Assembly: GCA_050250895.1 (NCBI GenBank)
Contig: JBFWNU010000001.1
Location: forward strand, 2,278,210-2,342,209
Origin: Vulcanimicrobiota bacterium
Lineage (GTDB): Bacteria > Vulcanimicrobiota > Xenobia > Xenobiales > JADMJV01
DNA length: 64,000 nucleotides
Reading direction: 5' to 3'
Shown: one piece after another, positions 1 through 64,000 of the stretch
Position numbering within the stretch: the first letter of the stretch is position 1
How the letters are laid out: the number at the start of each line of letters is the position of its first letter
Translations under genes and position numbers: made by a program
Notes under the pieces: model-generated
Database searches by the model: none
Seen by the model: only the letters and a program-made list of their open reading frames with translations
Told to the model about the DNA's origin: nothing

Positions 1-140
1 CCTACACCGGTGTTTACGTTGCCCACTCGGTTCCGGATGCTTACACGATTTGGTGCGCTACCACGAACCACCAGGGTGCCAGTATCACCACCGCCAACTA
101 TCCGCAGTACACCGCCGTTCAGGGTCTCATCGAGCGCCCT
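1..140 (+). CDS. 3' end of an upstream CDS (partial; product unknown, possibly a pilin-like protein)
   Basis: Open frame from the window edge ending at TAA 138-140 (…VYVAHSVPDAYTIWCATTNHQGASITTANYPQYTAVQGLIERP*). A hairpin plus T-run follows directly. The location upstream of pilD is suggestive only. Confidence 0.3.
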
Positions 141-159
141 TAATCGGTCCCACTGCTAA

Positions 160-195
160 AAGAGAGGAAGCTTCGGCTTCCTCTTTTTTATTTTA
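160..195 (+). terminator. Rho-independent terminator
   Basis: Perfect hairpin agaggaagc-ttcg-gcttcctct followed by TTTTTTATTTT. Confidence 0.6.
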
Positions 196-234
196 TGAAC
201 GGAATTTTTCTTGGCTGGCTAGAATTAGACTGAG

Positions 235-1086
235 GTGGTCGACCTGGAGCTTCTCGAAATCTATACCGTGGCGAACCCTCTGAGTATCTGTCTGGCCTTT
301 GTGTTTTGCTCGTTGGCTGGCAGCTTTCTCAATGTGGTGATCTATCGCACGCCTCTGGAACGGTCGGTCGTGTTGCCCCCGTCGGCCTGTACCACCTGCG
401 GGGTTCCTCTGCGCTGGTGGCAGAACATCCCTATCCTGTCCTACTTGAGCCTGGGGGGGCGCTGCCATTTCTGCTCGAGCAGTTACTCGTCACGATACGC
501 CTGGCTCGAATTGTTCGTCGCCAGTGTAGGAGCCGGGATGTTCTGGTTCTATGGCGGGCTGGCCTGGCAGTTTATCTACCACTTCACCTTCTTTTGTCTT
601 TGTACCGCCGTTTTCTTTACCGATCTCGATCACTGGATCATTCCTGACGAGGTCAACCTGTTCGGCGTTTTGTTCGGGTGTTCTCTGGCCTATTTCATGC
701 CGGTTCGGGGAGATATGGAATTGTTGGCCTATCCGCTGGCTCCCGGAGTTCAGAATTTGGTCTCGTCCATCCTTGGCGTGGGCTGTGGATTGGCTTTCTT
801 TTGGGCCATTCAGGTGATCGGGCTTATGTTGGCCAAGCAAGAGGCCATGGGAGGAGGGGATGTCAAATTCGCCGCTCTCATCGGGGCCTTTCTGGGCTGG
901 CGCATGGGATTCGTGGCCTTCATGGGCAGCTTTTTGCTGGGCGCGTTTGTGGCCGTGCCGATGATGCTATTCGGGGGGCGCGGCAAAGATCCGATCCCCT
1001 TTGGCACCTTCATGGCCCTGTCGGCAGTGCCCTGTGCCCTGTGGGGGGACCGACTGCTTGCCGAGTGGCTGATGACCTACTACTAA
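235..1086 (+). CDS. pilD: Prepilin peptidase / N-methyltransferase (peptidase A24)
   Basis: N-terminal 4-Cys zinc motif (CTTCG…CHFC), polytopic membrane protein, A24 family-like signature; 283 aa. Confidence 0.85.
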   Translation: MVDLELLEIYTVANPLSICLAFVFCSLAGSFLNVVIYRTPLERSVVLPPSACTTCGVPLRWWQNIPILSYLSLGGRCHFCSSSYSSRYAWLELFVASVGAGMFWFYGGLAWQFIYHFTFFCLCTAVFFTDLDHWIIPDEVNLFGVLFGCSLAYFMPVRGDMELLAYPLAPGVQNLVSSILGVGCGLAFFWAIQVIGLMLAKQEAMGGGDVKFAALIGAFLGWRMGFVAFMGSFLLGAFVAVPMMLFGGRGKDPIPFGTFMALSAVPCALWGDRLLAEWLMTYY

Positions 1087-1516
1087 ACCCCCAAAGGGTG
1101 GCGCCGTCGACCGTCCTCCAGCCGACCCTTTTTTAGGCTCGTTTTGTCTTGACGTGAGATGCATTCCATGGTTTGCTAGGTGCTACCGATTGCCGCCGGT
1201 CGATTCGACATGGGGGGGCGAAAGCAAAGTTCGCAAGTGAGGAGGGTACAACCCCGTCCTGGCCAAAGTCGGTCCTGCGTGACCGCTCTGTTCGATTCCC
1301 TGTCCGGGTCTGGTTGTCTCGGGCGGGCTGAGAACCCTGTGTTTAAGGGCTTTCCTGGTTGTCTTCCTTAAAGAGGAGTTTGCGGTAAGCCATCGAAAAC
1401 ACGTTGTTGGTTGAGAACTTTTTAATTTTTTTCGCCGAGAAATGAAAGTGTGTCATTGGCACTCTGGTAAATTTGGCGGAGATTTAATCTCCCGAACGGG
1501 AGGGGGTGAATGGTAG

Positions 1517-2617
1517 ATGGATTTTTTTAGGAAGCTATTCTCTAAGGCGCCTGAGTTGGGCGCTATCGACATTGGCAGCAACATGATCAAGGTTGCCATC
1601 GTCAACGAGAAGAAGGGCGCCCCACCCGAGCTTTATCGCTATGCCCAATGCGCCACGCCGCCAATGACCATCAAAGATGGCTCCATTGTCGACGCTCAGC
1701 TGCTGGGTGAAACGATAGCAGGCCTGCTCGCTTCGAGCGACATCCAGGTCGGCAAGTTGGTGTCGGCTGTGGCCGGTCAGCAGGTCGTGATTCGTCCGAT
1801 CCAGATGACCAAGATGAAGCAGTCCGAGGTCAACCAGGCTATCAAGTTCGAGGCCGAGCGCTATCTACCATACTCGGTGACTGATGCCTCGGTGTCGGGA
1901 ATGATTATCAACGAGCATGTCGACGAGCGCAGTATGGAAGTGCTGTTGATCGCCGTACCCAACGAGATCGTCGCCAACGCGCGCGAGGTGGTCAAGATGG
2001 CCGAAGTCGAGCCCGGCCCCATCGATCTCGAACCCCTGGCCCTGTTCCGTTCACTCAAGCATTGTGTGAGCGACGAGCAGATGGCGGGGACGCTGGCCTT
2101 GATTAATCTCGGCGCGAGCTTCAGTAGTATCAATATTTTCCGCCAACGGGTCCTGCGCCATAACCGGACGATTTCCATCGCGGGCAACTCGTTCACCAAG
2201 GCGATCGGACAATCTCTCAATCTTTCTTTCGAAGAAGCCGAAAAGATCAAGAAAGAGAAGGGTGTCATCCGGGTCGAGAACAACGCCGACCCGGTGCCGC
2301 CCACGACGATGAGAATTTTCAATCTCATCGTTCCCGTCTTGACCGAGCTGGTGACCGAAATCCAGCGCTCGTTCGACTACTACCGTTCGCGCTACAAGGA
2401 CGGAGCGGTCGACCTGGTGATTCTCTCGGGCGGCACCGCAAAATTCAAGAATATTGACCAGTTTCTGGCCAACGAACTCGGCGTCAAAGCCGAGATCGCC
2501 AATCCCTTTCGAGGGATTAATGCCCAGAAAGTGCCTGGTCTCTCTCAGGCCGACCTGGCTGATATCGCGCCCAATGCTATGGTTGCTCTGGGCTTGGCCC
2601 TGAGGGAGGCTCAGTGA
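1517..2617 (+). CDS. pilM: Type IV pilus assembly ATPase-fold protein PilM
   Basis: Actin-like fold motifs (IDIGSNMIKVA…, LSGGTAKF), 366 aa; GGGAGGGGG RBS 8 nt upstream of the ATG. Confidence 0.85.
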   Translation: MDFFRKLFSKAPELGAIDIGSNMIKVAIVNEKKGAPPELYRYAQCATPPMTIKDGSIVDAQLLGETIAGLLASSDIQVGKLVSAVAGQQVVIRPIQMTKMKQSEVNQAIKFEAERYLPYSVTDASVSGMIINEHVDERSMEVLLIAVPNEIVANAREVVKMAEVEPGPIDLEPLALFRSLKHCVSDEQMAGTLALINLGASFSSINIFRQRVLRHNRTISIAGNSFTKAIGQSLNLSFEEAEKIKKEKGVIRVENNADPVPPTTMRIFNLIVPVLTELVTEIQRSFDYYRSRYKDGAVDLVILSGGTAKFKNIDQFLANELGVKAEIANPFRGINAQKVPGLSQADLADIAPNAMVALGLALREAQ

Positions 2618-2936
2618 AGAAGAACCTGCAAATTCGTGGTGAGACCACCTATAAAGAAGGTGGGGAGGAATTCACCCGTTTCACTAGAAAGTGCAGTCTT
2701 CTTGATCTTGAATTAGATTGTCGAATTGGAAATACCGAAGGAATCGCTCTGCAGCGAGGGCAGGTCCGGATCGGAGGGTGGTGATGGTGACATCGTGATA
2801 AACACTCTCCGGGGCGGATGTCTCTCAGGCTTAGGGTCTGGCAGTCTCTCCTCGAAGTTATCGCGGTTCGACCGCGAGACGCAATTCATTATCGGTATTA
2901 GACTACGAAAATTGACTAGGGAGGTGGGTTTGACTT

Positions 2937-5006
2937 ATGCCATCGGTGACGCATAGAGGCATAAAGTTTCTGCTAGCGTGTATGCTTGCCGTTGGTTTCG
3001 CCTGTTCCACCGTCTCCGCTGCAAGCGCCGCCACTGTTACGGACGTCAAAGTCAGTAACGGTGCCAACGGCACGCTGCAAGTGGAAGTCGGTGCCAACGG
3101 CGCGGTGAAACACCGTGCCAAAACACTGTCGAAACCGCAGAAACTAATCGTAGTTGATGTGTTCCCTGCCGTGCTCGGCCAGAACGTGAGAACGTCCTTT
3201 GACGTGAACCAGGGTCTGGTGGAGAAGGTTCGGGTAAAACAATACAACGACAACACTGTAAGAGTGTATGTCGACGTTATCACCCTTCCTGAGTTCAAGG
3301 TGATGACCGCAGACGGTTCGAAAGGCCTGACCTTGGCCGTGTCGACCGCTCAGATGGCCGAGGGGAAAGCGACGAGCGCCCCGTCCACGAGCGAAGAAGA
3401 CACCGAGGTTGCTACTCAACCGACTGCGCCGGCAACCCAACCCCGGGTTGCTCAGTCTTCCCCTCGTCCTCGGACGGCTCCCCGACAGGTGTCGAACAAC
3501 GGCATCAACATGTCGGGAGCCGGTGACGCTCCGGTGTCGGCTTTGCGGCCGCGTCGGGCACCCAAAAAGGCCCCCGCTCCGAAGCAGCGTCTGGTGACGC
3601 TCGACTTCGTGAACGCTGACCTGGTCTACGTGATCAAGGTGTTGGCCAAAGAGATGAACCGTAACGTTTTCGTCGGCCCTACGGTCGACGGCTCCGTGAC
3701 GGTGACTCTCAAGAACGTCCCTGTCGAGGGCGCTCTGGCTCTGATCCTGAAAATGCAGGAGAATGAGTACGACTATAAGGTGTTGAAAAACACCATTGTA
3801 GTGGCCGCCCCCGAGAAGCTGTCGGAGATTCCCGACGACATCCTCGATGACTCCAAGGTCAAAGAGCCGCTTCTGCCGGAATTTACGATTCGTCAGGAGA
3901 TCCTGCTCGAGAAAGCTCCCGCTGCTAAGGTGATGGAGTTCCTCGAAGGGCAGTATGATCGGGTGAAGTTCACTGCTCACCCGACCATGAACGGGTTCTA
4001 TGTCGTGGGATCCCGGGAAGACGTTCTCCAGATCAAGCGCGAAGTGCCGAATCTGGACCGTGTTCCCGAGCCTCCGCCGCCACCGCTCCGTGAGTTCCTC
4101 ACGGTGAAGTATGGCGACATCAACGAGGTTCGTACCCTTCTTTCGACGCTGGTTCCCGACGTTCAGTACAATGTGGACACTCGTCTGAACCTGATCATCG
4201 CCGAGGGTTCCCCGGGCGCTATCGACCAGGTGAAAGAGCTGTTGGCTGAAATCGACCGTCCCCTCGACCAGGTCATGATCGACGTCAAAGTCGTCGACAT
4301 CACCGAGAACGGCCGTAAACAGCTGGGCGTTTCCTGGGGTGCTTCCGGCGCTCCGGGTACCGTCATCACTACCTTCACTGAAGGTGTTACCGGCCAGCGC
4401 CTCGAGCGCAACAACAACGCAGGTGGTGCGATTTTGAACCCGGGTGCTCTCACCCAGATTCAGAGTTTCGCCGCCATCGGGATCTCCGAGTTCGCTCGCA
4501 GTCCGCTCATCCTGGAAGCCTCGATTCAGTTCCTGGTGACCCAGGGCGAAGCCAAGGTTCTTGCCTCGCCTCGCGTGGCAACCCGTTCGGGCCGCGACGC
4601 TCTCATCCACATCGGCGACAAGTTCCCGATCGTCTACTTCGACCCCCGCGCTGGACAGTTCCAGGTGCAGTATGTTGACATCGGCATCAAGCTGGATGTC
4701 AAACCCGAGATCAAGGCCGACGGCTTCGTGCTGGTCGACCTGCGTCCCGAGGTCAGCACTCTGGTCGAGTTGGTCAACAACCAGTATCCTCGCACCGCGG
4801 TTCGTACCGTCAACACGTCAATGCGTGTTAAAGATGGTGATACTATCATCATCGGCGGTCTGATCCAGGAGCAGGATCTACAGTCGGTCACCAAAGTGCC
4901 GCTGTTGGGCGACCTGCCGATTATCGGCACGTTGTTCCGTCAGACTTCGGTCACCAAGACCCGCAACGAGGTCGTGATGATGCTCACTCCTAGCGTGATG
5001 CGCTAG
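2937..5006 (+). CDS. pilQ: Type IV pilus secretin PilQ with N-terminal AMIN domain and a Pro/Ala-rich linker
   Basis: Signal peptide, AMIN-like N-domain, and secretin C-domain motifs (LVTQGEAKVLASPRVATRSG…, VPLLGDLPIIGTLF…MMLTP); 689 aa. Confidence 0.9.
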   Translation: MPSVTHRGIKFLLACMLAVGFACSTVSAASAATVTDVKVSNGANGTLQVEVGANGAVKHRAKTLSKPQKLIVVDVFPAVLGQNVRTSFDVNQGLVEKVRVKQYNDNTVRVYVDVITLPEFKVMTADGSKGLTLAVSTAQMAEGKATSAPSTSEEDTEVATQPTAPATQPRVAQSSPRPRTAPRQVSNNGINMSGAGDAPVSALRPRRAPKKAPAPKQRLVTLDFVNADLVYVIKVLAKEMNRNVFVGPTVDGSVTVTLKNVPVEGALALILKMQENEYDYKVLKNTIVVAAPEKLSEIPDDILDDSKVKEPLLPEFTIRQEILLEKAPAAKVMEFLEGQYDRVKFTAHPTMNGFYVVGSREDVLQIKREVPNLDRVPEPPPPPLREFLTVKYGDINEVRTLLSTLVPDVQYNVDTRLNLIIAEGSPGAIDQVKELLAEIDRPLDQVMIDVKVVDITENGRKQLGVSWGASGAPGTVITTFTEGVTGQRLERNNNAGGAILNPGALTQIQSFAAIGISEFARSPLILEASIQFLVTQGEAKVLASPRVATRSGRDALIHIGDKFPIVYFDPRAGQFQVQYVDIGIKLDVKPEIKADGFVLVDLRPEVSTLVELVNNQYPRTAVRTVNTSMRVKDGDTIIIGGLIQEQDLQSVTKVPLLGDLPIIGTLFRQTSVTKTRNEVVMMLTPSVMR

Positions 5007-5026
5007 TAGAACATCGTCGCCAACGA

Positions 5027-5066
5027 AGAGCGCCGTCCCCAGGGGCGGCGCTCTTTCTTTGTTTCC
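5027..5066 (+). terminator. Probable rho-independent terminator after pilQ
   Basis: GC-rich imperfect hairpin gagcgccgtcccc-a-ggggcggcgctc followed by TTTCTTTGTTT. Confidence 0.45.
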
Positions 5067-5404
5067 GGGATGGCCTTCTCGGGGCAGGCTAGAATGCTCT
5101 TCATTATACCATCCGCTGGTTTGGCTTGCAGGATCGCTTGACTTGGGAACCGAACCAAGTTCAACGACTTGAAGTTTAGTTCACGCGCGCCTGGAAAGCG
5201 ACCGTGAGTAGAACGGGCCACGACAATAGAGATAGGTCCGTGTGGCTGCTCTAGAATCAGCGTCGCGAACTGAAGAGCTACACAGTACGGGTTGGTACAA
5301 CTTGATCTCATTCGAAGGTAGGGCCTTTCACGGTCCAGCTATCCTAGTATTGTCCGACAACATTGTTCAGGGCTCCGTTATGTCCCATGGAAGGAGGTCC
5401 CACA

Positions 5405-8400
5405 ATGGCTGACGCTGTTGCTCTTCTTTCCGATGCCCAACGTTCGTACACCACCGGTGACTGGGACCAGGCGATCGACGCCTACAAGAAGGCCCTCGAG
5501 GCCGACCCGAACAATCGCGAAGCTTGCGAAAAGATGGCCAAGGTCTACGCCATTCGCGGGATGTACAAGTCGGTCATCTCCACCTATTATCAGCTGATTG
5601 ACATTCTCGAGTCGAGTGACGACCTCAATGGTGCTCTCGAGGTGGCCGATTGGGTGATGGCGCTCAAGCCCGACTCGGCTGAGGCCAGGGCCAAGCGCAT
5701 CCTGGTCTTCCAGAAGAAGGGCGACACCGAAGAGGTGGTTCGCCAGTCGCGCGGCCTGGCCAGGTTGTACATCGAACTCGGCGAGGGCGACAAATCGATC
5801 CAGCTGTTGCAGCAAGCCCAGAAGGCGGACCCTGATAATCTCGACATTGGGCTCGAACTGGCCGAGATGTATGTCAGCCATGGCCATATTCAGGACGGTG
5901 CAAATCAGTACCGCAAGGTAGCCAACGCTTTCCAGGACCAGGGCAACCTCGAGCGGGCCGCCGAGGCCTATAAGCGCATGAAGGTGATCGTGTCCGACGA
6001 CCCCGGCGTGCTGCTCACTCTGGGGCGGCTGTATGTCGACCTGCGCCGCTACAACGAGGCTGAGCAAGAGTTCCGCTCCATCTTAAGACACAATCTCAGC
6101 CACGAAGAGGCTTTGCTTGAACTGGGCCGCGTCTGTCAGCTAAAGGGTCAGTTCCGCGACGCCATTCTTGCCTTCAACAAGATCCTTTCCATCAACCCCG
6201 ACGTGGTCATGGCCAAAGAGAAGTTGGGTGAGCTCTACAAAGCTCAGGGCCTGGTGCCGGAGGCCATCAAGAATTTCCTGGCCGCGGCTCAGGCTTATCT
6301 CGAGATCGACGAGAAGGACAAAGCCATCCATCTCTATCAGATCGTTCTTGGTCTCGACACCAGCAACGCCACGGCTTGTCGCGAGTTGACCAACCTGGGT
6401 GCGCCACTCATCGGTATCGAACCCGAGCCAGAGCCCGAACCCGAGCCGGTGCCCGAACCGGTGGCGCAAGCCGAGCCAGAACCAGAGTTCGAGCCCGAAC
6501 CAGAGTTCGAGCCGGAGCCCGAGCCTGAAGTGGCGGTTATGCAACCTCCGCCGGCGCCCGCTCCGGCTGCTGGCGGCGGTCGTGCTAACGGTTTCGCCTC
6601 TTCCGAGCCAGCTATGGCTGGACCGCCGCGCGCACCCCGGGCAGGCTTGACTCCTCCTGATTCTCCCCGACCGGGGCTGACCACTCCCGAGTCGCCCCGA
6701 CCGGGCCTGACTGCTCCGGACGCGGCCGATTCGCCGAAGCGCGGACTGGTTCGTCGAGGCGGCGATGCTAGTGGCGGCTTGCGCCCAGGTCTGCGTGGCC
6801 CGGGCGGCCCCGGAGGTCCTGGTGGCAAACCTACGCTTGGACTGCGCGACCACTCCGGCCCTTTGCGCAAGGGACTCGAGCGCGAGGGTGGCGTGGGCGA
6901 CAAGCCTATGCTGATGCGCAAGCCCATGCTGGAGCGACGCTCGCCGGCTGACGAGAAGCCGACCTTGAGTCGGAACGAAGCCCCCCGGCCAACACCCGAG
7001 CCGATCAGCGCCCGCGAACCCGAACCTACCGAGTTCGAGCCGTTGGAGCCGCTGGAGCCGCTGGAGCCTTTGGAAGCGGTCGAACCGCCGGCCATCTCAC
7101 CCCCACCCGCCCTGCCTCCGCTCGAGCCCGAGCCTGAGCCCGAGCCAGAATTCGACGAGCCGATGGCCGAGGTCGAGCACGCTGAAGAAGCCGACTTCGA
7201 TGGCGAAGAAGACGAGAGTGGCGAAGAACGCGGTGGTCTCGGACAGAGCTTGCTCGGTTCACGCCAGGAGCGGCCATCTCTGCGAGGTGGCGGACTGCTA
7301 GGCGCCGGGCCGCGGCTGGGCATCAAGCCAGGTCCCTCCCTGGGAAAACCCAAGTTGGGTGGTCTCGGCGGTTTGCGCTCGACCAAACCCGAAGGGCGCC
7401 CTGGCGGTCTTTTGCGTCCCGGTCAGCCGACCGGTCGGATCGAGGATGACGAGCAAGGTGCCGAAGAATCGGCCTCTTTCGACAACCCCGAAGAAGTAAA
7501 CGGCCTCTTCTCGCAAATGCGTGACAGGGCGAAGCCTGCCGAGGCTCCTACGCCCAGTTCCGAATTGATGTCTCCCGAGGGAGGGCTTTTCGACGGCGAG
7601 AGATCTGAATCGGACAGTCTCTTTGGCGAGCCCGCTCCCGCCGGCGGACTGTTTGATTCACCGGCCCCCTCTCCGGCCCAGGATCTATTTGGCGAGCCAG
7701 AACCCGCTGGCGGGGGTCTCTTCGATTCACCCGCGCAGACCGACAAAGACGACCTGTTCGGCTCGTCCCCGGCTTCTTCTGGCGGCTTGTTCGACTCGCC
7801 GGCTGAGCCCGCAGGCGGGCTTTTCGATACCAGCCCAGCCTCTCGAGCCGCTGACAGCTTGTTCGGCGAGCCTCCGGCCCCCTCGGCCCCATCCAACGAC
7901 CTGTTCAGTGAGCCGGCGCCCGCGGCGACTGCCTCGAATGAAGACCTGTTCTCGTCGCCTCCGGCCTCCGAGCCGGCCGGCCTTTTCGAATCACCCGAAC
8001 CGGCTCCGGCCGATTCGCTCTTTAGCTCGGCTCCCCGCAATGAAGAGCCGCCGAGTCTTTTCGACTCTCGCCCGGTCGACGAGTCCTCGTTGGAACCCCC
8101 CTCGGCCGAGCCGGTAGCTCAAGACGGTTCCGATCCGTTCGGTTCCAGCCACGACCTCTTCGATCAACCGCCGCCAGCCGACGCCGACGGACTGTTCGGT
8201 GGCCAGGCCACCCAATCAGACCTCTTTGACCAGCCAGCGCCGGTTGCCGACGACCTTTTCTCGGCTCCCGCAGAGGCACCGGCGGCGGATCTGTTCTCGT
8301 CCGCCCCGGCCCCAGCCAGCGACCTGTTCAGCCAGCCGGCGGCTCCGGTCGAAGAGCCTGCGGCGCCCTCAAATGACCCGTTCCATCAGTCGGCCGCTCC

Positions 8401-11400
8401 AGCCAGCGACCTGTTCAGCCAGCCCGCAGCCCCGGCCGGGGACCTGTTCAGCCAGCCCGCGGCTCCGGCCGGCGACCTGTTCAGCCAGCCCGCCGCTCCG
8501 GCCGCCGACCTGTTCAGCCAGCCCGCGGCTCCGGCCGGCGACCTGTTCAGCCAGCCCGCCGCTCCCTCGAGCGACCCTTTCTCTCAGCCCGCCGCCAGCG
8601 ATGACCCGTTCAGTCCGGCACCTGCGTCGGCTGAGTCCGCCGAAGCGCCGGCCAGCGACCTGTTCAGTCAGAGCCCGGCCCCGGCTGGAGATCTGTTCAG
8701 TCAGACCCCTGCGCCGGCGGCCGGTGACCTCTTCGGGCAGTCTTCGGCTCCGGCGGCCGACCTGTTCAGCCAGACCCCGGCAGGTGACCTGTTCAGCCAG
8801 GCACCGGCCAACGAGCCTTTCAGCCCGGCCCCCGAGCCCGACCCGGCTCCGGCCGCAGACCTGTTCAGCCAGGCCCCGGCCGGCGACCTGTTTTCGGCTG
8901 CTCCCGTCGAGGCGCCCTCCTCGGGTCTGTTCGAACAGCCCGCCGGCGGTGACCTGTTCTCGGCTGCGCCTGCGCCGGCCCCAGTCGAGCAACCGGTGGC
9001 CAGCGAGCCCGCCCCCGCCGGGGGATTGTTTGACGAGCCTGCCCCCGAGGCCCGGTCCGAGCTGTTCAGCCCTGCTCCCGAGACCGCTCCGGCCAGCGAG
9101 GCGGCGGAAGAACTCTTCTCGCCGACCACGCCCGAAGCCCCGGCCGAAGCCGCTGCGGGCGGTTTGTTCGACGAGCCCGCCCCGGCTGCGGGTGGCTTGT
9201 TCGACCCTGCTCCCGCCGCTGGACTGTTCAGTGAGGCGACCGGTTCGTCCCAAGATAAGAAGGCGGCCGTGTCGGCGGCCTTCGAGCGCTTCCGCAAAGA
9301 CAAGCCCGGCGGCGGCTCGCAGGAGCCGGTGCCCGGAGAGGAAGAGCCCAGGCTCTCGAGCGAGATCGTGCTGCCCCCGCGTCCGCAGGACTCGCCAGAC
9401 TTCCTGCAGGCTCTTGAAGCGACCCTGCCGCGCCCGGCCTCGGCCGAGCCCGAGCCCGAGGCTGCTCCACCCAGCGTAGAGTTGGATCTCGAGCCCAGCC
9501 ATGAGTCAGCCGAGGTTCCGGTTGCTCCTCCTGCTCACGAGAGTTTCGAGATCGAAGAGCCGGTGGCCACGGCCGAGCCTGAGGTGGTGGTGCCCGAGGT
9601 GGTGCCCGAACCCGTGCCCGAGCCCGAACCCGAGCCCGAAGTGCTGGGACGACCCACCGTCTCGATGTCGATCGAGGAAGAGTCGCCAGACGAACATGTC
9701 TCCCAGGCCGACGACGTTCGCAACTCCCTGGGTGACTCTGATGTGGCGACCTCGATTAGCGTCTATCGTAAGGCTGTGGAAGAATCTCCCGACAACTTGG
9801 TGTTGCGCACCCGGCTCGCCGACATCCACATGCAGTATGGGCTGCTTGAGGACGCCGTCGTCCAGTATCGCCAGATCATCAAGCGAAACCCCGCTTCCAT
9901 CAGCCTTCGCCACCGCCTGATTCAAGCTCACCTTTGGAACGAGAGTCACGATCAGGCGGCTGCGGCCTTGATGGAGTTGGCCGAACTGCACTCCGAGCAG
10001 GGTAACCACCAGGACGCTCTCGACGCGCTCCAGACGGTGCTCAGTCTCGACCCTCATCACTTCGAGGCTCGCAAGCGTCTGGTCGACCGGTTCACGGCTC
10101 TCGATGAGGCCAAACTGGCCGCCCACCACTTGCGTCAATTGGCCGAGGCGGCCCTCACGAAGGGCAACGTGGAAGAAGCCATCAGCGCCTTCAAGCAGTT
10201 GATGGAGATCTCCGACGATCCCAGTTTCCAGGACCGGCTGGCCCAGGTCTACGAGAGCCAGGGAGACAACCAGCAGGCGTTGCTCCACTATCGTCAACTG
10301 GTGGCGCGCTACCAGAGCGAAGAGAAGTGGGAAGAGGCAGCTGCCGCCACCGAGCGTATCGCCGAGCTCGACCCCGAAGCGGTCGAGACCCGCACCGGTC
10401 TCATCGACCTCTACCAAAAGCTGGGTCTGACCGACAAGGTGATCGAGCAACAATTCGAGCTGGCTCGCTATCACCAGGTGCGCGACGAGTTACCTGAGGC
10501 GATTGCGCTCTACGAGCGAGTCGTGGCGGCGCGACCGCAGAAATACGATGCCCGCCGCCTACTGGTCGACGCCTATCTCGATTCCGGCAAGGTGCCGGCG
10601 GCGCTGCAGCAGTCCGAGGCGCTCACGGAGCACTATCTGACCACCAAAGACCACACCACCGCCATCGAACTTTACAGGCGATTGGTGGAGGCCGACTCCG
10701 AGAACGTCGAGCTACGCGAACGCCTGATCAAGTTCTACAACATGGCCGAAGACTCGACCAACGCCATGGAGCAGCTGCTGATCCTGGCTGGTCTGCACCG
10801 CGCCAACGAGCGCTACTCGCAGGCGGTGGATTGTTATCGCAGGGCGCTCGAACTTGACGAGTCGCGAGTTGACTTGCATTACGAACTGGCTCAGATCCAT
10901 GTCGACCACCTCGACGACCTCGAGTCGGCGATGCGGCAGTTCCGCCGGGTCTACGAGCTGGCCCCCACCAACCTCGAGGCCATGGAACGCTACATTCGCA
11001 TGCTGCTCGACGCCGGCAGCGCGGGCGAGGCGGGCGAGGTGCTCAATAAACTGGTCGAATCCAGTGACTCGGGCGACCAGGTTCGCGAAGCGCTTCTCTC
11101 CGAACTCAAAGCCAAGATCGAGCGCGACCCCGCCGACATGTCGGCCCGTTTCAACTATGGTGAGCTGTGCTTCCACCTGGGCGAACTTGACCTGGGTATC
11201 GAGCAGTTCCAGCAGACGCGCCGTGACCCGGCTTTCGAACTCAAGTCGTACAACATGTTAGGTCTATGCTTTGCCGAGAAGACCGGCTTCAATATGCTGG
11301 ACCTGGCCATCAAGCAGTTCCGCAAAGGTCTCGAGACCCGCGGTCACTCCGACCAGGATTATCTCGAACTCAAATACAACCTGGCGATGCTTCAGTATCG

Positions 11401-11533
11401 CAACGGAAGGCTCCAGGAGTCGCTTCAGGAGCTGAAGGATTGCTACGCCGTAGACATCGCCTTTAAGGACGTGCGCGAATGGGTGCGTCGAATCGAGGCG
11501 GAGATTGCGGGAGGGCCCCGCTTCCCGCGATAA
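5405..11533 (+). CDS. Giant TPR-repeat protein (2042 aa) with a ~1000-aa disordered PEPE / ΦLF-repeat core
   Basis: GGAAGGAGG RBS before ATG 5405 (the track ORF starts at 5363). N-terminal TPR of ~330 aa. Central low-complexity region (~nt 6410-9700) holds (EP)n tracts and about 45 DLFS/GLFD repeats. C-terminal TPR solenoid of ~600 aa. The C-terminal module is shared with the next gene. Confidence 0.85.
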   Translation: MADAVALLSDAQRSYTTGDWDQAIDAYKKALEADPNNREACEKMAKVYAIRGMYKSVISTYYQLIDILESSDDLNGALEVADWVMALKPDSAEARAKRILVFQKKGDTEEVVRQSRGLARLYIELGEGDKSIQLLQQAQKADPDNLDIGLELAEMYVSHGHIQDGANQYRKVANAFQDQGNLERAAEAYKRMKVIVSDDPGVLLTLGRLYVDLRRYNEAEQEFRSILRHNLSHEEALLELGRVCQLKGQFRDAILAFNKILSINPDVVMAKEKLGELYKAQGLVPEAIKNFLAAAQAYLEIDEKDKAIHLYQIVLGLDTSNATACRELTNLGAPLIGIEPEPEPEPEPVPEPVAQAEPEPEFEPEPEFEPEPEPEVAVMQPPPAPAPAAGGGRANGFASSEPAMAGPPRAPRAGLTPPDSPRPGLTTPESPRPGLTAPDAADSPKRGLVRRGGDASGGLRPGLRGPGGPGGPGGKPTLGLRDHSGPLRKGLEREGGVGDKPMLMRKPMLERRSPADEKPTLSRNEAPRPTPEPISAREPEPTEFEPLEPLEPLEPLEAVEPPAISPPPALPPLEPEPEPEPEFDEPMAEVEHAEEADFDGEEDESGEERGGLGQSLLGSRQERPSLRGGGLLGAGPRLGIKPGPSLGKPKLGGLGGLRSTKPEGRPGGLLRPGQPTGRIEDDEQGAEESASFDNPEEVNGLFSQMRDRAKPAEAPTPSSELMSPEGGLFDGERSESDSLFGEPAPAGGLFDSPAPSPAQDLFGEPEPAGGGLFDSPAQTDKDDLFGSSPASSGGLFDSPAEPAGGLFDTSPASRAADSLFGEPPAPSAPSNDLFSEPAPAATASNEDLFSSPPASEPAGLFESPEPAPADSLFSSAPRNEEPPSLFDSRPVDESSLEPPSAEPVAQDGSDPFGSSHDLFDQPPPADADGLFGGQATQSDLFDQPAPVADDLFSAPAEAPAADLFSSAPAPASDLFSQPAAPVEEPAAPSNDPFHQSAAPASDLFSQPAAPAGDLFSQPAAPAGDLFSQPAAPAADLFSQPAAPAGDLFSQPAAPSSDPFSQPAASDDPFSPAPASAESAEAPASDLFSQSPAPAGDLFSQTPAPAAGDLFGQSSAPAADLFSQTPAGDLFSQAPANEPFSPAPEPDPAPAADLFSQAPAGDLFSAAPVEAPSSGLFEQPAGGDLFSAAPAPAPVEQPVASEPAPAGGLFDEPAPEARSELFSPAPETAPASEAAEELFSPTTPEAPAEAAAGGLFDEPAPAAGGLFDPAPAAGLFSEATGSSQDKKAAVSAAFERFRKDKPGGGSQEPVPGEEEPRLSSEIVLPPRPQDSPDFLQALEATLPRPASAEPEPEAAPPSVELDLEPSHESAEVPVAPPAHESFEIEEPVATAEPEVVVPEVVPEPVPEPEPEPEVLGRPTVSMSIEEESPDEHVSQADDVRNSLGDSDVATSISVYRKAVEESPDNLVLRTRLADIHMQYGLLEDAVVQYRQIIKRNPASISLRHRLIQAHLWNESHDQAAAALMELAELHSEQGNHQDALDALQTVLSLDPHHFEARKRLVDRFTALDEAKLAAHHLRQLAEAALTKGNVEEAISAFKQLMEISDDPSFQDRLAQVYESQGDNQQALLHYRQLVARYQSEEKWEEAAAATERIAELDPEAVETRTGLIDLYQKLGLTDKVIEQQFELARYHQVRDELPEAIALYERVVAARPQKYDARRLLVDAYLDSGKVPAALQQSEALTEHYLTTKDHTTAIELYRRLVEADSENVELRERLIKFYNMAEDSTNAMEQLLILAGLHRANERYSQAVDCYRRALELDESRVDLHYELAQIHVDHLDDLESAMRQFRRVYELAPTNLEAMERYIRMLLDAGSAGEAGEVLNKLVESSDSGDQVREALLSELKAKIERDPADMSARFNYGELCFHLGELDLGIEQFQQTRRDPAFELKSYNMLGLCFAEKTGFNMLDLAIKQFRKGLETRGHSDQDYLELKYNLAMLQYRNGRLQESLQELKDCYAVDIAFKDVREWVRRIEAEIAGGPRFPR

Positions 11534-11624
11534 GTGGGGCTGGCACGCAGGACTTGTTAACGTCTTCGAACAAGAATGCCCTGACTATTGAACCTGTCGA
11601 ACCGTAGGAGAGCCCTGGCCTCAA

Positions 11625-14600
11625 ATGCCTGACCAGAAGGAAGTCATCCAGCAGTGGATTCAGCACGCCAACACCCTGGCTACCCAGGGTCGGTGGGATG
11701 AAGCCCTCGCAGCTTATAACAAGGTCGTCGAGGTCGACCAGCATAATCTCGATGTGCGTCAGCACATCATTAGCATCTCCTTGAAGAAGGGTAACTACTC
11801 CGAGGTGATCCATCAGCACATGGATTGCGCCGAGATTTACCATCAGCAGGGGGATCGTGACGCTGCCATCGAGCGTTACGAAGAGATTTTGCGCCTTCAA
11901 GAAACGGTCGAAGGCCATGGCTCTAGCTTCGATGGCGGCGGAGACGCCGCCCAGGTGCACCAACTCGTAAGTCAGGTCAAGCCCGAGATCTATCACCAGA
12001 TTGGTGACTATCATCTTGAGCGCGAGAACGTTGACCTCGCTCTGCAATACCTGCGCAAAAGCCAGGAGCTTCAACCCGGCCGTTGGGACACACACATGGC
12101 CCTCGGTCGGGCCTACATGAAGAAGAGCATGGACAAAGAGGCTATCGGCGAGTTCCAGGAGGTGCTGCGACTGGCTCCCGATGAGTCTGCTCTGGCCTAC
12201 GAGAACCTCGGCGAGGTGTTCGTGCGCCAGGGCAGACCGCCTCACAGCACGGTGGTCTGGTTCCAGCACGCGGCCGAGTATTATCTCAAGAAGCAGAAGC
12301 TGGCCGACGCCACCCGCGCCTACGAGCGCATTCTCGAGTTTGATCCTCAGAACAAAGAGATTCTCTACAATCTGGGCGAGCTTTATGCTCAACAGGGTCT
12401 CAAGGAGCAGGCGGTGCGGACTTACCGCACCCTGGCCGAACTCTATGAGAAGGAGGGGCTGCTGGATAAAGTGATCCAGCTCTACGAGACCGTGGTTTCG
12501 TGGGACCCCGACAGTCAGTGGGCTACCGACAAGCTGATCTCTATCTACGAAGGCGTGTTGGGACGAAACTCTAACAACATCTCGGTTCGCGTTCGGCTGA
12601 TCGAACATCTCGCCGCCCAGGGCCGTCGCGGCGAACTGGGTCCCCACTACCTGGCCCTGGCCCAGGGTCATGTCGAGCGCGGCATGCTCGACGAGGCGGT
12701 CAAGGCGTCACGTCAACTACTCGAACTCGAGCCGCAAAACATTCAAGCCCGTGAGATCCTCGGAGACATCTATCTCAAGAAGGATATGCACTCCGAGGCC
12801 CTCGACATCTTCCAGCAGATCGTCAAGATCTACCGGGCCCAGGGCAACGAGCAGGCCGCCCTGCAGTTCCAACAACGATTGGTCGAGGTCTTTCCCCAAG
12901 CTCCCGAGCTACTCTATCAAGTAGCTCTCAGTCTCCGCGACAAGGGCGACCACGAGGGTGCCCTGCGCGAACTCGACCGCATCATCGCCCAGCGCCCCGA
13001 CGATATCAAGGCGTTGGCCTACAAAGCCGAGCTGCTGGGGCGGCTCAATCGTCTCGACGAGTCGATTCAGACCTATGCTCGGGTGCTCCAGATGGATCCC
13101 CAGCGCACCGACGTGCGCAAGCTGATTATCGAGCTTTTGATCAAGACCAATCGTCTCGAAGAGTCGTCGCGCCAGATCGGCGTCCTCTCTCCTGATGACC
13201 CCGACATCCCGGCCTTGCGCAGCCGCATCATCCTACTTTACATCGAGACGCGCCGCCTCGAGCAAGCCGAGCAAGAGCTTGCCTATCTCCCCGAAGAGAA
13301 CGAGCGGCGGCTGGTGTTCCGCAAGGAGCTGGTCAAGCTCTATCTCGACGCCGGCAATCTTGACAAGGCTTTCGAGGGTTTGCCTCAGATCCCGCGCTCC
13401 GACCGTGAGCGCAACAGTCTGGTGACCCGACTGCTCGAGATTCCGCTGGCCAAGGGCGACCTCGAGACAGCCGCCAAGACCATTCATCGGCTACCCGAAG
13501 ACGACCCGCTGCGACTGTCGTTTCAGCGCCGTCTGGTAGCCTCGTATGTCGAGGCCGGCCGGCTCGACGAGGCAGCGGACGAATGCCTGCGCCTGCCGGC
13601 CGACGACGAGGCTCGCTCGGGCTTCGTCAGTCGCCTGATCGGCGGTTTTCTCACCCAGGGCGAACTCGAGAAGGCTTCGCGCGAGATCTATCGCCTCTCC
13701 GAGGGTGACCCGCTGCGCAACTCGTTCATGGGCCAGCTCATCGAGGCTTATCTTTCGGCTGGCGAACTCGAACGGGCCGCCCAAGAGGTGGGCCGGCTTT
13801 CGCGCGAAGACGAGATCCGCCCCCGCTATCATCGACGCATCATTCAGGCCTATCTCAACGCCAGCAAGTTCGAAGAAGCCGAGCGCGACATCCTGGCTCT
13901 CGACGACTCCGACCCCGAGAAACGTTCCTTCCTGAGGCTGCTGATTCAGAAGTACCTGACGCTGGGCCAGCTCGATCGAGTGCGCGAAGTGGTGAATCGC
14001 ATGCCCGACGACATGGACGAGAAGAAGCAGTATCTCGACGGGTTGGTCCACAACTATCTCGACACCGGCGACCTGGCCGGTGCCCGTCATCAAATCTATC
14101 AGATGGCCGAATCCGAGGCCTCTCAGGGCAACCACAAGGAGGCCGAGCGTCTCTATCGCGAGATTCTCGCCTATCAGCCCGCCGACGCCGAGATTCGCTT
14201 GCGGTTGTCCCAAGAGATCGCGGTCCAGGGTCAGACCGAACGCGCCCGCGAGGGTATGCTGGTGCTGGCCGGTCGCTTCCACCGCGAGAACAACGTGACT
14301 TCGGCGGCCGACGTTTATAGCCGCATGCTCGAGGTCGATCCTAACGACCTCAACGCCCGTTACAAACTGGGCACTCTGTGGGCTGAGCAAGGTCAGACGG
14401 CCCAGGCCCTCGAGCAGTTTGGCGCCCTGGCCAAGGTCTATCTCGAACAGAACCTGCCCGAGGTGGCCCAGAAGGTTCTCAACAAGATACTCGAGCTCGA
14501 TCCGAAGGACATGGAGCATCGACGCCAGGCGATAAGGCTCTTGATCCGCAACTTGCGTTTCGAAGAGGCGACCGAGCACTATCGCGCCTTGATGGGCATC

Positions 14601-16001
14601 CATCTTGAACGGGGCGAAGTCGACGAGGCGCTCGAATGCGTCAAGGAGATCGTCAATCTCCAACCGCTCAACCTCGAGCTGCGCCAGTCGCTGGGCGCGA
14701 TGTTCCTGCGCGCTGGCTTCTTGGAGCAGGGTCAAAACCTGCTCGAAGAGTTGGCCCGCGACGCCGAAGACAAAAGGGACAACGAACGTCTGCTACGGGT
14801 GCTGTGGACGCTGGTTCGCTCCTTCGAAGAGAACGAGCAGTGGGAGATCTCGCTCGAATATCGCGAGCGCATCGCCGACCTGTTGCGCTCGCTTGATCAA
14901 TGGCAAGAGGCCCACGAGGAGTATCTCAAGATCATCGAGGGCTACCTCATCCACGAGCAGAAAGAGCCCAGCGAGCCCATTTTCGTCAAGGTTATCGATG
15001 GCTTCTTCCGCAATCGCGTGGTTCCCGAGGGGCTCAGCAAGCTCGACGGCCTGGAAGAGTCGCTATCTGATGCGGGGCATCACAAGATGGCGCTGCTGGT
15101 TCGCGAGCGGACGGCCTCGATCATGGAGCGACTCGACGAGTGGGATCGGGCTATCGAGATGTACGACGGCATCTCCGAGCGCTATCTCGAGTTGGGCGAA
15201 GTCGAGCTGGGTCTCGAGTTCCGCCGCCGCGCCGCCGATCAGGCTCTAAATCACGAGCGCATCGAGCAGGGTGTCGAGCATCTCTTCGTGCTGGCAGGCG
15301 CCACCGTGGAGCACAGGGGACTCGAAGAGGCTCGGCCGGTCCTCGATGAACTGCGCAAGACGGCGCAAGATGATGTCGGCTATCTCGAGCGCCTGGGTGA
15401 TGTCCTGTTCAAACACTCTCTGTTCGAAGAGGCTCGTCCCATCTACGCCGAGGTGCTCGAACGAGAGCCCGGACGCCCCGAGGCACTCTCGCGGGTAGCC
15501 ATCATCTATGCCCGCGAAGGGCGCCTGGAAGAGGCCGCCGATGTGGCCAAGCAGATCTTCTCGAAAGGTCTCGTGTCCAGGATCATCAAAGAATATAAAG
15601 AAGCTACTGGTTTCACCGAGGGCGACGCTGGTTCGCACGTGCGTCTCGGGCAGTTCTATCGACAGATGGGCTTCCTGGAGGAGGCGATTCGTGAGTTCCT
15701 GGTCGCAAGCCAGGATCCCAGCCGACTGTTGGGCGCTTACAATCATTTGGCCCAATGCTTCCGGCAGCAGGGTTATTTGGAACTCGCGGTCAAGCAGTTC
15801 CAGAAGGCGCTCGACCAGCCCGGTTATCGGGACGAAGAGTTGCTTGAGTTGCGCTTCAATCTAGCCTGCGCGCTAGAAGATATGGGGCGACATAAAGCAG
15901 CCCTGGCGGCGTTCCAGGAGTGCTACGTCATCGACATCCGCTATCGAGAAGTGGCACAAAGGATCGAGGCCCTCATGGCGAATATGCACGCAGAGGTATA
16001 G
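11625..16001 (+). CDS. Giant TPR-repeat protein (1458 aa), paralogous C-terminus to the preceding gene
   Basis: Continuous TPR-like helical repeats throughout. Its last ~100 aa align with the last ~100 aa of the 5405-11533 product (LG.CF..G…LA.KQF.K.L…ELLEL.NLA…CY..DI). Confidence 0.85.
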   Translation: MPDQKEVIQQWIQHANTLATQGRWDEALAAYNKVVEVDQHNLDVRQHIISISLKKGNYSEVIHQHMDCAEIYHQQGDRDAAIERYEEILRLQETVEGHGSSFDGGGDAAQVHQLVSQVKPEIYHQIGDYHLERENVDLALQYLRKSQELQPGRWDTHMALGRAYMKKSMDKEAIGEFQEVLRLAPDESALAYENLGEVFVRQGRPPHSTVVWFQHAAEYYLKKQKLADATRAYERILEFDPQNKEILYNLGELYAQQGLKEQAVRTYRTLAELYEKEGLLDKVIQLYETVVSWDPDSQWATDKLISIYEGVLGRNSNNISVRVRLIEHLAAQGRRGELGPHYLALAQGHVERGMLDEAVKASRQLLELEPQNIQAREILGDIYLKKDMHSEALDIFQQIVKIYRAQGNEQAALQFQQRLVEVFPQAPELLYQVALSLRDKGDHEGALRELDRIIAQRPDDIKALAYKAELLGRLNRLDESIQTYARVLQMDPQRTDVRKLIIELLIKTNRLEESSRQIGVLSPDDPDIPALRSRIILLYIETRRLEQAEQELAYLPEENERRLVFRKELVKLYLDAGNLDKAFEGLPQIPRSDRERNSLVTRLLEIPLAKGDLETAAKTIHRLPEDDPLRLSFQRRLVASYVEAGRLDEAADECLRLPADDEARSGFVSRLIGGFLTQGELEKASREIYRLSEGDPLRNSFMGQLIEAYLSAGELERAAQEVGRLSREDEIRPRYHRRIIQAYLNASKFEEAERDILALDDSDPEKRSFLRLLIQKYLTLGQLDRVREVVNRMPDDMDEKKQYLDGLVHNYLDTGDLAGARHQIYQMAESEASQGNHKEAERLYREILAYQPADAEIRLRLSQEIAVQGQTERAREGMLVLAGRFHRENNVTSAADVYSRMLEVDPNDLNARYKLGTLWAEQGQTAQALEQFGALAKVYLEQNLPEVAQKVLNKILELDPKDMEHRRQAIRLLIRNLRFEEATEHYRALMGIHLERGEVDEALECVKEIVNLQPLNLELRQSLGAMFLRAGFLEQGQNLLEELARDAEDKRDNERLLRVLWTLVRSFEENEQWEISLEYRERIADLLRSLDQWQEAHEEYLKIIEGYLIHEQKEPSEPIFVKVIDGFFRNRVVPEGLSKLDGLEESLSDAGHHKMALLVRERTASIMERLDEWDRAIEMYDGISERYLELGEVELGLEFRRRAADQALNHERIEQGVEHLFVLAGATVEHRGLEEARPVLDELRKTAQDDVGYLERLGDVLFKHSLFEEARPIYAEVLEREPGRPEALSRVAIIYAREGRLEEAADVAKQIFSKGLVSRIIKEYKEATGFTEGDAGSHVRLGQFYRQMGFLEEAIREFLVASQDPSRLLGAYNHLAQCFRQQGYLELAVKQFQKALDQPGYRDEELLELRFNLACALEDMGRHKAALAAFQECYVIDIRYREVAQRIEALMANMHAEV

Positions 16002-16015
16002 CGGGAAGGGGTTAC

Positions 16016-17461
16016 GTGAAAGTTTTGTTCACAAGCGAAGCGACGCGGGGGCTTAGACGAATCGGGCTGGCCAGTCTGATAGCCCTCACGTCCATCCAGG
16101 CTGCTTGGGCCGACGAGGGCGGCTTTATGGATGTCCTCAAGCAGCAAGAGAACAACCTTTTCCTTGGCATGATAGGCCTCGGTGTGACCCTGGTGGTCTT
16201 GATCGTGGCCGAAGTCGTTCTCTCCAAGCGCGAGAGCAGTTCTTCACTCGATATCGACCGATTGGCGGCTGCGGCTCAGCGCAAGCAGCAGAGCGCGATG
16301 GCCGCCGCCGCGCAGGCTAACCCCGGGGGAGCCTATGCTCCGCCCCCTCCGCCTCCTCCGCCGCGTCCCGGGGCCCCGCCCCCACCACCTCCGCCGCCGA
16401 GCCCTTCCGCGGCCCCATTACCGCCCCCGCCGCCGCCTCCGTCGTTTGACGAAGACGTCAATCCATTTCAAAAATTGTCCCGCCTGGCCGCCGATGACGA
16501 GATGGCTCCGGTGGGCGCGCCGCCGCCGCCCCCGCCGCCACCTCCTCCGCCGCCTATGAGTTTTCCGTCGGCCGGTCCGGCTTCCGAGGAAATGGCTCCT
16601 CCGCCGCCGCCTCCGCCCCCGCCCCAGTTTGCGCCTCAGGGCAGCGGTGAGATGCCCTCCATGGGCATGCCCACCTCGCCACTCGGAGGAGGAGGATTTA
16701 ACGCACCGCCGCCTCCACCACCTCCGCAGGGCATGCCCACGGCACCCCTCGGAGGCGGTTTCAACGCACCCCTGGGCAGTCCGACCTCTCCCCTGGGAGG
16801 TTTCAATTCGCCGATGGGCACGCCGACGACGGCGCTGGGCAACCTCGGCTCTCCCACCACCTCCCTGGGCAACCTGGGCAACATGGGGACTCCGACCACC
16901 GCCCTGGGAGGCATTCCCGGGATGGGCTCGTCGGGTCCGCCCTCGCTCGAGTCGACCAGTCCTCTGGCCGGGCCCGGCGGAGAAGCCGGGGGTGGTGGCT
17001 GGGCCGACCTGCTCCAGCGCGTCCGGGCCGGAGAACCCGAAGCAGCATCTTTTTCGGGGGGCGGGGCTACACCGCCGCCCTCAACCGAAGACGAACCTCC
17101 TCGGCAGAGTCCGTTCCTGCCCACCGGTGGCTTTAATACCGGTGGTGGTGGCGGTGGGGGGGGCTCGTCTGAAGCTTGGGAAGCCCTTTTGAAGAAGACG
17201 ACCGGGGATGACCCCGGGCGTCCCAAGAAGCCCGGAGGAGGCGACGTCGGTCGCATCCAACTGGGCTCGGGCGAAGGTTTCTCGCTACCCGGCATGGGCG
17301 GCGACAGCGGAGGCAGTCCCCTGGACTTCCTCGGTGGCGGTAGGTCCTCTGAGGAGGGTTTACCCGATGTCGTCAAAAAAGCAAGCCGGACGATCTCTTT
17401 GGACTTGAAGAAGGGAGGGGGACAAACCCCGCCTCCCCCGCTTCCCAAGACTGAGGGATAG
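16016..17461 (+). CDS. Proline-rich single-pass membrane protein with polyproline (FH1-like) tracts and WH2-like motifs
   Basis: GTG 16016 follows a GGGAAGGGG RBS (the track ORF at 15920 overlaps the upstream stop). Signal-peptide-like LASLIALTSIQAAWA|DE. TM helix LFLGMIGLGVTLVVLIVAEVVL. Four runs of 8-12 Pro. Gly/Thr/Pro-rich tail containing ADLLQRVRAG and EALLKKT. Confidence 0.7.
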   Translation: MKVLFTSEATRGLRRIGLASLIALTSIQAAWADEGGFMDVLKQQENNLFLGMIGLGVTLVVLIVAEVVLSKRESSSSLDIDRLAAAAQRKQQSAMAAAAQANPGGAYAPPPPPPPPRPGAPPPPPPPPSPSAAPLPPPPPPPSFDEDVNPFQKLSRLAADDEMAPVGAPPPPPPPPPPPPMSFPSAGPASEEMAPPPPPPPPPQFAPQGSGEMPSMGMPTSPLGGGGFNAPPPPPPPQGMPTAPLGGGFNAPLGSPTSPLGGFNSPMGTPTTALGNLGSPTTSLGNLGNMGTPTTALGGIPGMGSSGPPSLESTSPLAGPGGEAGGGGWADLLQRVRAGEPEAASFSGGGATPPPSTEDEPPRQSPFLPTGGFNTGGGGGGGGSSEAWEALLKKTTGDDPGRPKKPGGGDVGRIQLGSGEGFSLPGMGGDSGGSPLDFLGGGRSSEEGLPDVVKKASRTISLDLKKGGGQTPPPPLPKTEG

Positions 17462-17469
17462 ACTAGCTC

Positions 17470-18384
17470 ATGCCAGCAGTATTAGGAGGCGAGTTGCTTC
17501 TCCCTAAAGGGAATGCCTTAATCGAGGACATCACGCTCCCGGTCCATGATATCGAGACGATGATCACGAATCTCGAGAGTGATCATTTCACTGGCTACGT
17601 TCGTCTGGATATCAGCGGAACCGAGGGGCTGGTATTCTTCTCATCGGGAGAAGTCTTGCGGGCCATCGAGCTTCCCAGCGGAGCGGACCCCATCGTCCGG
17701 TTGCTGCCTCGCGTCATTAATCTGGCCCGGCAACGGATGGAAGTGCCCGCTTCGTCCTACGTAATGAGCCCCCAGATCATCTCGGTGCTGTCGAGCGTTT
17801 TTGCGTTTAAGCCCAAATACAAAGACTACCAAGTCAAGCGTAAAGAGATGAAGAAGGTGCTCAACAGTCTCGAGCAAGATGAGTGCTCGGGCATCCTCAA
17901 GATGGTGGGTCCCGACGGTCGAGTGTGTCTGTTGATGGACCGAGGCAATCTGGTCACCGACCGGTTCGCCACCAACTACGGAGAGGTGGTCTGTGGAGCC
18001 GAATCGGTCAGCAGCGTGCTCGACTATGTGCACAAAAACGGCTCGACCATCCAGGTTTATGCCGAGAAGGCCAACGAGATCGACAACCTGCGCCGGCGGG
18101 CTGAAGACGAACTAGAAAAGATTCGGCAGCTGATCGTCAAAGAGAAGTCGGGCATGTTCCGAGCCAGTGACGTGGTCAAAGTGGCTGAAGACATCATTCG
18201 CGACTGGGGCATCGATATCAAGCAGACCTTCATGGTCGAGATCGAAACCGGCACCGGCGAACTCTTCAACTTCAAGTGCCAGGCCGGACGCAAACTGGGC
18301 GGCTACGCCGAAGTGCATTCAAATATGCTCAAGACCATGTCAGTCAACGAAGGAGACCTCGTCAACGTTCGACCGATCGGTTGA
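17470..18384 (+). CDS. Hypothetical protein, possibly tandem DUF4388/PATAN-like domains
   Basis: 304 aa, starts 9 nt after the previous stop. Two repeated segments (HFTGYVRLDISGTEGLVFFSSGEVL / ECSGILKMVGPDGRVCLLMDRGNLV) recall DUF4388 from memory. The domain call is unverified. Confidence 0.6.
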   Translation: MPAVLGGELLLPKGNALIEDITLPVHDIETMITNLESDHFTGYVRLDISGTEGLVFFSSGEVLRAIELPSGADPIVRLLPRVINLARQRMEVPASSYVMSPQIISVLSSVFAFKPKYKDYQVKRKEMKKVLNSLEQDECSGILKMVGPDGRVCLLMDRGNLVTDRFATNYGEVVCGAESVSSVLDYVHKNGSTIQVYAEKANEIDNLRRRAEDELEKIRQLIVKEKSGMFRASDVVKVAEDIIRDWGIDIKQTFMVEIETGTGELFNFKCQAGRKLGGYAEVHSNMLKTMSVNEGDLVNVRPIG

Positions 18385-18398
18385 CGTCAACACACACC

Positions 18399-18755
18399 AT
18401 GGCCGACCTGATGGATGTTCTACAGAACTTTTGCCGACTTGACCACGTGCAGGGAGCGGCCATTCTCGATGCCAACGGCTTCGTGGTAGAGCAGCATTTT
18501 GTCGGGGATCAGGATAGTGCTCCCGTGGGCGAGATTATCCTGCGCAGCCTTCAGGCGGGGATGCAACTGTCCGAAGAACTCGGCAAGGCACCTCTGACCC
18601 AGCAGTATATCGAATTTGCAGATGTCCAGCTGACAGCCGAAATCTTGACCGCGGGTTTCGTGCTGGTGATCCTGGCTGGAGCTGGGGCGAATCTTGGTAG
18701 GGTGCGTCTCGAGATTCGCAAGAACAAAGGTGCGGTAGAGCGGATGCTGGCCTGA
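18399..18755 (+). CDS. Roadblock/LC7 (MglB-like) domain protein
   Basis: 118 aa from ATG 18399. Roadblock-like core GAAILDANGFVVEQ…QYIEFADVQLTAEILTAGFVLVIL. The longer track ORF start at 18276 (GTG) is an upstream extension. Confidence 0.8.
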   Translation: MADLMDVLQNFCRLDHVQGAAILDANGFVVEQHFVGDQDSAPVGEIILRSLQAGMQLSEELGKAPLTQQYIEFADVQLTAEILTAGFVLVILAGAGANLGRVRLEIRKNKGAVERMLA

Positions 18756-19135
18756 TGAGTGCAAAGAAGATCCTGATCGTTGACGACGAGCCCCATGTGC
18801 TCGAGGTCTTGAGAGTCACTCTCGAGGACTTCGGCTTCAAGATTCTCGAGGCGATGGACGGCGAAGACGCCATCGCCACCGTCCAGGAACAGCGTCCCGA
18901 CCTCGTGGTCCTCGACGTGATGTTGCCTGGACGCGACGGTCAAGAGATTTGTCGCCAGCTCAAGGCTTCCAGCGACACGGCGGCCATTCCGGTGATCATG
19001 CTGACCGCCCGTAGCGGTCCCGAGAACGAGCGCGAAGGGCTCGAGGCAGGGGCGGATGCCTACTTGACCAAGCCGTTTAGCCCACTAACGCTGCTCTCCG
19101 AGGTTCATCGTCAATTGCAGCTTGAAATTGCGTAA
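18755..19135 (+). CDS. Response regulator, receiver (REC) domain only
   Basis: CheY-like motifs ILIVDDEP…LVVLDVMLPGRDG…TKPFSP. The ATG overlaps the upstream TGA (TGATG). Confidence 0.9.
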   Translation: MSAKKILIVDDEPHVLEVLRVTLEDFGFKILEAMDGEDAIATVQEQRPDLVVLDVMLPGRDGQEICRQLKASSDTAAIPVIMLTARSGPENEREGLEAGADAYLTKPFSPLTLLSEVHRQLQLEIA

Positions 19136-19144
19136 TAGGCCCCA

Positions 19145-20722
19145 ATGCGGCCGGACCTCGAAAAGCGACCACGTGAGCAGTTGCTCGCGCTCTATGAGAT
19201 AGGGCGGGCGATCAACTCTACCCTCGAACTCGAAGATGTGCTCGACCGGATCCTCGAGATGACGCTGGGGTTGTTCCATGCCGAGGCCGGCTCGATCATG
19301 CTGCGGCAGGACGATGTGTTGACCATCGCGGTGGCCCGTGGATTGACCGCCACGATCGTGGCCGAGACGCGCGTTCCCATCGGGGAGGGTATTGCCGGCT
19401 GGGTGGCCCAGACAGGCGAAATGATTCGCCTTGATGGCAAGGTCGACGATCCTCGCTTCGTCAGCCTGGTGGAGCGCGAGGACAACATCACGTCGTCGCT
19501 GTGCGCCCCCTTGCTCCATCGTTCTCAGGTGGTCGGAGTCTTGATGCTGCGGCGCGGGGGCGAGACCACCTTCACCCCCGATCAGTTAGATTTTCTGGCC
19601 TCGGTGGCCGATCAGGCGGCCATCGCTCTCGAGAATGCCCGTCTCTACGCCGAAGAGATCAAGCGCTCGAAAGAACTCGAGCTTGAACGGCAGAAGCTCG
19701 AGATGGTGCTGGCTTCGATGGCCGACGGAGTGGTGGTGTGTCACCCCGATGGCGAGATTCGGCGCCACAACCAGATGGCCGGCCAGTTGCTCGGCTGGAG
19801 CCAGGAGGCGGTGGGCCAGAAATTGCCGGAGCTGTGTCCGTCGCTGCCTTTCGAGCACCTGTGGGAGCAAGTCAATCAAGAAGGAACCTACGTCTGTGAC
19901 TTGCGCAGCGCCGACACGACCTTGCGCATCGTGGCGACTGCTTTGCGCTTTCAAGACGAGAGCCCCGAGGGATTGGTGGCTCTGTTTCATGACGAGACCG
20001 AACGGGCTCGGGTCGAGAAGATGAAGTCTGAGTTTCTCTCGATGGTCAGCCACGAACTCAAGACCCCGATCACCACCATCCAGGCCTTCGCCGAGCTGAT
20101 GCTCTATCGGGACTTTCCCGAGGAGCGCAAGCGCAAGTTTCTGCAGATCTGCCTTACCGAGTCGCAACGGTTGCAGAAGTTGATCGAAGAGATTCTCGGC
20201 CTGTCGCGGCTCGAGGCCGGACAGTTTGCTTTCCACAAGGTGCCGTGCCGCCTCGATGAGCTGGCTCGCAGTTTGCTGCCGGGTTTCGTGGAGCGTTCGG
20301 CCAGCCACGATATCCAGCTCAAGGTGCATGGCGACCTGCCCACGCTTGAACTGGATCCGACCTTGATGACCCAGGCCCTGTCCAATCTGGTCTCTAATGC
20401 CATCAAGTATTCACCCGACGGCGGACCCATCACCATCGAGCTAGGGGCTGAGCCGGAACGAATCCTGGTCTGTGTGCGCGACCAGGGGATCGGCATTCCG
20501 GAGGACAAGATACCGTTCGTGTTTGAAAAGTTCTTCCGGGTCGACAACTCGCTCACGCGCAAGACTGGAGGGACTGGCCTCGGCCTAGCGAACTGTAGAT
20601 ATATCGTGGAGGGCCACGGGGGCACTATCTGGGTCGAGAGTCAACCCGACCTCGGAAGCCGATTCAGCTTCACCCTACCCTGCCCCCCTTCCGCCCCAGG
20701 AGGATCGGATGCTCAAGTCTGA
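19145..20722 (+). CDS. GAF-domain sensor histidine kinase
   Basis: N-terminal GAF, HisKA H-box SHELKTPITTI, HATPase G-boxes (GIGIPED…GGTGLGLA). Confidence 0.9.
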   Translation: MRPDLEKRPREQLLALYEIGRAINSTLELEDVLDRILEMTLGLFHAEAGSIMLRQDDVLTIAVARGLTATIVAETRVPIGEGIAGWVAQTGEMIRLDGKVDDPRFVSLVEREDNITSSLCAPLLHRSQVVGVLMLRRGGETTFTPDQLDFLASVADQAAIALENARLYAEEIKRSKELELERQKLEMVLASMADGVVVCHPDGEIRRHNQMAGQLLGWSQEAVGQKLPELCPSLPFEHLWEQVNQEGTYVCDLRSADTTLRIVATALRFQDESPEGLVALFHDETERARVEKMKSEFLSMVSHELKTPITTIQAFAELMLYRDFPEERKRKFLQICLTESQRLQKLIEEILGLSRLEAGQFAFHKVPCRLDELARSLLPGFVERSASHDIQLKVHGDLPTLELDPTLMTQALSNLVSNAIKYSPDGGPITIELGAEPERILVCVRDQGIGIPEDKIPFVFEKFFRVDNSLTRKTGGTGLGLANCRYIVEGHGGTIWVESQPDLGSRFSFTLPCPPSAPGGSDAQV

Positions 20723-22139
20723 ACACAAAACGACCCTGGATCGCAAGATCGAACGTTTTCGAGGTATTCTCAATCGAGCCCCGGAGGATACTCTGACCGC
20801 CCTGGCTCTGGCTGAGGCTAGCTTTCGCAGGGGACTACGCCTGGAAGCGTTGACCGCCTATCAAGAGGTCAGCAAGAAGCACTCGGTGGCCGAGGCTCAT
20901 CTGGCCATCGCCCAGATCTACAGCCGTCAAGGCATGTTGGTCGAGGCGTATGAAGAGATCGCTCGGTTGCTAGAACTCGAACCCGAGAACATCGAGGCGC
21001 GATTGCTGGCCCAAGAACTCGAAGAGGTGCATCCCATTCCCGAGGGCATTCGCCTGAGCATCGGTCGGACTCCGTCGCTCGAGGCTATTCGCGAGACGCG
21101 CTTGCGCGTGAAGATTCAACGCGGCATCTTCACCCGCGAGATTCAAGAGTTGACCCGCAACGCCACCCTCGAACCGGCCGAGCCGATTCATGAATACTAC
21201 CTGCAAGAGGCCAAAAAGCGTCTGGCTCGGCTCGACGAGGTGATGGTTACCCTCGAAGAGATGGAACGTAGCGCCGAGAAGTTCTTGCCGCCCAAACCCG
21301 ACTTGATGACTCCCTTCGAGGCCAAAGAGAGCGAGCCGGTCGCACCTCTCGAGGAGCCCGCTCTGACCGATTACGCGCCCGAACCGGTGGCCTCGACCGA
21401 AACCGTTGCTGACGAGGCGGCCGTCATCCCGATCGATCCGGCACCGCTTGAAGAACTGCCTCTCATCTATGATGACGTCGGGGGCGAGAACATCTTCAGC
21501 ACCGATATTCCACCGGAATACGAAGACCTCAGCGAGATGCTCGATTTCGAAGGTGGGTCCAAGTCGGATTCTTTCGATCTTTCTCACATGTTCGACAGCT
21601 CTGAGGGGGGCGACGAGGTGGTGGTCGAGACCGACGAGCCGGTTGCGACGTTCGAGTCCGAGTTTGAGACCGAGCCCGTTTCGGAACCAGAGCCCGAACC
21701 CGAACCCGAACCCGAACCCGAAGCAGAGTCGGCTCCGGCGTTCATTCCTGACTCAGCCGCCCGGGATCAGTTCTATCTCGACATCAGCTCCAAGCTCGAA
21801 GAGCTGACCTCGACTCTTTCCAAGACCCGCGGAGTCACTTCGATCTTCGTGGTCTCGCGCCGCGGCCGCGTGGTTCAAAGCATCAGCGAAGACGCCATCA
21901 GCGCCGAGCGAGTCGGCGAGACGGTCGTCGAGGGTCTCGATTTCCTCGAGACCTTCGCCCAGGAGCCGGCCTATTGGGTGCTCGAGTGCGACGGCGGCAT
22001 CTTCATCATGCAGATCATCGACGCTCAGCACGTGGTGGTGGCCATCGGGCAAAAGGGCGCGAACTTCGGGGCTCTGCGCTTCACTCTCGACAAGAGCCGA
22101 CCCAAGTTCTCCGAACTTTTGGCCGATCTGCCGGGTTAG
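20709..22139 (+). CDS. TPR protein with acidic PE-repeat linker and C-terminal roadblock/LC7-like domain
   Basis: GGAGGA RBS, overlaps the HK stop. N-terminal TPR, (EP)n linker, C-terminal GVTSIFVVSRRGRVVQSI…YWVLECDGGIFIMQIIDAQHVVVAIG (roadblock-like). Confidence 0.75.
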   Translation: MLKSEHKTTLDRKIERFRGILNRAPEDTLTALALAEASFRRGLRLEALTAYQEVSKKHSVAEAHLAIAQIYSRQGMLVEAYEEIARLLELEPENIEARLLAQELEEVHPIPEGIRLSIGRTPSLEAIRETRLRVKIQRGIFTREIQELTRNATLEPAEPIHEYYLQEAKKRLARLDEVMVTLEEMERSAEKFLPPKPDLMTPFEAKESEPVAPLEEPALTDYAPEPVASTETVADEAAVIPIDPAPLEELPLIYDDVGGENIFSTDIPPEYEDLSEMLDFEGGSKSDSFDLSHMFDSSEGGDEVVVETDEPVATFESEFETEPVSEPEPEPEPEPEPEAESAPAFIPDSAARDQFYLDISSKLEELTSTLSKTRGVTSIFVVSRRGRVVQSISEDAISAERVGETVVEGLDFLETFAQEPAYWVLECDGGIFIMQIIDAQHVVVAIGQKGANFGALRFTLDKSRPKFSELLADLPG

Positions 22140-24500
22140 GTGGCGGGCGACGCGCGCTTAGAGCGAGTCTCGAGCGCGTTTTTTCGTCTGATCGACACCC
22201 TTTGCCTGGGGTTGCTCATGGGGCTGGTCTTCTTTCCGGCCATCCCCGCCCTGATCTACCTGGCTTCCCTGCTCTGGGGCTTTGACGCCCAGACTCTGTT
22301 GACCGGTGAAGTTACGCCGGGCAAAGTGTTTCTCTATATCTGCGCGGGCACCGATAGCGGGGCTCAACTGGCTTCGGGAGGCAGCCTGCTGCGCGGACTG
22401 GGTCTGTTGGCCCTGGCTTTCTGGCTGCTGTTGCCCCGGCAACTGGCCGCTCCGGTGCGACCGCTGGCCCGACTGACTCTGGGACTGGGCCTGGTCGGAG
22501 TGGTGGGGGCATTGAGCTGCGACCATCCTCGAGACGCCCTGGTGGGTTGGATGGATCTTCTCTTGCCCCTGGCTCTGGCCATCATGGCCGCCGACCTGGG
22601 CTGGCGCGAGCGCAACAAGAATAGCCTGTTGGCTGCCTTCGTGGCCAGCCTGGCAGTGGTCTTGCTGGTGGCCTACATCTCCTTTGCGCTGGGCTTTTCT
22701 CCCGACGAGCGCATGCGCGGGTCGTTCTTTCATCCCAACATGCTGGCGGCTTACCTCTTGCTCGGCCTGGGACCGCTGGCCTATATGGTGCTGGCCGAAC
22801 AAGGCCAAGACCGGCCAGGCCAGGCGGCGTTGGCTCCGGTGCTGGCCGCTCTGCTGGGCTCGCTGCTGTTGACGGGCTCGCGGGCCGCCTGGCTGGCGGT
22901 AGCGCTGTTGGCGGGCCCGCTGGGGGCCGGACTGGTCAGCCGCTTCTCGCAACGGCGCCAGCTGTGGATGCTGGGCTTTCCCCTGGCAGGAGGTATCCTC
23001 TGCCTGGGAGCCCTTCTTCACTGGTGGATCGTGCTGGTGCTCGCGGCCGCCCTGCCGCTGGTCTGGTTGAGGCATCTCTCCGAGCCCCGCAAGTTCTTGC
23101 CCAAGCTGATCGTTGTGCTGGTTTTGGCCGGCTGCTTCGGATTGGGCTTGATGACGGTCGATCGCCAGAACAGTCCCACCAACCGAATCGAAGGGGCCAT
23201 CTCTTCCAACTCGTTCAAGGCCAGGCTGCATTTCTGGTCGGCCTCACTAGCGATCGCTCGCAACCATCCCTGGTTGGGGGTCGGCCCCGACGGATTTCAC
23301 CGGCACTACCCGGCGTATCAGACCGACATCCGCTATTTCTCGAAGTTCACCCACTCCTTGCCCATGTCGCTGTTGGCCGAGTGCGGCCTCCTCTTCACGG
23401 TGCCGGCCGTGGCCTGGTTGTGGCTGGCGGGGTCGGTCCTGTGGGCAAGAGCCAGAGAAGGTGACTTTGGGCTGGGCTGGGCGATTTTCTGGTCGGTCGC
23501 CATGTGGCTGGTCCACGCCTGCTTTGACGTCGACCTGCAGTTTCCGGCCCTGGGGTTCACGGCCGGTCTTCTGCTCGGTTTGGCGCTAGCCCAGGAACCG
23601 TCGGCCGAAGAGCCAGCCGAGCAAGAGCCGCGCTCTCAATGGTCGATTCGGCCCGGCTTGCTCAGCCAGTATCCCCTGGCCGTGGTGGCCGTGATGCTGT
23701 GTCTCGTCAATGCCCAGTTGACCTTTGCTGCCCATCATACCCGGCTGGCCGACCTGGCCTCGGGAGTGTCGGAATATAAAGCTGCCGCCGACCTCTATCG
23801 CGAAGCCATGCGTCTGGACCCCTTCGACGGCGAGAACTATCGCAAATTGGCTCTGGTAGCCATGGTCGCCCCCGCCCTCGAGGTGCCTGACGAGACTCTC
23901 GAGCAGCTGAGCCAACAGGCTCTAGCTCTCGACCCCCATCGCCCCGTCTGTCATAATTTACGCGGCCGTGTTTTGGAGCGGCTTGGCCAGGACGGGCGAC
24001 CGGCCTTCCGCCGTGCCCTCGAGCTCGACAGCTTCAACTATCCCTCGTTCTATCGTGACCTGGCCGAGGCCTATCGAGTCCGCGGCCAGCCCCAGGTTGC
24101 CCTCCAGCTCGTCGAGCAGGCCCTGCGCCGGTTCCCCGATGAGGCCCGGACTCAGGTGCAAGACAGCCGGGTGAATACCCTCACCAGCCAGATGGCAGGG
24201 CTCTACGAAGAGCAGGGCTTCCTCTTAATCGAGCAAGAATCGACCCTTCCGGCCTCGCAGCGGGCCTTCGAGCAGGCTCTGGCCCTGGAGGATTCGGCCA
24301 ATCGCCGCTTCGGCCTGGCCGTCAGCCTGATGGGGCAAAAGCAGTTCGCCCGGGCCGCCGAAGAGTTCGAGAAAGTGGTCAAGCTCGACGATTCGTCACG
24401 CCAAACCTGGGAATTTCTCGGCCACTGCTACGCCAAACTCGGCCGCCTCGAAGACCTCAAACGCGTCAACCGCTCCCTGTCGACGCGAAGCGTCGATTAG
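22140..24500 (+). CDS. O-antigen ligase (Wzy_C)-like polytopic membrane protein fused to C-terminal TPR repeats
   Basis: ~12 predicted TM helices with LTGSRAAWLAVALLAG (Wzy_C-like) then a ~250-aa TPR tail. GTG start adjacent to the upstream TAG; start uncertain. Confidence 0.7.
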   Translation: MAGDARLERVSSAFFRLIDTLCLGLLMGLVFFPAIPALIYLASLLWGFDAQTLLTGEVTPGKVFLYICAGTDSGAQLASGGSLLRGLGLLALAFWLLLPRQLAAPVRPLARLTLGLGLVGVVGALSCDHPRDALVGWMDLLLPLALAIMAADLGWRERNKNSLLAAFVASLAVVLLVAYISFALGFSPDERMRGSFFHPNMLAAYLLLGLGPLAYMVLAEQGQDRPGQAALAPVLAALLGSLLLTGSRAAWLAVALLAGPLGAGLVSRFSQRRQLWMLGFPLAGGILCLGALLHWWIVLVLAAALPLVWLRHLSEPRKFLPKLIVVLVLAGCFGLGLMTVDRQNSPTNRIEGAISSNSFKARLHFWSASLAIARNHPWLGVGPDGFHRHYPAYQTDIRYFSKFTHSLPMSLLAECGLLFTVPAVAWLWLAGSVLWARAREGDFGLGWAIFWSVAMWLVHACFDVDLQFPALGFTAGLLLGLALAQEPSAEEPAEQEPRSQWSIRPGLLSQYPLAVVAVMLCLVNAQLTFAAHHTRLADLASGVSEYKAAADLYREAMRLDPFDGENYRKLALVAMVAPALEVPDETLEQLSQQALALDPHRPVCHNLRGRVLERLGQDGRPAFRRALELDSFNYPSFYRDLAEAYRVRGQPQVALQLVEQALRRFPDEARTQVQDSRVNTLTSQMAGLYEEQGFLLIEQESTLPASQRAFEQALALEDSANRRFGLAVSLMGQKQFARAAEEFEKVVKLDDSSRQTWEFLGHCYAKLGRLEDLKRVNRSLSTRSVD

Positions 24501-25498
24501 ACCGGCGTGTAGAGACCGCCCAGGTGGCGCAAGACCAGGCCTTTGAGTTCGAGATGCACCAGGGCCCGGGCCAGGGCCGGAGCGTCAAAGCCCGTCTTGA
24601 CGCTCAGTTCGGCCATACTCGAGCCGCCGGGGTCAAGAGCCTGGTAGACTTGAGCGAGCGGTTCTTCAAGCTGGGGCGGAGCAGCCAGCTGGGTCGCATA
24701 ACCCAACTGATCGATGATGTCGTCCACCCCGCGCACGATGGATGAGCCCTCATAGAGCAGTTTGTGAGTGCCGTCCGAGTTGGGGTTGCCCACGTGACCG
24801 GGGGCCGCCATCACGGTCCGGCCCAGATCCTGGGCCAGGTCGGCTGTGATCAAAGCGCCGCTGCGGAGGCCGGCTTCGACCACGACCACTACCTGGCACA
24901 ACCCGGCTACGATGCGATTGCGGGCCGGAAAGCGCCAGGCGGCGGGGGCGGTTCCGGCCGGGTACTCGCTGAGCAGACAGGCCTGGCGAGCCATCTGGGT
25001 CCGCAGGGCCCGGTTGGTCCGAGGGTAGTCATAGTCGAGGCCGCAGCCAAGCACGGCTACCGGGTGAGCCTCGGAGCGAAAGCTGGTCATGGCGCCCTGG
25101 TGGGCGGCCGAGTCGATGCCCATCGCCAATCCACTCACCACCACCACCCCGCGAGCGGCCAGGTCGGCACCCAGACGGTAGGCCAAAGTCCGTCCATAGG
25201 GAGTGGCCCGGCGAGAGCCCACGATGGCAACCCGGGGATGCTCGGGGCTGGGAAAGGGCAGCCCGGCGCGATAGAGCAGCGCTGGCGGGTCGCACAGATC
25301 CAGTAGCGAGATGGGATACTCCAGGTCCCCGGGAGTCAACGCCGCAAACGGATCGCTCGGGTTGCAGTGCTTCAATTTTAGGCGCTTGACCACGGCTTCG
25401 GGGCTGCCCATCTGTTCGACCAGAGCAGCGATCTGGCGCGGACCCAGTCGAGACAGACCCAGAGTCAGCCAGGCTTGGCGTCGGTTCGGGGCGCTCAT
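24497..25498 (-). CDS. dprA: DNA processing protein DprA (Smf)
   Basis: Rossmann-like DprA core VVVSGLAMGIDSAAHQGA. The start is taken at the internal ATG (MSAPNRR…) with a GAGGAG RBS; the longer track ORF runs to 25573. Confidence 0.8.
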   Translation of the reverse strand: MSAPNRRQAWLTLGLSRLGPRQIAALVEQMGSPEAVVKRLKLKHCNPSDPFAALTPGDLEYPISLLDLCDPPALLYRAGLPFPSPEHPRVAIVGSRRATPYGRTLAYRLGADLAARGVVVVSGLAMGIDSAAHQGAMTSFRSEAHPVAVLGCGLDYDYPRTNRALRTQMARQACLLSEYPAGTAPAAWRFPARNRIVAGLCQVVVVVEAGLRSGALITADLAQDLGRTVMAAPGHVGNPNSDGTHKLLYEGSSIVRGVDDIIDQLGYATQLAAPPQLEEPLAQVYQALDPGGSSMAELSVKTGFDAPALARALVHLELKGLVLRHLGGLYTPV

Positions 25499-25672
25499 CG
25501 ATGCTCCTCGGAGTAGCCAGCCGGCGAGAATTTTTCCATAGTGAGTGAACTCATGATTTGTTGCTCCTCTCACCGTCCAGTATGAAGCCGATTTAAGACC
25601 GTAGCGTGTCGAGCTTGTGAACGGTCGATTGCTAGGATGTTTCTAAATCCTTAACGTCGAATGGGCGGGCCT

Positions 25673-26203
25673 ATGCGATATCGTTCCACTACGATTGTTT
25701 GCGTCAGCCGCAACGGCCAGGTCGCCATGGCTGGCGATGGTCAGGTTTCGGTTGGCCAGACAGTCATGAAACATCACGCCCGCAAAGTCCGGCGCATGGG
25801 CGACGGCAAGGTGCTCGGCGGCTTTGCTGGCTCGGCTGCCGACGGCCTGACTCTGTTCGATCGCTTCGAGACGCGTCTGTCCGAGTACGGCGGACAACTC
25901 AAACGAGCGGCCGTCGAGCTGGCGCGCGAGTGGCGGATGGACAAATTCTTGCGTCGCCTCGAAGCGATGCTGCTGGTGGCCGACCGTGAGACGGTGCTGG
26001 TGCTCTCGGGCAACGGCGACGTGCTCGAGCCCGATCACGGGGTGGCGGCCATCGGTTCGGGCGGCTCTTACGCTATGGCGGCCGCCCGGGCCTTGCTGGC
26101 TCACACCGACATGTCGGCCGAAGAGGTGGCGCGGTGCTCGCTCGAGATCGCTGCCGAGATCTGCGTTTACACCAACAAGGAGATCGTTCTGGAGAGTCTA
26201 TAG
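25673..26203 (+). CDS. hslV: ATP-dependent protease subunit HslV
   Basis: Strong identity to HslV ([21 protein letters not shown]…[14 protein letters not shown]…[16 protein letters not shown]). A 5-residue extension MRYRS precedes Thr. No hslU follows. Confidence 0.9.
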
Positions 26204-26206
26204 CAC

Positions 26207-28003
26207 TTGTCCTCCCAACCGTCGAAGCTCGGACCCGTCCTGGCGGCCATGCTGGCAGGTCTTCCGCTTTTGTGCGGGTTGCTGAGCGGCCGTTCCGAGC
26301 TGCTCGCCCCCTTCTTGGCACTGGCTGCCGTGGCCGCGGCGGCGGGCTGGTGGATCGGTCAGCGCTCGGTGCTGTTGAGCAACTTCGAAGAGCTGCAGGC
26401 TCAGCTCGATAGCGAACGCACCCGGGCCGCCCAGCTTGAACAAGAACAGGCAGCGGCCCGCCAGCTCCATCTGCGCGAGCGCAATGCGCTTCACGATCTG
26501 GGGCTCGACTTTTCGCGCAACGAAGAATCGGAAGACTTCCTGGGCCAGGTGGCCAACCACCTGGTGGAGTTGATGGGCGGCGGCATGCTGACCATCTACC
26601 TCTGCGAAGGCGTCGATCGACTTGAGCGCGCCTGCGTGGCGGGCTTTCAAGCCGAGCAAGCCGGGCAGACCCTGGCCGTGAAGGTTCCGGGTTTTCAAGA
26701 GCTCGCCAACGGCCAGACCGGCTGCCTCGAGTTGACCGAGCAACCGCTTTGCGACCAACCCTTGTTGCGGGGGCGCTTTCCGTCGGAACGGCTGACCCGC
26801 TACCTGGCGCTACCCATGAACAGCGGCGGCGAGTTTGTCGGCCTGATGGAGGTTTGTCCTGAGGGCGAACTTGATCCCGCCGTGCTCGAGTTGATGGTGA
26901 TGCTGGCGGCGGTCGTGGCGGTCGTGGTGCGCAACTTGCGTCTCCACCGCCAACTCAAGGGCGAGCGAGTGTTCTCGTATGTGGTCCTCGAAGAGATGGA
27001 AGACGGAGTCTTCACCCTCGACGCCGAGCTGAAACTGGCCACCTTCAATCGGGCCGCCGAGACCATCACCGGTTGGACCCGGCAGCAGGTCCTGGGGCGT
27101 GCCTGTCACGAGGTCTTCAGCCAGGACAACTACGGCCGCCTGCTCGAGCAGATGGCCACCGGCGAGGTGGCCGTCGTGCCTCAAGAGCTGAAGATGCCGG
27201 TGCGCGACGGGGTCCAGAAATACATCTACTTCCAGCCCTCCCGCCACGAGAGTCCGCGCCCCACCGGGCCCAGCCTGGTGGTGGTGTTTCGCGACATCTC
27301 CAAAGTGCGAGAACTCGAGAATCTACGCAACGACTTTACCACCACTCTGTCGCATGAGCTGAGAACTCCGCTGACCAGCATTAAAGGCTACATTCACACC
27401 CTGATGCACAAGAAAGCCGAGAAGTTCAGCAGCGAGAAACTGCAGAGTGTGCTGGCTATCGTGAACCATCAGGTGGACCGACTCAGTCGCTTGATCGCCG
27501 ACCTGCTCGAGGCTGCTCGCCTGGGCAGCCAGGCGCTCGAGGTGCATCCCCGACCGGTGCGGGTGGCCGGGCTCATCAGTGAGGTGATCGAGGCCTATCG
27601 CGAGAAAGAGCCGGGCTTTCCGGTGAGTCTCGAATGCCCCGATGGGGCTCAGGTACTGTGTGATCCGGACCAGATTCGCTACGTGCTGGAGCATCTGCTT
27701 TCCAACGCCGTGAAATACTCGATTCCGGGCGGTCAAATCCAGATCGTGGCCAGCCCCGAGTCGAGCTTACTGAGGGTGGCCATCCGCGACGAAGGGGTCG
27801 GGATCCCCTTTGACCAACAACAGCGGATCTTCGAGATGTACCATCGGGTGGACACCGAGAACACGCGATCCCACTACGGAGTTGGAATGGGCCTCTATAT
27901 CGCCAAGAAGGTGATAGAGGCCCATGGAGGTGGGATTGAGGTGGAGAGTGCCCCGGGTTACGGGTCGACCTTCTCCTTTACCTTACCGCTCAAACAAAGA
28001 TGA
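26207..28003 (+). CDS. Membrane-anchored GAF/PAS sensor histidine kinase
   Basis: N-terminal TM segments, GAF-like and PAS-like regions, HisKA SHELRTPLTSIKGYI, HATPase GVGMGLYIAKK…GGGIEVES. Confidence 0.85.
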   Translation: MSSQPSKLGPVLAAMLAGLPLLCGLLSGRSELLAPFLALAAVAAAAGWWIGQRSVLLSNFEELQAQLDSERTRAAQLEQEQAAARQLHLRERNALHDLGLDFSRNEESEDFLGQVANHLVELMGGGMLTIYLCEGVDRLERACVAGFQAEQAGQTLAVKVPGFQELANGQTGCLELTEQPLCDQPLLRGRFPSERLTRYLALPMNSGGEFVGLMEVCPEGELDPAVLELMVMLAAVVAVVVRNLRLHRQLKGERVFSYVVLEEMEDGVFTLDAELKLATFNRAAETITGWTRQQVLGRACHEVFSQDNYGRLLEQMATGEVAVVPQELKMPVRDGVQKYIYFQPSRHESPRPTGPSLVVVFRDISKVRELENLRNDFTTTLSHELRTPLTSIKGYIHTLMHKKAEKFSSEKLQSVLAIVNHQVDRLSRLIADLLEAARLGSQALEVHPRPVRVAGLISEVIEAYREKEPGFPVSLECPDGAQVLCDPDQIRYVLEHLLSNAVKYSIPGGQIQIVASPESSLLRVAIRDEGVGIPFDQQQRIFEMYHRVDTENTRSHYGVGMGLYIAKKVIEAHGGGIEVESAPGYGSTFSFTLPLKQR

Positions 28004-28016
28004 TGCGCCGCCGGGG

Positions 28017-28280
28017 CTAGTCGTCTTCCCAGTCTTCCTCATCTTCGAAGTCTTCGTCGTCCCAATCGTCGTCGTCGTCGTCGAAGTCTTCGTCCTCTTC
28101 CTCTTCCCAGTCGAGGTCTTCATCTTCTTGCCAGACGGAATCTTCGGGTTGGGTTAAACTTTCTTCGTCGGGCTCGAAGTCGTCATCGTCCCAATCATCG
28201 ACGTCACCATCTTCTTCTTCTTCGTCTTCGTCTTCTTCTTCGAAATCATCATCGTCGTCATCGGGGACGATTTCTGGCAT
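28017..28280 (-). CDS. Hyper-acidic small protein (88 aa, ~70% Asp/Glu, spaced Trp/Phe)
   Basis: MPEIVPDDDDDDFEEEDEDEEEEDGDVDDWDDDDFEPDEE…DEDFEDEEDWEDD*. Start chosen at the internal Met because the longer ORF to 28871 overlaps mutS. Confidence 0.5.
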   Translation of the reverse strand: MPEIVPDDDDDDFEEEDEDEEEEDGDVDDWDDDDFEPDEESLTQPEDSVWQEDEDLDWEEEEDEDFDDDDDDWDDEDFEDEEDWEDD

Positions 28281-28490
28281 GCTTTCGAATTGCTGGTCCC
28301 AGTCCAACGGCTCTCTCCTTTCGAGGCTCGGATGACCCTGAGATCGTTCAAAGATACCCCGAGCAGTTCCTGCGACCTGGAATCGATCTTGGAAATTCTT
28401 CTCCGCGAACAGGCTTGTGCTAGCGAGGTCCCGGCGGCGAACGCAGCTTCGGCGGGAAGGTCGTAACGGGGGGTCGAACTCGCGGGCCTG

Positions 28491-31079
28491 ATGATTGATT
28501 CCGACAAGCTCACTCCACTCTTTGTCCAGTATTATAGCCTGAAAGAGGCCAATCCCGACTGCGTGATGTTGATGCGGGTGGGCGATTTTTACGAGGCCTA
28601 CGGCGACGATGCCGAATTGCTCGCGCGTGACGCTGAGATCGTCTTGACCTCGAAGGAGGCGGGTGGCGGTCAACGCCTCTCCATGTCGGGCGTGCCCTAT
28701 TTTGCAGTCGATCAGTATCTTCGTGTCATGGTCGAAAAAGGCCACCGGGTGGCCATCGCCGAGCAGATGGAAGACGCTCGCCAGGCCAAGGGACTCGTGC
28801 GTCGCGAGGTGATCCGGGTGGTCACGGCCGGCACCATTCTCGACCCCCAGTTGCTCGACGACAAGCAGCACAACTTCTTGATGTGCCTTTGCCCGACCGG
28901 CGAAGAAGTGGGGCTGGCGGCGGCCGATGTCAGCACCGGCGAGTTCGCCTGCAGCGAGCTCCCGCTGCTAGCCGAGCGCGTGCTCGACGAAGGCTGGCGC
29001 TATCGGCCGGCCGAGGTGGTGCTGGCGGGCAAGCGCGAGGCGCTGAGCGGTTTTGAACGCTTCCCCGAACTGCTCGAGGCGACCCGTGTCGACTCGCCCG
29101 AGAGTTTGAGCTACAAGCAGGCTCAAGAGATCGTGCGCAAGCAGTTTCGGCTGGCCTCGCTGCAGAGTTGTGACCTCGAGGCTCGCAAGGCGGCCGTGTT
29201 GGCCGCTGCTCACCTGCTGCGTTATCTGCAACAGACCCAGCGCAGCAGCGAGATCACGCTGTCACCGCCGCGGGGCTATTCGGTGGCCGACCACATGGTC
29301 ATCGACAACACTTCGCGGCGCAATCTCGAGCTGACCGAGACGCTGCTGGGTCGCGAGCGCAAAGGCAGCCTGTTGTGGGCTACCGACCACACCTGCACCT
29401 CGATGGGGGCGCGCCGGCTGCGCCAGTGGTTGCTGCGCCCGCTACTCGACGTGAAGGCGATCACAGCTCGCCATCAAGCGGTGGGCGCCCTCACCGGCGA
29501 CTACGGGCGCTGCCAGGAGTTGCGCCGCCAACTCGAGCGCATTCTCGATATCGAAAGGCTACTAGCGCGGGTTGTCTATCAAACCGCCAACGCCCGTGAC
29601 CTGCGGGCTCTTCAACAGTCTTTGGCGGCCATGCCAGCCTTGCGCGAGACCGCCTCGGGGCTGGGTGACGCCACCCTGTCACGCCTGGCCGCCGGGCTTG
29701 ACCGCCTCGACGATCTGGCCAGTTTGCTCGACCGGGCGCTGGCCGAAGAACCTCCGGTCTCGCTGCGCGAAGGGGGCTTGATCGCCGAGGGTCACCACGC
29801 CGAACTCGACGAGTTGCGAGGTCTGCGTACCTCGGGTAAGGAGTGGATCGCCTCCTTGCAAGAGCGCGAACGCGAGCAGACCGGCATCCGCTCGCTCAAG
29901 GTGGGTTTCAACCAGGTGTTTGGCTATTATCTCGAGGTCACTCGTTCGAATCTGGGCTCGGTGCCCGACTACTATATTCGCAAGCAGACGCTCTCGAACG
30001 CCGAGCGCTATTTTACTCCCGAACTCAAGGAATACGAGGCCAAAGTGCTGGGCGCCGAGGACCGCATTCGCGAACTGGAATACACCCTCTTTTGCGAGGT
30101 GCGTGACCAGGTCGGTGCCCGGGCTGCTCAGCTTCGTGAATTGGCTGGCGCCGTGTCGGAACTCGACGTGCTGGCCGGGTTCGCCGAAGGAGCGGTGCGC
30201 CACGACTGGATCTGCCCCGAGATGCTCGAAGAGAACCTGCTGGAGGTCGAGGGGGGCCGTCATCCGGTGGTCGAGCGGGCGCTGGACCTGGGCTTTGTGC
30301 CCAACGAGTGCCGCCTCGACAGCGAGGAACGATTGGTGGTCTTGACCGGACCCAACATGAGCGGCAAATCGACCTATCTGCGTCAGAATGCTCTCATCGT
30401 GGTGATGGCTCAGATGGGCAGTTTCGTGCCGGCCCGACGCGCTCGGGTGGGTATCACCGACCGGGTCTTCACCCGGGTGGGCGCGTCCGACGACCTGCAT
30501 CTGGGGCAGTCGACTTTCATGGTCGAGATGAGCGAGGCGGCCAACATTTTGCTGCACGCCACCCCGCGCTCGCTGGTCATTCTCGACGAGATCGGACGCG
30601 GCACCAGCACCTTCGATGGGCTGGCCCTGGCCCGGGCCATCGCCGAGCATCTCTATCATGAGGTCAAGGCGAAGACGCTGTTTGCTACCCATTTTCACGA
30701 GCTGACCCACCTGGCCAAGCGCCTGACCGGCATTCGCAACTATCGGGTGGCGGTGCGCGAGAATCGTGACGATATCGTCTTTCTGCATCGCATCGTGCCG
30801 GGCGGTGCCGATCGCAGCTACGGCATCTATGTGGCCCAGTTGGCGGGCGTGCCCGAGGCGGTGCTCGAACGGGCCAAGGTGCTCCTCAAGGAACTCGAAA
30901 AGGGTAGCAAGAAGGGGCCCGACCAGGCCCGCGACAGCCATCAGTTGTCGTTGTTTGCCGGCGTGGAAAGTCCCGGTTGGACCGAAGAGTTAGCCAATCT
31001 GGACCTGGCTCGTCTGACTCCGGAACAAGCTCTGGCCAAACTGCATCAATGGAAGAACCGCCTGCTCAGCTGTGTCTGA
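28491..31079 (+). CDS. mutS: DNA mismatch repair protein MutS
   Basis: MutS domain I N-terminus (TPLFVQYYSLKEANPDCVMLMRVGDFYE), Walker A GPNMSGKST, C-terminal dimerisation region; 862 aa. Confidence 0.95.
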   Translation: MIDSDKLTPLFVQYYSLKEANPDCVMLMRVGDFYEAYGDDAELLARDAEIVLTSKEAGGGQRLSMSGVPYFAVDQYLRVMVEKGHRVAIAEQMEDARQAKGLVRREVIRVVTAGTILDPQLLDDKQHNFLMCLCPTGEEVGLAAADVSTGEFACSELPLLAERVLDEGWRYRPAEVVLAGKREALSGFERFPELLEATRVDSPESLSYKQAQEIVRKQFRLASLQSCDLEARKAAVLAAAHLLRYLQQTQRSSEITLSPPRGYSVADHMVIDNTSRRNLELTETLLGRERKGSLLWATDHTCTSMGARRLRQWLLRPLLDVKAITARHQAVGALTGDYGRCQELRRQLERILDIERLLARVVYQTANARDLRALQQSLAAMPALRETASGLGDATLSRLAAGLDRLDDLASLLDRALAEEPPVSLREGGLIAEGHHAELDELRGLRTSGKEWIASLQEREREQTGIRSLKVGFNQVFGYYLEVTRSNLGSVPDYYIRKQTLSNAERYFTPELKEYEAKVLGAEDRIRELEYTLFCEVRDQVGARAAQLRELAGAVSELDVLAGFAEGAVRHDWICPEMLEENLLEVEGGRHPVVERALDLGFVPNECRLDSEERLVVLTGPNMSGKSTYLRQNALIVVMAQMGSFVPARRARVGITDRVFTRVGASDDLHLGQSTFMVEMSEAANILLHATPRSLVILDEIGRGTSTFDGLALARAIAEHLYHEVKAKTLFATHFHELTHLAKRLTGIRNYRVAVRENRDDIVFLHRIVPGGADRSYGIYVAQLAGVPEAVLERAKVLLKELEKGSKKGPDQARDSHQLSLFAGVESPGWTEELANLDLARLTPEQALAKLHQWKNRLLSCV

Positions 31080-32575
31080 GCCGGCGCCACGGAGGGATAT
31101 TGGGTTTAGGGCGTGACCGGGTCGACTTGACCCTGATTTGCCTGCGTTTGGCCGTGCTCGTTCTGACGGCGGCCAAGAGTCTGGGGGGTAAAGCCAGCGA
31201 GGACCAGTGGGACCCGCGCGTGGTCGGGGCGGTGGCCGTCATCTATCTCTTGCTCTCGATGTCGGTCGAATTGCTGGTCAACAAGCGTTGGAAAACCAGC
31301 GCTCTGGCCGCCTCGGATCTGGTGGTGGGTTCGTTGCTTTATGCTTTCCATCCCGATGCCACCCTGTCGTTCTTGCCGGCCCTGGGTGTAGTCGAAGCCT
31401 TTCGCACCAACCCGGCCTTCGGCGGGGGGGCGGCCGCCGTGGCGCTGCTCTTGCTAGCTCAGCTCGGCTCGCTCTCGCACGGCGGAACGGATTGGGTGCT
31501 CGGTCACCTGGTGGTGCAGGTCGCCGTGGTTTCGTTTGCCAGCGGGGCGGGCTTTTTGGCCTGGAGTCTTCAGCGCGTGTCCGGACCGGCCGGCACTTTC
31601 GAGCACCTGCTCTCGACCACACTCTTTCCGGCCCGAGCTTCGGTGGAGGAAGTGATCGAGCGAGTGCTCGACCTGATGGATCCGCTCTTCGGAGCCGAGC
31701 GGGCGGTCGTCTATCTGCACCACGAGGACGACGACAAACCGGCCCGGATGCGCGCCGTCGGCAAGCAGAGCGAGGGCTTTGAGGACTTTCAGCTCGACCA
31801 GCGCAGCTCGGTGCTGGTGAGCGTGTTAAACGATCGGGAAGGACGCTTGTTAGGGCCGGTGACCAAAGGCACCGAGCAGGTCATTCCCGAGGGATTGCTC
31901 GGCTCGGGAATGGTGGCGCCGCTGATCGTCGAAGGACGCCCCGTCGGGGCCTGCCTGATTACTCACGCCGCCCCCGAGAAGTATCGAGCATCTGACCTTG
32001 AGCGATTTAAGTTGGTAGCCACCCAGCTGGCCACTAGCCTGGGTCGCATCGAATTGCAGCAACCAGGAGGGGGCTTGGCCAAAAACGACGCCGTTACCGG
32101 ACTTTTCACCCACGCATACTTTCAAGACCATCTGGGCCGGGCTATTTCCAAGGCCAAATATCAGAATGGCACGGTGGCTCTGATGATTCTCAATGTGGAT
32201 TTCTTCAAGCGGGTCAACGACCGCTACGGTCACAGCCAGGGCGACTCCCTGCTGCGCCAGGTGGCCGGGGTAGTGCGCTCGACGGTGCGACCCGAGGACA
32301 CCGTCTGTCGCTTCGGACCCGACACGTTTTCGGTCACCATGCCTGACACCAATCGCGCCAACGGCGCTATCGCCGGCGAGAGACTGCGCCAGGCCATCGA
32401 GCAGAACGAATTCGTGGTCGGCAACGAAATCATCGCCCTCACGATCTCGGCGGGAGTGGCCGCCTTTCCTGAAGACGTCGAGACCAAGAAAGAGTTGATC
32501 GACAAAGCCGAAGAGGCTCGCTTCGAGGCCACTCAGCGGGGCCGCAACAAGGTCTGCTCGGCCGGAGATTCGTGA
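31049..32575 (+). CDS. Membrane GAF-GGDEF protein with degenerate active site (RFGPDTF)
   Basis: Several N-terminal TM helices, GAF-like middle. GGDEF fold motifs (LMILNVDFFKRVND…GHSQGD) but GG(D/E)EF is replaced by GPDTF, with RPED just upstream. Start uncertain (31049-31130). Confidence 0.75.
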   Translation: MEEPPAQLCLSRRHGGILGLGRDRVDLTLICLRLAVLVLTAAKSLGGKASEDQWDPRVVGAVAVIYLLLSMSVELLVNKRWKTSALAASDLVVGSLLYAFHPDATLSFLPALGVVEAFRTNPAFGGGAAAVALLLLAQLGSLSHGGTDWVLGHLVVQVAVVSFASGAGFLAWSLQRVSGPAGTFEHLLSTTLFPARASVEEVIERVLDLMDPLFGAERAVVYLHHEDDDKPARMRAVGKQSEGFEDFQLDQRSSVLVSVLNDREGRLLGPVTKGTEQVIPEGLLGSGMVAPLIVEGRPVGACLITHAAPEKYRASDLERFKLVATQLATSLGRIELQQPGGGLAKNDAVTGLFTHAYFQDHLGRAISKAKYQNGTVALMILNVDFFKRVNDRYGHSQGDSLLRQVAGVVRSTVRPEDTVCRFGPDTFSVTMPDTNRANGAIAGERLRQAIEQNEFVVGNEIIALTISAGVAAFPEDVETKKELIDKAEEARFEATQRGRNKVCSAGDS

Positions 32576-35553
32576 CCAGCAACGTCCAAGAGCGGCGTTC
32601 GGCCGCCGAGCGCGCCTCGATGGCTTCGAGTCTGGCCGAGATCTGCTCGGGCCTCACCGACGAGCAGCTCGAGGCTGTCCGGCATGGTTCGGGGCCGCTT
32701 TTGATCGTGGCCGGTGCGGGCACCGGTAAGACGACCGTGGTCACCCGCCGGATCGCCTATCTGATCGCCTCGGGATTAGCTCAACCTTCGGAAGTGCTGG
32801 CCCTGACCTTCACCGAGAAGGCGGCGGCCGAGATGCAGGAGCGCGTGGATGTGCTGTTGCCCTACGGCTATGCCGACATCCAGATCTCGACCTTTCATTC
32901 CTTTGGCGACCGCCTGTTGCGTCAGAACGCCCTCGAGATAGGCTTGAGCCCCGACTTCAAGGTCCTTTCTGGCCCCGAGCAGGTGCTGTTCTTGCGCGAC
33001 AACCTGTTTCGCTTGCCGCTGGAGCGCTATCGCCCTCCCGGCAATCCCACCGGCCACCTGCAAGCCCTCGTCTCCCATTTCGGCAAGGCCAAGGATGAGG
33101 ACCGGGCCCCGGCCGAGTATGTGCGCTTTGCCGAGGCGCTGGTCGAGGCCGCTGGCGACGAGCCCGAGGCCCGCGACCGGGCCGAGTCGCAACTCGAGTT
33201 GGCCCGCTGCTACCACACCTATCAGAAACTGATGACCGAGCAAGGTTATCTCGACTTTGGCGACCAGGTGTGGCTGGTGCTCGAACTTTTGCGGCAACGC
33301 CCGGCTCTGCTCGAACGACTGCGCCAGCGCTATCGGTTCGTGCTGGTCGACGAGTTTCAAGACACCAACTATGCCCAGTTTGCCCTGGTCAAGATGCTGG
33401 CGGGCGAGGCTCCCAATCTGACCGTGGTGGGCGATGACGACCAGTCGATCTATCAGTTTCGCGGCGCCGCCCTGGGCAACATCCTCGAGTTCACCGAGGT
33501 CTATCCTCAGGCCCACCAGGTAGTGCTGCGCACCAACTTCCGTTCCACCCAAACCGTGCTCGACTCGGCTTACAAGTCGATCGTGCACAACAACCCCGAG
33601 CGCCTCGAGGTGCGCAACGGCATCGACAAGCGTCTGGTGTCGGATCGCAGCCAGAAGAGCACCGAATCCGATTCCGAGATTGAATACACCTCGTTTGACC
33701 TGGTGTCGTCCGAGGCCGAGGCGGTGGCCGAACGCATCGCCGAGCTGGTCGAAAAACAAGGCCACGCCTATTCGGATTGCGCGATTCTGGTGCGGGTCAA
33801 CCGCGAGGCCGACCCTTACCTGCGGGCCCTCAACATGAAGGGCATCCCGTTCCGGTTTACCGGCAATCGCGGCCTCTACTCCCGGCCCGAGATTCGCTTC
33901 GTGACCTCGTTCTTGCGTTCGCTTTGCGACCCCACCGACAGTATCAGCCACTTCCACCTGGCCTCTCACGAGCTATTCGCCTTTCCTCGTTTGTCGCTGG
34001 TGTTGCTCTCGAGTTATGCCAACCGCCGCAACCTGCCCCTGCGCCGGGTCTTCGAACTGCACGGGCTAGCTCTCGAGCCCAGCGACGAAACCCTCGACAT
34101 CGACCTGCCCAGCCGCGAGGCCATCGATGGTTTTCTCAACTGTCTCGAGCAGTATCTCGAGCGCATCGCCGACGAAACTCCGGGTCGCATCCTCTATCGC
34201 TTCGTGACCGAGACGGGCTGGCTAGAACAGCTGACCCGGGGCCAGCAAGAGGGCGAGATCGCCATCCAGAATCTGGCTCGCTTCTTCGAGATTATCAAGA
34301 ACTTCGAGACCCTCTATCCGGGTGCCCAACTGCCCCAGTTCGTGCGCCATCTCGACTTGCTCATCGAAGCCGGCGACTCGCCGGCCGTGGTCGAGGCCGA
34401 TGCCGGCACCGAAGCCGTCGAGGTACTGACGGTCCACAAATCCAAGGGGCTCGAGTTTCCGGCTGTCTTTCTGGTGGGTCTCTCCGAAGGGCGCTTTCCC
34501 ACCCGCGAGCGCGTCGCCGCCCTCGAGTTTCCGGCCGAGTTGATGCGCGACCCCGAGGCGGGCAGCGCCGAGCGCCACGTGCAAGAAGAGCGGCGCCTGT
34601 TCTATGTGGCCGTGACCCGGGCCAAAGAGTGGCTCTGGCTGTCGAGTTCTTTTGATGCCGGCCAGGGCCGCGCTCAAAAGGTCAGCCGCTTCGTGCTCGA
34701 GGCGCTGGATCGTCCCCGGGTGGATCTGGCCGTGGTGCGCACCTCTTCGCTCGAAACCCTCAATCGCTTTGCGCCCCAGCCGGTGGCCGAACAGGGCTGG
34801 GCCAAGATGCACCCGGATCGGATGCTGACGCTATCCTTTCGCAAGATCGATGACTATCTCACCTGCCCCCAGAAGTATAAGTTCGTGCAGGTGCTGCGGG
34901 TGCCCATCTTGCCGCACCACTCGGTGGTCTATGGCAACGCCCTTCACAGCGCGGTTTCGCTCTGCCTCGAGGGCAAGATGAAAGGCGAGATGCCTGCCTT
35001 CGAGGACCTCGAGGCCGAGTTCAAGCGAGCCTGGACAGGTGAGGGTTTTCTCACCCTCGAGCACGAGCAGCAACGCTTCCAGGCCGGCCTGACCGCCCTG
35101 CAGAGTTTCTACGACCACGAGCTAGAGCAAGAGTTGGTGCCGCTGCACGTCGAGAAAGACTTCGCTTTCACGGTGGGCCGCAATAAGGTGATTGGGCGCT
35201 GGGACCGGGTCGACTCGCTGGCCGGCGAAATCATTCTCAGCGACTACAAGTCGGCGGCCGTGGCCAATCAAGAGCAAGCCGACACCCGGGCCCGCGAAAG
35301 CCTGCAACTATCGCTGTACGCCCTGGCCTATCGCCAGCAAGAAGGCGTGCTGCCCCGCGAGGTGCGCCTCATCTTTCTCGAGACCGGCCTGGTGGGCCGC
35401 TCGACCGTCGACAGCGCCCGCCTCAACGATGCCCTCTCGAAAATCCGCCGCGCCGCCGCCGGCATCCGCGCCCGCGACTACACGCCCAAACCGCGGCAAC
35501 GAGTGTGCAGCACCTGCGCCTATCGAGAAATCTGCCCCGCCACCACCAGTTAG
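32572..35553 (+). CDS. UvrD/PcrA-family helicase fused to C-terminal 4-Cys PD-(D/E)XK nuclease (AddA/AdnB-like)
   Basis: GTG start overlaps the upstream TGA (GTGA). Walker A AGAGTGKTT, UvrD motifs. C-terminal ~250 aa with Cys at YLTCPQKY plus CSTCAYREICP (Cas4/AddB-type) and a DYK-like nuclease core. Confidence 0.85.
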   Translation: MTSNVQERRSAAERASMASSLAEICSGLTDEQLEAVRHGSGPLLIVAGAGTGKTTVVTRRIAYLIASGLAQPSEVLALTFTEKAAAEMQERVDVLLPYGYADIQISTFHSFGDRLLRQNALEIGLSPDFKVLSGPEQVLFLRDNLFRLPLERYRPPGNPTGHLQALVSHFGKAKDEDRAPAEYVRFAEALVEAAGDEPEARDRAESQLELARCYHTYQKLMTEQGYLDFGDQVWLVLELLRQRPALLERLRQRYRFVLVDEFQDTNYAQFALVKMLAGEAPNLTVVGDDDQSIYQFRGAALGNILEFTEVYPQAHQVVLRTNFRSTQTVLDSAYKSIVHNNPERLEVRNGIDKRLVSDRSQKSTESDSEIEYTSFDLVSSEAEAVAERIAELVEKQGHAYSDCAILVRVNREADPYLRALNMKGIPFRFTGNRGLYSRPEIRFVTSFLRSLCDPTDSISHFHLASHELFAFPRLSLVLLSSYANRRNLPLRRVFELHGLALEPSDETLDIDLPSREAIDGFLNCLEQYLERIADETPGRILYRFVTETGWLEQLTRGQQEGEIAIQNLARFFEIIKNFETLYPGAQLPQFVRHLDLLIEAGDSPAVVEADAGTEAVEVLTVHKSKGLEFPAVFLVGLSEGRFPTRERVAALEFPAELMRDPEAGSAERHVQEERRLFYVAVTRAKEWLWLSSSFDAGQGRAQKVSRFVLEALDRPRVDLAVVRTSSLETLNRFAPQPVAEQGWAKMHPDRMLTLSFRKIDDYLTCPQKYKFVQVLRVPILPHHSVVYGNALHSAVSLCLEGKMKGEMPAFEDLEAEFKRAWTGEGFLTLEHEQQRFQAGLTALQSFYDHELEQELVPLHVEKDFAFTVGRNKVIGRWDRVDSLAGEIILSDYKSAAVANQEQADTRARESLQLSLYALAYRQQEGVLPREVRLIFLETGLVGRSTVDSARLNDALSKIRRAAAGIRARDYTPKPRQRVCSTCAYREICPATTS

Positions 35554-35772
35554 GGAGCGCGTCGCTTCGCTCCGCGTGAGAAGGAGCGCGTCGCTTCGCT
35601 CGCGGGAAAAGGAGCGGCCCTGGGGGCCGGGAGAAGAAGCGAACTGAGCGACAGCTCAGTTCGAGAGCGGCTGCGCCGACATCTCCGCGCGAAGCGCCCG
35701 GCTCCTTTCCCCGCGTAGCGGCTCCCTGTCGGCCGCAGGCCGAAGTCTCGGCGGCGCAGCCGTCGCTCCCTG

Positions 35773-36771
35773 CTACTCGTCGTCTTTCTTCGTCTTCTCG
35801 CCGAGGTCGAGACCGGGAATCTGGAGCGAGCCTTTCATGACGGCGTCGACCAGCGGAATGCCGCCCAGCAGGGTCAGCAACACGCCGGCGCCCACGGCCA
35901 CGGAATTGCGGACGAAGTCGGTGCGCATGAAGGGGATGTCGTAGAGGGGCGAGCGCTCTTCAGCCCCGACGGCGTGGCCCTGGACGACGATCTTCTCGAT
36001 GATGGTGACGGCGTCGCGCACCAGCAGTTTGACCATGGCCTCGCCGAATTCTTTGGTGGCCCGGGCGGGATCGCCGAGGTAGCCGGCGCCGCCGCCGATG
36101 GTGCGAACCAGGTCGTCGTTGACCTTGCGAAAGTCAGACTCGACCACCGGCTCGAGTTGGCGATAGTTCGAGCGCACCATGTCGGCGGCGATGACCAGCA
36201 TCAGCGAAGTCTCCCAGCGACCGGCGTGCCAATCGTTGCGCAGCAAGTCTTTCTCTTCTTTGGTGAGGGGCTTCGAGAGCATCCGGTCGAGATCGGCCTC
36301 GTAGGCCCCCGAGAAGAACTTCATGGCCAGCGCGCCGGTGGGCGAGACGGTGCGGGCGTCATACTTCTTGTTGATCATCTCGCTGGCTTCTTCCATGGCT
36401 ACGATGTGGCCGGTGCCGCCGTGGACGCTCATAAAGACGATGTTCTTGAAGCCGTGGCGGGCCAGGGCTCCGCAATAGTCGACCAGCAAGTCGCGCAGCA
36501 CCCGCTGGCGGGTGAACATTCCACCGGGAAAGTCAAAGGCGTTCGAGCCCAGCGGCATGGGGGGAGGCAGCAACACGGTCCAATTCGGGTGTTCGAATAC
36601 GAACAACTCGGCCGTTCGGCGAGCCAGGTATTCGGTGCCGTAGAGGTCGAGGCCCACCGGCAGGTGGGGGCCGTGTTGCTCGAGCGGACTGATGGGCAAA
36701 AAGATCAGCGTCTCGTCGCGAGCGAGCTCGTCGAGCTCGTACCAGGTCATTTCGGCCATCTTGCGGATCAT
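35773..36771 (-). CDS. Creatininase-family amidohydrolase (ArfB/MftE-like) with C-terminal hydrophobic tail
   Basis: Family-like motif LPISPLEQHGPHLPVGLD, HGGTGH metal-ligand segment; 332 aa. Confidence 0.75.
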   Translation of the reverse strand: MIRKMAEMTWYELDELARDETLIFLPISPLEQHGPHLPVGLDLYGTEYLARRTAELFVFEHPNWTVLLPPPMPLGSNAFDFPGGMFTRQRVLRDLLVDYCGALARHGFKNIVFMSVHGGTGHIVAMEEASEMINKKYDARTVSPTGALAMKFFSGAYEADLDRMLSKPLTKEEKDLLRNDWHAGRWETSLMLVIAADMVRSNYRQLEPVVESDFRKVNDDLVRTIGGGAGYLGDPARATKEFGEAMVKLLVRDAVTIIEKIVVQGHAVGAEERSPLYDIPFMRTDFVRNSVAVGAGVLLTLLGGIPLVDAVMKGSLQIPGLDLGEKTKKDDE

Positions 36772-36811
36772 GCGAGTCCTCCCAGACCCCCTATTCGAGA
36801 AAACTTCAACG

Positions 36812-37720
36812 TCAGGGCCACAATCCCTGGATTAACGCTGCTCCGGCCGCGGCCAGCAAGCCCAGGCCGGCCGCTTCGCGGGGCGCAACGACCGGCTGCA
36901 GTAGCACCCGGCCGCCCCGACAGCCGACGTAGAACCCTTTGGCGTCGCGCCCCTTGCGCCCCGGGGGCGCCGGGTCGCGGGTCCAGTCGACGGCCCGCCA
37001 GCGAAAGCCGGGGGCCTGCGAGAGCTCGTCGTGCCAGAGGCTGGCTCCTCTCAAGAAGTGATAGACGCGCTCCACCGGCCAGGCGTGCCAGTCGATGAGG
37101 CGCTGGTGGGGATGCACCAGCGGGGCTCTCGAGGGTTCACCGCGTTGGGGTTGGGGTTGCAGCGGATTGGCGAGGCAATCGACCAGCAGTCGACTGCCGA
37201 TATCGAGGACCTGATCGAAGAGTTCGCTGGCCGTCACCCCGAACGGGATGGGGAAGGTCTGTTGGGCCAGAATGGGACCGGTGTCGAGGCCTTCGTCGAG
37301 CAGGTGGACGGTAAAGCCCCCTTCGGGTTCCTGGTGATAGAACTGCCACAGCCAGGGATAGATGCCGCGATAACGTGGCAATAGCGAGGGGTGGAGATTG
37401 AGGGCCGGCCGGGACGAGAAGACCCAGCTCGGCAGGCGAAAGGGAAAGTTGGCCAGGCACAACGCCTCGGGCTTGACCTGTTCGAGCAACTCGCGCAGGC
37501 CGCGCAGGTCGCTCTGCACGGTCAGGTGGCGGGCCTGGTGGTGGCGGCTAAAGCGCGCCAGGTTGCCGCTCTGGGGGTTGCCGGCAAGCCAGCGACGCAG
37601 GCGCGGAGCGGGAGCCACGAAGTAGCCTTCGACCACGGCCGCCAGTTGGTGGGCCTGGGCCAGGGCCTCGAGCGGCCGGGTCGACAGCCGGCCGTTACTG
37701 CCGAAGAAGACCAGCTTCAA
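36812..37720 (-). CDS. Formyltransferase-family protein (Fmt-like)
   Basis: Formyl_trans_N motif NLHPSLLPRYRG and N-terminal Rossmann (KLVFFGS); 302 aa. Confidence 0.7.
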   Translation of the reverse strand: MKLVFFGSNGRLSTRPLEALAQAHQLAAVVEGYFVAPAPRLRRWLAGNPQSGNLARFSRHHQARHLTVQSDLRGLRELLEQVKPEALCLANFPFRLPSWVFSSRPALNLHPSLLPRYRGIYPWLWQFYHQEPEGGFTVHLLDEGLDTGPILAQQTFPIPFGVTASELFDQVLDIGSRLLVDCLANPLQPQPQRGEPSRAPLVHPHQRLIDWHAWPVERVYHFLRGASLWHDELSQAPGFRWRAVDWTRDPAPPGRKGRDAKGFYVGCRGGRVLLQPVVAPREAAGLGLLAAAGAALIQGLWP

Positions 37721-38751
37721 AGTTCGGGTCGGATACCGTATTTGATGGCCCGGCCTTCGCCCAGGTCAGAAAAGATGGCGGCATAGTCAGACATGGGGCG
37801 GATTTCGGTGATCAGATCGTCGACCGGCAGACTGTCATCCATCAGCAGTTGCCGGGCCTGTGAGACAGCCTCGGGAGTGAAGTGAAAAACCCCTTTGACG
37901 GTCAGGCCCCGTTCGATGATCTCTTCGACCGGAAAGTCGACGGTGCTGCCGGCGGCGCACCCACCAAACAGCATGGTGGTGCCTCCGGCCGCAGTGGCGG
38001 CCAACGACTCTTCCCACACCTCGGGGCGGCCGGTACACTCGATGACCACATCGGCCCCTCTGCCATCGGTGAGGCGTTGGATGATGGGCGTCACCGACTG
38101 GTCGTCGGCCACATCGACCACCTGATCGGCCCCCATGGCTTTGGCTGCCTCGAGTCGTCGTTCGCGGCGGCCCAGCATGATCACGCGACTGGCCTGATGA
38201 TAGCGAGCCAGAGCCAGGTGTAACAAGCCGATCGGCCCAGCTCCGATGACCACCACCTGGCGCCCCTTCACTTCCATCTGCTGGTGACCGTAGACCACGC
38301 AGGCCAGGGGTTCCATGATGGCGGCCCGGAAGTAGTCCAGTTCCTCGGGCTTGGGATAGAGATTGGTGGCCACGATGTGGGCCGGTACCCGCACGAATTC
38401 AGAGAAGGCTCCGAGCAGCAGTCCTTCCATGCAGTGGGGACACAGGTTGTGCAACCCCCGCTTGCATTCGAAGCACTTACCGCAAGGGGCCGTGGGCGCC
38501 AGCATCACGGGCAGACCGACCGCCAGTCCTTCGACCCCTTCACCGAGTTCGGTGATGTCTCCCGAGAATTCATGGCCAAAGGCCGTGGGCAGGGGAAACT
38601 TGGGATGCCCGCGGCGGAAGAACTTGAGGTCGGTACCGCAGGTCAGAGCAGCTCGCACCCGCACCACCACCTCACCCGGGCCGGCCTGAGGAACAGGCAC
38701 GTCGCGCAAGGTCAGATCGCCGGGTTGGCGCAGATAGAGCTGCTTCATCAC
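37717..38751 (-). CDS. Zinc-dependent medium-chain alcohol/polyol dehydrogenase
   Basis: GHEFSG catalytic Zn site, structural Zn cluster CGKCFECKRGLHNLC, NAD-binding VIGAGPIGL. The stop overlaps the start of the formyltransferase gene. Confidence 0.85.
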   Translation of the reverse strand: MMKQLYLRQPGDLTLRDVPVPQAGPGEVVVRVRAALTCGTDLKFFRRGHPKFPLPTAFGHEFSGDITELGEGVEGLAVGLPVMLAPTAPCGKCFECKRGLHNLCPHCMEGLLLGAFSEFVRVPAHIVATNLYPKPEELDYFRAAIMEPLACVVYGHQQMEVKGRQVVVIGAGPIGLLHLALARYHQASRVIMLGRRERRLEAAKAMGADQVVDVADDQSVTPIIQRLTDGRGADVVIECTGRPEVWEESLAATAAGGTTMLFGGCAAGSTVDFPVEEIIERGLTVKGVFHFTPEAVSQARQLLMDDSLPVDDLITEIRPMSDYAAIFSDLGEGRAIKYGIRPEL

Positions 38752-38782
38752 GCTTCGCTTCGGCTTGGTTGCGGTCTAACCT

Positions 38783-39676
38783 TCAGCTCCACGGGCCGCT
38801 CTCGAAGCCGCCGATCCGCCAACCTTGCGAGGTTTGCACAAAGCGCCAGCGCCAGGGCTTGCGGGCCCCCCGCGCCGGCTCGACCAGCAGCAGCCCGTCG
38901 GGCTCGCCCTCGAGAGGACGCCGATAGGTCAGGTCCCAGCGATGTTCCTGGTCGCTCAGGTATTTCTCGCCGACCGCCTGAAAATCGGCCAGAGAGAGCT
39001 GCCCCTGCAGCTCGGCTGCCAGCAAATGATAGGCAGAGGTCCATTGGCGCTGGCGCACGGCTCCCAGGAAGCTCCCGGCCACCTGACGGGGAGAGGCTTC
39101 GGCCAGTCTGGGAGCGAGGGTAGGCGTGGCGCGAACGACCGGCCGCCCAGGCCAGAGAAAGCCAACCGCGGCCCAGGCTAGGGCCAGCAGCATGAGGGCT
39201 AGAGCCGGATACAGCAGGCCCGGCGCCGTCGACTCGCTCACCAGGGTAGGACCCGACTGGAGTCGGGGCCCTAACTCGCGGGCCCAGTCGTTGATACACT
39301 GTAGGTTGGCATAGCTAAAAGCGCCAGCGCCGGGCTGCCGCAGAACCAGGTAACCTTGCGCTCGACCTTCGACCAGAACAGGAGCACAGGCGGCCGAGCG
39401 AAACTCGAGGGGGGGAGTGGCCCGACACCCTGGCAAAAACGACTGGCTTGCATCCAGCACCAGGTGAGGCTTGCCCTCGCGCTCCACATGGGCGATGAGG
39501 GCTCGGGTCATTGGCCCCACCGAGGCCGGGCCGTGAGCCCCGCGGACCACCAGTCCACCTGATTCGACCAGCACGATCAGGCCTTGGGCGGACCCAAACT
39601 GACGCCCGATCCTGGCGCGATACTCTGAGATGGCCGAACTCACCGACATACGAGCGGAATATTTCCTTAAAGCCAC
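38783..39676 (-). CDS. Hypothetical membrane protein (N-terminal GAF-like region, one TM, C-terminal extracytoplasmic domain)
   Basis: 297-aa ORF with a hydrophobic helix LLYPALALMLLALAWAAVGFLW. The start may instead be the internal ATG at ~39649. Confidence 0.5.
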   Translation of the reverse strand: MALRKYSARMSVSSAISEYRARIGRQFGSAQGLIVLVESGGLVVRGAHGPASVGPMTRALIAHVEREGKPHLVLDASQSFLPGCRATPPLEFRSAACAPVLVEGRAQGYLVLRQPGAGAFSYANLQCINDWARELGPRLQSGPTLVSESTAPGLLYPALALMLLALAWAAVGFLWPGRPVVRATPTLAPRLAEASPRQVAGSFLGAVRQRQWTSAYHLLAAELQGQLSLADFQAVGEKYLSDQEHRWDLTYRRPLEGEPDGLLLVEPARGARKPWRWRFVQTSQGWRIGGFESGPWS

Positions 39677-39710
39677 GGTAATCTCTTGCAGGCTCTGCTA
39701 TAATCTGGCC

Positions 39711-40142
39711 ATGTCTCGGTCAGAGCGGGGGGTCAGTTTATTGCTCGAGGCCGTCTTTGGCCTGACCCTATTCGCCCTGGCGATGCTGTTCGTCTTTGCT
39801 TTGTTCCCGGCAACCCGGCGCTCGGCCGAGATGGCTCGCGAGCGCGACGTGGCCAACAACCTGGCGCGTGACTACCTCGAACGCGAGCGAGCCTTGCCCT
39901 ATGACGATGTCGGCAACATCACGCCAGCGGCCACCACTCCGCCCGAGCAGATAGCCATTCCCACTACTTTTGACGGGGTCAGCTCGCAAACCAACTACGA
40001 TGTCGAAGTCATCGTCACCGAGCCCGAGGTCGACAAGCGCAAGGTGGTGCGGGTAGTGGTTCGCTGGCTCAGTTCTGGAATCGAACATTCGGTCAGCCTC
40101 GAGACCTACAAAGTGAAGTACCCAGAGTTGGTGACACCGTGA
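39711..40142 (+). CDS. Putative minor pseudopilin (prepilin-like N-terminus)
   Basis: N-terminal RG|VSLLLEAVFGLTLFALAML hydrophobic segment resembling a class III signal. First gene of three overlapping co-oriented genes. Confidence 0.55.
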   Translation: MSRSERGVSLLLEAVFGLTLFALAMLFVFALFPATRRSAEMARERDVANNLARDYLERERALPYDDVGNITPAATTPPEQIAIPTTFDGVSSQTNYDVEVIVTEPEVDKRKVVRVVVRWLSSGIEHSVSLETYKVKYPELVTP

Positions 40143-40753
40143 GGCGTCAAGGCTTTAGTCTGGCCGAGTTGATGGTGGCCATCGCCATCCTGGCTTTCTT
40201 GCTCAGCGGCCTCTACCTGATTCTGGTTGCCGGGGCAGGATATTTTCGCAAGGGCAACGTGGCTGCGACGGTCCATCAGCAAGCCCGCCTGGGCTTGCGA
40301 AAGCTCACCGTCGAGATCGAGAATAGCCAGACCCAGTCGATCTATGCAGCCGACTCGCCGGTCCCGTATCTCATTATGCCTTCGGCCGATGCGCCTCGGC
40401 CCGGTCTGGCCGGACAGTGGACCCTCACCTCGGGGCGTCTGACCTGGCAGAAGTGGGTCTGTTTCTGGCTCGAAAACGGTCAGTTGGTCCGCGCCGAAAC
40501 GGTGTTGCCGCCTTTACCCTCGGCGGACCTGCCCTTGCCCGCCGACCCCGACTATCCAGCCTTTGCCGATTTTTCCGCCGCCCCTCGCGAGGCGTTGGCC
40601 CGCCAGATTTACGACCTCGATTTCACTGTCGACACCGCTCTGGGCGGCGGACCTACGGTAGCCTTGCGGGTGGTGGCCCGACAAGCCACGGCCAGCGACA
40701 AGGCGACTGAGGTAGTTTTGCAGAATAGAGTATATCCTCGCAATACGCGATGA
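40139..40753 (+). CDS. Prepilin-type N-terminal cleavage/methylation domain protein (minor pilin)
   Basis: Canonical QG|FSLAELMVAIAILAFL (Gly-1, Glu+5). Confidence 0.8.
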   Translation: MRRQGFSLAELMVAIAILAFLLSGLYLILVAGAGYFRKGNVAATVHQQARLGLRKLTVEIENSQTQSIYAADSPVPYLIMPSADAPRPGLAGQWTLTSGRLTWQKWVCFWLENGQLVRAETVLPPLPSADLPLPADPDYPAFADFSAAPREALARQIYDLDFTVDTALGGGPTVALRVVARQATASDKATEVVLQNRVYPRNTR

Positions 40754-42114
40754 TGGATGGAGGAAAAGGCATGAACAGGGTGCTTCAACGTGGTGGCGTG
40801 GCCATCGTGACCGTCCTGCTGGTGTTGGCCGTGCTGGCCGTCATGGTCGTCGGCCTGGTCAACCTGAGCTCGAACAGCCTGGTCCAGAGCCGTCACGATA
40901 GTGGCGACCTCACCGCCCAGTATGCCGCCGAAGCGGGTGCCTGGCGGGCGGTTTCAGAGATTTCGGACCACGGCGCCACCGGCGTGTTGTGGACCAACCA
41001 GGCGATGGAGAACGGCGGAGCCAGCTACACCGTCGAGGTGACCCAGGGGCCTGCCAACGTTAACGGCACCGATGTGCCCGACAGCGACCACTACTACGTC
41101 AACTCCGTGGGCCGTGAGACGGGGGTGGCCTCTCCGGCCGAGAAGCGAATCGGGATGTTAGTGAAATCGGGGCCGGCCAGCACCTTTGACACGGCCGTGT
41201 TCGTGCAGACCTCGTTGCAGCTCGATAACGGCTTCACCGAGATGATGCCCGAGACTCCTCCAACCACCCCGCCTCCGACCACCCCCCCTCCCACCACCCC
41301 GCCGCCAACGACGCCCGGATATTCGGGTCCCACCGGTCCCGTGCTCGGTGGCGGCGTCAGCACTACTACGGTCAGCGGCTCCCGGGCCCACATCGGCACC
41401 AACGACACCATCGCGGGTATCGTCTCCCTGGCCAATAACTCCGACATCGACCACGGCCTCGGAGACGTCATCGTCGGCCCGGGTGGAGCGACCACCTCGG
41501 TCAACAATACCAGTTCCAACCCATCGGCCTTCAACAGTGTGGCTCCGCTGACCCAGACCCGGGCTTTTCAGGCAGTGATTTTGCCCTATCCGAGTGCGAG
41601 CGGCTCGCTCGATATCAGCGGCGACCAGACGCTGGCGCCGGACCAGGCCTACGGCGACGTGACCGTGCAAGCCGGAGCCAATCTGCGTTTGGACGCCGCC
41701 CACACCTACCAGTTCAGGAGCCTCACGGTTAACGGCGGCACCATTACCCGCCAGGGTCTCGGCACTCTCGACGGCACGCACGTCTATGTCGAAGATGGCC
41801 TATCCGTGACGGGAACCATCGAGAATCAGTCGGGCCGGTCCGACAAGCTGCGCATCTTCGTCAAAGCCGGCAACGTCCGGCTCGATCACGGCACGGCCCG
41901 CTACGTGCTCTATGCGCCAGAATCTACTGTCGATCTGGTCAATGGCAGCGTGATCGAAGGCGCTCTCATGGCTGGTAGCGCCCACCTGGTGGGAGGGGCG
42001 ACGGCTCGTTCGGGCGTTCGCTACGACCCTGTCTTGACCGGCCAGAGTATCTTCGAGAGCCTGACCTCCGGCGGTCCCACCGCTGTCAGCGTGGTGATGA
42101 CCCAGCGGTTCTAG
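40750..42114 (+). CDS. PilX-like pilus-associated protein with (TPPP)n linker and beta-rich C-terminal domain
   Basis: PilX-N-like start QRGGVAIVTVLLVLAVLAVM, TPPTTPPPTTPPPTTPPPTTP linker, Gly/Thr/Ser-rich repeat-like C-terminus. Confidence 0.55.
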   Translation: MMDGGKGMNRVLQRGGVAIVTVLLVLAVLAVMVVGLVNLSSNSLVQSRHDSGDLTAQYAAEAGAWRAVSEISDHGATGVLWTNQAMENGGASYTVEVTQGPANVNGTDVPDSDHYYVNSVGRETGVASPAEKRIGMLVKSGPASTFDTAVFVQTSLQLDNGFTEMMPETPPTTPPPTTPPPTTPPPTTPGYSGPTGPVLGGGVSTTTVSGSRAHIGTNDTIAGIVSLANNSDIDHGLGDVIVGPGGATTSVNNTSSNPSAFNSVAPLTQTRAFQAVILPYPSASGSLDISGDQTLAPDQAYGDVTVQAGANLRLDAAHTYQFRSLTVNGGTITRQGLGTLDGTHVYVEDGLSVTGTIENQSGRSDKLRIFVKAGNVRLDHGTARYVLYAPESTVDLVNGSVIEGALMAGSAHLVGGATARSGVRYDPVLTGQSIFESLTSGGPTAVSVVMTQRF

Positions 42115-43523
42115 CCCTCGACTGGGATCGAGATATCGCCGATCACCAGCCAATCGCCGTCGTGCTCGACCTGGGGCGGCGCCGGCGTAGGCTCGGTCGG
42201 CTGCAGGACGCGTTCCGTGAGGCGTTGGCTCACCGTCTCGGGGGTCACGTTCAGGCGTAAAACCTGGCGGTTGCTCTTGAGTTCGACCTGACCATTCTCG
42301 ACCCGCTCGAGGTCCCACCAGTCGTGCTCTTTGAACTGCAGCGGCACGACATAGCGCTTATCGCCGCCGGGCGGCACAACCACTAAGCGGTCGTCGGAAT
42401 CGAAAACGTAGAGGTTGCCCTTCTCGTCGGGGGCAAAGTCACGAAAGTCGGTGATGGGCACCACGCCCGTCTCGTTGCCATTGGGGTCGAGTCGGTGCAG
42501 GCCCGAGTCGTCGCCGGCGGCATAGACGACGCTTCCGTCAGGCCCCACCTTGAAAGGTTCGTCGGTCATGCCGCCGGGGGCCAGATCGAGTTCTTTGTGC
42601 CAGATCATCTGGCCCTCGGCCGTGAAACAGTAGTGGTGGTCGTCGTGGCGACCTTTGGCATAGATGCGGCCGTCGCGCCCGAGCCAGGGAGTGGCCAGGC
42701 CCCGTTCCGAGTCGGTGTCGAGCTTCCAACTCTTGCCGGTAGCCAGGTCGACCCCGGTCAACGAGCCCTGATCGCTGCCGTAGATGAGCTTGTCATCGAC
42801 CCGGACGGGAAAGGTCGAGAAGTTGGGCATCTTATGCCGTTTCTTCTGCCCGGTGGCGCTGATCCGTTCGAAATGGTCGTCGCCGAAGTTGTTCGAGAAG
42901 TCGTTGTTGGCGAAAACCTGGTCACCGTTGGGATAGACCACATGGAAGTAGCTGGAAGGATAGATCGAGAGGTCCTTCTGCCAGTTGACCTGGCCGGTCT
43001 GGGCATCGAGAGCGGTCACGGTCTTCTCGGCCTTGAGAAAGACCTGGTCGCCAAAAGGTCGGACGGAGTCGAGCTTGGGGTGCGGATATTCCTTCGGCTC
43101 GTGGGTCCACACGGTTTGGCCCTGGGCGTCGAGGGTGACCATCAGCGGGGCGGTATAGTGGCTCTCGGGCTCGAGCAGCAGATAAGTGTGGCCGTTGGAG
43201 GATACGGTCAGCGAGCGGACTCCGAATCCGCCGGGGGCGTCGTAGCGCCAGATTTGCTTGCCATCGGGGCCAAGGGCGACGGCATAGCCACCCGGGTCTT
43301 GGTCGCGATCGCGCGAGGTGTCGAAGCTCGAGGCCGACAAATAGGTTCGCCCATCGGGGGTGTGGACCACCTGATCGAGACTGTGACTGTCGTCGACCTC
43401 GTAATGAGCCAGGGTGACTTCGGCTACGTCGATGGGCTCTTTGAGTCCGTCTCCGAGCAAAGCCCCCAGGTCGGGGGTGGCGGCCCGACGGGTGGTGGCG
43501 TGCAAACCGATTTGGCTGATCAT
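42111..43523 (-). CDS. PQQ-like beta-propeller repeat protein
   Basis: Repeated W/Y-containing blades (DGKQIWRYDAPGG…, GQTVWTHEP…, GQVNWQKDL…, GQMIWHKEL…). Start set at the internal Met to avoid overlap with the downstream gene (the track ORF extends to 43658). Confidence 0.65.
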   Translation of the reverse strand: MISQIGLHATTRRAATPDLGALLGDGLKEPIDVAEVTLAHYEVDDSHSLDQVVHTPDGRTYLSASSFDTSRDRDQDPGGYAVALGPDGKQIWRYDAPGGFGVRSLTVSSNGHTYLLLEPESHYTAPLMVTLDAQGQTVWTHEPKEYPHPKLDSVRPFGDQVFLKAEKTVTALDAQTGQVNWQKDLSIYPSSYFHVVYPNGDQVFANNDFSNNFGDDHFERISATGQKKRHKMPNFSTFPVRVDDKLIYGSDQGSLTGVDLATGKSWKLDTDSERGLATPWLGRDGRIYAKGRHDDHHYCFTAEGQMIWHKELDLAPGGMTDEPFKVGPDGSVVYAAGDDSGLHRLDPNGNETGVVPITDFRDFAPDEKGNLYVFDSDDRLVVVPPGGDKRYVVPLQFKEHDWWDLERVENGQVELKSNRQVLRLNVTPETVSQRLTERVLQPTEPTPAPPQVEHDGDWLVIGDISIPVEG

Positions 43524-43576
43524 GCGCGCCCAGCATACGCCCGCCGGTTTGCCGATGTTTGGCCCGGCTGTAAATT

Positions 43577-44059
43577 TTAGGCCAGGTCGATGACTTCGAC
43601 CTCTTTTTTGGCCAGGTCGACCACCGCCGCCGTCGGCCGGCGGGTCAGCCAGCCGCACACTTCGCCGGGGTTGACGATCAAGGTCGCTCCCGGGCGGATG
43701 TCGAGCCGGTGGGTGTGGCCATATACTACCAGGTCAAAGTAGCCGCCGGCCAGGGCCTCGAGAGCCACCGGTTCATGCTCGAGCAAAATTTTGTGGCCGT
43801 CGAGTTCGAGCTCGTTGGGTCGCTCGGCCAGGGTCCCCATCTCGCCCCAGCGAGCCTTGAGCCCGAGGCGCTCGCCATCGTTGTTGCCGAAGACCCCGTG
43901 CACCGGGACTTTCAGCTTGGCCAGCACCGGAATGGTGAAAGGGGCGACAAAGTCGCCCGCATGCAAGACCGCCTGAACGCCACGGCGGTCGAGAGACTCG
44001 ACCGCCGCTTGAAGATGGTCCAGGTGGTCGTGGCTATCGGCCAGGACCCCTATCAACAT
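43577..44059 (-). CDS. Metallophosphoesterase (YfcE/MJ0936 family)
   Basis: Motifs GVLADSHD, HAGDF, GNNDGE, GHTH; 160 aa. Confidence 0.85.
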   Translation of the reverse strand: MLIGVLADSHDHLDHLQAAVESLDRRGVQAVLHAGDFVAPFTIPVLAKLKVPVHGVFGNNDGERLGLKARWGEMGTLAERPNELELDGHKILLEHEPVALEALAGGYFDLVVYGHTHRLDIRPGATLIVNPGEVCGWLTRRPTAAVVDLAKKEVEVIDLA

Positions 44060-44061
44060 CG

Positions 44062-44592
44062 CTAGGGAGCCATCGTTTCCAGGTAACGGCTGCCAGCCAG
44101 AGCTTCGCGAACGAAGTCAGGCAATTGCGAGGCCGAACGGAACTCGGGGCCGGTGAAATAGACCTTCTTGGCGCCGCCGTTCTGGGGGTCGGCCTCGAGG
44201 GTCAGCTGGGTGTCGAAATGTTTGTTGGGCTTCTTGAGCTTCTCGACGGTGTATTTGCTGTTGCCTTTACGACCATCATGAGGGAAGTGGAAGCGGATGT
44301 CTTTGGCGCTGGCCTTGAATTCGAAGATCTCGAGAGTGATCTTGAAGGCCGAGGCAGCGTCGACGTTGAGGCCCACGTTGTCCGAAGTGAACATGTAGGC
44401 CTTCCAGGTCTCGTGACTCATCTCGGGATACTTGTCGATCCAGATCGAGTCGTAGAGGTCCTTGTTGGTGGGGGTGACATCACTCTGGCTGGAGCCAAGC
44501 TGAGTCACGCCGTAACCCACGATCAGGCACGAGGTGACCACCAGGGCCGCAAACCAACGCGGGATGAGGCGGGCGATTGATCGGTTTTGCAT
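44062..44592 (-). CDS. Hypothetical signal-anchored secreted protein
   Basis: ATG with AAGGAG RBS, N-terminal hydrophobic anchor LIPRWFAALVVTSCLIVGYG; 176 aa; slightly lower GC. Confidence 0.5.
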   Translation of the reverse strand: MQNRSIARLIPRWFAALVVTSCLIVGYGVTQLGSSQSDVTPTNKDLYDSIWIDKYPEMSHETWKAYMFTSDNVGLNVDAASAFKITLEIFEFKASAKDIRFHFPHDGRKGNSKYTVEKLKKPNKHFDTQLTLEADPQNGGAKKVYFTGPEFRSASQLPDFVREALAGSRYLETMAP

Positions 44593-44697
44593 ACTATCAA
44601 CTCCTTGAGTTCCTTTGTTGCGCCACGGCCTTCGACCCCATCGCGAGAATCTCCCGCCGGAAGGAACCCTTGCTGAGCGAGGCCAAGGACCACGACG

Positions 44698-45585
44698 ATG
44701 TCGGGTCTGCCGCACGGCTACGTGCTTAAAGGGCGCTACAAGATACTATCCACTTTAGGGCAAGGAAGTTTCTCTTCGGTCTATCTGGCCAGCGATTCTC
44801 AGTGGAAAGGCAATCTGGTCGCCCTCAAGGCCATCAGCACCGAGCACTTCTCCGAGCAAGAGTACATGCAGCTCAATGCCCACTTCTTGCAAGAGGCGGC
44901 CTTTCTCATGACCCTCAAGCACCCGGGCCTGCCACGGGTGGTCGAGTTCTTCGCCGAGGGGGCCAGTTATTTTCTGGCCCTGCAGTGGATCGGCGGCAAG
45001 AATCTGGAGGAGGTGCTGGTCGAGCGGGGGCGGCTCGAATTCGAAGAGGTTCTGGGTTGGGGGATCGAGCTGTGCGCCATCCTCGACTATCTCCACTCGC
45101 GCGAGCCCTATCCCGTCTTGCTGGGTGACCTCAAGCCCTCGAACATCATTTTGCGCTATGACAACCACGTCTCGGTGGTCGACTTCGGGGTGGCTCGGCA
45201 GGTCATCCCCGAGCAACATCGCGACTTCTCGCTGGTCAGCCCGGGCTTTTCGCCGCCCGAGCAGTATCAGAGCTTCAACGTAGGCACTTCAGGAGATGTC
45301 TATTCTCTGGGAGCCACCCTTTACTGGTTGCTCACCGGTGTCGATCTGGCCCGCCTTCGCTTTGCCATCCCGCCTCTGCGCCAGCATCGCTCCGACGCGT
45401 CCGAGGACCTCGAACGCGTGCTGGCCCGGTGCCTCGAGTTCGAGGCTCGCCGCCGCTACCCCGAGATTCGCCACGTCGACGAGGAGTTGAAACGGATTCT
45501 TCAGCAACTGAATGCCGACGCCGGCGAGTTCAGTGCTGGGGACATTTTGTCGGCCCTGTACAAGAGCAAGAAAAAGGAACTCTGA
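44698..45585 (+). CDS. Ser/Thr protein kinase (non-RD type)
   Basis: Gly loop LGQGSFSSVY, VALK lysine, catalytic LGDLKPSNI (HRD replaced by LGD), DFG, APE-like SPPE. Confidence 0.9.
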   Translation: MSGLPHGYVLKGRYKILSTLGQGSFSSVYLASDSQWKGNLVALKAISTEHFSEQEYMQLNAHFLQEAAFLMTLKHPGLPRVVEFFAEGASYFLALQWIGGKNLEEVLVERGRLEFEEVLGWGIELCAILDYLHSREPYPVLLGDLKPSNIILRYDNHVSVVDFGVARQVIPEQHRDFSLVSPGFSPPEQYQSFNVGTSGDVYSLGATLYWLLTGVDLARLRFAIPPLRQHRSDASEDLERVLARCLEFEARRRYPEIRHVDEELKRILQQLNADAGEFSAGDILSALYKSKKKEL

Positions 45586-45680
45586 GAAGGAAATAGGGGT
45601 TAAGCGCGAAGCACTCCCCGTCTGAGCCGGTCGCCTGGGGGTAAGACGACCGGGGAGAACCACGAAGGAGTATCAACAAC

Positions 45681-46229
45681 GTGAGTTTGAACAGGGGATT
45701 GAGTGCCGCGCTCTTGGCTGGAATGCTGTTTCTAGCTGGTTGCGCGCCCGCAGCGCCCGTGCACCCCAGTGCCGACAAAGGCGGGCCCGACACGCCTCTG
45801 CCGAAGAAGACCCCGGTCGAGGTGGCCTCTTCGGACCAGGGTGATTCGAACGGCGGCCCCGCTGCCACCGGCCCCATGGCCGAAGATCTGGCCAACGCCG
45901 ATGGCATGGCTGGCTTCGAAGAGGTGATGAAGATGACCGCGCCGTCTGCCAGCAACCTGGATACGGGGAAGAATCTCTTTGCTCAGAACTGTGCGACCTG
46001 CCACGGCGCCTCGGGTAAAGGAGACGGTAAGGCCGGCGCAGCGCTCGACCCACCGCCCCGCAACCTGACTGTCCCCGGCGAATACAAGTACGGCCACATG
46101 GAGCTGGCCACTTTTCGGACTATCAAGTACGGCGTCGAGGGCTCTGGCATGACCGGTTGGGACGGTCGCATGACCGACGACGAGACGTGGGCGGTTGTCC
46201 ACTACGTCATGAGCCTCCAGAAAGGATAA
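45681..46229 (+). CDS. Lipoprotein c-type cytochrome (class I)
   Basis: GTG with GAAGGAG RBS, lipobox LAGC, CATCH heme site, GMTGW Met-ligand region. Confidence 0.85.
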   Translation: MSLNRGLSAALLAGMLFLAGCAPAAPVHPSADKGGPDTPLPKKTPVEVASSDQGDSNGGPAATGPMAEDLANADGMAGFEEVMKMTAPSASNLDTGKNLFAQNCATCHGASGKGDGKAGAALDPPPRNLTVPGEYKYGHMELATFRTIKYGVEGSGMTGWDGRMTDDETWAVVHYVMSLQKG

Positions 46230-46241
46230 GGAAGATACACA

Positions 46242-46808
46242 ATGCGAAATCATCGCGTTACCACCTGGCTCGGTTTGCTCGTGGCCTCTCAGTTGTTTCT
46301 GACCGGCTGCCCGTCTACCCCGCCCAGCGAAACACCCACTACTCCAGCCCCGGCTACCACTGCAGCCCCGGCTGAAACCCCTCCCGCGGAAGGAGCCAAG
46401 ACCCTGCCCGAGGCACAGGTCGTGGCTGCCGACATGGAGAAGGCCAAAGAAGACTTCTCTGCTGCCGAAGGCACCACCGGTGCCGAGGAAGTGGCGGCCT
46501 TGACCGAGATTCCGGCCGCTTCGGCCGAGACCGTGGCCAAAGGCAAAGAGCTCTTCCAGACCAACTGCACCACCTGCCACGGCGACGACGCGGCGGGTAA
46601 CGGCCCGGCCGGCGCTGCGCTTGACCCGCCGCCCCGCAACCTGACCTTGCCCGGCGAGTACAAGTACGGCCATCTCGATTTGGCTGTGTACCGTACCGTC
46701 AAGTACGGTTCTGATGGCACCGGAATGGTCGGCTGGGACGGCCGCATGTCCGAAGACGAAATGTGGGCCGTGGTCCACTACGTCCGGGGGATTCAGAAAG
46801 AGGGCTAA
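46242..46808 (+). CDS. Lipoprotein c-type cytochrome (class I), tandem paralog
   Basis: Lipobox LTGC, CTTCH, GMVGW. Same domain layout as the preceding gene, with a Pro/Thr/Ala-rich linker. Confidence 0.85.
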   Translation: MRNHRVTTWLGLLVASQLFLTGCPSTPPSETPTTPAPATTAAPAETPPAEGAKTLPEAQVVAADMEKAKEDFSAAEGTTGAEEVAALTEIPAASAETVAKGKELFQTNCTTCHGDDAAGNGPAGAALDPPPRNLTLPGEYKYGHLDLAVYRTVKYGSDGTGMVGWDGRMSEDEMWAVVHYVRGIQKEG

Positions 46809-46816
46809 GCTCCGCC

Positions 46817-49741
46817 TTGCAAAAGCTGCTTGAACTGCGGCAAAGCCTGGCTCACGACTTGGAGAAGGCGGTCGAGGGAGAAATCCGACTCGACCCCTTC
46901 TCCAAAACGTTGTACGCCACTGACGCCAGCATTTATCAGATCGAGCCTCTGGGGGTGGTCGTGCCGCGCCGCCCCGAAGACCTGCTGGCCATCGTCGAGG
47001 TGGCCCGCCGTCACCAGGTGCCCCTGATGGGCCGAGGCGGCGGCACTTCGTTGGCCGGCCAGACGGTCACGGCCGGGCTGTGTGTGGACTTCTCGAAGTA
47101 TCTTGGCCGCACCGAGCAGTTCAACCCTGAGCAACGTTGGGTCGAGGTGCAGCCGGGCAAGGTGCTGGCCGACCTCAATCGCGAGGTCGGCGTCCACGGC
47201 TTGATGTTTGCGCCCGACCCGGCCACTTCAGAACACGCCTGTGTGGGCGGAGTGGTGGCCAACAATTCCTCGGGCATGCGCTCGATCGTCTACGGCAAGA
47301 CCGTCAACCACGTGCTGGGTCTGACCGTCCTGACCTCTGACGGCCAGACGCTGCAACTGGGCGAACTCGATCGCGAGGGACTCGAGGGCAAGCTGGCTCA
47401 ATCCGATCGCGAGGGCGAACTTTACCGAGCCCTGGTCAGCCTGGTCAAGAACAACGCCGAGTTGCTGGTCGAGCGCTATCCCAAGATTTTGCGACGGGTG
47501 TCGGGCTACAACCTCGACGAGTTATTGCGCGGGCTCAGGGCCATTGGCTATGAAGTGCCCGAGTGGACCGGCCTGCAGGCCCCGGCCGCGCGGGTTCCTC
47601 AGGGATTCTCACTGGCTCCGCTGGTGGTGGGTTCTGAAGGTAGTCTGGCTCTGATCACGCGGGCTCGGCTCCATCTAGTCGAAGTGCCTGAAGCGCGCGG
47701 CCTGCTGGTGAGTCATTATTCGGGCCTGCGCGAGGCGCTCGAGGGCAACGCCGCCGTGCTCGAACTCGAGCCCTCGGCCAGCGAACTGCTCGACGAGATG
47801 GTGCTGGGGTTGGCCCGCCAACAGCTCGAGATCGGGCGGCTCATGGATTTTCTCCAAGGCGACCCAAAAGCGGTGGTGGTGGCCGAGTTCTCCGGCACCC
47901 CTCAACAGGTCAAGAAGGCCCTCCAGCGGGCGGCCGCTCACCTCAAGAAGAAGAAGCTGGGTTATGCCCATCTCGAAGTGGCCGACCCGGCCGGCATGGA
48001 CCGAGTCTGGCGGGTGCGCAAAGCCGGCCTTCCGCTCTTGCTGGGCCTCAAGGGCGATCGCAAGCCCATCGCTTTTATCGAAGACACCGCCGTGGCCCCC
48101 GAACGCCTGGTCGAGTATGTGGACCGCTTCGACGAGATCGTACGCTCCGAGGATACGACCGCCGCCTACTATGCCCACGCCAGCGTGGGTTGCCTGCATA
48201 TCCGACCGCTGCTCGATCTTAAAGACCAGGGCGACCTCGATCGCATGCAGCGGCTGTCCGAGCGGATTTCGGACCTGGTGGTCGAGTTCGGCGGCTCGAT
48301 GTCGGGCGAGCATGGCGACGGTCTGGCTCGAGGATTGTGGAATCGCAAGCAGTTCGGAGATACCGTCTATGAGTTGTTTCGCGAGGTCAAGCGGATCTTC
48401 GACCCCGAGAACATGATGAATCCGGGCAAAGTGGTGGACTCGCCGGCTATGACCGGCAACCTGCGATTGGGCACCAGCGTGCCTCGGCGCGTGGACCGAG
48501 CCCACCTCGACTGGAGCCGTGAAGGTGGCCTGTTGGAGGCGGTCGAGCTGTGCAACGGCTCGGGGGTCTGTCGCAAGACCAACCGCGGCACCATGTGCCC
48601 GTCTTATCAGGTGACCCGCGAAGAAGAGCACTCGACCCGAGGTCGCTCCAACCTGTTGCGGGCCGCCCTCAGCGGCCGGCTGCCCCAGGAAGCACGCACC
48701 AGCAAGCGCATGTATGAAGCGTTCGACCTGTGCCTCGAGTGCAAGGGGTGCAAAGCCGAGTGCCCTTCGGGAGTAGACGTGGCCAAGATGAAGTTCGAGT
48801 TTCTGGCCGGCTATTACCAGGCTAACGGGGTGCCCCTGCGCTCGCGCATGTTCGCCCACGGAAGGCTGCTCAACCAGCTGGGTTGCGCGGTGGCGCCGCT
48901 GGCGAACTGGGTGGCCGAGAGCGCGCTGTGGCCACCCCTGGCTCACGCTCTGGGCATCGCCACTCAGCGCCGCTTGCCGCGCTTTGCCCCGCGCACGTTC
49001 TTTCACTGGTGGAAGCAGCGCGTCCCTCGCCAGGGCCGGCCGGTGGCCTTGTTCGTCGACAGCTTTGCCGCTTATAACGAGCCCCATCTGGCCCGGGCGG
49101 CCGTACTGGTGCTCGAGCGCCTGGGCTATGCGGTCGAGTTGGCCGAGCCGGTCTGTTGCGGTCGCACCTTCATCTCGAAGGGTTTGGTCGAGCCAGCTCG
49201 TCGGCTGGCCCAGCGCAACTTCGCCTCGCTGCGGTCGCTGTGGCAGCGAGGTGTGCCGGTCGTGGGTATCGAGCCGTCTTGCATCCTAGCCCCTCGCGAC
49301 GACTACGCAGACTTGATCGGGGCCCAGGACCTCAAACCGGTGGGGGCCAACTGCTTCACCCTGGAGGAGTTTCTGGCCGATCACCAGCTCGAGGTCGACT
49401 TCACTACCAACATGCTCTTGCACGGCCATTGCCATCAGAAAGCTCTGGTGGGAACGGGCCCGAGCCTGTCGCTGTTGGGGCGCCTGGGCCAGGTCCGGGA
49501 GATCGATTCGGGCTGCTGCGGCATGGCCGGCTCCTTTGGCTATGAGGCCGAGCACTACGAGATTTCCCGGGCCATCGGTGAGCGCCGGCTGTTGCCGGCC
49601 GTGCGCGAGCATACCGCCGGCGGAGGCGTGGTGGTGGCGGCCGGCACCTCGTGTCGCCAGCAGATTCGGCACTTCACGGGCCAGCGAGCGCTGCATCCCA
49701 TCGAGGTGGTGGCCCGCGCCCTGGGGGTCAGCGATGAGTAA
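46817..49741 (+). CDS. FAD-linked oxidase fused to 4Fe-4S/CCG domains (YdiJ/GlcD-GlcF-like)
   Basis: FAD_binding_4 ([11 protein letters not shown]), FAD-oxidase_C, ferredoxin-type [12 protein letters not shown], two CCG-type Cys clusters (VCCGRTF…, [12 protein letters not shown]). The start (TTG ~46817) is uncertain because the track ORF overlaps the upstream stop. Confidence 0.85.
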
Positions 49742-50813
49742 CGTTTTCGGACGGCTGTTTCGAATTTCCACCTGGGGAGAGTCCCACGGCGGTGGCGTGG
49801 GGGTGGTCATCGACGGCTGCCCGCCCCGCATCCCCATCGAACTCGAGGCCATCCAGGCCGAACTCGACCGTCGCCGTCCCGGCCAGAGCCACGTCACCAC
49901 CCCCCGCGACGAGAGCGACACGGTCGAGATTCTCTCAGGACTCTTCGAAGGCCAGACGCTGGGCTCGCCCATCTCGATGATGGTGCGCAACAAGGACGCC
50001 CGGCCCCAGGCTTACGACCACCTCAAGGAGGTCTACCGACCCTCCCACGCCGACTACACCTACGAGGCCAAGTACGGCATCCGCAACTGGATGGGCGGGG
50101 GACGTTCGAGCGCCCGCGAGACGGTCGGCCGGGTGGCCGCCGGAGCCGTGGCCCGGCGTTATCTCGAAGTGGCCTACGGCATCGAAGTGCTGGCCTGGGT
50201 GAAGAGCGTCCACGACATCGACTCTGAGGTGTCCCATGAGGGGCTCACCCGCGAGGCGATCGAGGCCAACATCGTGCGCTGCCCCGACGCCCAGGCGGCG
50301 ACCCGGATGATCGAGCGGATCGAGGCCCTCAAAGAAGACGGGAACTCGGCCGGGGGAGTGATCGAAGTGATCGCCCGCAACCTGCCCCCCGGATTGGGGG
50401 ATCCTGTTTTCGGGCGCCTCGAGGCCGAGTTGGCTCGAGCCTTCATGAGCATCCCCGCCACCAAAGGGGTCGAGATCGGTTCAGGCTTTGCCGGCACGCG
50501 CCTGACCGGCATCGAGCACAACGACCCGTTCTATATGAAAGACGGCCGGCCGCGCACTCGCTCCAATCGGTCAGGCGGAGTCCAGGGTGGCATTTCCAAC
50601 GGCGAAGATGTGGTCATGCGGGTGGCTTTCAAGCCCACCTCGACCGTGAGCAAGGAGCAGGACACCGTCGACCGCCAGGGGCGCGAGGTGAAACTCTCGG
50701 CCCAGGGGCGCCACGACCCCTGCGTGTTACCCAGGGCCGTGCCGATTGTCGAGGCTATGGCCTGCCTGGTGTTGGCCGATCTGAGCCTGATCCACCGCGG
50801 CCAGAACGGCTAG
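49734..50813 (+). CDS. aroC: Chorismate synthase
   Basis: [31 protein letters not shown]… is a canonical AroC N-terminus; 359 aa from ATG 49734. The track ORF start at 49536 is an upstream artefact. Confidence 0.95.
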
Positions 50814-50815
50814 GC

Positions 50816-53074
50816 GTGGCGCTCACTTCCGAGCAGGCCCTGACCGAGTTTGTCGCCGTGGCCGGCCCCCGGTTGGCGGGCTTCGAGGTGTTATCGGGCG
50901 ACTCGCTGCGAGGGTTTCGAGGCGAGCGCGAGGGGGTCTATCTGTGGGTCATGGTGCGTCATTTTCGCCGGGGGCGACGCTTCGCCATTAAAGTGGGCGC
51001 CTCTTATTTCGGCCAGCTCGAAGTGGCCTGGCTTGACTCGGCTTTGACCCGCTATCGCGCCTACCGGCTCGCTTACACCTCGAAGTCCCAGGCTAAAAGG
51101 GGACTGCGCCGCGACGTGTTGTGGAACTCGATGAAGATGGACCTTTCGCGGTTGGCCAGGGGGTTGAGCGAAGAGGTGGGCGAGGTGGTGGCGGCCGTCG
51201 AGCAGGGCTCGGACCCGACCGGCTTTCCTGCTCTCGAGGCCGCCCTGCGCGCTTACCTGGCTCAGCCAGAGCGACCCCGGGCCGCCCACCAGGAGATGAC
51301 CGGCTACCTGGCCGGGCTCCGTCTCGAGGGTAGCCGCGACTCCGAGGGCGAGTTCAGTCTCGAGGCCGGCCGGGCCCGCGAGAAGCTGCAGGCCTTTGCC
51401 CTCGAAAAGCAAGAGGACATCCTGGTCCACTTGCTGGCAGCCACCGTGGCCCTGGGAGCAAGCAAAGTCTCGGTCCGCCTCGACGCCGATGATCTGGAGG
51501 TGGAGTTTAATGGAGCCGAACTCTCGGCCTCCGACCTCCAGAGTCTGTTTACTCACTTGCTCATAGGAGAGGGCTTTGACTGGAGGCGGCATCTGGCCCT
51601 GGCTCTGAGCGCGGCTGCCGGCCTCGAGACCCGTTTAATCCACCTCGAGAGCGCCAACCGCCGGCTGGTGGTCGAGGTCGACGGCGAAGAGCTGGTCGAC
51701 AGCCCCGCCCGCCAGGGTAACCGCGTCCACATTCGGCGCGCCCCTGGCCTGGCCGTGTTGAAACGTTTCTTTTCGGCTCTATTCTCGCCCCGGCTGGAAA
51801 TCGAGCATGTGCGCCGGCGCTGTCCCCACTTTCCGCTTCCGCTGTCGATCAACGAGCGCGACGAGAGCAGGCCGCTGGCACCGGTTCGTTACAGCACCTC
51901 CATCGAGCTCTTTCATGAACAGGCAAAGCTCTGGCTCGGTTCAACCGGCAAATACCACCGTCGCCAGGCCTCGCAAGGCTGCTATTCGGCCCTGGTGGGC
52001 CTCGGCAGTCTGGTCCAACCGGGACTCTGGGTCCAGCGCCACGGTGTCTGGCTGACCCGACCGAATCTTGATTGGGAACTTGTCACCGAAATGGTGGTCG
52101 AGGCCCCCAGCCTGACCACCGACCTTTCTTATTCGGGCGTGACCGACTCGCCCCAGTGGCGCGAGCTGGTCGAAGAACTGCGTCAGGTCGAGCAGCAGGT
52201 GCTAGAAGAAACGGCCGCGACCTATCTCGAGCGACCCCAAAACGAGCAAAAAGAGTTGGGGCCGCTGTTGCTCAAGCTGGCCAGAACCCGTCTTCCGTCG
52301 GCTTTGAAGCTACCCCTGGTGCCGGTGGTGGGCGGCATGGTCACCCTCGACTTCCTGGACCAGCAGTATCAGGACCGGGGCCGGCTGCTCAAGACCGCCC
52401 GCGAGTGGACCCACCCGCCCCTCGACGGGCAGACGGTCGTTTCCATGTTGGGCCACCACGGGCGTATTCTCCAAGAGCGGTACGCTCTCTGGGATTTCGG
52501 TGACACCCTATTGCATCAGGCCGAGGTTTACCACCAGAGGTTGGCGGAGTGGTTGGCCCTGCCGGTCCGCGAGTTGGCTCTTCAGGGTTCGTTTGCCCAT
52601 ACTTTCGAAGCTTCTCAACCTCGTCTCAAGCTCGGTCTGACCGCTCGCCTCGACGAGCCCCAGCTGCAGTGGTGGTCGCAGGGGCGTCCGGTTCTCTATC
52701 AACGGTCCGTTGCTTTGCCGGCCGGCTGCCAGGCCGTGCTCGAGAACGACGAGCTCAGGACCAACTACGACTGGACTAGCCTGCACGAGGACGAGAGCTA
52801 TCGTGCCTGCCTGGCGGCTTTGGAGAAGGCCCTCGACCAATTGTATCGCGGGTTGGGTGATGAACCACTCGAGCGGGCTCATCGCTTGAGCTATCTTCTC
52901 TTTTGTCTCAAGCGCCGGGCCGTGCCGGGGTGGTTGCGTCAGGTCGGCGTGGTCGAAGTCGACCAGGAACTGCTCAGCTACCAGGCTCTGCGCCAAAAGC
53001 CGGGTCTACTCCAACGGGCCGAGACCAACCGCCTTGACCGAGGCCTGGTGGCTAGCCTGGAGCAATACCTGTAG
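50816..53074 (+). CDS. Hypothetical protein (752 aa)
   Basis: GTG start 2 nt after the aroC stop. Long uninterrupted frame with typical high-GC codon bias. No domain recognised by eye. Confidence 0.65.
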   Translation: MALTSEQALTEFVAVAGPRLAGFEVLSGDSLRGFRGEREGVYLWVMVRHFRRGRRFAIKVGASYFGQLEVAWLDSALTRYRAYRLAYTSKSQAKRGLRRDVLWNSMKMDLSRLARGLSEEVGEVVAAVEQGSDPTGFPALEAALRAYLAQPERPRAAHQEMTGYLAGLRLEGSRDSEGEFSLEAGRAREKLQAFALEKQEDILVHLLAATVALGASKVSVRLDADDLEVEFNGAELSASDLQSLFTHLLIGEGFDWRRHLALALSAAAGLETRLIHLESANRRLVVEVDGEELVDSPARQGNRVHIRRAPGLAVLKRFFSALFSPRLEIEHVRRRCPHFPLPLSINERDESRPLAPVRYSTSIELFHEQAKLWLGSTGKYHRRQASQGCYSALVGLGSLVQPGLWVQRHGVWLTRPNLDWELVTEMVVEAPSLTTDLSYSGVTDSPQWRELVEELRQVEQQVLEETAATYLERPQNEQKELGPLLLKLARTRLPSALKLPLVPVVGGMVTLDFLDQQYQDRGRLLKTAREWTHPPLDGQTVVSMLGHHGRILQERYALWDFGDTLLHQAEVYHQRLAEWLALPVRELALQGSFAHTFEASQPRLKLGLTARLDEPQLQWWSQGRPVLYQRSVALPAGCQAVLENDELRTNYDWTSLHEDESYRACLAALEKALDQLYRGLGDEPLERAHRLSYLLFCLKRRAVPGWLRQVGVVEVDQELLSYQALRQKPGLLQRAETNRLDRGLVASLEQYL

Positions 53075-53172
53075 GCGTTCGAGAGGGGAGGAGCTTGAGC
53101 CGGGTTTGAGGAAGGCGTGCCTCCCGACAGAGGCCGGAACGGCTTGGTAGAGGGCCCCCACTTCAAGGAGGA

Positions 53173-54255
53173 ATGATGTTATATCAGAAGGGCGGAGCGG
53201 TTTTCGCCGAGATTCAGGATCAGCCGAGACTGTGGAAAGAGGTCTTGCAAAGCCTCCACAATCGTCGTCAAGAGCTGCAGACCTGGCTCAAGTCCGAGAA
53301 TTTCGGTCAGGTGCTCTTCATCGGCACCGGAGATGCCTACGGGGTGGCCCTCTCTGCCGCTCACATCCTGCAACTGGTGTCGGGCCTCAATACGGTGGCT
53401 CTACCCGCCAGCGAGATCCTTTATCTGCGCCGCCCACCCTATGACAGCCGCATCAAGACCCTGGTGGTGGCCCTTTCCACTAACGGAGAGTGCGAAGACA
53501 CTCACTGGGCTCTCGAGAAGCTGCGCAAGTTGCACACCACCTGCCGGGCGCTTTTCATTGGCGGGGCGGTGGGTAAACTCGGCAACCCGCTTACCGAGCA
53601 GCAGATCTTGATCAACGATTGCCTCGAAGAAGGTCCGGTGGCCACCCGCTGTCCCTCCTCGATGCTGCTGGCTTGCATGATCATCACCGCCTGGATTTCG
53701 GACAAAGAAGTCTTCATGAACGAGCTGGTGAAACTGCCCGACGCCATCGACTTCAAATCGCTGCAAGACCAGCTTCAGAAGGCCGCCACCATCAAGCCGC
53801 TGCCGATGCACGTGACCTTCCTGGGTTCAGGCCCCTATCTCGGGGCGGCCGTGCACGGGTCGCTCAAAGTGCGCGAGATGGCTGCCATCGGAGCCGAATA
53901 TCAGAACCCGCTCGAGTATCGCCACGGCAGCCACTGTTGGCTGACGAACCAGACGATGGTCGTGACCCTGGTTTCGGACACCTTTCGCGACGCCGAGCTG
54001 CGTACCACCTTCCAATTGGCCTCGACCCGCGCCCCTCGGCTGCTGGTCTCGGAGCAGTTGGACATGCAGGCCCAGATGCGCGTCGATCAGGCCGTGCAGT
54101 TGGCTAGCGGGGTGAGCGAGATCTCGCGGATCTTGTTGATGTTTCCGGTGGTTCAGCTGTTAGCTTTCTATATGGCTATCAGTAAAGGCAAGAATCCCGA
54201 TAAGCCCAAGCACCTCGAGGCGGCCATCGAGATCAAAGAGAGGCCCGGCGTCTAG
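53173..54255 (+). CDS. SIS-domain sugar isomerase/deaminase-like protein (tandem SIS)
   Basis: AAGGAGG RBS, SIS motif FIGTGDAYGVALSAAHILQ and a second SIS-like half; 360 aa. Confidence 0.75.
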   Translation: MMLYQKGGAVFAEIQDQPRLWKEVLQSLHNRRQELQTWLKSENFGQVLFIGTGDAYGVALSAAHILQLVSGLNTVALPASEILYLRRPPYDSRIKTLVVALSTNGECEDTHWALEKLRKLHTTCRALFIGGAVGKLGNPLTEQQILINDCLEEGPVATRCPSSMLLACMIITAWISDKEVFMNELVKLPDAIDFKSLQDQLQKAATIKPLPMHVTFLGSGPYLGAAVHGSLKVREMAAIGAEYQNPLEYRHGSHCWLTNQTMVVTLVSDTFRDAELRTTFQLASTRAPRLLVSEQLDMQAQMRVDQAVQLASGVSEISRILLMFPVVQLLAFYMAISKGKNPDKPKHLEAAIEIKERPGV

Positions 54256-54256
54256 C

Positions 54257-54673
54257 GTGTTCGACCGTCTTCTCTGGTGGCAGTTGCTGCTGGTGCTGTC
54301 ACCCATCGTGTTGACGATGTACGTCGTTCGCCATCGCGAGAACGTAGAGCAGGGTGTGGATTTTCGCTCACTGACCAATCAGCAGAAGAGCTGGTTGTTC
54401 ATGACCATGCTTCCTCCGGGCACGATGGCCTCCTTGTTGGCTTTGCTCAAGCCCGAGGTCCGTGAAGAGATGCTGGCCGAAGCCACGAAAATCCGTGGCA
54501 ATCGTCGCACCGCGGCGGTGCCGGTGGCCCGAGAATTTTTGCAGTCCGTGGGCGAAACCCGCAAGCTCAAAAGCAACGAGCCCTCGGAAATGATGGACTG
54601 GGTGAGCTTCGAATACGACGACAACCCAGCCAAGCTTTTGGCCAGCATCAACAAGTGCTGGCCTCAATCGTGA
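54257..54673 (+). CDS. Hypothetical small membrane-associated protein
   Basis: GTG 2 nt after the upstream stop, N-terminal hydrophobic helix; 138 aa. Confidence 0.45.
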   Translation: MFDRLLWWQLLLVLSPIVLTMYVVRHRENVEQGVDFRSLTNQQKSWLFMTMLPPGTMASLLALLKPEVREEMLAEATKIRGNRRTAAVPVAREFLQSVGETRKLKSNEPSEMMDWVSFEYDDNPAKLLASINKCWPQS

Positions 54674-55767
54674 GCCCTTCGCCCGAGAACGCGCTTTATT
54701 TCGAACTGCACCGTCAGCTAGAGGCCGGACGACCGGTGATTCTGGCCACCATCGTGCGCAGCTGGGGCTCCACCCCGCGCGAGGTCGGGGCTCGCATGTT
54801 GATCCTCGAGGACGGCTCCATCCGAGGCACGGTGGGTGGCGGCTGCGGCGAGGCCGAGGTGTGGCAGGCAGCCATGGAGCTTTTCGAGGAAGGCGGCGCC
54901 AAACTGGTGCAGGTCGACCTGACCGACTCGCCCGAATCCGATAGCGGAAAGGTCTGCGGTGGCCGCCAGGAGGTGCTGGTGGAGCATTGGGACGCCAGCC
55001 GCGCCGAGTTGGCCGCGGCCATCAGCCGGGCCCTGCAAGGGAAAGAGTCGCGCTGGCTGGCTACGGTGTTGGGGCGCCCCGGCCCGCCCCTGTGGAAAAC
55101 GGGGGTCGAGCCCGAGCCCACCGCCCTGCCTGTGGCCACACGCTGGCTCGAGCAGTTCAACGACCCCGGCCTCGATTGGCAAGACCAGACCTATCAGACG
55201 GTCACGTTCGAGGGCGAGCAGCTGGAGTGTTTCGTCGAGCGCCTGGCGCCACCACCCCGGCTCGTCATCGCGGGGGCCGGTCACATCGCTCGCCCCCTGT
55301 GCCGGATGGGAGCGCTGTGCGGGCTGGCGGTGGTGGTGGTGGACGATCGGCCCGACTATGCCGAGCCTAAGTTTTTTCCCGAAGCAGCCGATATCATCTG
55401 TTGTCCCTTCGAAGACTTTTTTCGTCGCTCATTCGGAACCGACGATTACATCGTGCTGGTGACCCGCGGGCACCGCCACGACGAGGATTGCTTGCGCTGC
55501 CTGGTAGGCGCCCAGCTCGGTTACCTGGGGATGATTGGGAGTAAAAGGAGGATTCGAGCTGTTTTTGACGATCTTACGTCTGAAGGTGTGAGTGCGGATT
55601 GGCTGGGCCAAGTTTATGCCCCCATCGGACTCGACATCGGGGCGCGGACACCTGAGGAGATCGCGGTCTGTATACTGGCCGAAATCATCCAGGTTCGGCG
55701 CCGAGGAGAAGCGTCTGTGCTCTCTCTTTCGACAGGAAACCGAACACGTGTTTGCGAACGAAATTGA
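54655..55767 (+). CDS. XdhC/CoxI-family molybdo-enzyme maturation factor
   Basis: XdhC_CoxI N-domain (PVILATIVRSWGSTPREVGARMLI) and Rossmann XdhC_C (LVIAGAGHIARPL…VVVDDRPDY). An alternative GTG at 54670 overlaps the upstream TGA. Confidence 0.8.
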   Translation: MLASIVSPSPENALYFELHRQLEAGRPVILATIVRSWGSTPREVGARMLILEDGSIRGTVGGGCGEAEVWQAAMELFEEGGAKLVQVDLTDSPESDSGKVCGGRQEVLVEHWDASRAELAAAISRALQGKESRWLATVLGRPGPPLWKTGVEPEPTALPVATRWLEQFNDPGLDWQDQTYQTVTFEGEQLECFVERLAPPPRLVIAGAGHIARPLCRMGALCGLAVVVVDDRPDYAEPKFFPEAADIICCPFEDFFRRSFGTDDYIVLVTRGHRHDEDCLRCLVGAQLGYLGMIGSKRRIRAVFDDLTSEGVSADWLGQVYAPIGLDIGARTPEEIAVCILAEIIQVRRRGEASVLSLSTGNRTRVCERN

Positions 55768-55843
55768 CAGCTACAGGGGCCCGAAGTATAATCGGCTCTA
55801 TTCTTCTCCACCACTGGGGGATTCTGGGATTCTAGGGAGGACT

Positions 55844-56635
55844 ATGAAGCGTTTACTAGCTTTTTCGATCATTTTGTTTTTGGCGGCCCTACCGGCTGCT
55901 GCCCAGGACCTTCTCGATGGTGGGTTCGACGTTCCCGGCGAAGGCATTCAGGCTGAACTCGTGCCCGAACTGCAGCCGGAAGTTCCGACTGTGCGGCTGT
56001 CCAACGACGAGGTTCGCAAAATGGGACTGATGCTGCCCGAGAATCGCCAGGTCGCGAAAGAAGCCGACACCCAGTATGCGGGCGATCTGCCCCCCATCTA
56101 CGTCAGCGTGCGCACCCGGGTCTACGAGAAAGTGGCCGTGGCTGCTCCTGAAGCCGCCCAGCGCCGTCGTCGCTCGCTGGCCTCACGCGGCGCTCACGCC
56201 GCTCCCACCGGCGGAGTGACCTACAAGACCGTCGCTCGTAGCGTCGACGGGCGCCTCGACATCACTCCCATCATCAATCGTTATGCCAAGAAATACGATC
56301 TGGATCCGTGGCTCATCCGCGGCGTCATCGAGGTCGAGTCTGCCTTCCGCCCCTACGCCCAGTCGGGCGCTGGCGCCGGTGGCCTGATGCAGCTGATGCC
56401 CGGTACGGCCGGCTACCTCGGTTGCCGCGACCGCTTCGACCCCGAGCAGAACATCGAAGCGGGAGCACGCTACCTGCGCATGATGCTCGACCGGTTCGGT
56501 AAGGTCGAGCTGGCCATCGCCGCTTACAACGCCGGCCCCGGTAACGTCGAGCGTTACGGCGGCATTCCGCCCTTCGCCGAAACCCAGCGTTACGTCGTGA
56601 AGGTCAAGCGCGCCTGGCAGGGCCGCGGCGAGTAG
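55844..56635 (+). CDS. Lytic transglycosylase (SLT domain) with signal peptide
   Basis: GGGAGG RBS, signal MKRLLAFSIILFLAALPAAAQ, SLT catalytic core EVESAFRPYAQS…GLMQLMPGTA…AAYNAGPGNV. Confidence 0.85.
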   Translation: MKRLLAFSIILFLAALPAAAQDLLDGGFDVPGEGIQAELVPELQPEVPTVRLSNDEVRKMGLMLPENRQVAKEADTQYAGDLPPIYVSVRTRVYEKVAVAAPEAAQRRRRSLASRGAHAAPTGGVTYKTVARSVDGRLDITPIINRYAKKYDLDPWLIRGVIEVESAFRPYAQSGAGAGGLMQLMPGTAGYLGCRDRFDPEQNIEAGARYLRMMLDRFGKVELAIAAYNAGPGNVERYGGIPPFAETQRYVVKVKRAWQGRGE

Positions 56636-56754
56636 ACTCCGGCTACAGATGGATGGAAGAGGCTCTCCTTGAAGAGGGCCTCTTTCGTTGGTTGGAGAAA
56701 GCATGCTCGGATCGAGGCGACCTGCCTCACCCCCACAGAACAAGGAGGCAACTC

Positions 56755-57324
56755 TTGCAAGTCACCGTCAAAGGTAAGCATTTCGATGTCACCGAGGCTC
56801 TCAAAGTCTACGCCAACGAAAAAGTCACGAAGATCTCCCGTTATTTCGATCACGTAATCTCCGCAGACGTCACCCTCTCCACCGAGCGCAATTGGCACAT
56901 CGCCGAAGTTACTGTTTTCGGACAGGGCTTTGATATGCGAGGCGAAGAGCGCACCAAGGACATGTACAATTCCATCGACCGCGTCATCGACAAGCTCGAG
57001 CGTCAGATCAAAAAGCAAAAGGGCAAGGTGGTGGCCCGCCGCCCCTCGCGCAGTGGAGCAACTGCCGCGCCCGAGGTCGAGGCCGCCCCGACCGCGACCA
57101 AGAAGAAGTCCGAAGCCGAAGTTGATCGCTACGCTCCTCGGGTCGACCATGTCAATAGCTACCTGGCCGAACCCATGACTATCGAAGAAGCCATCAAAGA
57201 TATGGAAGCTCACGGACACGAGTTCCTGCCCTTCCTCAACGTCGAGTCCGACCGCATCAACGTCGTCTACAAGCGCGAGCGCGGCTACGGCCTCATCGAC
57301 CCCCGTATCGAAGACGTCGAATAG
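56755..57324 (+). CDS. hpf: Ribosome hibernation-promoting factor, long form
   Basis: TTG start 7 nt after AAGGAGG. MQVTVKGKHFDVTEALKVYANEKVTKISRYF matches the HPF/RaiA N-domain; C-terminal dimerisation extension present. Confidence 0.85.
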   Translation: MQVTVKGKHFDVTEALKVYANEKVTKISRYFDHVISADVTLSTERNWHIAEVTVFGQGFDMRGEERTKDMYNSIDRVIDKLERQIKKQKGKVVARRPSRSGATAAPEVEAAPTATKKKSEAEVDRYAPRVDHVNSYLAEPMTIEEAIKDMEAHGHEFLPFLNVESDRINVVYKRERGYGLIDPRIEDVE

Positions 57325-57339
57325 CTTCGTTACGGTCTT

Positions 57340-57385
57340 CTCTAGCGAACAGCTCCGCCCTGGCGCGGAGCTGTTTCGTTCTAAG
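57340..57385 (+). terminator. Probable rho-independent terminator after hpf
   Basis: Hairpin aacagctccgc-cctg-gcgcggagctgtt followed by TCGTTCT. Confidence 0.45.
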
Positions 57386-57441
57386 AGGGAGGGGCCGCTC
57401 GGGCCAGGCGAGAATCGTTACGCCAACGAAGGTTCGGCATT

Positions 57442-57648
57442 TTGGCTTCGGTTATCTGTAAATTCTGCAAAGGCTCAGGGCAAGTAGATTGCCCGGGCAG
57501 CAAAACTCTTTCGGCTCTGACGGAGTTTTATGACACAGGAAAGACGACCTGTACTGGTTCCGACTGTACTGTCTGTCAAGGGGAGGGCCGGATCCGATGC
57601 CCCGCCTGTTTGGGCGGTGGTCTAGTCGAGATGCCAATTTTCGCTTGA
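57442..57648 (+). CDS. Small DnaJ-type (CxxCxGxG) zinc-finger protein
   Basis: 68 aa with CKFCKGSGQVDCPG and CTVCQGEGRIRCPAC, i.e. two CxxCxGxG-like repeats. Confidence 0.5.
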   Translation: MASVICKFCKGSGQVDCPGSKTLSALTEFYDTGKTTCTGSDCTVCQGEGRIRCPACLGGGLVEMPIFA

Positions 57649-57662
57649 ACGGTGAGGTAGAA

Positions 57663-59228
57663 ATGAACAAGGCGACACGCTACAGTTTGCTCGTAATGCT
57701 GGCCCTGGCGGTGCTGGTGTTCGGGTGTGCTCGCACCCAGGCCGAGCAGCCTGTCGAGGTAGCCAAAGTCGATATCCCCCTGAGTGAGGTGGTTCGCGAC
57801 AGCGAGGCGCCTCAAAGCATCACTTACGACGCACCCGAGGATGTCGATTTCACGGTGCCCCAGGCGGCCGAGGCGCTGCCCGGCAAGGTGGTGCCGTCCG
57901 AGCCAGAGATGCCCATCGAGGCGGGCAAGCCGGTGGCCCAGGCCAAAGAGCCTGAAACCAAAGAGATCCCCAAACGCGACTACTCCGAGCTGCTCAAGGA
58001 TCCCAAAGAGCTCGGCTTTTCTCCCAGCGAGAACCTGTTCCGCCACGTCTATTACCAGATTAAGCAGTCTTTTGTAGAGGATGTCTCCGAAGAGCGACTC
58101 TTCCAGGGCGTCAAGGACGAAGTCAAAAACCTGCTCGAGCAGGCGAAGGTGCCGACCACCGATCTCGACAAGCTCAGTCAGGGCCGCAAGGTGTTGCCTC
58201 AACTCGTCGACCTTTACGGTGACCGAGTCGACAAGGACCTGTTGGTTTTCTCGGCCATCCTGGGTATGCTCGACGGCCTCGACGATAACTATTCGCTACT
58301 GTTGACTCCTGAGGATTACAGCAAGCTGCAAGAGCAGATGCAGGCCCGCGAGTTCGGCGGCATCGGTATCTATATCGAACTCGACAAGGACGACGGCAAC
58401 CGTCTGACCGTGTTCGAGCCGATCGAAGGGACCCCGGCCTATACGGCTGGTCTCGAGGCCGGCGACAAGATTCTGGCCATCGACGACAAGGACACCAAGG
58501 GCATCACCCTCGATGCGGCCCAGTCCGCCATTCGTGGCCCTGTCGGCACCGATGTGGTGCTGACCGTGAATCGACCGGGCTTTCCCCAGCCCAAGAAGTT
58601 CCCCATCACGCGCGGCAACATTCACGTCGTGTCGGTGACCCACAAGATGCTGCCCGGGAAGATCGGCTATGTCCGCCTGCGGATGTTCGGTTCACAGACG
58701 GCCACCGAGCTGGAAGATTCCCTGCGCAAACTCAAAGCTCAGGGGATGACCAGCCTGATCATGGACCTGCGCAACAACGGCGGCGGCTACATCGATGCCT
58801 CGGTCAGCGTGGTAGGGCAGTTCCTCAAGCAAGACGACGGCCTGGTGGTCTATACCATCGACCGCAACAAGCGGCGACGCGACTACCGCGCCTCGCGGGC
58901 CGGCCACTTCAGCGTGCCGATGGTGGTGCTGATCAACAAGTTCTCGGCCAGCGCCTCGGAGATCACCGCCGGAGCCTTGCGTGACCACAAGGTGGCCAAA
59001 TTGGTCGGGGAGCACTCCTTCGGCAAGGGGTCGGTGCAGCAGCTCTATCCCTTCTCGGACGGAGCTGCCCTCAAGCTGACCATCGCCAAATTCTACACCC
59101 CGGCCGGCACGGTCATCAACAAGGTCGGCATCGAGCCCGACACCAAGCTGGAGATGGAGCCTCGCTTCGTCGGTCGCGGCGAGAAAGACACCCAGCTCAA
59201 GAAGGCGATCGAGTTACTGAAGGGCTAA
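57663..59228 (+). CDS. ctp: C-terminal processing peptidase (S41, Ctp) lipoprotein with PDZ domain
   Basis: Lipobox LVFGCA, PDZ (GLEAGDKILAIDDKDT), S41 core (LIMDLRNNGGGY…, LINKFSASASE). Start at the internal ATG with a GGTGAGG RBS. Confidence 0.9.
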   Translation: MNKATRYSLLVMLALAVLVFGCARTQAEQPVEVAKVDIPLSEVVRDSEAPQSITYDAPEDVDFTVPQAAEALPGKVVPSEPEMPIEAGKPVAQAKEPETKEIPKRDYSELLKDPKELGFSPSENLFRHVYYQIKQSFVEDVSEERLFQGVKDEVKNLLEQAKVPTTDLDKLSQGRKVLPQLVDLYGDRVDKDLLVFSAILGMLDGLDDNYSLLLTPEDYSKLQEQMQAREFGGIGIYIELDKDDGNRLTVFEPIEGTPAYTAGLEAGDKILAIDDKDTKGITLDAAQSAIRGPVGTDVVLTVNRPGFPQPKKFPITRGNIHVVSVTHKMLPGKIGYVRLRMFGSQTATELEDSLRKLKAQGMTSLIMDLRNNGGGYIDASVSVVGQFLKQDDGLVVYTIDRNKRRRDYRASRAGHFSVPMVVLINKFSASASEITAGALRDHKVAKLVGEHSFGKGSVQQLYPFSDGAALKLTIAKFYTPAGTVINKVGIEPDTKLEMEPRFVGRGEKDTQLKKAIELLKG

Positions 59229-60239
59229 CACGTCAGCCATCGCCCGGGCGCTGCGGCCGTCTCCGTAAAGGGGCGGCCGCTCGTCTTTTCTAGGCGGATC
59301 GGCAAGCCCGGCGGCGATGGCCCCCGGATCGGCGTCGACCAGGCGATTCCAGCCGGCTTCGATGGTCTCGTTCCACTCGGTGGTGGGGCGCAGGGTCAAG
59401 CAGGGAGTGCCCACATAGTAGGCCTCTTTCTGCAGGCCGCCACTATCGGTGAGGGCCAGTTGGGCCCCGCGCAGTAACCCCAACATCTCGCCATAGCCGC
59501 AGGGAGGCTGCAGCTTAATCTGGCCACCTGCCTCGAGGCCTGCCTCGCGCATGGCCTTTTCGGTGCGGGGGTGGCAGGGAAACTTGATCGGCATGGGGGC
59601 CTGGGCCAGAGTCTCGAGAATGGCCTTCAATCGCTCTGGATGGTCAGTATTGATGTCGCGGTGCAGCGTCAACACCGCATAGTCACCCCGGCCCTGGTCG
59701 GGCAGGCGCTCGAGCACGGTGCGAGCCACGTCGAGCATCACGTCGCCGACCACGTGGACCCCCTCGGTAATGCCCTCGCGGGCCAGGTTCTGGCGAGCAC
59801 CCTCAGAGGGGGCGAAGAGCAAGCTAGAGAGGTGGTCGGTGAGCACCCGGTTGGTCTCTTCGGGCAGGGGGCTGAAGCTGCGCAAACCGGCCTCGACATG
59901 AACCACGGGAATGCCCATCTTGCTGGCTGCCAGGGCTCCGGCCAGGGTCGAGTTGGTGTCGCCCAGCACCACCATCTGGTCGGGCGCGGTGGCCTCTAGA
60001 ATCGGGTCCAGCGCACACAGCATGCGGCCCGTTTGCACCCCGTGGCTGGCCGAGCCCACCCCCAGATGGAAATCTGGTTCGGGCAGGGCGAACTCCTGGA
60101 AGAAGTCCGAACTCATAGCGGCATCGTAGTGCTGGCCGGTGTGGACCACCTGCACCTCGAATCGGTCCTTGAACTCGGGCAATAGACCGGCCAGCTTGAT
60201 GAATTGGGGGCGGGCGCCCACCACGATGAGCAGTCTCAC
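59214..60239 (-). CDS. wecB: UDP-N-acetylglucosamine 2-epimerase (non-hydrolysing)
   Basis: VRLLIVVGARPQFIKL… matches the WecB N-terminus, with HVEAGLRS catalytic segment. GTG start overlapping the upstream TGA (GTGA). The track ORF extension to 60584 is rejected. Confidence 0.9.
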   Translation of the reverse strand: MRLLIVVGARPQFIKLAGLLPEFKDRFEVQVVHTGQHYDAAMSSDFFQEFALPEPDFHLGVGSASHGVQTGRMLCALDPILEATAPDQMVVLGDTNSTLAGALAASKMGIPVVHVEAGLRSFSPLPEETNRVLTDHLSSLLFAPSEGARQNLAREGITEGVHVVGDVMLDVARTVLERLPDQGRGDYAVLTLHRDINTDHPERLKAILETLAQAPMPIKFPCHPRTEKAMREAGLEAGGQIKLQPPCGYGEMLGLLRGAQLALTDSGGLQKEAYYVGTPCLTLRPTTEWNETIEAGWNRLVDADPGAIAAGLADPPRKDERPPLYGDGRSARAMADVLALQ

Positions 60240-60829
60240 AGCTCGGGGCTCACCAGGGTCACATAGTCCTTGCCGATCAGGCGAAAGCGCTCGTCGATGG
60301 TCCAACCCTCGCTCTCGTAGAGGCCGATGACGTTGAGGTTGCGGGCCAGGGTTTTGGTGCGCAGTCGACGCTGCCCCTGGCGCCGGACGATCTCGCTGGC
60401 CGCCTGTACCAGCAGACGCCCCATCCCCTGGCCTCGGTGCTCGGCCTCGACCGCGATCAGCACGATCTCGGCCGCCACCGGATGGGGCCGGGCCAACAGC
60501 GAAGCGTAGGCCACCTCGACACAGCGCCACAGGTTGAGCGGGTTGCGCAAACACGAGCGCAGGGCGTAATAGGCCAGCTTCCACACGTTCTTACGCACGA
60601 TCTGGCGGGTGAAGCCGGGGCTATCCCAGGCCACGGTGGCAAAGGCCACCGGTCCCTCCATGATGAGGGTCAGACCGTTCTCTAGACTGCCCAGGGCGGC
60701 CGGCCAATACACCTGCTCGAGAAAATCTCGACCCAATCGAGGCAAGAAGTCGTCGGGCAGGGCTCGGTGATGGATTCTGGCCAACTCCGCGGCGTGGGTC
60801 GGGTTGGCAAAGAAGACGGCCGGGTTCAC
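60236..60829 (-). CDS. GNAT-family N-acetyltransferase
   Basis: Acetyl-CoA motif AVEAEHRGQGMGRLLVQAA. GTG start chosen at 60829 to avoid overlap with the divergent GT gene; the track ORF runs to 60970. Confidence 0.7.
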   Translation of the reverse strand: MNPAVFFANPTHAAELARIHHRALPDDFLPRLGRDFLEQVYWPAALGSLENGLTLIMEGPVAFATVAWDSPGFTRQIVRKNVWKLAYYALRSCLRNPLNLWRCVEVAYASLLARPHPVAAEIVLIAVEAEHRGQGMGRLLVQAASEIVRRQGQRRLRTKTLARNLNVIGLYESEGWTIDERFRLIGKDYVTLVSPEL

Positions 60830-60887
60830 CCTGCCTGCTTCGTGGTCGGGCGGAGGGATCTCCTGGGATTTACCGGAATGGCCACCG

Positions 60888-61754
60888 ATGCCGAAGCTGT
60901 GGATCTTTCTGCCGGCCTTCAACGAGGAGCAGGCCCTGCCCAATCTCTTGCCCCGCATCGACGAGACCATGCGCGAGCACGGCTATGATTACGAGATGGT
61001 GGTGGTCGACGACGGCAGCAACGACAACACCCCGGCCATCCTGGCCGAGTTCGAGGGCAAGCTGCCGCTGCAGGTGGTGCGCCACGTGCTCAATCGCGGC
61101 CTGGGCGAGACCGAGCGCGACGGATTCGAGCATGTGGCCATGCAGTGCCACCCCGACGACATCGTGGTGCGGGTCGAAGGCGACGACACCCACGGCCCCC
61201 AGTACATCCTCGACCTCTTGGCCAAGCTCGAGCAGGGCTATGACGTGGTCAACACCTCGCGCTTTCAGCCCGGCGGCGGCCAGCGCGGGGTCAGCGCCTA
61301 TCGCGGCTTCATCAGCCGGGCGGCCAACATGTTCATGGGCTTCGTGTTTCGCATCCCCGGCACCCGTGACTACAGCTGTGGCTTTCGCGCCTACCGCGGC
61401 AAAGTGCTAAAAGACGCCGTGCGGGTCTTCGGCAACAACTTCATCCAGCTGCGCGGGCTGGGCTTCACCTCGACCTTGGAGACCATCGTCAAGTTGCACC
61501 TGCTCGGCTGCCGCTTCGCCGAGGTGCCTTTCATGCTGCGCTACGACCTCAAACTGGGCCCCAGCAAGATGGTCTCGAGCGTGACCACCGTCGGCTATCT
61601 CTTGATGGGCCTGCTCTACTGGTGGCCGTTTGGCGGCTGGCTCGACCAATACCGCGGCCTGGCCGAGGCTTATCGTGAAGACCCCGAAGCGGCCGTACGG
61701 CGCTTCGAGGGGCGGGCGCTGCCGGCGCCTACGGCGGGTAAGCTGGCGCCTTAG
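60888..61754 (+). CDS. Family-2 glycosyltransferase (polyprenyl-phosphate sugar transferase-like)
   Basis: IFLPAFNEE…VVVDDGSNDNT…  DxD-type GT2 motifs. Internal ATG 60888 (the track ORF starts at 60804). Confidence 0.85.
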   Translation: MPKLWIFLPAFNEEQALPNLLPRIDETMREHGYDYEMVVVDDGSNDNTPAILAEFEGKLPLQVVRHVLNRGLGETERDGFEHVAMQCHPDDIVVRVEGDDTHGPQYILDLLAKLEQGYDVVNTSRFQPGGGQRGVSAYRGFISRAANMFMGFVFRIPGTRDYSCGFRAYRGKVLKDAVRVFGNNFIQLRGLGFTSTLETIVKLHLLGCRFAEVPFMLRYDLKLGPSKMVSSVTTVGYLLMGLLYWWPFGGWLDQYRGLAEAYREDPEAAVRRFEGRALPAPTAGKLAP

Positions 61755-63530
61755 TCCTGGCTTGGTGGGCGCTTTTAGGTCACCGCGGAGATCCGCGGGG
61801 CGCGCGGAGTTGGGTGCATTTGAGTCGGATGGAGCACGCTCTGGCGTTGAGGCCCGGAGAGGGCTGTGCGGGGTGGGGCCTGGGCGGGAGGTCGCGGTTG
61901 TGCGCCGTACACTCGCCGAACCGGGTCGTGCGGCGCACACTTGCGCCGCACATCGACGAAACCCGGCTGTACGGCGCACATTCGGCGGGTCCAGCGTTCG
62001 GCGAGCCGAGGTTTAGTCGAGGTTGCCCGCCGAGAGACGCTTCAGGAACCCTTTTGGCTTCGGGATTTCGCCCACTCCGGGTGGGGCCAAGGCTGGCCGG
62101 GCGGTCGGGGCTGGCGATCGCCCACTCCGGCCGGGGCTGGCGATCGCCCACTCCGGCTGGGGGATTTCGCCCACTCCGGGTGGGGCCAGGATGGCTGGGC
62201 GGCCCGGGCTGGCGATCGCCCACTCCGGCTGGGGGATTTCGCCCACTCCGGGTGGGGCCAGGATGGCTGGGCGGCCCGGGCTGGCGATCGCCCACTCCAG
62301 CTGGGGGATTTCGCCCACTCCGGGTGGGGCCAAGGCTGGCCGGGCGGCCGGGGCTGGCGATCGCCCACTCCGGCTGGGGGATTTCGCCCACTCCGGGTGG
62401 GGCCAAGGCTGGCCGGACGGCCGAGAGCTGGCCGCTGCCCACCCCGCCGCGCCTACGGCGGGTAAGCTGGCGCCCTAGCCCTGGCTTGGTGGGCGCTTTT
62501 TAGGTCACCGCGGAGATACGCGGGGCGCGCGGAGTTGGGTGCATTTGAGTCGGATGGAGCACGCTCTGGCGTTGAGGCCCGGAGAGGGCTGTGCGGGTGG
62601 GGGCCTGGGCGGGCGGTCGCGGTTGTGCGCCGTACACTCGCCGAACCGGGTCGTGCGGCGCACACTTGCGCCGCACATCGACGAAACCCGGCTGTACGGC
62701 GCACATTCGGCGGGTCCAGCGTTCGGCGAGCCGAGGTTTAGTCGAGGTTGCCCGCCGAGCTTCAGGAACTCTTCTGCCTTCGGGATTTCGCCCACTCCGG
62801 GTGGGGCCAAGGCTGGGCGGACGGCTGGGGCTGGCGCTCGCCCCCTCCGGCTGGGGGATTTCGCCCACTCCGGGTGGGGCCAAGGCTGGGCGGACGGCTG
62901 GGGCTGGCGATCGCCCACTCCAGCTGGGGGATTTCGCCCACTCCGGGTGGGGCCAAGGCTGGCCGGGCGGCCGGGGCTGGCGATCGCCCACTCCGGCTGG
63001 GGGATTTCGCGCACTCCGGGTGGGGCCAGGATGGCTGGGCGGCCCGGGCTGGCGATCGCCCACTCCGGCTGGGGGATTTCGCCCACTCCGGGTGGGGCCA
63101 AGGCTGGGCGGGCGGTCGGGGCTGGCGATCGCCCACTCCGGCTGGGGGACCACTCCGGGTGGGGCCAAGGCTGGGCGGACGGCTGAGAGCTGGCCGCTGC
63201 CCACCCCGCCGCGCCTACGGCGGGTAAGCTGGCGCCCTAGTCCTGGCTTGGTGGGCGCTTTTTAGGTCACCGCGGAGATACGCGGGGCGCGCGGAGTTGG
63301 GTGCATTTGAGTCGGATGGAGCACGCTCTGGCGTTGAGGCCCGGAGAGGGCTGTGCGGGGTGGGGCCTGGGCGGGCGGTCGCGGTTGTGCGCCGTACACT
63401 CGCCGAACCGGGTCGTGCGGCGCACACTTGCGCCGCACATCGACGAAACCCGGCTGTACGGCGCACATTCGGCGGGTCCAGCGTTCGGCGAGCCGAGGTT
63501 TAGTCGAGGTTGCCCGCCGAGAGACGCTCC
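61727..63530. repeat. Tandem triplication (~723 + ~762 + ~320 bp partial) containing nested inverted repeats and arrays of a 72-bp mini-repeat with GCGATCGC cores
   Basis: The last ~27 nt of the GT gene (gcgcctacggcgggtaagctggcgccYtag) recur at ~61727, ~62450 and ~63212. Each copy carries a hairpin-rich ~300-bp unique part and about 5 tandem 72-bp units (gggatttcgcccactccgggtggggcc…ggctggcgatcgcccactccggctgg). Confidence 0.85.
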
Positions 63531-64000
63531 AGGAACTCTTCTGGCGAGTTGACTTCGGCCGCGGCGACGATGGCCGAAGAGAGCTGGGTGTCGTCTTTTA
63601 GCGCCTCGATGGCTTTTCGAAGGTCGGGTGGAGTTGGTCCAAATCGCTTCTCGAGAATCTTGAAGACTGATTCGCGCATTGCCTGACGGCCCTGTTCGAG
63701 CCCCTCTTCCCGACCTTGCTCCAGACCGAGTTCGCGACCTTGCTCCAGACCGAGTTCGCGACCCTGCTCCAGGCCAAGTTCACGACCTTGCTCGAGGCCC
63801 TGTTCAAGCCCTCGCTCGAACCAGCTGTTGGTGACTTTCATGACTGCCTCCCTTTCTTGAGGAGCGATACTCTCTATTTCGGCGGAGAATTCTTGTTCTT
63901 CCTGCGGATTGAGTCGTAGGTATTGTTCTACGAAGTGGGCTACGTAGAAAGAGCGAGCTTTGTCGAGATTGAGGTTGGCTAGGAGCCTCAGACAGGCCAG
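63500..64000 (-). CDS. Rpn-family / DUF4351-like protein, C-terminal part (5' end outside the window)
   Basis: The minus-strand frame is open from the window edge to a stop at ~63500 (…LLANLNLDKARSFYVAHFVEQYLRLNPQEEQEFSAEIESIAPQEREAVMKVTNSWFERGLEQGLEQGRELGLEQGRELG…). The listed 113-aa ORF is only its tail from an internal Met. Confidence 0.55.
   Translation of the reverse strand: MACLRLLANLNLDKARSFYVAHFVEQYLRLNPQEEQEFSAEIESIAPQEREAVMKVTNSWFERGLEQGLEQGRELGLEQGRELGLEQGRELGLEQGREEGLEQGRQAMRESVFKILEKRFGPTPPDLRKAIEALKDDTQLSSAIVAAAEVNSPEEFLERLSAGNLD

Follow-up and report, generated by a model that had tools for sequence, protein, structure and literature searches.

A syntenic Xenobia gene block encoding PATAN-like and Roadblock proteins with an accessory kinase/receiver pair

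The genes studied lie in the window, which is the whole 64-kb stretch of DNA that was analysed. The features of the region, in the order of their coordinates, are the following.

5025..5056, plus strand: intrinsic-terminator-like hairpin just 3' of pilQ, with a 14-bp stem containing 9 G-C pairs and a T-rich tail
5363..11533, plus strand: giant protein of 2056 aa (TPR, about 1100 aa of low complexity, TPR), first gene of the block
11625..16001, plus strand: giant TPR protein of 1458 aa (Pfam TPR families)
16079..17461, plus strand: single-pass membrane protein with six poly-proline runs, one hydrophobic segment and 21% Pro
17470..18384, plus strand: g1, two putative tandem PATAN-like (DUF4388-like) domains and a C-terminal double-psi beta-barrel
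18399..18755, plus strand: g2, minimal Roadblock/LC7 protein of 118 aa (PF03259, 38.4 bits)
18755..19135, plus strand: g3, stand-alone receiver of 126 aa (Response_reg PF00072, 108 bits)
19145..20722, plus strand: g4, soluble GAF-PAS-HisKA-HATPase_c histidine kinase (Pfam)
20709..22139, plus strand: g5, TPR (9-105), helical hairpin (124-192), acidic disordered linker (about 200-345) and Roadblock domain (350-471)
22140..24500, plus strand: Wzy_C (O-antigen-ligase-like) multi-pass membrane protein with C-terminal TPRs (Wzy_C 49 bits; TPRs by Pfam)

As originally predicted, the segment 17470-22139 holds five tightly packed, closely coupled ORFs (g1 to g5), all on the plus strand. The gaps measure 8 nt (poly-proline gene/g1), 14 nt (g1/g2) and 9 nt (g3/g4), the overlaps 1 nt (g2/g3) and 14 nt (g4/g5), and the stop codon of g5 abuts the start of the Wzy_C-TPR gene. 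The five genes had been taken for an operon of their own, but they are actually the centre of a block of about 19 kb that begins with the gene for the 2056-aa TPR protein, ends with the Wzy_C-TPR gene and comprises two giant TPR proteins, the membrane poly-proline protein, g1 to g5 and the Wzy_C-TPR membrane protein. The hairpin at 5025-5056, the top-scoring plus-strand terminator-like site within 5000-24900, is probably the upstream limit of this transcription unit. Since it is strong and lies between pilM-pilQ and the block, the type IV pilus (T4P) genes probably belong to a separate transcript.

The P/E/A/S/G-rich 2056-aa protein matches Pfam TPR families and a Nucleoporin_FG-like profile, and its gene is syntenic in relatives; orthologues of the 1458-aa protein occupy the same position there and are 57-70% identical. 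In the poly-proline protein, for which the Pfam search returned no match, the proline runs are 7-12 residues long and the C-terminal approximately 150 aa are kept in relatives; its start codon is uncertain, the ORF opening at 15920. At the other end, the Wzy_C-TPR protein contains hydrophobic segments, and its gene, the last of the block, is convergent with dprA.

The true start of g1 is likely the TTG at 17494, downstream of AGGAGG. The claim that g1 is a tandem PATAN-like protein stood at the level of the family. With 20.4 bits over residues 28-77, g1 remained under the Pfam cut-off for DUF4388/PATAN (PF14332), which is 25, and the match spans profile positions 9-47 of 122, i.e. the N-terminal third to half. 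DUF4388 was matched at E ≤ 0.01 by 34 of the 42 family members (best 2.4e-7), and some orthologues exceed the cut-off (28.1 bits, for example). N-terminal domains 1 and 2 of g1 align in register (hhalign 95.3%, E 2.3e-8), and a profile search with the tandem retrieved 395 proteins, bona fide PATAN proteins among them, including those encoded at the loci L016, L019 and L020 discussed below; no solved PATAN structure was among the listed fold matches to these domains. Taken together, the sequence comparisons support a tandem PATAN-like assignment for the family. The C-terminus of g1 has the double-psi beta-barrel (DPBB) fold of the Cdc48/VAT-N type, a domain that had been overlooked in the original prediction.

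The assignment of g2 to the Roadblock/LC7 proteins was borne out: the score of 38.4 bits exceeds the cut-off of 23, and profile positions 4-91 of 91 are covered. Its family consists of 105 clusters, all those with an organism name coming from Eremiobacterota, and its members carry Roadblock/LC7 annotation from NCBI and JGI. The nearest solved sequences are an archaeal Roadblock protein (7f8m), CvnB5 and MglB, the similarity to solved MglB amounting to 13 bits (E about 0.5). Two loci from other bacteria, L016 and L020, in which distant relatives of g1 adjoin canonical MglB-MglA pairs, served for comparison. In hhalign, g2 reached 67% with one of the two MglBs and 0.4% with the other, and it lacks the C-terminal extension of these 160-170-aa proteins. 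That g2 is an MglB-type GTPase-activating protein was considered and found rather unlikely, on the grounds of its length (118 aa, not about 160), the marginal similarity to MglB, and the absence of an MglA-like ORF within coupling range, taken as about four genes (PMC4316618), from the window and from about 10 kb around the genes in 13 Xenobia loci.

In g5 the C-terminal domain scored below the Pfam threshold for Robl_LC7 (13.1 bits, E 0.08), but hhalign, AlphaFold and Foldseek agree on its nature. It aligned with the profile of the g2 family over 109 columns (hhalign 97.4%, E 1e-11), its AlphaFold model has pLDDT values above 90 and the expected alpha-beta-beta-alpha-beta-beta-beta(-alpha) topology, and the top Foldseek matches were Roadblock3 (9jue) and MglB (6hjm), with E 2.5e-6 and target TM 0.84-0.88. 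Profile-profile comparison and structure model thus confirm the prediction of a second Roadblock domain behind the TPRs. Judged by sequence, g2 and the C-terminus of g5 are paralogues, with the GANxGxxR motif common to both. The linker of g5 is of the same type as that of the giant TPR protein, as had been proposed: an (EP)6 run occupies residues 326-337, and (EP)n runs occur three times in the 2056-aa protein.

The receiver and the GAF histidine kinase were likewise found as predicted. In g3 the phospho-acceptor pocket (D10, D11, D54, T84, K106) is intact; in g4, a sequence with no membrane segment, H303 and the N, G1 and G2 boxes (NAIKY, DQGIG, GTGLG) are present, so that the pair has the residues of a classical two-component system. 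A PAS domain lies in g4 besides GAF, HisKA and HATPase_c, and had been overlooked earlier. Their adjacency is taken to mean that kinase and receiver are cognate. Neither has a distinctive sequence, and the top NCBIfam matches all fall far short of the family cut-offs, as would be expected if a generic two-component pair simply lay among unrelated hypothetical genes with no functional unit. We consider this hardly credible, and the synteny already contradicts it. The order TPR2056, TPR1458, poly-proline, g1, g2, receiver, kinase, g5 is kept in 13 other loci of Xenobia, an uncultured bacterial class of the phylum Eremiobacterota, at 33-75% protein identity and G+C contents of 40-66%. The block is therefore syntenic across the class, and the recurrence of the order shows that the arrangement is not due to chance. 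Against the absence of a functional unit also stand the conserved orientation, the overlapping or abutting start and stop codons, and the retention, after loss of the kinase, of a receiver-derived pseudo-receiver in the same slot.

The invariant core of the block is g1-g2-g5, and the kinase/receiver pair is accessory. One lineage (locus L027) has the core without kinase or receiver; another (L001) has no kinase, and its receiver has become a pseudo-receiver in which DD is replaced by FE and D54 by S, in agreement with the earlier view of the pair as an insert in a Roadblock/PATAN core. The absence of a receiver from L027 means that the receiver cannot be an obligatory switch.

The prediction that no small GTPase is encoded in cis held for the range inspected, which was the window of about 64 kb and roughly 20 kb per relative. 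A Walker-A scan and a search of all six-frame ORFs with an MglA HMM detected no MglA-like GTPase in the window. No MglA-like ORF lies within about 10 kb in the 13 Xenobia loci, and none is encoded in the related loci overall, about 17 in number. Roadblock genes that stand alone are nothing out of the ordinary: 328 of 749 MglB-family genes (44%) are uncoupled from mglA (PMC4316618), and an unlinked mglA may lie elsewhere in the genome. In that case the block could belong to a conventional polarity system that depends on MglA and whose genes are scattered, with g2 and g5 as MglB/MglC-type regulators of a GTPase encoded elsewhere. This explanation, which we rate as rather unlikely, would fit the role of Roadblock proteins as classical GTPase partners, the presence of an MglA-family protein in 200 of the 238 genomes with MglB-family genes (PMC4316618), the unlinked positions of romR, romX, romY and mglC relative to mglBA in Myxococcus xanthus, and the limited span of the inspection. 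The co-occurrence of PATAN with MglA/MglB, invoked in the original prediction, is indeed stated in a passage of PMC4316618 that cites Makarova et al. 2006 for PATAN genes neighbouring mglA/mglB, and it is seen directly in L016 and L020, where a true MglA, which has the TVPGQ motif, comes immediately after an MglB of 167-168 aa. A distant g1 relative adjoins an MglB-like gene also at L019. What speaks against this explanation is, besides the lack of an MglA-like ORF at any Xenobia locus inspected, the short, extension-free g2 with its marginal MglB similarity. Moreover, the slot directly after the Roadblock gene, where mglA canonically follows mglB, is occupied by g3, and across the relatives it holds a receiver or nothing.

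The link to an adjacent T4P system was not supported in the form first proposed: the terminator-like hairpin stands in between, and the only universal neighbours across lineages are Wzy_C-TPR or glycosyltransferase genes, not pil genes. A Wzy_C-TPR gene lies directly 3' of g5 in 15 of the 16 loci, and GT4 and PMT_2 glycosyltransferases take its place in the remaining one (L025). Some relatives carry, between g1 and g2, additional genes for a glycosyltransferase, an epimerase or an acetyltransferase, and L001 keeps the core and Wzy_C with no giant TPR genes and no pilM/pilQ nearby. The conserved neighbours and the inserts point to a glycan rather than a pilus function. In an envelope-glycan system a Wzy_C-type polymerase, ligase or O-oligosaccharyltransferase and its associated glycosyltransferases would be under the control of the TPR, Roadblock and PATAN proteins or organised by them, and the proximity of pilM-pilQ, with the terminator between pilQ and the block, would be coincidental. 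We regard this as a serious contender, though one that we would not expect to prevail. The pilin O-glycosylases PglL and TfpO belong to the Wzy_C family, and for this reason the glycan and pilus readings can coincide. We know of no case of a Wzy-type enzyme regulated by a PATAN or Roadblock protein. Regulators of the Roadblock and TPR kinds have been described in pilus and gliding polarity, and the PATAN partners known by experiment are PilB and PilC (bioRxiv 10.1101/2021.06.11.447907), all of which argues against the glycan reading.

Our preferred reading, in which we place about as much belief as doubt, is that the block encodes a cytoplasmic, Xenobia-specific PATAN/Roadblock scaffold-and-signalling module with an optional phosphorelay input. 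The Roadblock domains of g2 and g5 would form homo- or heterodimeric platforms, as Roadblock proteins all do, the domain of g5 being connected through a long acidic tether to a TPR and coiled-coil head. The platform would be anchored at an envelope machine by this TPR head together with the two giant proteins of TPR and disordered sequence, and the PATAN protein g1 may touch that machine as the output element. In most lineages the soluble kinase g4 would phosphorylate the single-domain receiver g3, which may modulate the complex through protein-protein contact. The target is likely to be the type IV pilus machinery, the Wzy_C-type glycan enzyme whose gene is co-transcribed with the module, or both. 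Having no GTPase in cis, the module may function without one or use an unlinked one. A bolder version, a Roadblock polarity/scaffold module without any small GTPase in which the receiver is the switch that docks on g2/g5 and steers the PATAN output onto the pilus/glycan machinery, appears improbable to us. In its favour, the pseudo-receiver that L001 has kept without a kinase points to the receiver fold as a structural partner of that platform.

Comparison with known systems places the block next to several of them. The polarity module of Myxococcus xanthus (MglA, MglB, MglC, RomR/RomX, the TPR effector SgmX and PATAN proteins), in which two Roadblock paralogues, MglB and MglC, build a scaffold with RomR (PMC10329633, PMC12719032) and so show that such paralogues can serve as one (PMC10329633, PMC12719032, PMC11580455), shares with it two Roadblock paralogues, a receiver-domain protein, PATAN proteins, TPR proteins that contain disordered linkers, and a connection with type IV pili. 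Unlike the Myxococcus module, whose genes are scattered, the block has its genes all together, with no MglA nearby; its g2 is a minimal 118-aa Roadblock protein, a disordered linker joins its second Roadblock domain to a TPR head, and its bare receiver domain has its own kinase, cognate by adjacency. The PATAN-MglB-MglA neighbourhoods of L016 and L020 likewise have a tandem PATAN-like protein close to a Roadblock gene and receivers and kinases nearby, but in the block a receiver, not MglA, follows the Roadblock gene, g1 has the added double-psi beta-barrel, and g5 has no counterpart in those neighbourhoods.

With the cyanobacterial PatA-type regulators (e.g. PixE, PixG), in which PATAN acts as output by binding PilB1 and PilC (bioRxiv 10.1101/2021.06.11.447907), the block has in common PATAN and a phosphorylatable receiver near pilus genes. 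There PATAN is fused to the receiver and the kinase is of the CheA type, whereas here the two are separate polypeptides, PATAN occurs twice and has a beta-barrel attached, the kinase belongs to the classical HisKA type, and Roadblock proteins are added. A PatA-type response regulator was accordingly rejected for g1, which contains no receiver, g3 being a separate protein encoded two genes downstream. Actinobacterial conservons (CvnA kinase, CvnB Roadblock, CvnC, CvnD GTPase) also combine a histidine kinase and a Roadblock protein in one operon (PMC13343842, PMC4316618), and the conservon Roadblock protein CvnB5 is among the solved sequences closest to g2. Conservons have a GTPase, a DUF742 protein and a membrane HAMP kinase and no receiver; the block has a receiver, a soluble GAF-PAS kinase, no GTPase and no DUF742, and was not classified as a conservon for the last three of these reasons. 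The module joins components that in other bacteria act along with a small GTPase in directing pilus-driven movement, and it is an interesting variant of such systems rather than a wholly new one.

Five plus-strand open reading frames (g1-g5) occupy positions 17470-22139 of the window, as claimed in the original prediction, and follow one another with intergenic gaps of 14, -1, 9 and -14 nt (g1-g2, g2-g3, g3-g4 and g4-g5, respectively).

Genes g1-g5 and their products
g1, 17470-18384, + strand, 304 aa: two putative PATAN-like domains and a C-terminal beta-barrel
g2, 18399-18755, + strand, 118 aa: Roadblock/LC7 protein (Pfam)
g3, 18755-19135, + strand, 126 aa: stand-alone receiver (Pfam)
g4, 19145-20722, + strand, 525 aa: GAF-PAS-HisKA-HATPase_c kinase (Pfam)
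g5, 20709-22139, + strand, 476 aa: weak TPR matches and a sub-threshold Roadblock match (Pfam)

The close packing reaches beyond these genes: a poly-proline gene lies 8 nt upstream of g1, and a Wzy_C-TPR gene follows g5 with a spacing of 0 nt. When the region 5000-24900 was scanned, the sole strong plus-strand terminator was predicted at 5025-5056, directly 3' of pilQ. The tight spacing and this terminator place g1-g5 at the centre of a ~19-kb, nine-gene block, which is probably transcribed separately from pilM-pilQ. The idea of a self-contained five-gene operon was thus not upheld; the parts list and the lack of a GTPase in cis stood, and the tie to the type IV pilus genes was weakened. At the other end of the block, the Wzy_C-TPR gene (+) and dprA (-) are convergent and their stop codons overlap by 4 nt (24497-24500), leaving no space for a terminator between them.

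Among the pilus genes, pilD is at 235-1086, and pilM (1517-2617) is next to pilQ (2937-5006), whose product has an AMIN domain. The 319-nt gap between the latter two contains no credible ORF for pilN, pilO or pilP, and a PilB/PilT-type ATPase is absent from the whole window.

The true start of g1 is likely the TTG at 17494; an AGGAGG sequence ends four bases before this codon, and the homologues are 296 aa long. The window protein scored below the Pfam cut-off for DUF4388/PATAN (20.4 bits against 25, residues 28-77), whereas 34 of 42 g1 orthologues matched the model at E<=0.01. In the AlphaFold model, which is confident (pLDDT 91), two similar alpha/beta domains are seen at about 15-107 and 114-216; the pair can be aligned in register (hhalign 95.3%, E 2.3e-8), and the motif common to both corresponds to the N-terminal core of PATAN. 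When the g1 domains were compared as single sequences (hhalign) with two bona fide PATAN proteins from a related locus (L016), the result was not significant, and among the matches listed in PDB structure searches only the C-terminal beta-barrel was matched, none to the PATAN-like domains. At the family level, the sequence profiles of the orthologues and the internal alignment support a PATAN-like N-terminal tandem, in agreement with the original prediction.

The assignment of g2 to the Roadblock/LC7 family was confirmed (38.4 bits, cut-off 23). In the case of g5, for which a second, C-terminal Roadblock domain had been proposed, the Pfam match is sub-threshold and a search of the PDB sequences with the C-terminus returned only noise, but profile-profile and structural comparisons agree with the proposal. 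The domain has the topology alpha-beta-beta-alpha-beta-beta-beta-alpha in the model, and its best structural matches are an archaeal Roadblock protein and M. xanthus MglB (E 2.5e-6, target TM 0.84-0.88). Its profile matches that of the g2 family with 97.4% probability (E 1e-11, 109 columns), and a GANxGxxR motif is common to both, which makes the C-terminus of g5 a paralogue of g2. In the rest of the g5 model, TPR helices span residues 9-105 and a long hairpin of helices spans 124-192; the acidic linker that follows (200-345; 21% Glu, 14% Pro) is disordered. This linker includes an (EP)6 run, and the 2056-aa TPR protein has three (EP)n runs, so the linker type is indeed shared, as had been noticed. 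The latter protein (5363-11533) has TPR blocks at both termini, separated by ~1100 P/E/A/S/G/F-rich low-complexity residues with a Nucleoporin_FG match (Pfam, 48.3 bits, residues 775-848); judged by its sequence, this part resembles a phase-separating or brush-like scaffold.

As predicted, g3 is a stand-alone receiver and g4 a GAF histidine kinase, in which Pfam additionally detected a PAS domain. All of D10, D11, D54, T84 and K106 are present in g3; g4 carries H303 together with the N, G1 and G2 boxes and lacks a membrane segment. Another histidine kinase of the GAF-PAS type (26207-28003; 28% identity with g4) begins 3 nt after hslV (25661-26203), for which no hslU is present in the window; a GAF-GGDEF protein is encoded at 30977-32575.

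That no small GTPase is encoded in the window was borne out by two approaches. Among real genes, a six-frame Walker-A scan of the window detected only MutS and a UvrD-type helicase. An MglA HMM was built from M. xanthus MglA and two closely aligning MglA orthologues identified during the analysis; it had no match in the 64-kb window or in 13 Xenobia loci and recovered the two positive controls with E<1e-115. Orphan Roadblock genes are frequent (328/749), and an MglA-family gene is absent from 38 of 238 genomes carrying MglB-family genes (PMC4316618); a missing GTPase is therefore, by itself, no great surprise.

A 9-sequence alignment of g1 was used to find related loci, and synteny was determined by tblastn and gene calls, over flanks that reach into the giant TPR genes. 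The g1, g2 and g5 families comprise roughly 40-105 clusters each, whose organism-named members are all Eremiobacterota (synonyms Vulcanimicrobiota and UBP9), class Xenobia, or mis-binned MAGs. One gene order (2056-aa TPR protein, 1458-aa TPR protein, poly-proline membrane protein, g1, g2, receiver, kinase, g5) was found in 13 other loci with G+C contents of 40-66%. The Wzy_C-TPR membrane protein is encoded directly after g5 in 15/16 loci; in one locus (L025) glycosyltransferases occupy its slot. The poly-proline gene is always directly upstream of g1, conservation of its product being limited to the C-terminal ~150 residues. In the window this product (16079-17461) is a membrane protein with one transmembrane segment and without a Pfam match; it is 21% Pro and 17% Gly and includes six stretches of 7-12 consecutive prolines.

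In some relatives the g1-g2 gap, 14 nt in the window, contains 1-5 kb inserts with glycosyltransferase, epimerase, acetyltransferase or unknown genes, none of them a GTPase gene. This insertion hot-spot was seen in L005 (10415-11632), L007 (10857-15280), L008 (10969-13074) and L026 (9552-9878). Among the encoded products are a multi-pass glycosyltransferase-like protein and an 891-aa membrane protein with a GT2, an epimerase and a hexapeptide acetyltransferase; some inserts have unknown genes on the opposite strand. In MAG UBA6111 (L011, 11069-12787) a DDE-transposase-like ORF immediately follows g1 and the rest of the operon is absent from the following 10 kb. This is either IS-mediated disruption or misassembly, and the locus was left out of the comparison.

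Two lineages lack the complete two-component pair. In a distant Xenobia lineage (L001/L002, 1.56-Mb contig) the order is g1, g2, a 122-aa protein, g5 and Wzy_C-TPR, and no kinase was found at the locus; the 122-aa protein (L001, 11227-11595) aligns with the receiver but has FE for DD and Ser for D54. In L027 (10001-11573) g1, g2, g5 and Wzy_C-TPR are present and receiver and kinase are both absent. These variants show that the invariant core is g1-g2-g5 and that the two-component pair, described originally as inserted, is accessory. Nature thus offers a comparative series: complete pair, pseudo-receiver alone, or neither.

The g1-family profile matched 395 proteins at E<=1e-3. In distant matches, several of which carry DUF4388 (Pfam), homology is limited to the N-terminal ~190 residues.

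Gene order around g1 relatives outside Xenobia
L016 (low-G+C MAG), 920-10765: REC-PATAN, PAS kinase, NtrC-type regulator, receiver, PATAN, g1-like, PATAN-DUF8082, dCache-HAMP, MglB (168 aa), MglA (194 aa)
L020: g1-like, 269-aa protein, MglB (167 aa), MglA (194 aa)
L019: REC-PATAN, g1-like, MglB-like gene truncated by contig end

The GTPases of L016 and L020 bear MglA hallmarks, TVPGQ included. Pairing of tandem PATAN with Roadblock thus exists outside Xenobia, there with MglA; in Xenobia, the Roadblock gene is followed by a receiver, by a pseudo-receiver or by g5. No Roadblock gene was found in the gene contexts of two other distant relatives (L022, L023), and comparison gave no support for the 125-aa (L016) and 127-aa (L020) proteins beside g1 relatives as Roadblock proteins. 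The PATAN cluster of L016 is unusually rich, with three PATAN proteins beyond REC-PATAN, and is a useful reference for the GTPase-containing form.

Since Roadblock domains dimerise, homodimeric or heterodimeric platforms of g2 and the tethered domain of g5 are probable; M. xanthus has a scaffold of this kind, the complex of MglB and MglC with RomR (PMC10329633, PMC12719032). The TPR head of g5 and the giant TPR-disordered proteins would position the platform at an envelope machine. Where present, the soluble kinase g4 would phosphorylate g3, which as a single-domain receiver must act via protein contact with partners. The PATAN protein g1 would be the output: in Synechocystis a PATAN domain alone binds PilB1, becomes localised to the membrane and causes phototaxis to be reversed (bioRxiv 10.1101/2021.06.11.447907). 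Type IV pili are a possible target in view of the domain precedent and of pilD, pilM and pilQ nearby; surface glycan is another, in view of the universally kept Wzy_C-TPR/glycosyltransferase neighbours. Pilin O-glycosylases are members of the Wzy_C family, so the two targets may coincide.

We found nothing in the literature on motility in Xenobia or on this operon. Practical value is limited at present, as Xenobia have no known cultured representative and the module has more than one candidate target. Roadblock/LC7 proteins are held to be small-GTPase platforms in organisms ranging from bacteria to humans (Ragulator complex), and for PATAN domains a role as output modules contacting the type IV pilus motor is emerging. 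Here a phylum-specific, strongly conserved block joins Roadblock, PATAN, TPR-disordered scaffolds and an optional phosphorelay without a GTPase gene, and could show Roadblock platforms rewired to another switch, or the extent to which their GTPase partners may become unlinked. Compared with an mglBA pair, g2 differs in coupling, length and similarity. Unlike a conservon, the block lacks a GTPase and a DUF742 protein and has a soluble kinase; unlike in a PatA-type regulator, PATAN and receiver are separate proteins. Parts of all three systems are reused in a new arrangement. Its new features are the architecture of g1, where two PATAN-like domains are joined to a beta-barrel, the fusion of TPR, linker and Roadblock domain in g5, the position of a receiver gene after the Roadblock gene, and the natural series of loci with and without the phosphorelay.

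Follow-up and report, generated by a model that had tools for sequence, protein, structure and literature searches.

The C-terminal region of the delta subunit of RNA polymerase (RNAP; RpoE) in Bacillota is disordered and acidic, with a net charge of −47 over 83 amino acids (PMC7749165). Its proposed role is that of a polyanion within channels for nucleic acid, and it extends from a folded N-terminal domain which docks on RNAP. Prothymosin-alpha is a eukaryotic, stand-alone polyanion of about 110 amino acids which is disordered, binds histone H1 with high affinity and competes it off DNA (PMC7661507; 10.1101/2020.04.17.046243). The folded DNA mimics (T7 Ocr, gp5.9, ArdA, DMP12/DMP19, Ugi and the anti-CRISPR mimics) are also small and acidic, and occupy the DNA-binding sites of DNA-processing enzymes, but they have defined folds which hold their carboxylates in a phosphate-like geometry. 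The phage protein gp5.9, for example, is an acidic DNA mimic which acts on RecBCD (PMC9836394). Finally, there are the W-acidic motifs, found singly in large eukaryotic proteins, in which a Trp is flanked by Asp/Glu and preceded by Leu at −2, as in the kinesin-light-chain ligand TNLEWDDSAI of SKIP (PMC6214655). Here, we describe a small bacterial protein which, by analogy, resembles the delta tail or prothymosin-alpha more closely than it does the folded DNA mimics.

The window (the whole 64 kb stretch of DNA that was analysed) contains only one ORF with at least 50% Asp/Glu over 40 amino acids. In our preferred model, this hyper-acidic gene occupies positions 28017–28307 of the minus strand, from a TTG start at 28307 to a TAG stop at 28019–28017. 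The 96-residue product contains 38 Asp and 26 Glu (64 residues, 66.7%), six Trp, five Phe and no Lys or Arg, and carries a net charge of −64. In the long genes of the window, Asp and Glu together account for 13.9% of residues and Trp for 0.75%, which makes Trp in the acidic protein 8-fold enriched over background; a composition this extreme is not to be expected by chance. G+C falls to approximately 50% at the acidic gene compared with 62% for the window, and GAA makes up 85% of its Glu codons as opposed to 32% in the window's long genes. An earlier note, prepared from the DNA alone, had reported a protein of 88 amino acids at 28017–28280. The ORF is indeed present, and the peptide strings quoted from it are all found in the translation, but the product that starts at ATG 28280 has 87 residues, since the stop codon is counted in the 264 nt. 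The note's estimate of about 70% Asp/Glu is accurate for that shorter product (61 of 87 residues, 70%, again with no Lys or Arg). ATG 28280 is a possible start but lacks a good Shine-Dalgarno (SD) sequence, whereas an AGGAG at 28315–28319 of the minus strand (AAGGAG in its longer form) lies 7 nt 5′ of TTG 28307. Because the same SD-to-start layout recurs in all nine orthologues, TTG 28307 is the better-supported start. Translation of the minus strand from 28017 to 28340 gives QGHPSLERREPLDWDQQFESMPEIVPDDDDDDFEEEDEDEEEEDGDVDDWDDDDFEPDEESLTQPEDSVWQEDEDLDWEEEEDEDFDDDDDDWDDEDFEDEEDWEDD up to the stop codon, its C-terminal part reading MPEIVPDDDDDDFEEEDEDEEEEDGDVDDWDDDDFEPDEESLTQPEDSVWQEDEDLDWEEEEDEDFDDDDDDWDDEDFEDEEDWEDD; SLTQPEDSVWQEDEDLDWEEEEDEDF is a peptide of this Lys- and Arg-free protein. 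A 284-residue ORF from GTG 28871 was discarded as a shadow ORF, since it lies antisense to mutS and crosses the first 380 nt of that gene.

Relatives of the locus were gathered via MutS, giving 80 genome loci and 80 metagenome loci, and 1.64 Mb of sequence was scanned. An acidic, Trp-punctuated ORF of 78–118 amino acids is present directly upstream of, and divergent from, mutS in all nine loci with a MutS that shares 61% identity or more with that of the window (L001–L007, L081 and L082), and in none of the approximately 150 more distant loci. Such ORFs were found only at the equivalent position in the 1.64 Mb; the only further flags raised by the scan were an unrelated stretch of 45% Asp/Glu in L087 and L088. 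The orthologues contain 60–76% Asp/Glu and five to seven Trp, with net charges of −57 to −64, and each is preceded by AAGGAG or AAAGGA, 4–9 nt before an ATG, GTG or TTG (10 of 10 loci, counting the window). The conservation in relatives that had been proposed as a check on the gene was therefore found. The competing idea that the ORF is the acidic tail of a longer, misannotated protein was not borne out. In the orthologues, the frame ahead of each start with an SD is closed by a stop codon at a distance of a few to about 70 codons, and within 15 codons in L003, L004, L006, L007 and L081, so the orthologues are not tails of larger proteins; nothing is conserved among them outside the acidic region.

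The pattern of substitution also identifies the reading frame. Nucleotide differences at codon positions 1, 2 and 3 number 8, 10 and 57 between L006 and L007, 0, 0 and 8 between L001 and L002, and 1, 0 and 12 between L001 and L082, and indels between orthologues are all of whole codons. The third-position bias and the whole-codon indels together support the acidic frame. They also bear on the suggestion that the tract is a purine-rich or codon-repeat expansion which happens to stay open and has no function, or that the real gene is a Val/Phe-rich ORF on the opposite strand. There are grounds for such a suspicion: the acidic gene contains trinucleotide arrays (TCG x9.7 and TCT x10.7), the antisense of GAN codons is automatically free of stops (as at 27924–28157 on the plus strand), and there is no database match. 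However, all 10 loci keep an SD and a start, only the acidic frame shows the third-position bias, and the TGG codons are conserved. The antisense hydrophobic ORF would start inside the neighbouring kinase gene and covers only half of the tract. Moreover, third positions of the acidic frame are first positions of the antisense frame, so that the observed differences would fall on the first positions of the antisense ORF, which is therefore not the selected gene. We regard a non-functional tract, or an antisense gene, as barely credible. The arrays may instead be offered as a possible source of in-frame length variation. Judged by these comparisons, the acidic ORF is a genuine protein-coding gene, restricted to one sub-clade of Candidatus Xenobia (Eremiobacterota/UBP9).

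The acidic protein changes faster than its neighbour: between the window and L004 it is 51% identical (MutS, 81%), and between L006 and L007 it is 70% identical (MutS, 76%). Much of this change is exchange between Asp and Glu, which swap freely (17 of 31 substitutions between L006 and L007, and 5 of 5 between L001 and L002), while Trp positions are retained within subgroups, with five of five Trp conserved both between L006 and L007 and between L003 and L006, whose MutS proteins are 67% identical. The C-terminal halves of the window protein and its L004 orthologue align as L-[DE]-W...F-DDDDDD-W-[DE]DEDF...W. Every member begins with a short, less acidic segment containing hydrophobic residues (for example ITELEADLHLAF, LTELETDMEFAF, STELDSDYELSL, MQELDRQLGPLW and DWDQQFESMPEIV); only 12–20 non-acidic residues precede the acidic tract, and every member has an aromatic residue 3–9 positions from its C-terminus. 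This is a Trp, 3–8 residues from the end, in seven of the eight sequences analysed for spacing, and a Phe, 9 from the end, in L001. The C-termini themselves vary (WEDD, DDEDE, EDEEE, DEEDED, WEKKED, DEDDRD, KVELD, DDAPL). Basic residues are essentially absent from most members; L006 and L007 carry an internal basic patch, KRKRRL, which is reminiscent of the lysine tract that delta also carries. As read from this pattern of change, the composition and the anchor residues of the protein are under selection.

The aromatic residues had been described as regularly spaced, and this holds in part. Aromatics that follow one another at a spacing of 2 or less are strongly depleted (3 compared with an expected 10.8, p ~0.0015), those at a spacing of 4–6 are mildly enriched (18 compared with 11.8, p ~0.03), and 5 is the commonest value (for example in WDDDDF, WDDEDF and WDDDDW). 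The aromatics are, however, dispersed and show no periodicity; as they avoid adjacency and have no more than a mode at 5, regular spacing is only approximately true. An AlphaFold2 model of the protein has a mean pLDDT of 57, a pTM of 0.14 and no secondary structure. The protein is thus probably disordered, a conclusion that is weakened by the fact that the model was built from one sequence and no alignment.

How does this protein compare with the systems introduced above? With the acidic region of delta it shares a bacterial stretch of about 80 residues which is dominated by Asp and Glu, carries a very large negative charge and is disordered in delta and probably so here, although its charge density is higher (−64 over 96 residues compared with −47), its Trp/Phe punctuation is conserved, and its lineage and gene context are different. 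There is nothing here that corresponds to the folded docking domain of delta: a HARE-HTH-type N-terminal domain is absent and the acidic protein contains no Pfam domain. Prothymosin-alpha is the better parallel for a stand-alone chain, but no sequence relationship with this eukaryotic protein can be demonstrated, and prothymosin-alpha is not known to have aromatic punctuation. The folded DNA mimics have a much lower acidic fraction, the acidic protein has no predicted fold, and it matches none of the mimic families in Pfam, NCBIfam, PHROGs, PADLOC or the PDB. Several other acidic termini were considered. The WASP-family activators of Arp2/3 have an acidic-Trp tail. The C-terminal tip of SSB has the form D-D-D-I-P-F, and a mimic of this tip was rejected as no C-terminus in our set ends in a hydrophobic-Pro-Phe tip. 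Pup ends in GGQ or GGE and UBact in R-T/S-G-E/Q, and a tag of this kind was likewise rejected because none of the 10 sequences has such a C-terminus.

A polyanion of the 'sticker-and-spacer' type would be expected to keep its charge, to treat Asp and Glu as interchangeable and to fix its Trp/Phe residues and termini, and this is the pattern that we see. Together with the precedents, it favours a competitor or chaperone that acts on nucleic-acid-binding proteins. Our main reading, to which we give a probability of roughly 0.4, is that the protein is a disordered polyanion with aromatic anchors which either competes with nucleic acid for a basic protein that binds it or chaperones that protein. 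The chain would wrap the positively charged nucleic-acid-binding surface of at least one partner protein, Trp and Phe would anchor it in hydrophobic or base-stacking pockets, and the partner would thereby be displaced or excluded from DNA or RNA, or chaperoned with respect to it. How the protein binds, what it binds and what this does for the cell are all inferred from the comparisons above. The earlier note had suggested a protein of the DNA-mimic type: the gene, its conservation and its pairing with mutS all stand, but there is no likeness to the folded mimics and no homology to a mimic family, so 'polyanionic disordered competitor or chaperone' seems a better fit than a structural 'DNA mimic'. 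The alternative raised in that note, an acidic tail of the chaperone or anti-sigma kind, has an equal claim. Provided that it is expressed, the protein would rank with the most charge-dense on record, and would be one of few cases in bacteria of a fully disordered polyanion that stands alone and is selected for its charge and its aromatic 'stickers'.

Two alternatives to a nucleic-acid competitor start from the same compositional facts. In the first, the protein has no specific partner and acts as a sink for cations or polyamines (Mg2+, Ca2+, metals), or as a solubiliser or stress protectant of the entropic-bristle kind. A carboxylate density of 60–76% Asp/Glu with free exchange between the two residues is what such a role would call for, as is the lack of any conserved globular feature. 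It would nonetheless leave the conserved, dispersed Trp/Phe residues and the C-terminal aromatic unexplained, together with the 8-fold excess of Trp, and there is neither a signal peptide nor a metal-handling neighbour; we consider it unlikely. The second alternative is that the protein is a multivalent W-acidic ligand of repeat-domain proteins such as those with TPRs, with each Asp/Glu-flanked Trp docking in a basic groove and the whole acting as a scaffold or inhibitor. LDWEE in the window protein and LEWDD in L004 share the core of the kinesin-light-chain ligand, including Leu at −2 (PMC6214655), DWD, EWD or DWE make up 31 of 45 Trp contexts, and three large TPR proteins are encoded within 25 kb in the window. 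An Asp/Glu-flanked Trp with a hydrophobic residue at −2 is therefore present, but this is weak evidence given the composition, since 67% Asp/Glu would by itself be expected to place acidic residues beside Trp. Furthermore, the compared system is eukaryotic, with single motifs in large proteins as opposed to five to seven sites in a bacterial polyanion, and TPR genes are known as neighbours in the window only. We regard this reading as improbable.

A third alternative shifts the function from the product to the act of translation. In E. coli, runs of Asp/Glu that start some 15 residues into the protein are reported to destabilise the ribosomes translating them (PMC9718836; 10.1101/2021.02.02.429294), and for this reason efficient translation of the acidic ORF cannot be assumed. 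By analogy with MgtL, the acidic run might sense ribosome destabilisation and so report on Mg2+ or on the status of the ribosome. The Asp/Glu runs do begin about 15 codons after the start, which is the configuration reported to cause abortion of translation (PMC9718836; PMC12673854; 10.1101/2021.02.02.429294). However, leaders are much shorter, and here both the Trp positions and the whole length of 80–118 amino acids are conserved. An MgtL-like leader peptide was also rejected on the grounds of gene order: there is no co-directional gene downstream of the acidic gene, the next gene being convergent and only 13 nt away. Taken together, these points render a translation sensor highly improbable.

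That convergent neighbour is a PAS histidine kinase gene (26207–28003, plus strand), whose stop codon is separated from that of the acidic gene by the same 13 nt. On the other side lies mutS (28491–31079, plus strand), encoding MutS domains I–V. The full order in the window is a TPR/O-antigen-ligase protein, dprA, hslV, the PAS histidine kinase, the acidic gene (reverse), mutS, a GAF-GGDEF protein and a UvrD/PD-(D/E)XK helicase-nuclease, and genes of DNA metabolism are therefore abundant nearby (dprA, mutS and the AddA-like helicase-nuclease). The description of the acidic gene as lying back to back with mutS proved correct, the two being divergent and 183 nt apart, and the adjacency is kept in relatives despite changes in the gene on the other side. 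The right-hand neighbour is a divergent mutS, 153–411 nt away, in 10 of 10 loci. The left-hand neighbour is the histidine kinase in the window, L004, L001, L002 and L082, hslV in L003, L006, L007 and L081, and a gene for a 582-residue HExxH protein in L005. The kinase, missing from that position in five loci (L003, L006, L007, L081 and L005), is thus not an obligate partner. The dprA-hslV-(HK)-mutS block is syntenic across the clade, including two loci, L008 and L083, in which MutS is about 50% identical, the hslV-HK-mutS order is kept and the acidic gene is absent; in L083 the gap between kinase and mutS is only 38 nt. This pattern indicates that the acidic gene was gained or lost 5′ of mutS within Xenobia. 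As the block is syntenic even where the acidic gene is missing, part of the mutS adjacency is simple inheritance, and the constancy of the divergent pairing lends modest support to a coupling with mutS, if only by way of a regulatory region that the two genes have in common.

Within our main reading, MutS is by position the leading candidate for the partner, though still rather an unlikely one. The corresponding special case is that of a specific MutS antagonist, a protein that would take the place of DNA in the clamp and the mismatch-binding channel of MutS, thereby tuning mismatch repair and anti-recombination. Consistent with this idea, the gene lies divergently beside mutS in 10 of 10 loci with three different left flanks, the shared intergenic region has conserved motifs, and dprA, a gene of natural transformation, is close by. 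On the other hand, the argument is one from adjacency, divergent genes need have no functional relation, the same hslV-HK-mutS order is found in relatives without the acidic gene, and the search for a MutS feature that varies with the acidic gene revealed none. The specific link to MutS is therefore suggestive, and we would judge an antagonist of this type doubtful. A broader proposal, which is more of a long shot, is that the protein represents a new, stand-alone bacterial class of 'disordered DNA mimics': genome-encoded, Trp-anchored polyanions, co-regulated with mutS through a divergent promoter common to both, which would reversibly titrate MutS, DprA or the AddA-like helicase-nuclease off DNA and thereby let the cell switch mismatch repair and anti-recombination, for instance when it is transformed or under stress. 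If the mutS link is functional, it would constitute a new, protein-level way to modulate mismatch repair; if it is not, the protein would still offer a clean bacterial model of how proteins interact as polyelectrolytes. Should the ordinary reading be right, the outcome is a correctly annotated small gene, with no function assigned, in an uncultured lineage.

The divergent intergenic region shared with mutS (28308–28490, 183 nt) must hold the promoters of both genes. It contains two conserved elements. The 9-mer AGTTCCTGC at 28365–28373 of the plus strand, which reads GCAGGAACT on the strand of the acidic gene, is exact in 8 of 10 intergenic regions and is a candidate regulator site or promoter element. 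The block GTCGAAC at 28473–28479 of the plus strand, 11–13 nt before the mutS ATG, is found in 7 of 10 loci, with variants in L006 (CTCGAAC), L004 (GTCGAAA) and L005 (GTCGAAAC), and its core TCGAA in all 10. A consensus scan of the region for sigma-70-like promoters and for terminators detected none, and a search against Rfam returned two sub-threshold chance matches and no family. Two more specific assignments were rejected. One was a Cheo-type LexA box, CGAACGCAGCTTCG, at approximately 28438–28451, which in the window and L004 departs from CGAAC-N4-GTTCG at a single position; it is not conserved at the other loci, and we consequently make no claim of SOS control. The other was GCAGGAACT as an ECF-type −35 element, for which there is no consistent −10 element or spacing.

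Searches of sequence collections place the acidic protein outside every described family tested. At most, its action would be that of a disordered competitor of polyanionic type. Scans against Pfam, NCBIfam, PHROGs and PADLOC gave no matches at E values up to 10, and the PDB gave a chance match only (E = 3.5). The window protein and its L007 orthologue, which is more complex, each served as the query for a word-seeded HMMER search of 5.8 billion proteins; 2365 and 8000 candidates were collected, respectively, and none scored. A full scan with phmmer across 1.84 billion representatives returned no matches. Exact look-up found none of 10 sequence variants in the collection, and the window's MutS is not on record either. 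The bias filter and composition correction of HMMER suppress the scores of sequences as biased as these, and the null searches consequently do not show that the class is rare. Such proteins are nearly invisible to profile and homology tools, and a class of them may be widespread and overlooked.

Similar ORFs can be found by another route. A single degenerate DNA pattern for DWDDDDWD matched 15 viral contigs, among them four (L164, L166, L171 and L175) with small, hyper-acidic, Trp-punctuated ORFs of 72–89 amino acids. The likeness of these ORFs to the bacterial gene is compositional and cannot be claimed as homology; what can be said from the sequences is that this type of sequence recurs. If the reading as a disordered mimic were true, the small phage-contig ORFs would be a viral counterpart of the same trick. 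SD-like sequences precede the viral ORFs of L164, L171 and L175, and in two further contigs, L162 and L174, acid-Trp tails are found on larger viral proteins.

The intergenic region between the acidic gene and the divergent mutS contains a 9-mer, AGTTCCTGC, that is exact in eight of ten loci (the window and nine related loci with an acidic ORF) and may be a regulator site or promoter element. The window copy lies on the forward strand at 28365-28373, and the other exact copies are found at L001 2273-2281, L002 5903-5911, L003 5774-5782, L004 5911-5919, L007 1820-1828, L081 2730-2738 and L082 3903-3911. The L006 copy has one mismatch, and the L005 copy overlaps the start codon of the acidic ORF (ATGCAGGAACTG). 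Its distance to the gene on either side is variable, and we found no enrichment of AGTTCCTGC in the rest of the window. Closer to mutS, a GTCGAAC-like block (window 28473-28479, forward strand, with a counterpart at the matching place in each of the nine related loci) retains a TCGAA core in 10/10 loci and precedes the mutS ATG at 11-13 nt, which is the expected Shine-Dalgarno (SD) position. The window, L004 and L001 also share a block reading TTCGGCGGGA(A/C)G. The sequence CGAACGCAGCTTCG, present in the window and L004, differs from a Cheo-type LexA box at one position and showed no conservation beyond these two loci.

The acidic gene itself holds codon-level tandem arrays (an 18-nt unit x4.5, TCG x9.7 and TCT x10.7; spans 28020-28100, 28066-28094 and 28210-28241), which are a likely source of in-frame length variation among its orthologues. 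A single degenerate pattern for DWDDDDWD yielded all of the viral acid-Trp ORFs that we describe from IMG/VR. Small hyper-acidic Trp-punctuated ORFs of 72-89 aa occur in contigs L164, L166, L171 and L175, with SD-like sequences at those in L164 (oriented 3364-3648), L171 (12611-12862) and L175 (3357-3593). Contigs L162 and L174 encode larger proteins with acid-Trp C-terminal tails. None of the viral acid-Trp ORFs matched a PHROG family.

To the left of the acidic gene, hslV (proteasome-type peptidase subunit; 25661-26203, forward), with no adjoining hslU, is followed after 4 nt by a PAS histidine kinase (26207-28003, forward). This pair also occurs in L001, L002, L004 and L082, and in L008 and L083, two relatives without the acidic gene. 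In the UBP9 UBA1432 contig (L005), a 582-aa HExxH (zincin-like) protein (76-1824, forward) converges on the acidic ORF in place of hslV or the kinase, and the left flank is therefore not fixed. More broadly, dprA (24497-25573, reverse) and an AddA-like UvrD-helicase/PD-(D/E)XK nuclease (32572-35553, forward) flank the mutS region, making this a neighbourhood rich in DNA-metabolism genes. The intervening GAF-GGDEF ORF, listed at 30977-32575, probably starts later, because it overlaps the mutS 3′ end by ~100 nt. Elsewhere in the window, a secretin (AMIN/STN/Secretin domains; 2937-5006, forward) is followed by two giant forward-strand TPR proteins of 2056 aa (5363-11533) and 1458 aa (11625-16001), and a third TPR protein is fused to an O-antigen-ligase domain (22140-24500). 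The central low-complexity stretch of the 2056-aa protein matches a nucleoporin FG-repeat model.

Follow-up and report, generated by a model that had tools for sequence, protein, structure and literature searches.

What is the repetitive stretch that separates two convergent genes in the 64-kb window (that is, the whole 64,000-nt stretch of DNA that was analysed): a set of genes, a functional RNA or cis-acting element, an error of assembly, or a by-product of recombination? On its left lies a GT2 glycosyltransferase (GT) gene on the plus strand (60888-61754, called start ATG 60888; Pfam PF00535, E 1.3e-20), the exact 288-aa product of which is on record from Vulcanimicrobiota (NCBI MGE4201143.1). 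On its right, on the minus strand, lies the 3' part of an Rpn-family (YhgA-like) nuclease gene (63500-64000), which leaves the window and has a full product of 342 aa (P0243, equated with NCBI MGE4201144.1 and named there 'Rpn family recombination-promoting nuclease/putative transposase'). The N-terminal PD-(D/E)XK YhgA-like domain of this product was recognised by PF04754 with 26.2 bits against a cut-off of 21; TIGR01784 (43.2, cut-off 52.1) and DUF4351 (17-19 bits, cut-off 25) scored below their cut-offs. Exact-product look-ups returned no record for a TTG-start form of the GT, a 234-aa ORF of the repeats, a 113-aa RpnS-like ORF or full-length P0243. The closest relatives of the GT in GTDB representatives were 54-66% identical (Longimicrobium, Anaerolineae and others) and were useless for synteny.

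Alignment of the copies showed that a segment of about 330 bp, designated A, is present three times in direct tandem at 95-98% identity, with start-to-start spacings of 725 and 762 bp (repeat family D3), in agreement with the first-pass annotation, which had claimed a tandem triplication of a ~740-bp segment. In 333 aligned columns, differences numbered 8 between A1 and A3, 10 between A2 and A3, and 16 between A1 and A2. Each copy starts with the last ~28 nt of the GT2 gene and its stop codon, continues with a spacer and finishes with the end of the Rpn-family gene, its 3' edge matching, in reverse complement, the final ~15 codons (~45 nt) of that convergent gene; the presence of both gene ends bears out the earlier proposal that the unit arose by duplication across a gene end. 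The true 3' end of the GT gene lies in A1 (61727-62058), and A3 (63214-63545) is continuous with the real Rpn gene. The copies are thus head to tail and include gene ends, with intact genes at the outer edges only, as in a tandem segmental duplication. The Rpn remnant in A1 (62013-62058, minus strand, ending in GFLKRLSAGNLD and a stop codon; ORF list and alignment) is intact, with K replacing E as in the relative P0001, but that in A2 (62452-62778) is broken by a 5-nt deletion after 62758, so that the C-terminal remnant previously reported from copies 1 and 2 holds for copy 1 only. With this deletion and with substitutions in the gene remnants, the remnants within the A copies are decaying.

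The interior of A contains a block of ~187 bp (61814-62000 in A1, also in A2 and A3), which by inspection has no TIR or TSD at its ends, is found in the window only as the three copies inside A, and had no match in the public sets. Alignment showed it to be absent from two short-spacer relatives. A long imperfect palindrome made of a 41-nt unit repeated twice was located by TRF, folding and core count at 61899-61980, with further copies at 62624-62705 and 63386-63467; its 24-nt core occurs exactly three times. The palindrome folds with z = -5.1 on the plus strand and -4.9 on the minus strand, and the whole of A folds better than its own shuffles (z = -4.5). Hairpins are present, but the previous description of ~300 bp of hairpin-rich sequence was overstated, each copy having one strong palindromic hairpin of ~80 nt and one small CCGCGG hairpin. 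Local alignment also revealed a degenerate minirepeat-like stretch on the plus strand (61871-61905).

Between adjacent copies of A lie two minirepeat arrays, delimited by TRF and unit alignment: B1 (62059-62451), with units of 99, 72, 72 and 73 nt and a diverged terminal unit (5 units), and B2 (62779-63213), with units of 73, 73, 73, 72 and 67 nt and a diverged terminal unit (6 units). TRF reported a period of 72/73 with 4.2 and 5.6 copies and 91-95% matches, and the 23-nt core of the minirepeat occurs 10 times here, compared with 0.01 expected by chance. Unit number differs between the arrays, as the first-pass annotation had stated, and so does unit order. Its picture of about five in-frame 72-bp repeats was right as to an array of units but not as to their uniformity, since lengths range from 67 to 99 nt and the units are not uniformly in frame; its further argument, that 72 nt equal 24 codons and so keep every frame open, fails because some units measure 73, 99 or 67 nt, the frames being open since the unit itself is free of stop codons in all six. 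Head-to-tail units far beyond chance, in a structure that is polymorphic between related genomes, are what defines a minisatellite or VNTR.

This polymorphism was seen in related lineages. In two of them, from different assemblies (L012 and L013; GT gene ~93% and RpnS ~88% identical to those of the window), the same two gene ends are 62 bp apart, and the 187-bp block, the duplication and the minirepeat are all missing. In a third (L014; DRR438474), the GT gene of which is 93.8% identical, 66 nt are deleted from the spacer, and the minirepeat joins window position 61876 directly, through a GGGG(T/C)TGG microhomology, at the same point as the degenerate stretch within A. The earlier proviso that the minirepeat might occur only here, with no variation, is thus contradicted by a different junction in L014 and by loci with no minirepeat in L012 and L013. 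Relatives with the same genes have a plain spacer, so that the whole A and B structure appears to be dispensable. In this comparison, which has no outgroup, a gain in the window and L014 and a loss in L012 and L013 fit equally. The A copies within the locus (95-98%) are also more alike than are the orthologous genes across lineages (~93%).

The anatomy of the locus, its absence from relatives, its lack of coding or RNA signals and its structural polymorphism make it rather likely that we are dealing with a neutral nested tandem duplication/VNTR between convergent GT2 and Rpn-family genes, generated by illegitimate recombination, slippage and unequal crossing-over. The repeat stretch is probably non-coding, functionless and hypervariable, and most likely represents a by-product of recombination, not a gene, an RNA or a HIP1 feature. 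As for how and in what order this came about, we infer that the spacer may first have acquired or retained the ~187-bp block, containing the long palindrome and one minirepeat proto-unit, and that an illegitimate tandem duplication at short homologies would then have copied a stretch with the final ~28 nt of the GT gene at one edge and the final ~45-90 nt of the Rpn gene at the other. Neither gene would have been damaged, since the first copy retains the true end of GT and the last copy that of Rpn. The 72/73-bp unit, composed of 46-nt and 26-nt sub-repeats, may subsequently have expanded at the junction through slipped-strand mispairing, and the third copy of A may stem from unequal crossing-over between the existing ones. 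Gene conversion, together with turnover of units, would hold the A copies at ~95-98% identity while the arrays drift apart.

One alternative concerns the cause of these events and is compatible with the neutral duplication/VNTR explanation. Breaks made by the adjacent RpnL endonuclease, or RecA-independent recombination that it promotes near its own gene, could have seeded the duplication of the 3' end of that gene and the later rearrangements; we consider such a hot spot unlikely, although the adjacent Rpn nuclease may have favoured the duplication. Situated immediately downstream of a YhgA/Rpn-family gene, the duplication takes in the 3' end of that gene, which also has hallmarks of an RpnS: a putative internal start, ATG 63841, preceded by a GGGAGG Shine-Dalgarno sequence, and, beginning ~11 residues past this Met, LEQG-type repeats, found by TRF as an intragenic 24-bp (LEQGRELG) repeat on the minus strand (63707-63817) that differs by one 8-aa unit between this gene and its relative P0001. 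Partial duplicates have been described downstream of rpn genes, and RpnL has been speculated to initiate such recombination (Zhong et al. 2023, PMC10400941), which has been put forward as the origin both of the rpnSs copies found downstream and of 12-nt repeat expansions in E. coli; hypervariable 4-aa repeats, in the RpnS module 8-20 residues after the Met, have been described in RpnL and RpnS, a feature that the intragenic repeat of the present gene matches, and the source of Rpn-family duplication and repeat variation is an open question (PMC10400941). This support is, however, purely associative. Three other Rpn-family loci (L015-L017) have no downstream gene-tail duplication and no intergenic arrays, L012 and L013 have the same rpn gene next to a plain spacer, and the duplicated piece covers 15-30 codons, much less than an RpnS would need, with no DUF4351 match in the ORFs of the region. 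In an extended form, which strikes us as quite unlikely, the locus would be a frozen intermediate of rearrangement driven by the Rpn nuclease, in which RpnL breaks at or near its own 3' end seed microhomology-mediated duplications that elsewhere mature into downstream rpnS antitoxin copies and drive repeat-number variation. If this were true, the three structural alleles in ~93%-identical lineages would constitute a natural test system for diversity made by Rpn at its own loci.

It is improbable that the triplication or its copy numbers are an artefact or an error of the assembler, or of strain variants threaded into one path. Short-read and de Bruijn assemblies do break at the repeat locus, a second NCBI assembly has non-adjacent accessions for the same GT and Rpn proteins, and the exact numbers of A and B units are those of a single contig in a single assembly. 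However, the copies differ by specific substitutions and indels and the arrays by the order of their units, unlike the products of mechanical over-expansion; the source contig, at 3.95 Mb, suggests a long-read assembly; and L014, an independent lineage, has the minirepeat at the same locus. Independent support for a real repeat came from a k=31 Logan contig of run SRR27751816, which has an identical GT gene, passes four variants specific to copy 1 and stops exactly 31 nt from the last of them, as expected where differently flanked copies converge. This contig is unbranched from the unique GT gene, indicating that other copies with different left flanks are present in the reads and arguing against a strain bubble. 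The three-fold tandem duplication with its two arrays is thus confirmed as real.

A functional cis-element or non-coding RNA, for example, a barrier or terminator between the convergent units, a set of protein-binding iterons, or a structured RNA, is very improbable. The position between convergent genes would suit a barrier or terminator, a G4-like motif occurs in each unit on the plus strand (13 of the 21 such motifs in the window fall in the repeat region), and the hairpin is very stable. On the other hand, L012 and L013 have these genes but not the structure, and the minirepeat itself folds no better than shuffles (z = -1.2 and -2.0). The palindrome scores equally on both strands, which suggests symmetry of the DNA rather than an RNA under selection. 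No Rfam family was recognised, a sensitive scan of 61-64 kb (E<=10) giving only hairpin matches at chance level and a gathering-threshold scan of the whole window nothing real. No tRNA or tmRNA gene was found, and no site resembling a promoter was detected, nor any resembling an intrinsic terminator within 61700-63600.

That the ORFs of 100-234 aa on both strands of the repeat region are real genes, encoding Pro/Gly-rich repeat proteins or degenerate minus-strand RpnS-like proteins ending in FLKRLSAGNLD (the ORF at 62013-62333 does end with the 11 C-terminal residues of Rpn), is hardly credible, since all six frames are open merely because the unit is stop-free, the 73-, 99- and 67-nt units shift the reading frame, and the ORFs are absent from relatives and have no Pfam domain (DUF4351 included), no homologue in a chimeric six-frame query of 5.8 billion proteins, and only two matches, unrelated and of low complexity, in a HMMER search of 1.84 billion representatives. 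In addition, the NCBI accessions of the GT and Rpn proteins are consecutive, and therefore nothing is annotated between the two genes; the earlier dismissal of these ORFs as repeat artefacts was correct.

The arrays also contain the octamer GCGATCGC, identical to the HIP1 element (highly iterated palindrome) of cyanobacteria, which had been said to be present in every mini-repeat. It occurs in nine sub-units but is missing from the terminal units and is replaced by GCGCTCGC in one other. Of its 12 occurrences in the window, 9 are inside the arrays and the 3 outside, in ~62 kb, compare with 3.5 +/- 1.8 expected, so there is no over-representation outside the arrays. The GT and Rpn proteins, moreover, are identical to proteins of an NCBI Vulcanimicrobiota MAG, the host being a member of that phylum. 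The proposed link to HIP1 was accordingly discarded: the likeness is coincidental, the octamer having been amplified as part of the repeat unit, and an assignment to the cyanobacteria, a tempting but wrong taxonomic inference, is here corrected.

The locus belongs to a known kind of feature, and its value is mainly practical. The mycobacterial MIRU-VNTR loci of Supply et al. are reportedly intergenic minisatellites. Like them, the present arrays consist of head-to-tail units of tens of bp, are intergenic and abut gene ends, vary in unit length and number between lineages, and presumably arise by slipped-strand mispairing and unequal recombination. Unlike them, the present arrays are nested in a ~740-bp tandem duplication with pieces of both flanking genes, and their unit was not seen dispersed: the 23-mer core had no further copy in the 64-kb window and no match in GTDB representative genomes or JGI metagenomes. 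In their nested periods (26 and 46 nt, 72/73 nt, and 725/762 bp), they resemble the higher-order repeats (HOR) of satellites and microhomology-mediated tandem duplications in bacteria, but on a very small scale, with three large units at one locus. They share with rpnSs duplicates such as ypaA after rpnE (PMC10400941) the copying of the 3' part of an Rpn-family gene directly downstream and an architecture of internal start and variable repeat, but here only the last ~15-30 codons were copied (with clear identity over ~15), no whole RpnS or DUF4351 is present, the copies are decaying and non-coding, and the duplication also comprises a minisatellite and the tail of the adjacent GT gene. For annotation, the repeat ORFs, open in six frames, should not be entered as genes, and the locus should be recognised as one that breaks short-read assemblies; it may also serve as a strain-typing (VNTR) marker for this uncultured Vulcanimicrobiota lineage. 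The one broader angle, by association only, is that it adjoins the 3' end of a toxin-antitoxin/defence gene of the Rpn family.

Other kinds of repeat and other sources were also considered. A CRISPR array was rejected because the entire 72/73-nt period repeats, with no unique spacers, and the sole Rfam CRISPR match was sub-threshold and located elsewhere; the template and variable repeats of a DGR were rejected because the gene-tail copy is ~45 nt and by inspection has no adenine-specific differences. A blastn search of A1 and B1 against plasmids and phages gave no match, nor did a gapped hairpin pattern against viral contigs or a degenerate codon pattern for the Rpn C-terminus against metagenome contigs. 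An origin of the minirepeat in Rpn or GT coding sequence is not favoured by free local alignment, which was not significant. The minirepeat is significantly similar to the interior of A at 61871-61905 (local score 35, reached by none of 500 shuffles). When compared in register, the first array unit and the real Rpn coding sequence are identical at 23 of 45 positions (P about 0.0025), a value reached by 1.1% of slid registers, and this likeness may be regarded as suggestive.

We found that a segment of about 330 bp is present three times in direct orientation, as copies A1 (61727-62058), A2 (62452-62778) and A3 (63214-63545), where a GT2 glycosyltransferase (GT) gene (60888-61754, plus strand; PF00535, E 1.3e-20) converges on an Rpn-family gene. 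Alignment of the three copies, with start-to-start spacings of 725 and 762 bp (repeat family D3), confirmed the tandem triplication described in the first-pass annotation. In each copy, the 5' part is the last ~28 nt of the GT2 gene, including its TAG stop, the middle is a spacer of ~258 nt, and the 3' part is the final ~15 codons, reverse-complemented, of the minus-strand Rpn gene, which A3 joins without a break. Since the A unit spans both gene ends and intact genes adjoin only the outermost copies, the proposed duplication across the gene ends is upheld. Mismatches amount to 8 of 333 columns between A1 and A3, 10 between A2 and A3 and 16 between A1 and A2, and the gene remnants are decaying; for example, a 5-nt deletion has destroyed the reading frame of the Rpn remnant in A2. 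A palindrome of ~80 nt at 61899-61980 recurs at +725 and +1487. Public gene calls for the GT gene start at ATG 60888 (288 aa), the sole product form on record; the longest ORF form, from TTG 60804, overlaps a divergent GNAT gene.

The A copies are separated by two arrays of a 72/73-bp unit: B1 (62059-62451; units of 99, 72, 72 and 73 nt, then a diverged terminal unit) and B2 (62779-63213; units of 73, 73, 73, 72 and 67 nt, then a diverged terminal unit), with different orders of unit subtypes. The unit comprises 46-nt and 26-nt sub-repeats with the common motif TCGCCCACTCCGG.TGGGG, the 99-nt unit having one additional 26-nt sub-repeat, and a 23-nt core is found at 10 sites in the region, compared with 0.01 expected from shuffles. 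Each unit bears a G4-like motif on the plus strand, and these motifs, 13 of the window's 21 being in the region, may be put down to the G-richness of the unit. The minirepeat also has significant similarity to a stretch within A (61871-61905), with a score of 35 that none of 500 dinucleotide shuffles attained. Set in register against the Rpn coding sequence, from which it might descend, the first unit is identical at 23 of 45 positions (P about 0.0025), a value equalled by 1.1% of slid registers, and free alignment of the two was not significant.

The first-pass annotation, mostly right on the structure, had linked the octamer GCGATCGC to the cyanobacterial HIP1 palindrome. Nine of its 12 occurrences in the window fall in the arrays, and the three in the ~62 kb beyond match expectation (3.5 ± 1.8); it is not enriched in this genome but amplified only as part of the repeat unit. 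These counts, together with the NCBI entries for the identical GT protein and the neighbouring protein, which belong to a Vulcanimicrobiota (Eremiobacterota/WPS-2) MAG (3,947,236-bp contig), indicate that the resemblance is a coincidence. Equally, 24-codon periodicity does not explain the open frames, since units of 73, 99 and 67 nt occur; all six are open because stop codons are lacking from every frame of the unit. The ORFs were correctly judged to be artefacts: they contain no Pfam domain, a concatenated six-frame translation of A2 and B2 matched none of 5.8 billion proteins, and among 1.84 billion representatives searched exhaustively with HMMER there were only two matches, unrelated and of low complexity. 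The NCBI accessions of the GT and Rpn proteins are consecutive (MGE4201143.1 and MGE4201144.1), which leaves no annotation between their genes.

The comparison covered three contigs from other samples that share the gene pair or the GT gene with the window. GT gene identity was 93.3% between the window and L013, 93.8% between the window and L014, and 93.0% between L013 and L014. In L012 (ENA ERZ27309246) and L013 (ENA ERZ28655706), only 62 bp separate the GT and Rpn stops, neither triplication nor minirepeat is present, and the ~187-bp block at 61814-62000, which holds the palindrome, is absent. L014 (Logan DRR438474) has a third architecture, in which the GT stop is followed by 26 nt matching the window, a 66-nt deletion relative to it, 26 nt identical to 61851-61876 and, directly thereafter, the minirepeat (…GGCGATCGCCCACTCCGGCTGGGGGATTTC), where the contig stops. 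The minirepeat is thus not confined to this genome. Its fusion point in L014 coincides with the minirepeat-like stretch 61871-61905, and the minirepeat is related to sequence within the 187-bp block. Structurally, the locus takes no fewer than three forms among close relatives; it is polymorphic, and in relatives the structure as a whole is dispensable.

The exact copy numbers of A and B come from one assembly, and the triplication might be an artefact of it. A Logan contig (k=31, SRR27751816), whose GT gene is 100% identical to that of the window, runs unbranched from this unique gene across the copy-1-specific variants 61751, 61755, 61772 and 61793 and stops exactly 31 nt past the last, as expected for convergence of paths with different left flanks and not for a strain-level SNP bubble. 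This break, the copy-specific differences among A copies, the unlike unit orders of B1 and B2, the 3.95-Mb source contig and the recurrence of the minirepeat in an independent lineage make an artefact unlikely. The same GT and Rpn proteins have non-adjacent accessions in a second NCBI assembly (MGE0491765.1 and MGE0493600.1), consistent with breakage at the repeat.

As an intergenic VNTR nested within a segmental tandem duplication, the feature adds to a known class, and the locus is most likely a neutral, nested tandem duplication. Short homologies near 61716-61727 and in the Rpn 3' end may have recombined in an illegitimate tandem duplication; slippage would then have expanded the 72/73-nt unit at the junction, and unequal crossing-over could have produced the third A copy. 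Concerted evolution may hold the A copies at 95-98% identity, compared with ~93% for orthologous genes between lineages. Rfam searches found nothing in the whole window at gathering thresholds and, at E<=10 in the region, only chance-level matches, among them plant miRNA hairpins at the palindrome. The search for tRNA and tmRNA genes was negative, and 61700-63600 contained neither a sigma-70-like promoter nor a hairpin-plus-T-tract terminator. On either strand, the palindrome is much more stably folded than shuffled sequence (z = -5.1 and -4.9), which indicates symmetry of the DNA rather than a strand-specific RNA; for two minirepeat units, folding did not surpass that of shuffles (z = -1.2 and -2.0).

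The Rpn-family gene (minus strand, stop at 63500, running off the window; 63500-64000) encodes a 342-aa product, P0243, named 'Rpn family recombination-promoting nuclease/putative transposase' by NCBI, which passes the cut-off for PF04754 (Pfam YhgA-like; 26.2 bits, cut-off 21) and scores under those for TIGR01784 and DUF4351. The RpnL toxin has an intragenic RpnS antitoxin, with hypervariable 4-aa repeats 8-20 residues past the RpnS start (Zhong et al. 2023, PMC10400941). This architecture appears to be matched here by an internal ATG at 63841, with GGGAGG (Shine-Dalgarno sequence) upstream, and by LEQGRELG repeats ~11 residues past the internal Met (24-bp tandem repeat, 63707-63817), of which the relative P0001 has exactly one 8-aa unit fewer. 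Zhong et al. (PMC10400941) also described rpnSs, in which the 3' part of an rpn gene is duplicated downstream, and speculated that RpnL itself starts such recombination and repeat expansions. Although the A copies resemble rpnSs in position, their Rpn remnants are much too short to encode RpnS and downstream gene-tail duplication is absent at three other Rpn-family loci (L015-L017), making Rpn an improbable cause of the duplication, a minority hypothesis. The feature is relevant chiefly to annotation, assembly and strain typing, and only a little as a candidate view of Rpn-associated rearrangement. One of the other loci (L016, ENA ERZ25039597 contig_75498, 1370-4711; Rpn/DUF4351) lies among NTP_transf_2/HEPN pairs near a separate 60-aa DUF4351 gene, a context like that of a defence or TA island.

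Other repeats were observed in the window. A coding 33-bp tandem repeat (>10 copies, 8270-8958; ~11 aa, motif ...GDLFSQPAAPA...; local GC increased to 0.69) lies within a 2056-aa ORF (5363-11533, plus strand). Directly 3' of the stop of ORF 32572-35553, a 29-nt unit (GGAGCGCGTCGCTTCGCTCCGCGGGAAAA) repeated 2.2 times (35554-35616) resembles a hairpin or terminator that has been duplicated. In addition, a 201-nt direct repeat (46024-46224 and 46600-46800; 76% identity, 576 bp apart) falls in the region of ORFs 45732-46778 (minus strand) and 46763-49741 (plus strand).

Follow-up and report, generated by a model that had tools for sequence, protein, structure and literature searches.

The window analysed here, a 64-kb stretch (64,000 nt) of a 3.95-Mb Vulcanimicrobiota genome, contains two convergent genes, encoding a glycosyltransferase and an Rpn-family nuclease (rpn):

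60888-61754, plus strand: family 2 glycosyltransferase (PF00535, 74.9 bits), matching a protein of a Vulcanimicrobiota MAG at 100% identity
63500-64000, minus strand: 3' part of the gene for an Rpn-family (YhgA-like) nuclease, which extends beyond the window (full protein P0121, 342 aa)

P0121 passes the cut-off for PF04754 (Transposase_31, N-terminal; 26.2 bits vs 21), and its C-terminus is an RpnS/DUF4351-like region with 4-aa repeats in which the DUF4351 match itself is sub-threshold. Around and between the 3' ends of these genes, an intergenic block of ~330 bp (block A) has been triplicated, with copy spacings of 725 and 762 bp, and minisatellites of 72/73 nt separate its copies:

61726-62058, no strand assigned: block A copy 1, made up of ~29 nt from the end of the glycosyltransferase gene, the intergenic region, which bears a hairpin, and ~45 nt from the end of rpn
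62060-62449, no strand assigned: minisatellite array B1, a 72/73-nt unit with two TCGCCCACTCCGG and one GCGATCGC per unit
62450-62778, no strand assigned: block A copy 2, with 5 nt deleted in the rpn-tail remnant
62782-63183, no strand assigned: minisatellite array B2, period 73, 5.6 copies
63212-63545, no strand assigned: block A copy 3, running into the intact rpn gene

The minisatellite period is not divisible by 3, and none of the ten translations of open reading frames in the repeat region was present in the protein collection. A word-index search with the 199-aa plus-strand frame came back empty, and a full HMMER search with the 220-aa minus-strand frame returned only two unrelated low-complexity proteins. 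We also considered GCGATCGC as a cyanobacterial HIP1 signature and rejected it, its enrichment being confined to the minisatellites.

Each block carries one copy of the hairpin, and the three copies show no sequence difference across it:

61899-61980, no strand assigned: hairpin copy 1, with 13-mers at 61899-61911, 61927-61939, 61940-61952 and 61968-61980, two units of 41 nt (61899-61939 and 61940-61980) and the apical loop CACT at 61938-61941
62624-62705, no strand assigned: hairpin copy 2, identical to copy 1, with 13-mers starting at 62624, 62652, 62665 and 62693
63386-63467, no strand assigned: hairpin copy 3, identical to copy 1, with 13-mers starting at 63386, 63414, 63427 and 63455

The hairpin sites occupy the space between the 3' ends of the convergent genes, copy 3 following the minus-strand rpn stop codon at a distance of 32 nt and copy 1 lying 144 nt beyond the glycosyltransferase stop, in agreement with the placement given in the original prediction. 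A motif scan recovered the TGTGCGCCGYACA-type 13-mers, four in each of three copies (12 sites), at precisely the positions that the prediction had assigned to them. With up to two mismatches allowed, the scan returned 23 matches, against 3.35 +/- 1.87 in shuffled sequence; each 13-mer is a near-palindrome, TGTGCG-S-CGCACA, and so matches on both strands. Outside the locus, the 64-kb window held two matches, both with two mismatches, which we ascribe to chance. The alternating orientation attributed to the four sites holds in a restricted sense, for, every 13-mer being near-palindromic, it is set by nothing more than the central base plus one or two positions that break the symmetry. An alternative description of the four-motif array fits equally well: a hairpin unit of ~41 bp, in which 13-bp arms (TGTGCG-S-CGYACA) flank a 15-nt loop, is present twice, head to tail, with 80% identity between units. 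The orientation of the units depends on the feature chosen, since the arms favour an inverted reading, whereas the loops and the overall identity favour a direct tandem. A covariance model of the unit detected the six units and one generic terminator hairpin, and nothing else in the window.

Pairing between sites was borne out as proposed, sites 1 and 4 being complementary at 13/13 positions and sites 2 and 3 forming 10 contiguous pairs; the remaining arm complementarities are 11/13 and 10/13. RNA folding likewise recovered the suggested two-stem structure of ~90 nt as a nested hairpin of ~82 nt, with an outer stem of 13 bp, an inner stem of 10 bp and a CACU loop. This nested form (-53.8 kcal/mol) is more stable than two adjacent hairpins (-46.8 kcal/mol). 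Stability was significant for the plus-strand RNA (111 nt, -64.5 kcal/mol, z = -4.9), the minus-strand RNA (111 nt, -61.7 kcal/mol, z = -3.85) and single-stranded DNA (101 nt, -39.6 kcal/mol, z = -5.6). All stem pairs are Watson-Crick, and therefore neither strand is favoured. The units differ in a paired manner: position 10, which is T or C in sites 1 and 3, is matched by A or G at position 4 of their respective partners, sites 4 and 2. This difference, compensatory in the nested sense, could be a trace of selection acting on the long hairpin, and hence of genuine function.

The sole close relative that we found is a metagenome contig of 557 nt (L017) with the same convergent glycosyltransferase/rpn pair. 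Its intergenic region measures 62 nt and lacks the duplication; its Rpn C-terminus is 88% identical, and the rpn repeat tract differs by 8 aa between the two strains. Comparison with this sister strain delimits the segment that bears the hairpin and sets it apart from a small palindrome nearby:

61812-62004 (copy 1 coordinates), no strand assigned: hairpin-bearing segment of 193 nt, in place of which L017 has only the 9 nt AGCGCGCGG
61783-61798, no strand assigned: small palindrome CCGCGGAGATCCGCGG, belonging to the ancestral intergenic region

The small palindrome had been noted in the original prediction and is indeed present at these positions, but copies 2 and 3 have it in imperfect form; its L017 counterpart reads CCGCGGAGACACGCGG. 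The segment junctions relative to L017 are GAGTT/GGGTGC... and ...TTCGGCGA/GCCGAGG (slash at the breakpoint), and neither terminal inverted repeats nor a target-site duplication were found there. Against this single comparator, the 193-nt difference represents either an insertion here or a deletion in the sister lineage. Searched for by exact match, the glycosyltransferase and GNAT proteins yielded the same three contigs, the 113-aa and 342-aa Rpn products were without result, and the next-closest glycosyltransferase homologues are at most 70% identical. Alignment of the minisatellite and hairpin against the rpn and glycosyltransferase tails, as possible local sources, was not significant, and the left part of the segment shows a marginal similarity of ~29 nt to the minisatellite unit, reached by 3 of 300 shuffles.

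Judged from the sequence, the 12 motif occurrences are the outcome of serial local duplication and not of conservation. The twelve sites provide no independent evidence of constraint, because one unit was doubled and then tripled by duplication, and the apparent 12-fold motif enrichment is thus a duplication effect. The original prediction had not recognised that nested duplications on a strain-specific indel account for the motif count. The locus illustrates cleanly that a small hairpin, once duplicated in nested tandem fashion, can pass for an 'operator array' or a 'structured RNA'.

Searches for relatives beyond the locus were uniformly negative. The remaining 61.7 kb of the window holds no related copy of the hairpin. 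In 185,579 species-representative genomes, the pattern TGCGCCGYACA-N10-22-GYRCGGCGCACA gave 15 matches, all single, unrelated and seemingly due to chance, with no relative among them; five of the 15 belong to an alphaproteobacterial element whose resemblance in the arms we regard as coincidental. A three-site pattern matched the JGI metagenomes once, within a coding VRRT repeat that is no relative. The hairpin pattern recovered from viral contigs only one analogous, unrelated operator-like cluster, the minisatellite and the segment's left part, searched as patterns, had no match there, and blastn against plasmids and phages found none either. An Rfam scan of the whole window at gathering scores returned no family, and E-value scans of 61700-62100 and 62000-63600 gave as their best match a plant miRNA precursor that scored 21.8 bits (gathering score 88), which is noise. 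None of five rpn/DUF4351 homologue loci has a downstream inverted repeat or any such motif.

The explanation that we prefer, with roughly even confidence, is that we have here a non-coding extragenic palindrome, specific to the lineage and of REP/REPIN-like type, either mobile or generated by slippage or template switching. It shares several traits with REPINs and BIMEs (Bertels & Rainey 2011, PMC3116915): an extragenic location, often between convergent genes; a make-up of short, imperfect palindromes whose pairing gives a longer hairpin (~80-100 nt) as single-stranded DNA or RNA; and tandem arrays of near-identical doublets together with their flanks, with no terminal inverted repeat and no target duplication. 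The extragenic doublet folding as a single hairpin, which defines the REP/BIME/REPIN class, is found here as two 41-nt units in 82 nt. Unlike REPINs and BIMEs, however, the element has no dispersed copy in the other 61.7 kb of the window or in public collections, its units are direct repeats by overall identity, no RAYT gene was noticed, and the repeated block, which takes in a minisatellite, is far longer (725-762 bp).

Precedents exist for template switching as a source of long hairpin stems and as a means of perfecting them (PMC8794818, PMC7202029), and the present hairpin resembles the resulting quasi-palindromes in its perfect stems (13/13 and 10/10), in its paired 'compensatory' difference and in lying within a region rich in slippage products, a likeness under which selection for function is unnecessary (PMC8794818, PMC7202029). 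The individual events of such a model are not reconstructable here from one outgroup sequence that lacks the whole segment.

In this preferred explanation, a hairpin unit of ~41 bp is present twice, head to tail, the doublet is carried on the 193-nt segment, and the segment was subsequently triplicated along with all of the convergent intergenic region; the segment itself would have arrived by transposition or originated in place. As DNA, the hairpin is expected to be prone to hairpin or cruciform extrusion and may promote slippage, template switching and unequal recombination, in keeping with the repeat hierarchy around it. As RNA, it would fold into a stem-loop of very high stability close to where the convergent rpn and glycosyltransferase transcripts end, and there it may act as a barrier to 3' exonucleases or read-through and not as a canonical terminator. 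If the element is active at all, its likeliest roles are those of such a stem-loop at RNA 3' ends and of a recombination substrate prone to cruciform formation. As found, it is one more orphan extragenic palindrome, of little significance, in the poorly sampled phylum Vulcanimicrobiota; the locus marks a fast-evolving intergenic region beside an rpn toxin/antitoxin defence gene whose repeat tract also varies between sister strains.

A more specific possibility, which we regard as rather unlikely, is that the 193 nt are a non-autonomous mobile element of REPIN, PATE or MITE type, inserted by a transposase encoded elsewhere in the genome, the candidate enzyme being a RAYT or an IS200/IS605 Y1 transposase that recognises the hairpin. 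The clean presence/absence relative to the sister contig, the extragenic doublet-hairpin architecture between convergent genes and the lack of terminal inverted repeats and target-site duplications, which is compatible with single-strand Y1-type transposition, all agree with this proposal, and tandem REPIN clusters that include their flanks have precedent (PMC3116915). Further copies would, however, be expected elsewhere in the genome, and no second, dispersed copy was found in the 64-kb window, the species-representative genomes, the JGI metagenomes or the viral contigs, which counts against a mobile REP/REPIN family. Moreover, no transposase was noticed close to the hairpin, and the 80% overall identity makes the units direct, not inverted, repeats. 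Should the hairpin prove dispersed in the full genome, it would represent a new REPIN-like family outside the Proteobacteria and Cyanobacteria.

Several other classes of element were considered and rejected. A MITE in the strict sense is at odds with the absence of terminal inverted repeats and target-site duplications at the junctions with L017, a retron msd with the lack of a reverse transcriptase and of an a1/a2 arrangement, and a CRISPR array with the identity of all 'spacers'. In integron attC sites, R''/R' core sites (RYYYAAC ... GTTRRRY) bound nested repeats and are accompanied by cassette ORFs and an integrase; at the left junction GTTGGGT fits GTTRRRY, but it has no partner at the other end, there is none at the hairpin ends, and in place of cassettes the intervening DNA is non-coding minisatellite.

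The original prediction had also raised the possibility of an operator array for a dimeric DNA-binding protein such as the Rpn-like nuclease. In general form, with four palindromes of 13 bp per block and 12 in total, and with the RpnS/DUF4351 antitoxin-like domain or another regulator as a possible binder, we consider such an operator or iteron array improbable. The near-perfect palindromy of every site and the 41-bp spacing of sites 1/3 and 2/4, about four helical turns, are compatible with it, and the motif is a plausible operator: in an unrelated viral contig of high GC content, three perfect copies of this 13-bp palindrome consensus (TGTGCGSCGCACA) are similarly clustered beside an Xis-like HTH gene. 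Those viral sites, however, lie directly upstream of the gene, whereas the hairpin sites lie downstream of both flanking genes, and the two loci have no similarity beyond the motif. A scan of 61600-63700 found no promoter-like site, duplication accounts for the number of sites, and the 13/13 complementarity of the distant sites 1 and 4 would be superfluous for an operator. The sister strain keeps both genes without the segment, so that the sites are missing from the orthologous region, and the five rpn/DUF4351 homologue loci lack them too. An operator role is thus unsupported, and so is the specific claim of an Rpn operator, the sites being flanked by the 3' ends of convergent genes instead of lying at a promoter.

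A conserved structured-RNA role is equally unsupported, and we give similarly little credence to a functional cis-acting or small RNA, be it an sRNA derived from the 3' UTR, an element that governs processing or stability, or an antisense RNA regulating the rpn toxin/antitoxin gene. The very stable fold with its significant z-scores, the one compensatory difference favouring the nested helix and the location just beyond the rpn stop would suit such an RNA; against it stand an Rfam signal confined to miRNA-like hairpin noise below the gathering score, the lack of homologues in species-representative genomes and JGI metagenomes, the absence from the sister strain, the lack of a promoter and of a U-tract terminator, and Watson-Crick pairing throughout, with neither strand favoured. 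The structured RNA or terminator that had been suggested holds in a weak form only, as a very stable stem-loop. A GC-rich stem-loop between convergent genes does recall intrinsic bidirectional terminators, but the stem is far longer than usual, there is no flanking A-tract or U-tract (the sequence beyond the stem is CAUUCGGCGGG on the plus strand and CAACCGCGACC on the minus strand), and the scan returned 0 terminator-like sites. Elsewhere in the same genome, canonical A-tract/T-tract terminator hairpins are present at 157-190 and 5026-5055.

It appears very improbable that the hairpin and the hierarchical repeats constitute a hypervariable 3' flank made by the adjacent Rpn nuclease, a PD-(D/E)XK enzyme that would cut the extruded hairpin or cruciform and, through RecA-independent repair, duplicate its own 3' flank. 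The case is wholly circumstantial: the repeats abut the rpn 3' end, blocks 1 and 2 hold rpn-tail remnants, the rpn repeat tract shows the 8-aa difference from the sister strain, and RpnL has been speculated to initiate recombination that makes downstream copies (PMC10400941). No such repeats occur at the other rpn loci examined (n=5), and slippage and unequal crossing-over suffice for tandem repeats without Rpn. Cutting of the hairpin by Rpn would make it a natural substrate for the enzyme, and the proposal, if true, would supply a concrete DNA substrate for the 'recombination-promoting' activity of Rpn and for the downstream partial rpn copies, on which there has been only speculation (Zhong et al., PMC10400941).

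Finally, although the structure is known from a single MAG contig and the short-read assembly breaks at the locus, an assembly artefact with one real copy is scarcely credible, since the block copies are distinguished by SNPs and indels and arrays B1 and B2 hold different variants. The independent short-read contig stops at window position 61823, exactly 30 nt after the copy-1-specific base 61793, which is the branch expected of a k=31 graph if the block is multi-copy and a second left context exists, and therefore supports the real copy number.

The hairpin lies between two convergent genes, in a block of ~330 bp (block A) that occurs three times, at spacings of 725 and 762 bp. The features of the locus are as follows.

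60888-61754, + strand: family-2 glycosyltransferase gene
61726-62058: block A, copy 1
61783-61798: small palindrome CCGCGGAGATCCGCGG
62060-62449 and 62782-63183: non-coding minisatellites of 72/73-nt units, between the A blocks
62450-62778: block A, copy 2
63212-63545: block A, copy 3
63500-64000, - strand: 3' part of an Rpn-family (YhgA-like) nuclease gene (rpn)

Block A begins with the final ~29 nt of the glycosyltransferase gene and ends with the final ~45 nt of rpn, remnants of the rpn tail being present in blocks 1 and 2. Hairpin copy 1 starts 144 nt downstream of the glycosyltransferase stop codon, and copy 3 starts 32 nt downstream of that of rpn. Within the window rpn encodes 166 residues, which match the C-terminus of P0121 (342 aa) without a difference; this protein, from a 3.95-Mb contig of a Vulcanimicrobiota MAG, is annotated by NCBI as an Rpn family protein and scores 26.2 bits on PF04754 (cut-off 21). 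Each minisatellite unit contains two instances of TCGCCCACTCCGG and one of GCGATCGC, with 20 instances of TCGCCCACTCCGG over both arrays, and a coding role is excluded by the period, which alternates between 72 and 73 nt. No homologues of translated ORFs from the repeat region were found, nor any relatives of the minisatellite in viral contigs.

Scanning the window for the 13-mer TGTGCGCCGYACA and its near-variants located four sites in each of three copies, in the number and placement given by the original prediction. The pairing it had put forward, of site 1 with 4 and of site 2 with 3, was recovered as perfect complementarity (13/13) in the former case and as ten contiguous pairs with a CACT loop in the latter. 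At up to two mismatches the 64-kb window holds 23 matches, where dinucleotide shuffles give 3.35 ± 1.87, and no convincing site outside the repeat locus. RNA folding, which had been proposed as a check, resolved each copy into one long, stable hairpin on both strands (111 nt; -64.5 kcal/mol, z-score -4.9, on the + strand and -61.7 kcal/mol, z-score -3.85, on the - strand), and the corresponding 101-nt ssDNA folds at -39.6 kcal/mol (z-score -5.6). The small palindrome reported nearby is also present. The predicted feature is real and was correctly described in outline, but it was over-interpreted.

The twelve motif sites are not independent of each other. Every 13-mer is itself a near-palindrome (consensus TGTGCG-S-CGCACA) that matches on both strands, Tandem Repeats Finder identifies two head-to-tail copies, 80% identical, of a 41-nt unit that consists of two 13-nt arms with a 15-nt loop between them, and the hairpin sequence does not differ among the three copies. 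Together, these observations indicate that the sites go back to a single pair of palindromic arms, first doubled and then tripled. Folding as one nested hairpin (-53.8 kcal/mol) is favoured by ~7 kcal/mol over folding as two adjacent ones (-46.8 kcal/mol), and the paired difference between units (T/C at position 10 of sites 1/3, A/G at position 4 of sites 4/2) preserves Watson-Crick pairing when the arms nest, whereas adjacent hairpins would contain T·G and C·A. This single paired difference is the sole hint of constraint; 'compensatory' changes of precisely this sort arise, with no selection, when replication switches template between the arms of a quasi-palindrome (PMC8794818, PMC7202029).

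L017, a 557-nt ENA metagenome contig, comes from a close relative and has the same convergent gene pair, separated by just 62 nt. The C-terminal region of its Rpn protein is 88% identical to that in the window, nearly all of the divergence stemming from one 8-aa repeat indel. In the alignment the flanks agree on both sides, and 9 nt in L017 stand opposite 193 nt (61812-62004) in the window. The hairpin sits towards the right end of this segment and so lies on a lineage-specific indel. The block duplication and the minisatellite are absent from L017, whereas the small CCGCGG palindrome belongs to the ancestral spacer common to both. As judged from this comparison, the hairpin is dispensable for both flanking genes in the sister strain. 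No terminal inverted repeats or target duplication were seen at the junctions of the 193-nt segment.

Further searches of the accessible data yielded no other close relatives, the next glycosyltransferase homologues being at most 70% identical. With Rfam, no family reached gathering score anywhere in the window, and the E-value mode returned only plant miRNA-precursor noise. A degenerate pattern of the hairpin unit gave 15 single matches in 185,579 species-representative genomes, none of them (0/15) resembling the element outside the required arms, and a three-site pattern gave one match in JGI metagenomes, within a coding repeat. Five alphaproteobacterial MAG contigs (L002, L003, L004, L006 and L009) have in common an intergenic element, GTGCGCCGCACAAAAATCNCCCTTGTAAATGGTGCGGCGCACA followed by TGCGAGAGCGATCTCGCAGCCCTCCTTTGGG, that is palindromic, clearly conserved and unrelated to the window. 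Blastn against plasmids and phages returned no match, and an unfiltered covariance model of the 41-nt unit had no hits in the window other than the six units themselves and a generic terminator hairpin (5025-5056). Downstream of five other rpn/DUF4351 loci (L017, L018, L022, L023 and L026) there is no inverted repeat of at least 9 nt and no motif copy, indicating that a downstream hairpin is not a trait of the gene family.

The palindromic nature of the sites and their 41-bp phasing would suit an operator array, as originally proposed, but their position between 3' ends, their absence from the orthologous spacer of L017 and the lack of a nearby regulator speak against this reading. Among viral contigs, one high-GC contig (L020) carries three perfect TGTGCGSCGCACA palindromes (1977-2045), which directly adjoin a small Xis/MerR-like HTH ORF (1715-1975, minus strand), and a TGTGCGCGCACA variant at ~2087. 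Judging by sequence, these palindromes look like an operator cluster, an analogue suggesting that the motif could serve as an operator and not a homologue of the hairpin. The proposal of a structured RNA or terminator holds as regards a very stable stem-loop, but not beyond: the hairpin is no canonical terminator, as no U-tract follows it, and the searches returned neither an Rfam family nor relatives for it. Classical intrinsic terminators, unlike this element, do occur in the genome, as hairpins of the bidirectional type with flanking A-tracts and T-tracts at 157-190 and 5026-5055. Against a dedicated sRNA or cis-RNA stand also the lack of a promoter or terminator of its own, pairs without strand asymmetry and the dispensability of the hairpin in the sister strain. 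That the three-copy arrangement is an assembly artefact is unlikely, since the block copies differ in sequence and an independent Logan short-read contig encoding an identical glycosyltransferase (L016, SRR27751816) ends at window position 61823, exactly 30 nt past the copy-1-specific base 61793, where a k=31 graph would branch given two or more left contexts of the block, a break point that argues for a genuine multi-copy structure. An integron attC site, a retron msd, a CRISPR and a MITE were each rejected for want of a defining feature.

The element is a palindrome of a familiar kind, orphan, duplicated and specific to this strain. In its anatomy it matches extragenic palindromic repeats: imperfect palindromes of short length form a longer hairpin by pairing, the site is the space between convergent genes, and local amplification of the unit has included its flanks. 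For REPINs, tandem arrays of near-identical hairpin doublets including flanking sequence are on record as a higher-order arrangement (PMC3116915). The hallmark of that family is many dispersed copies and a RAYT gene; we propose that the element works like a REP/REPIN and do not claim membership. The 193-nt segment either arrived by transposition or originated in place; in a spacer rich in GC and prone to repeats, template switching and slippage could have generated it locally. The left part of the segment resembles the minisatellite unit marginally, over ~29 nt (a score reached by 3 of 300 shuffles), which hints that the two may be related. A function can be inferred for the element in RNA and in DNA. 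Transcribed from either strand, the hairpin would form a very stable 3' stem-loop, slowing 3' exonucleases and possibly also read-through. In DNA, the element is prone to form hairpins and cruciforms, which fits the nested tandem duplications around it, with periods rising from 41 nt through 72/73 nt to 725-762 bp.

The gene adjoining the hairpin encodes a recombination-promoting nuclease. It contains an in-frame internal ATG (63839-63841) preceded by GGGAGG, and just downstream a tract of 24-nt (GLEQ/GREL) tandem repeats (63707-63817); these match the intragenic RpnS antitoxin with hypervariable 4-aa repeats (PMC10400941). The 4-aa repeat tract of L017 is shorter by 8 aa (two repeats), variation of the kind described for RpnS domains in the same study, whose authors speculate that RpnL itself may start the recombination that makes downstream partial copies (PMC10400941). 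Given the rpn-tail remnants, Rpn might conceivably take the cruciform-prone hairpin as a substrate and leave the repeat hierarchy as a scar, a reading we regard as very improbable. Repeats of other kinds are found elsewhere in the window: a 2056-aa ORF (5363-11533, + strand) contains 33-nt repeats, in long runs at about 7750-9200, that encode a DLFSQP-type motif, as well as PE-rich repeats in common with 21620-21730, and a 201-nt direct repeat (46024-46224 and 46600-46800, 576 bp apart) has 76% identity.
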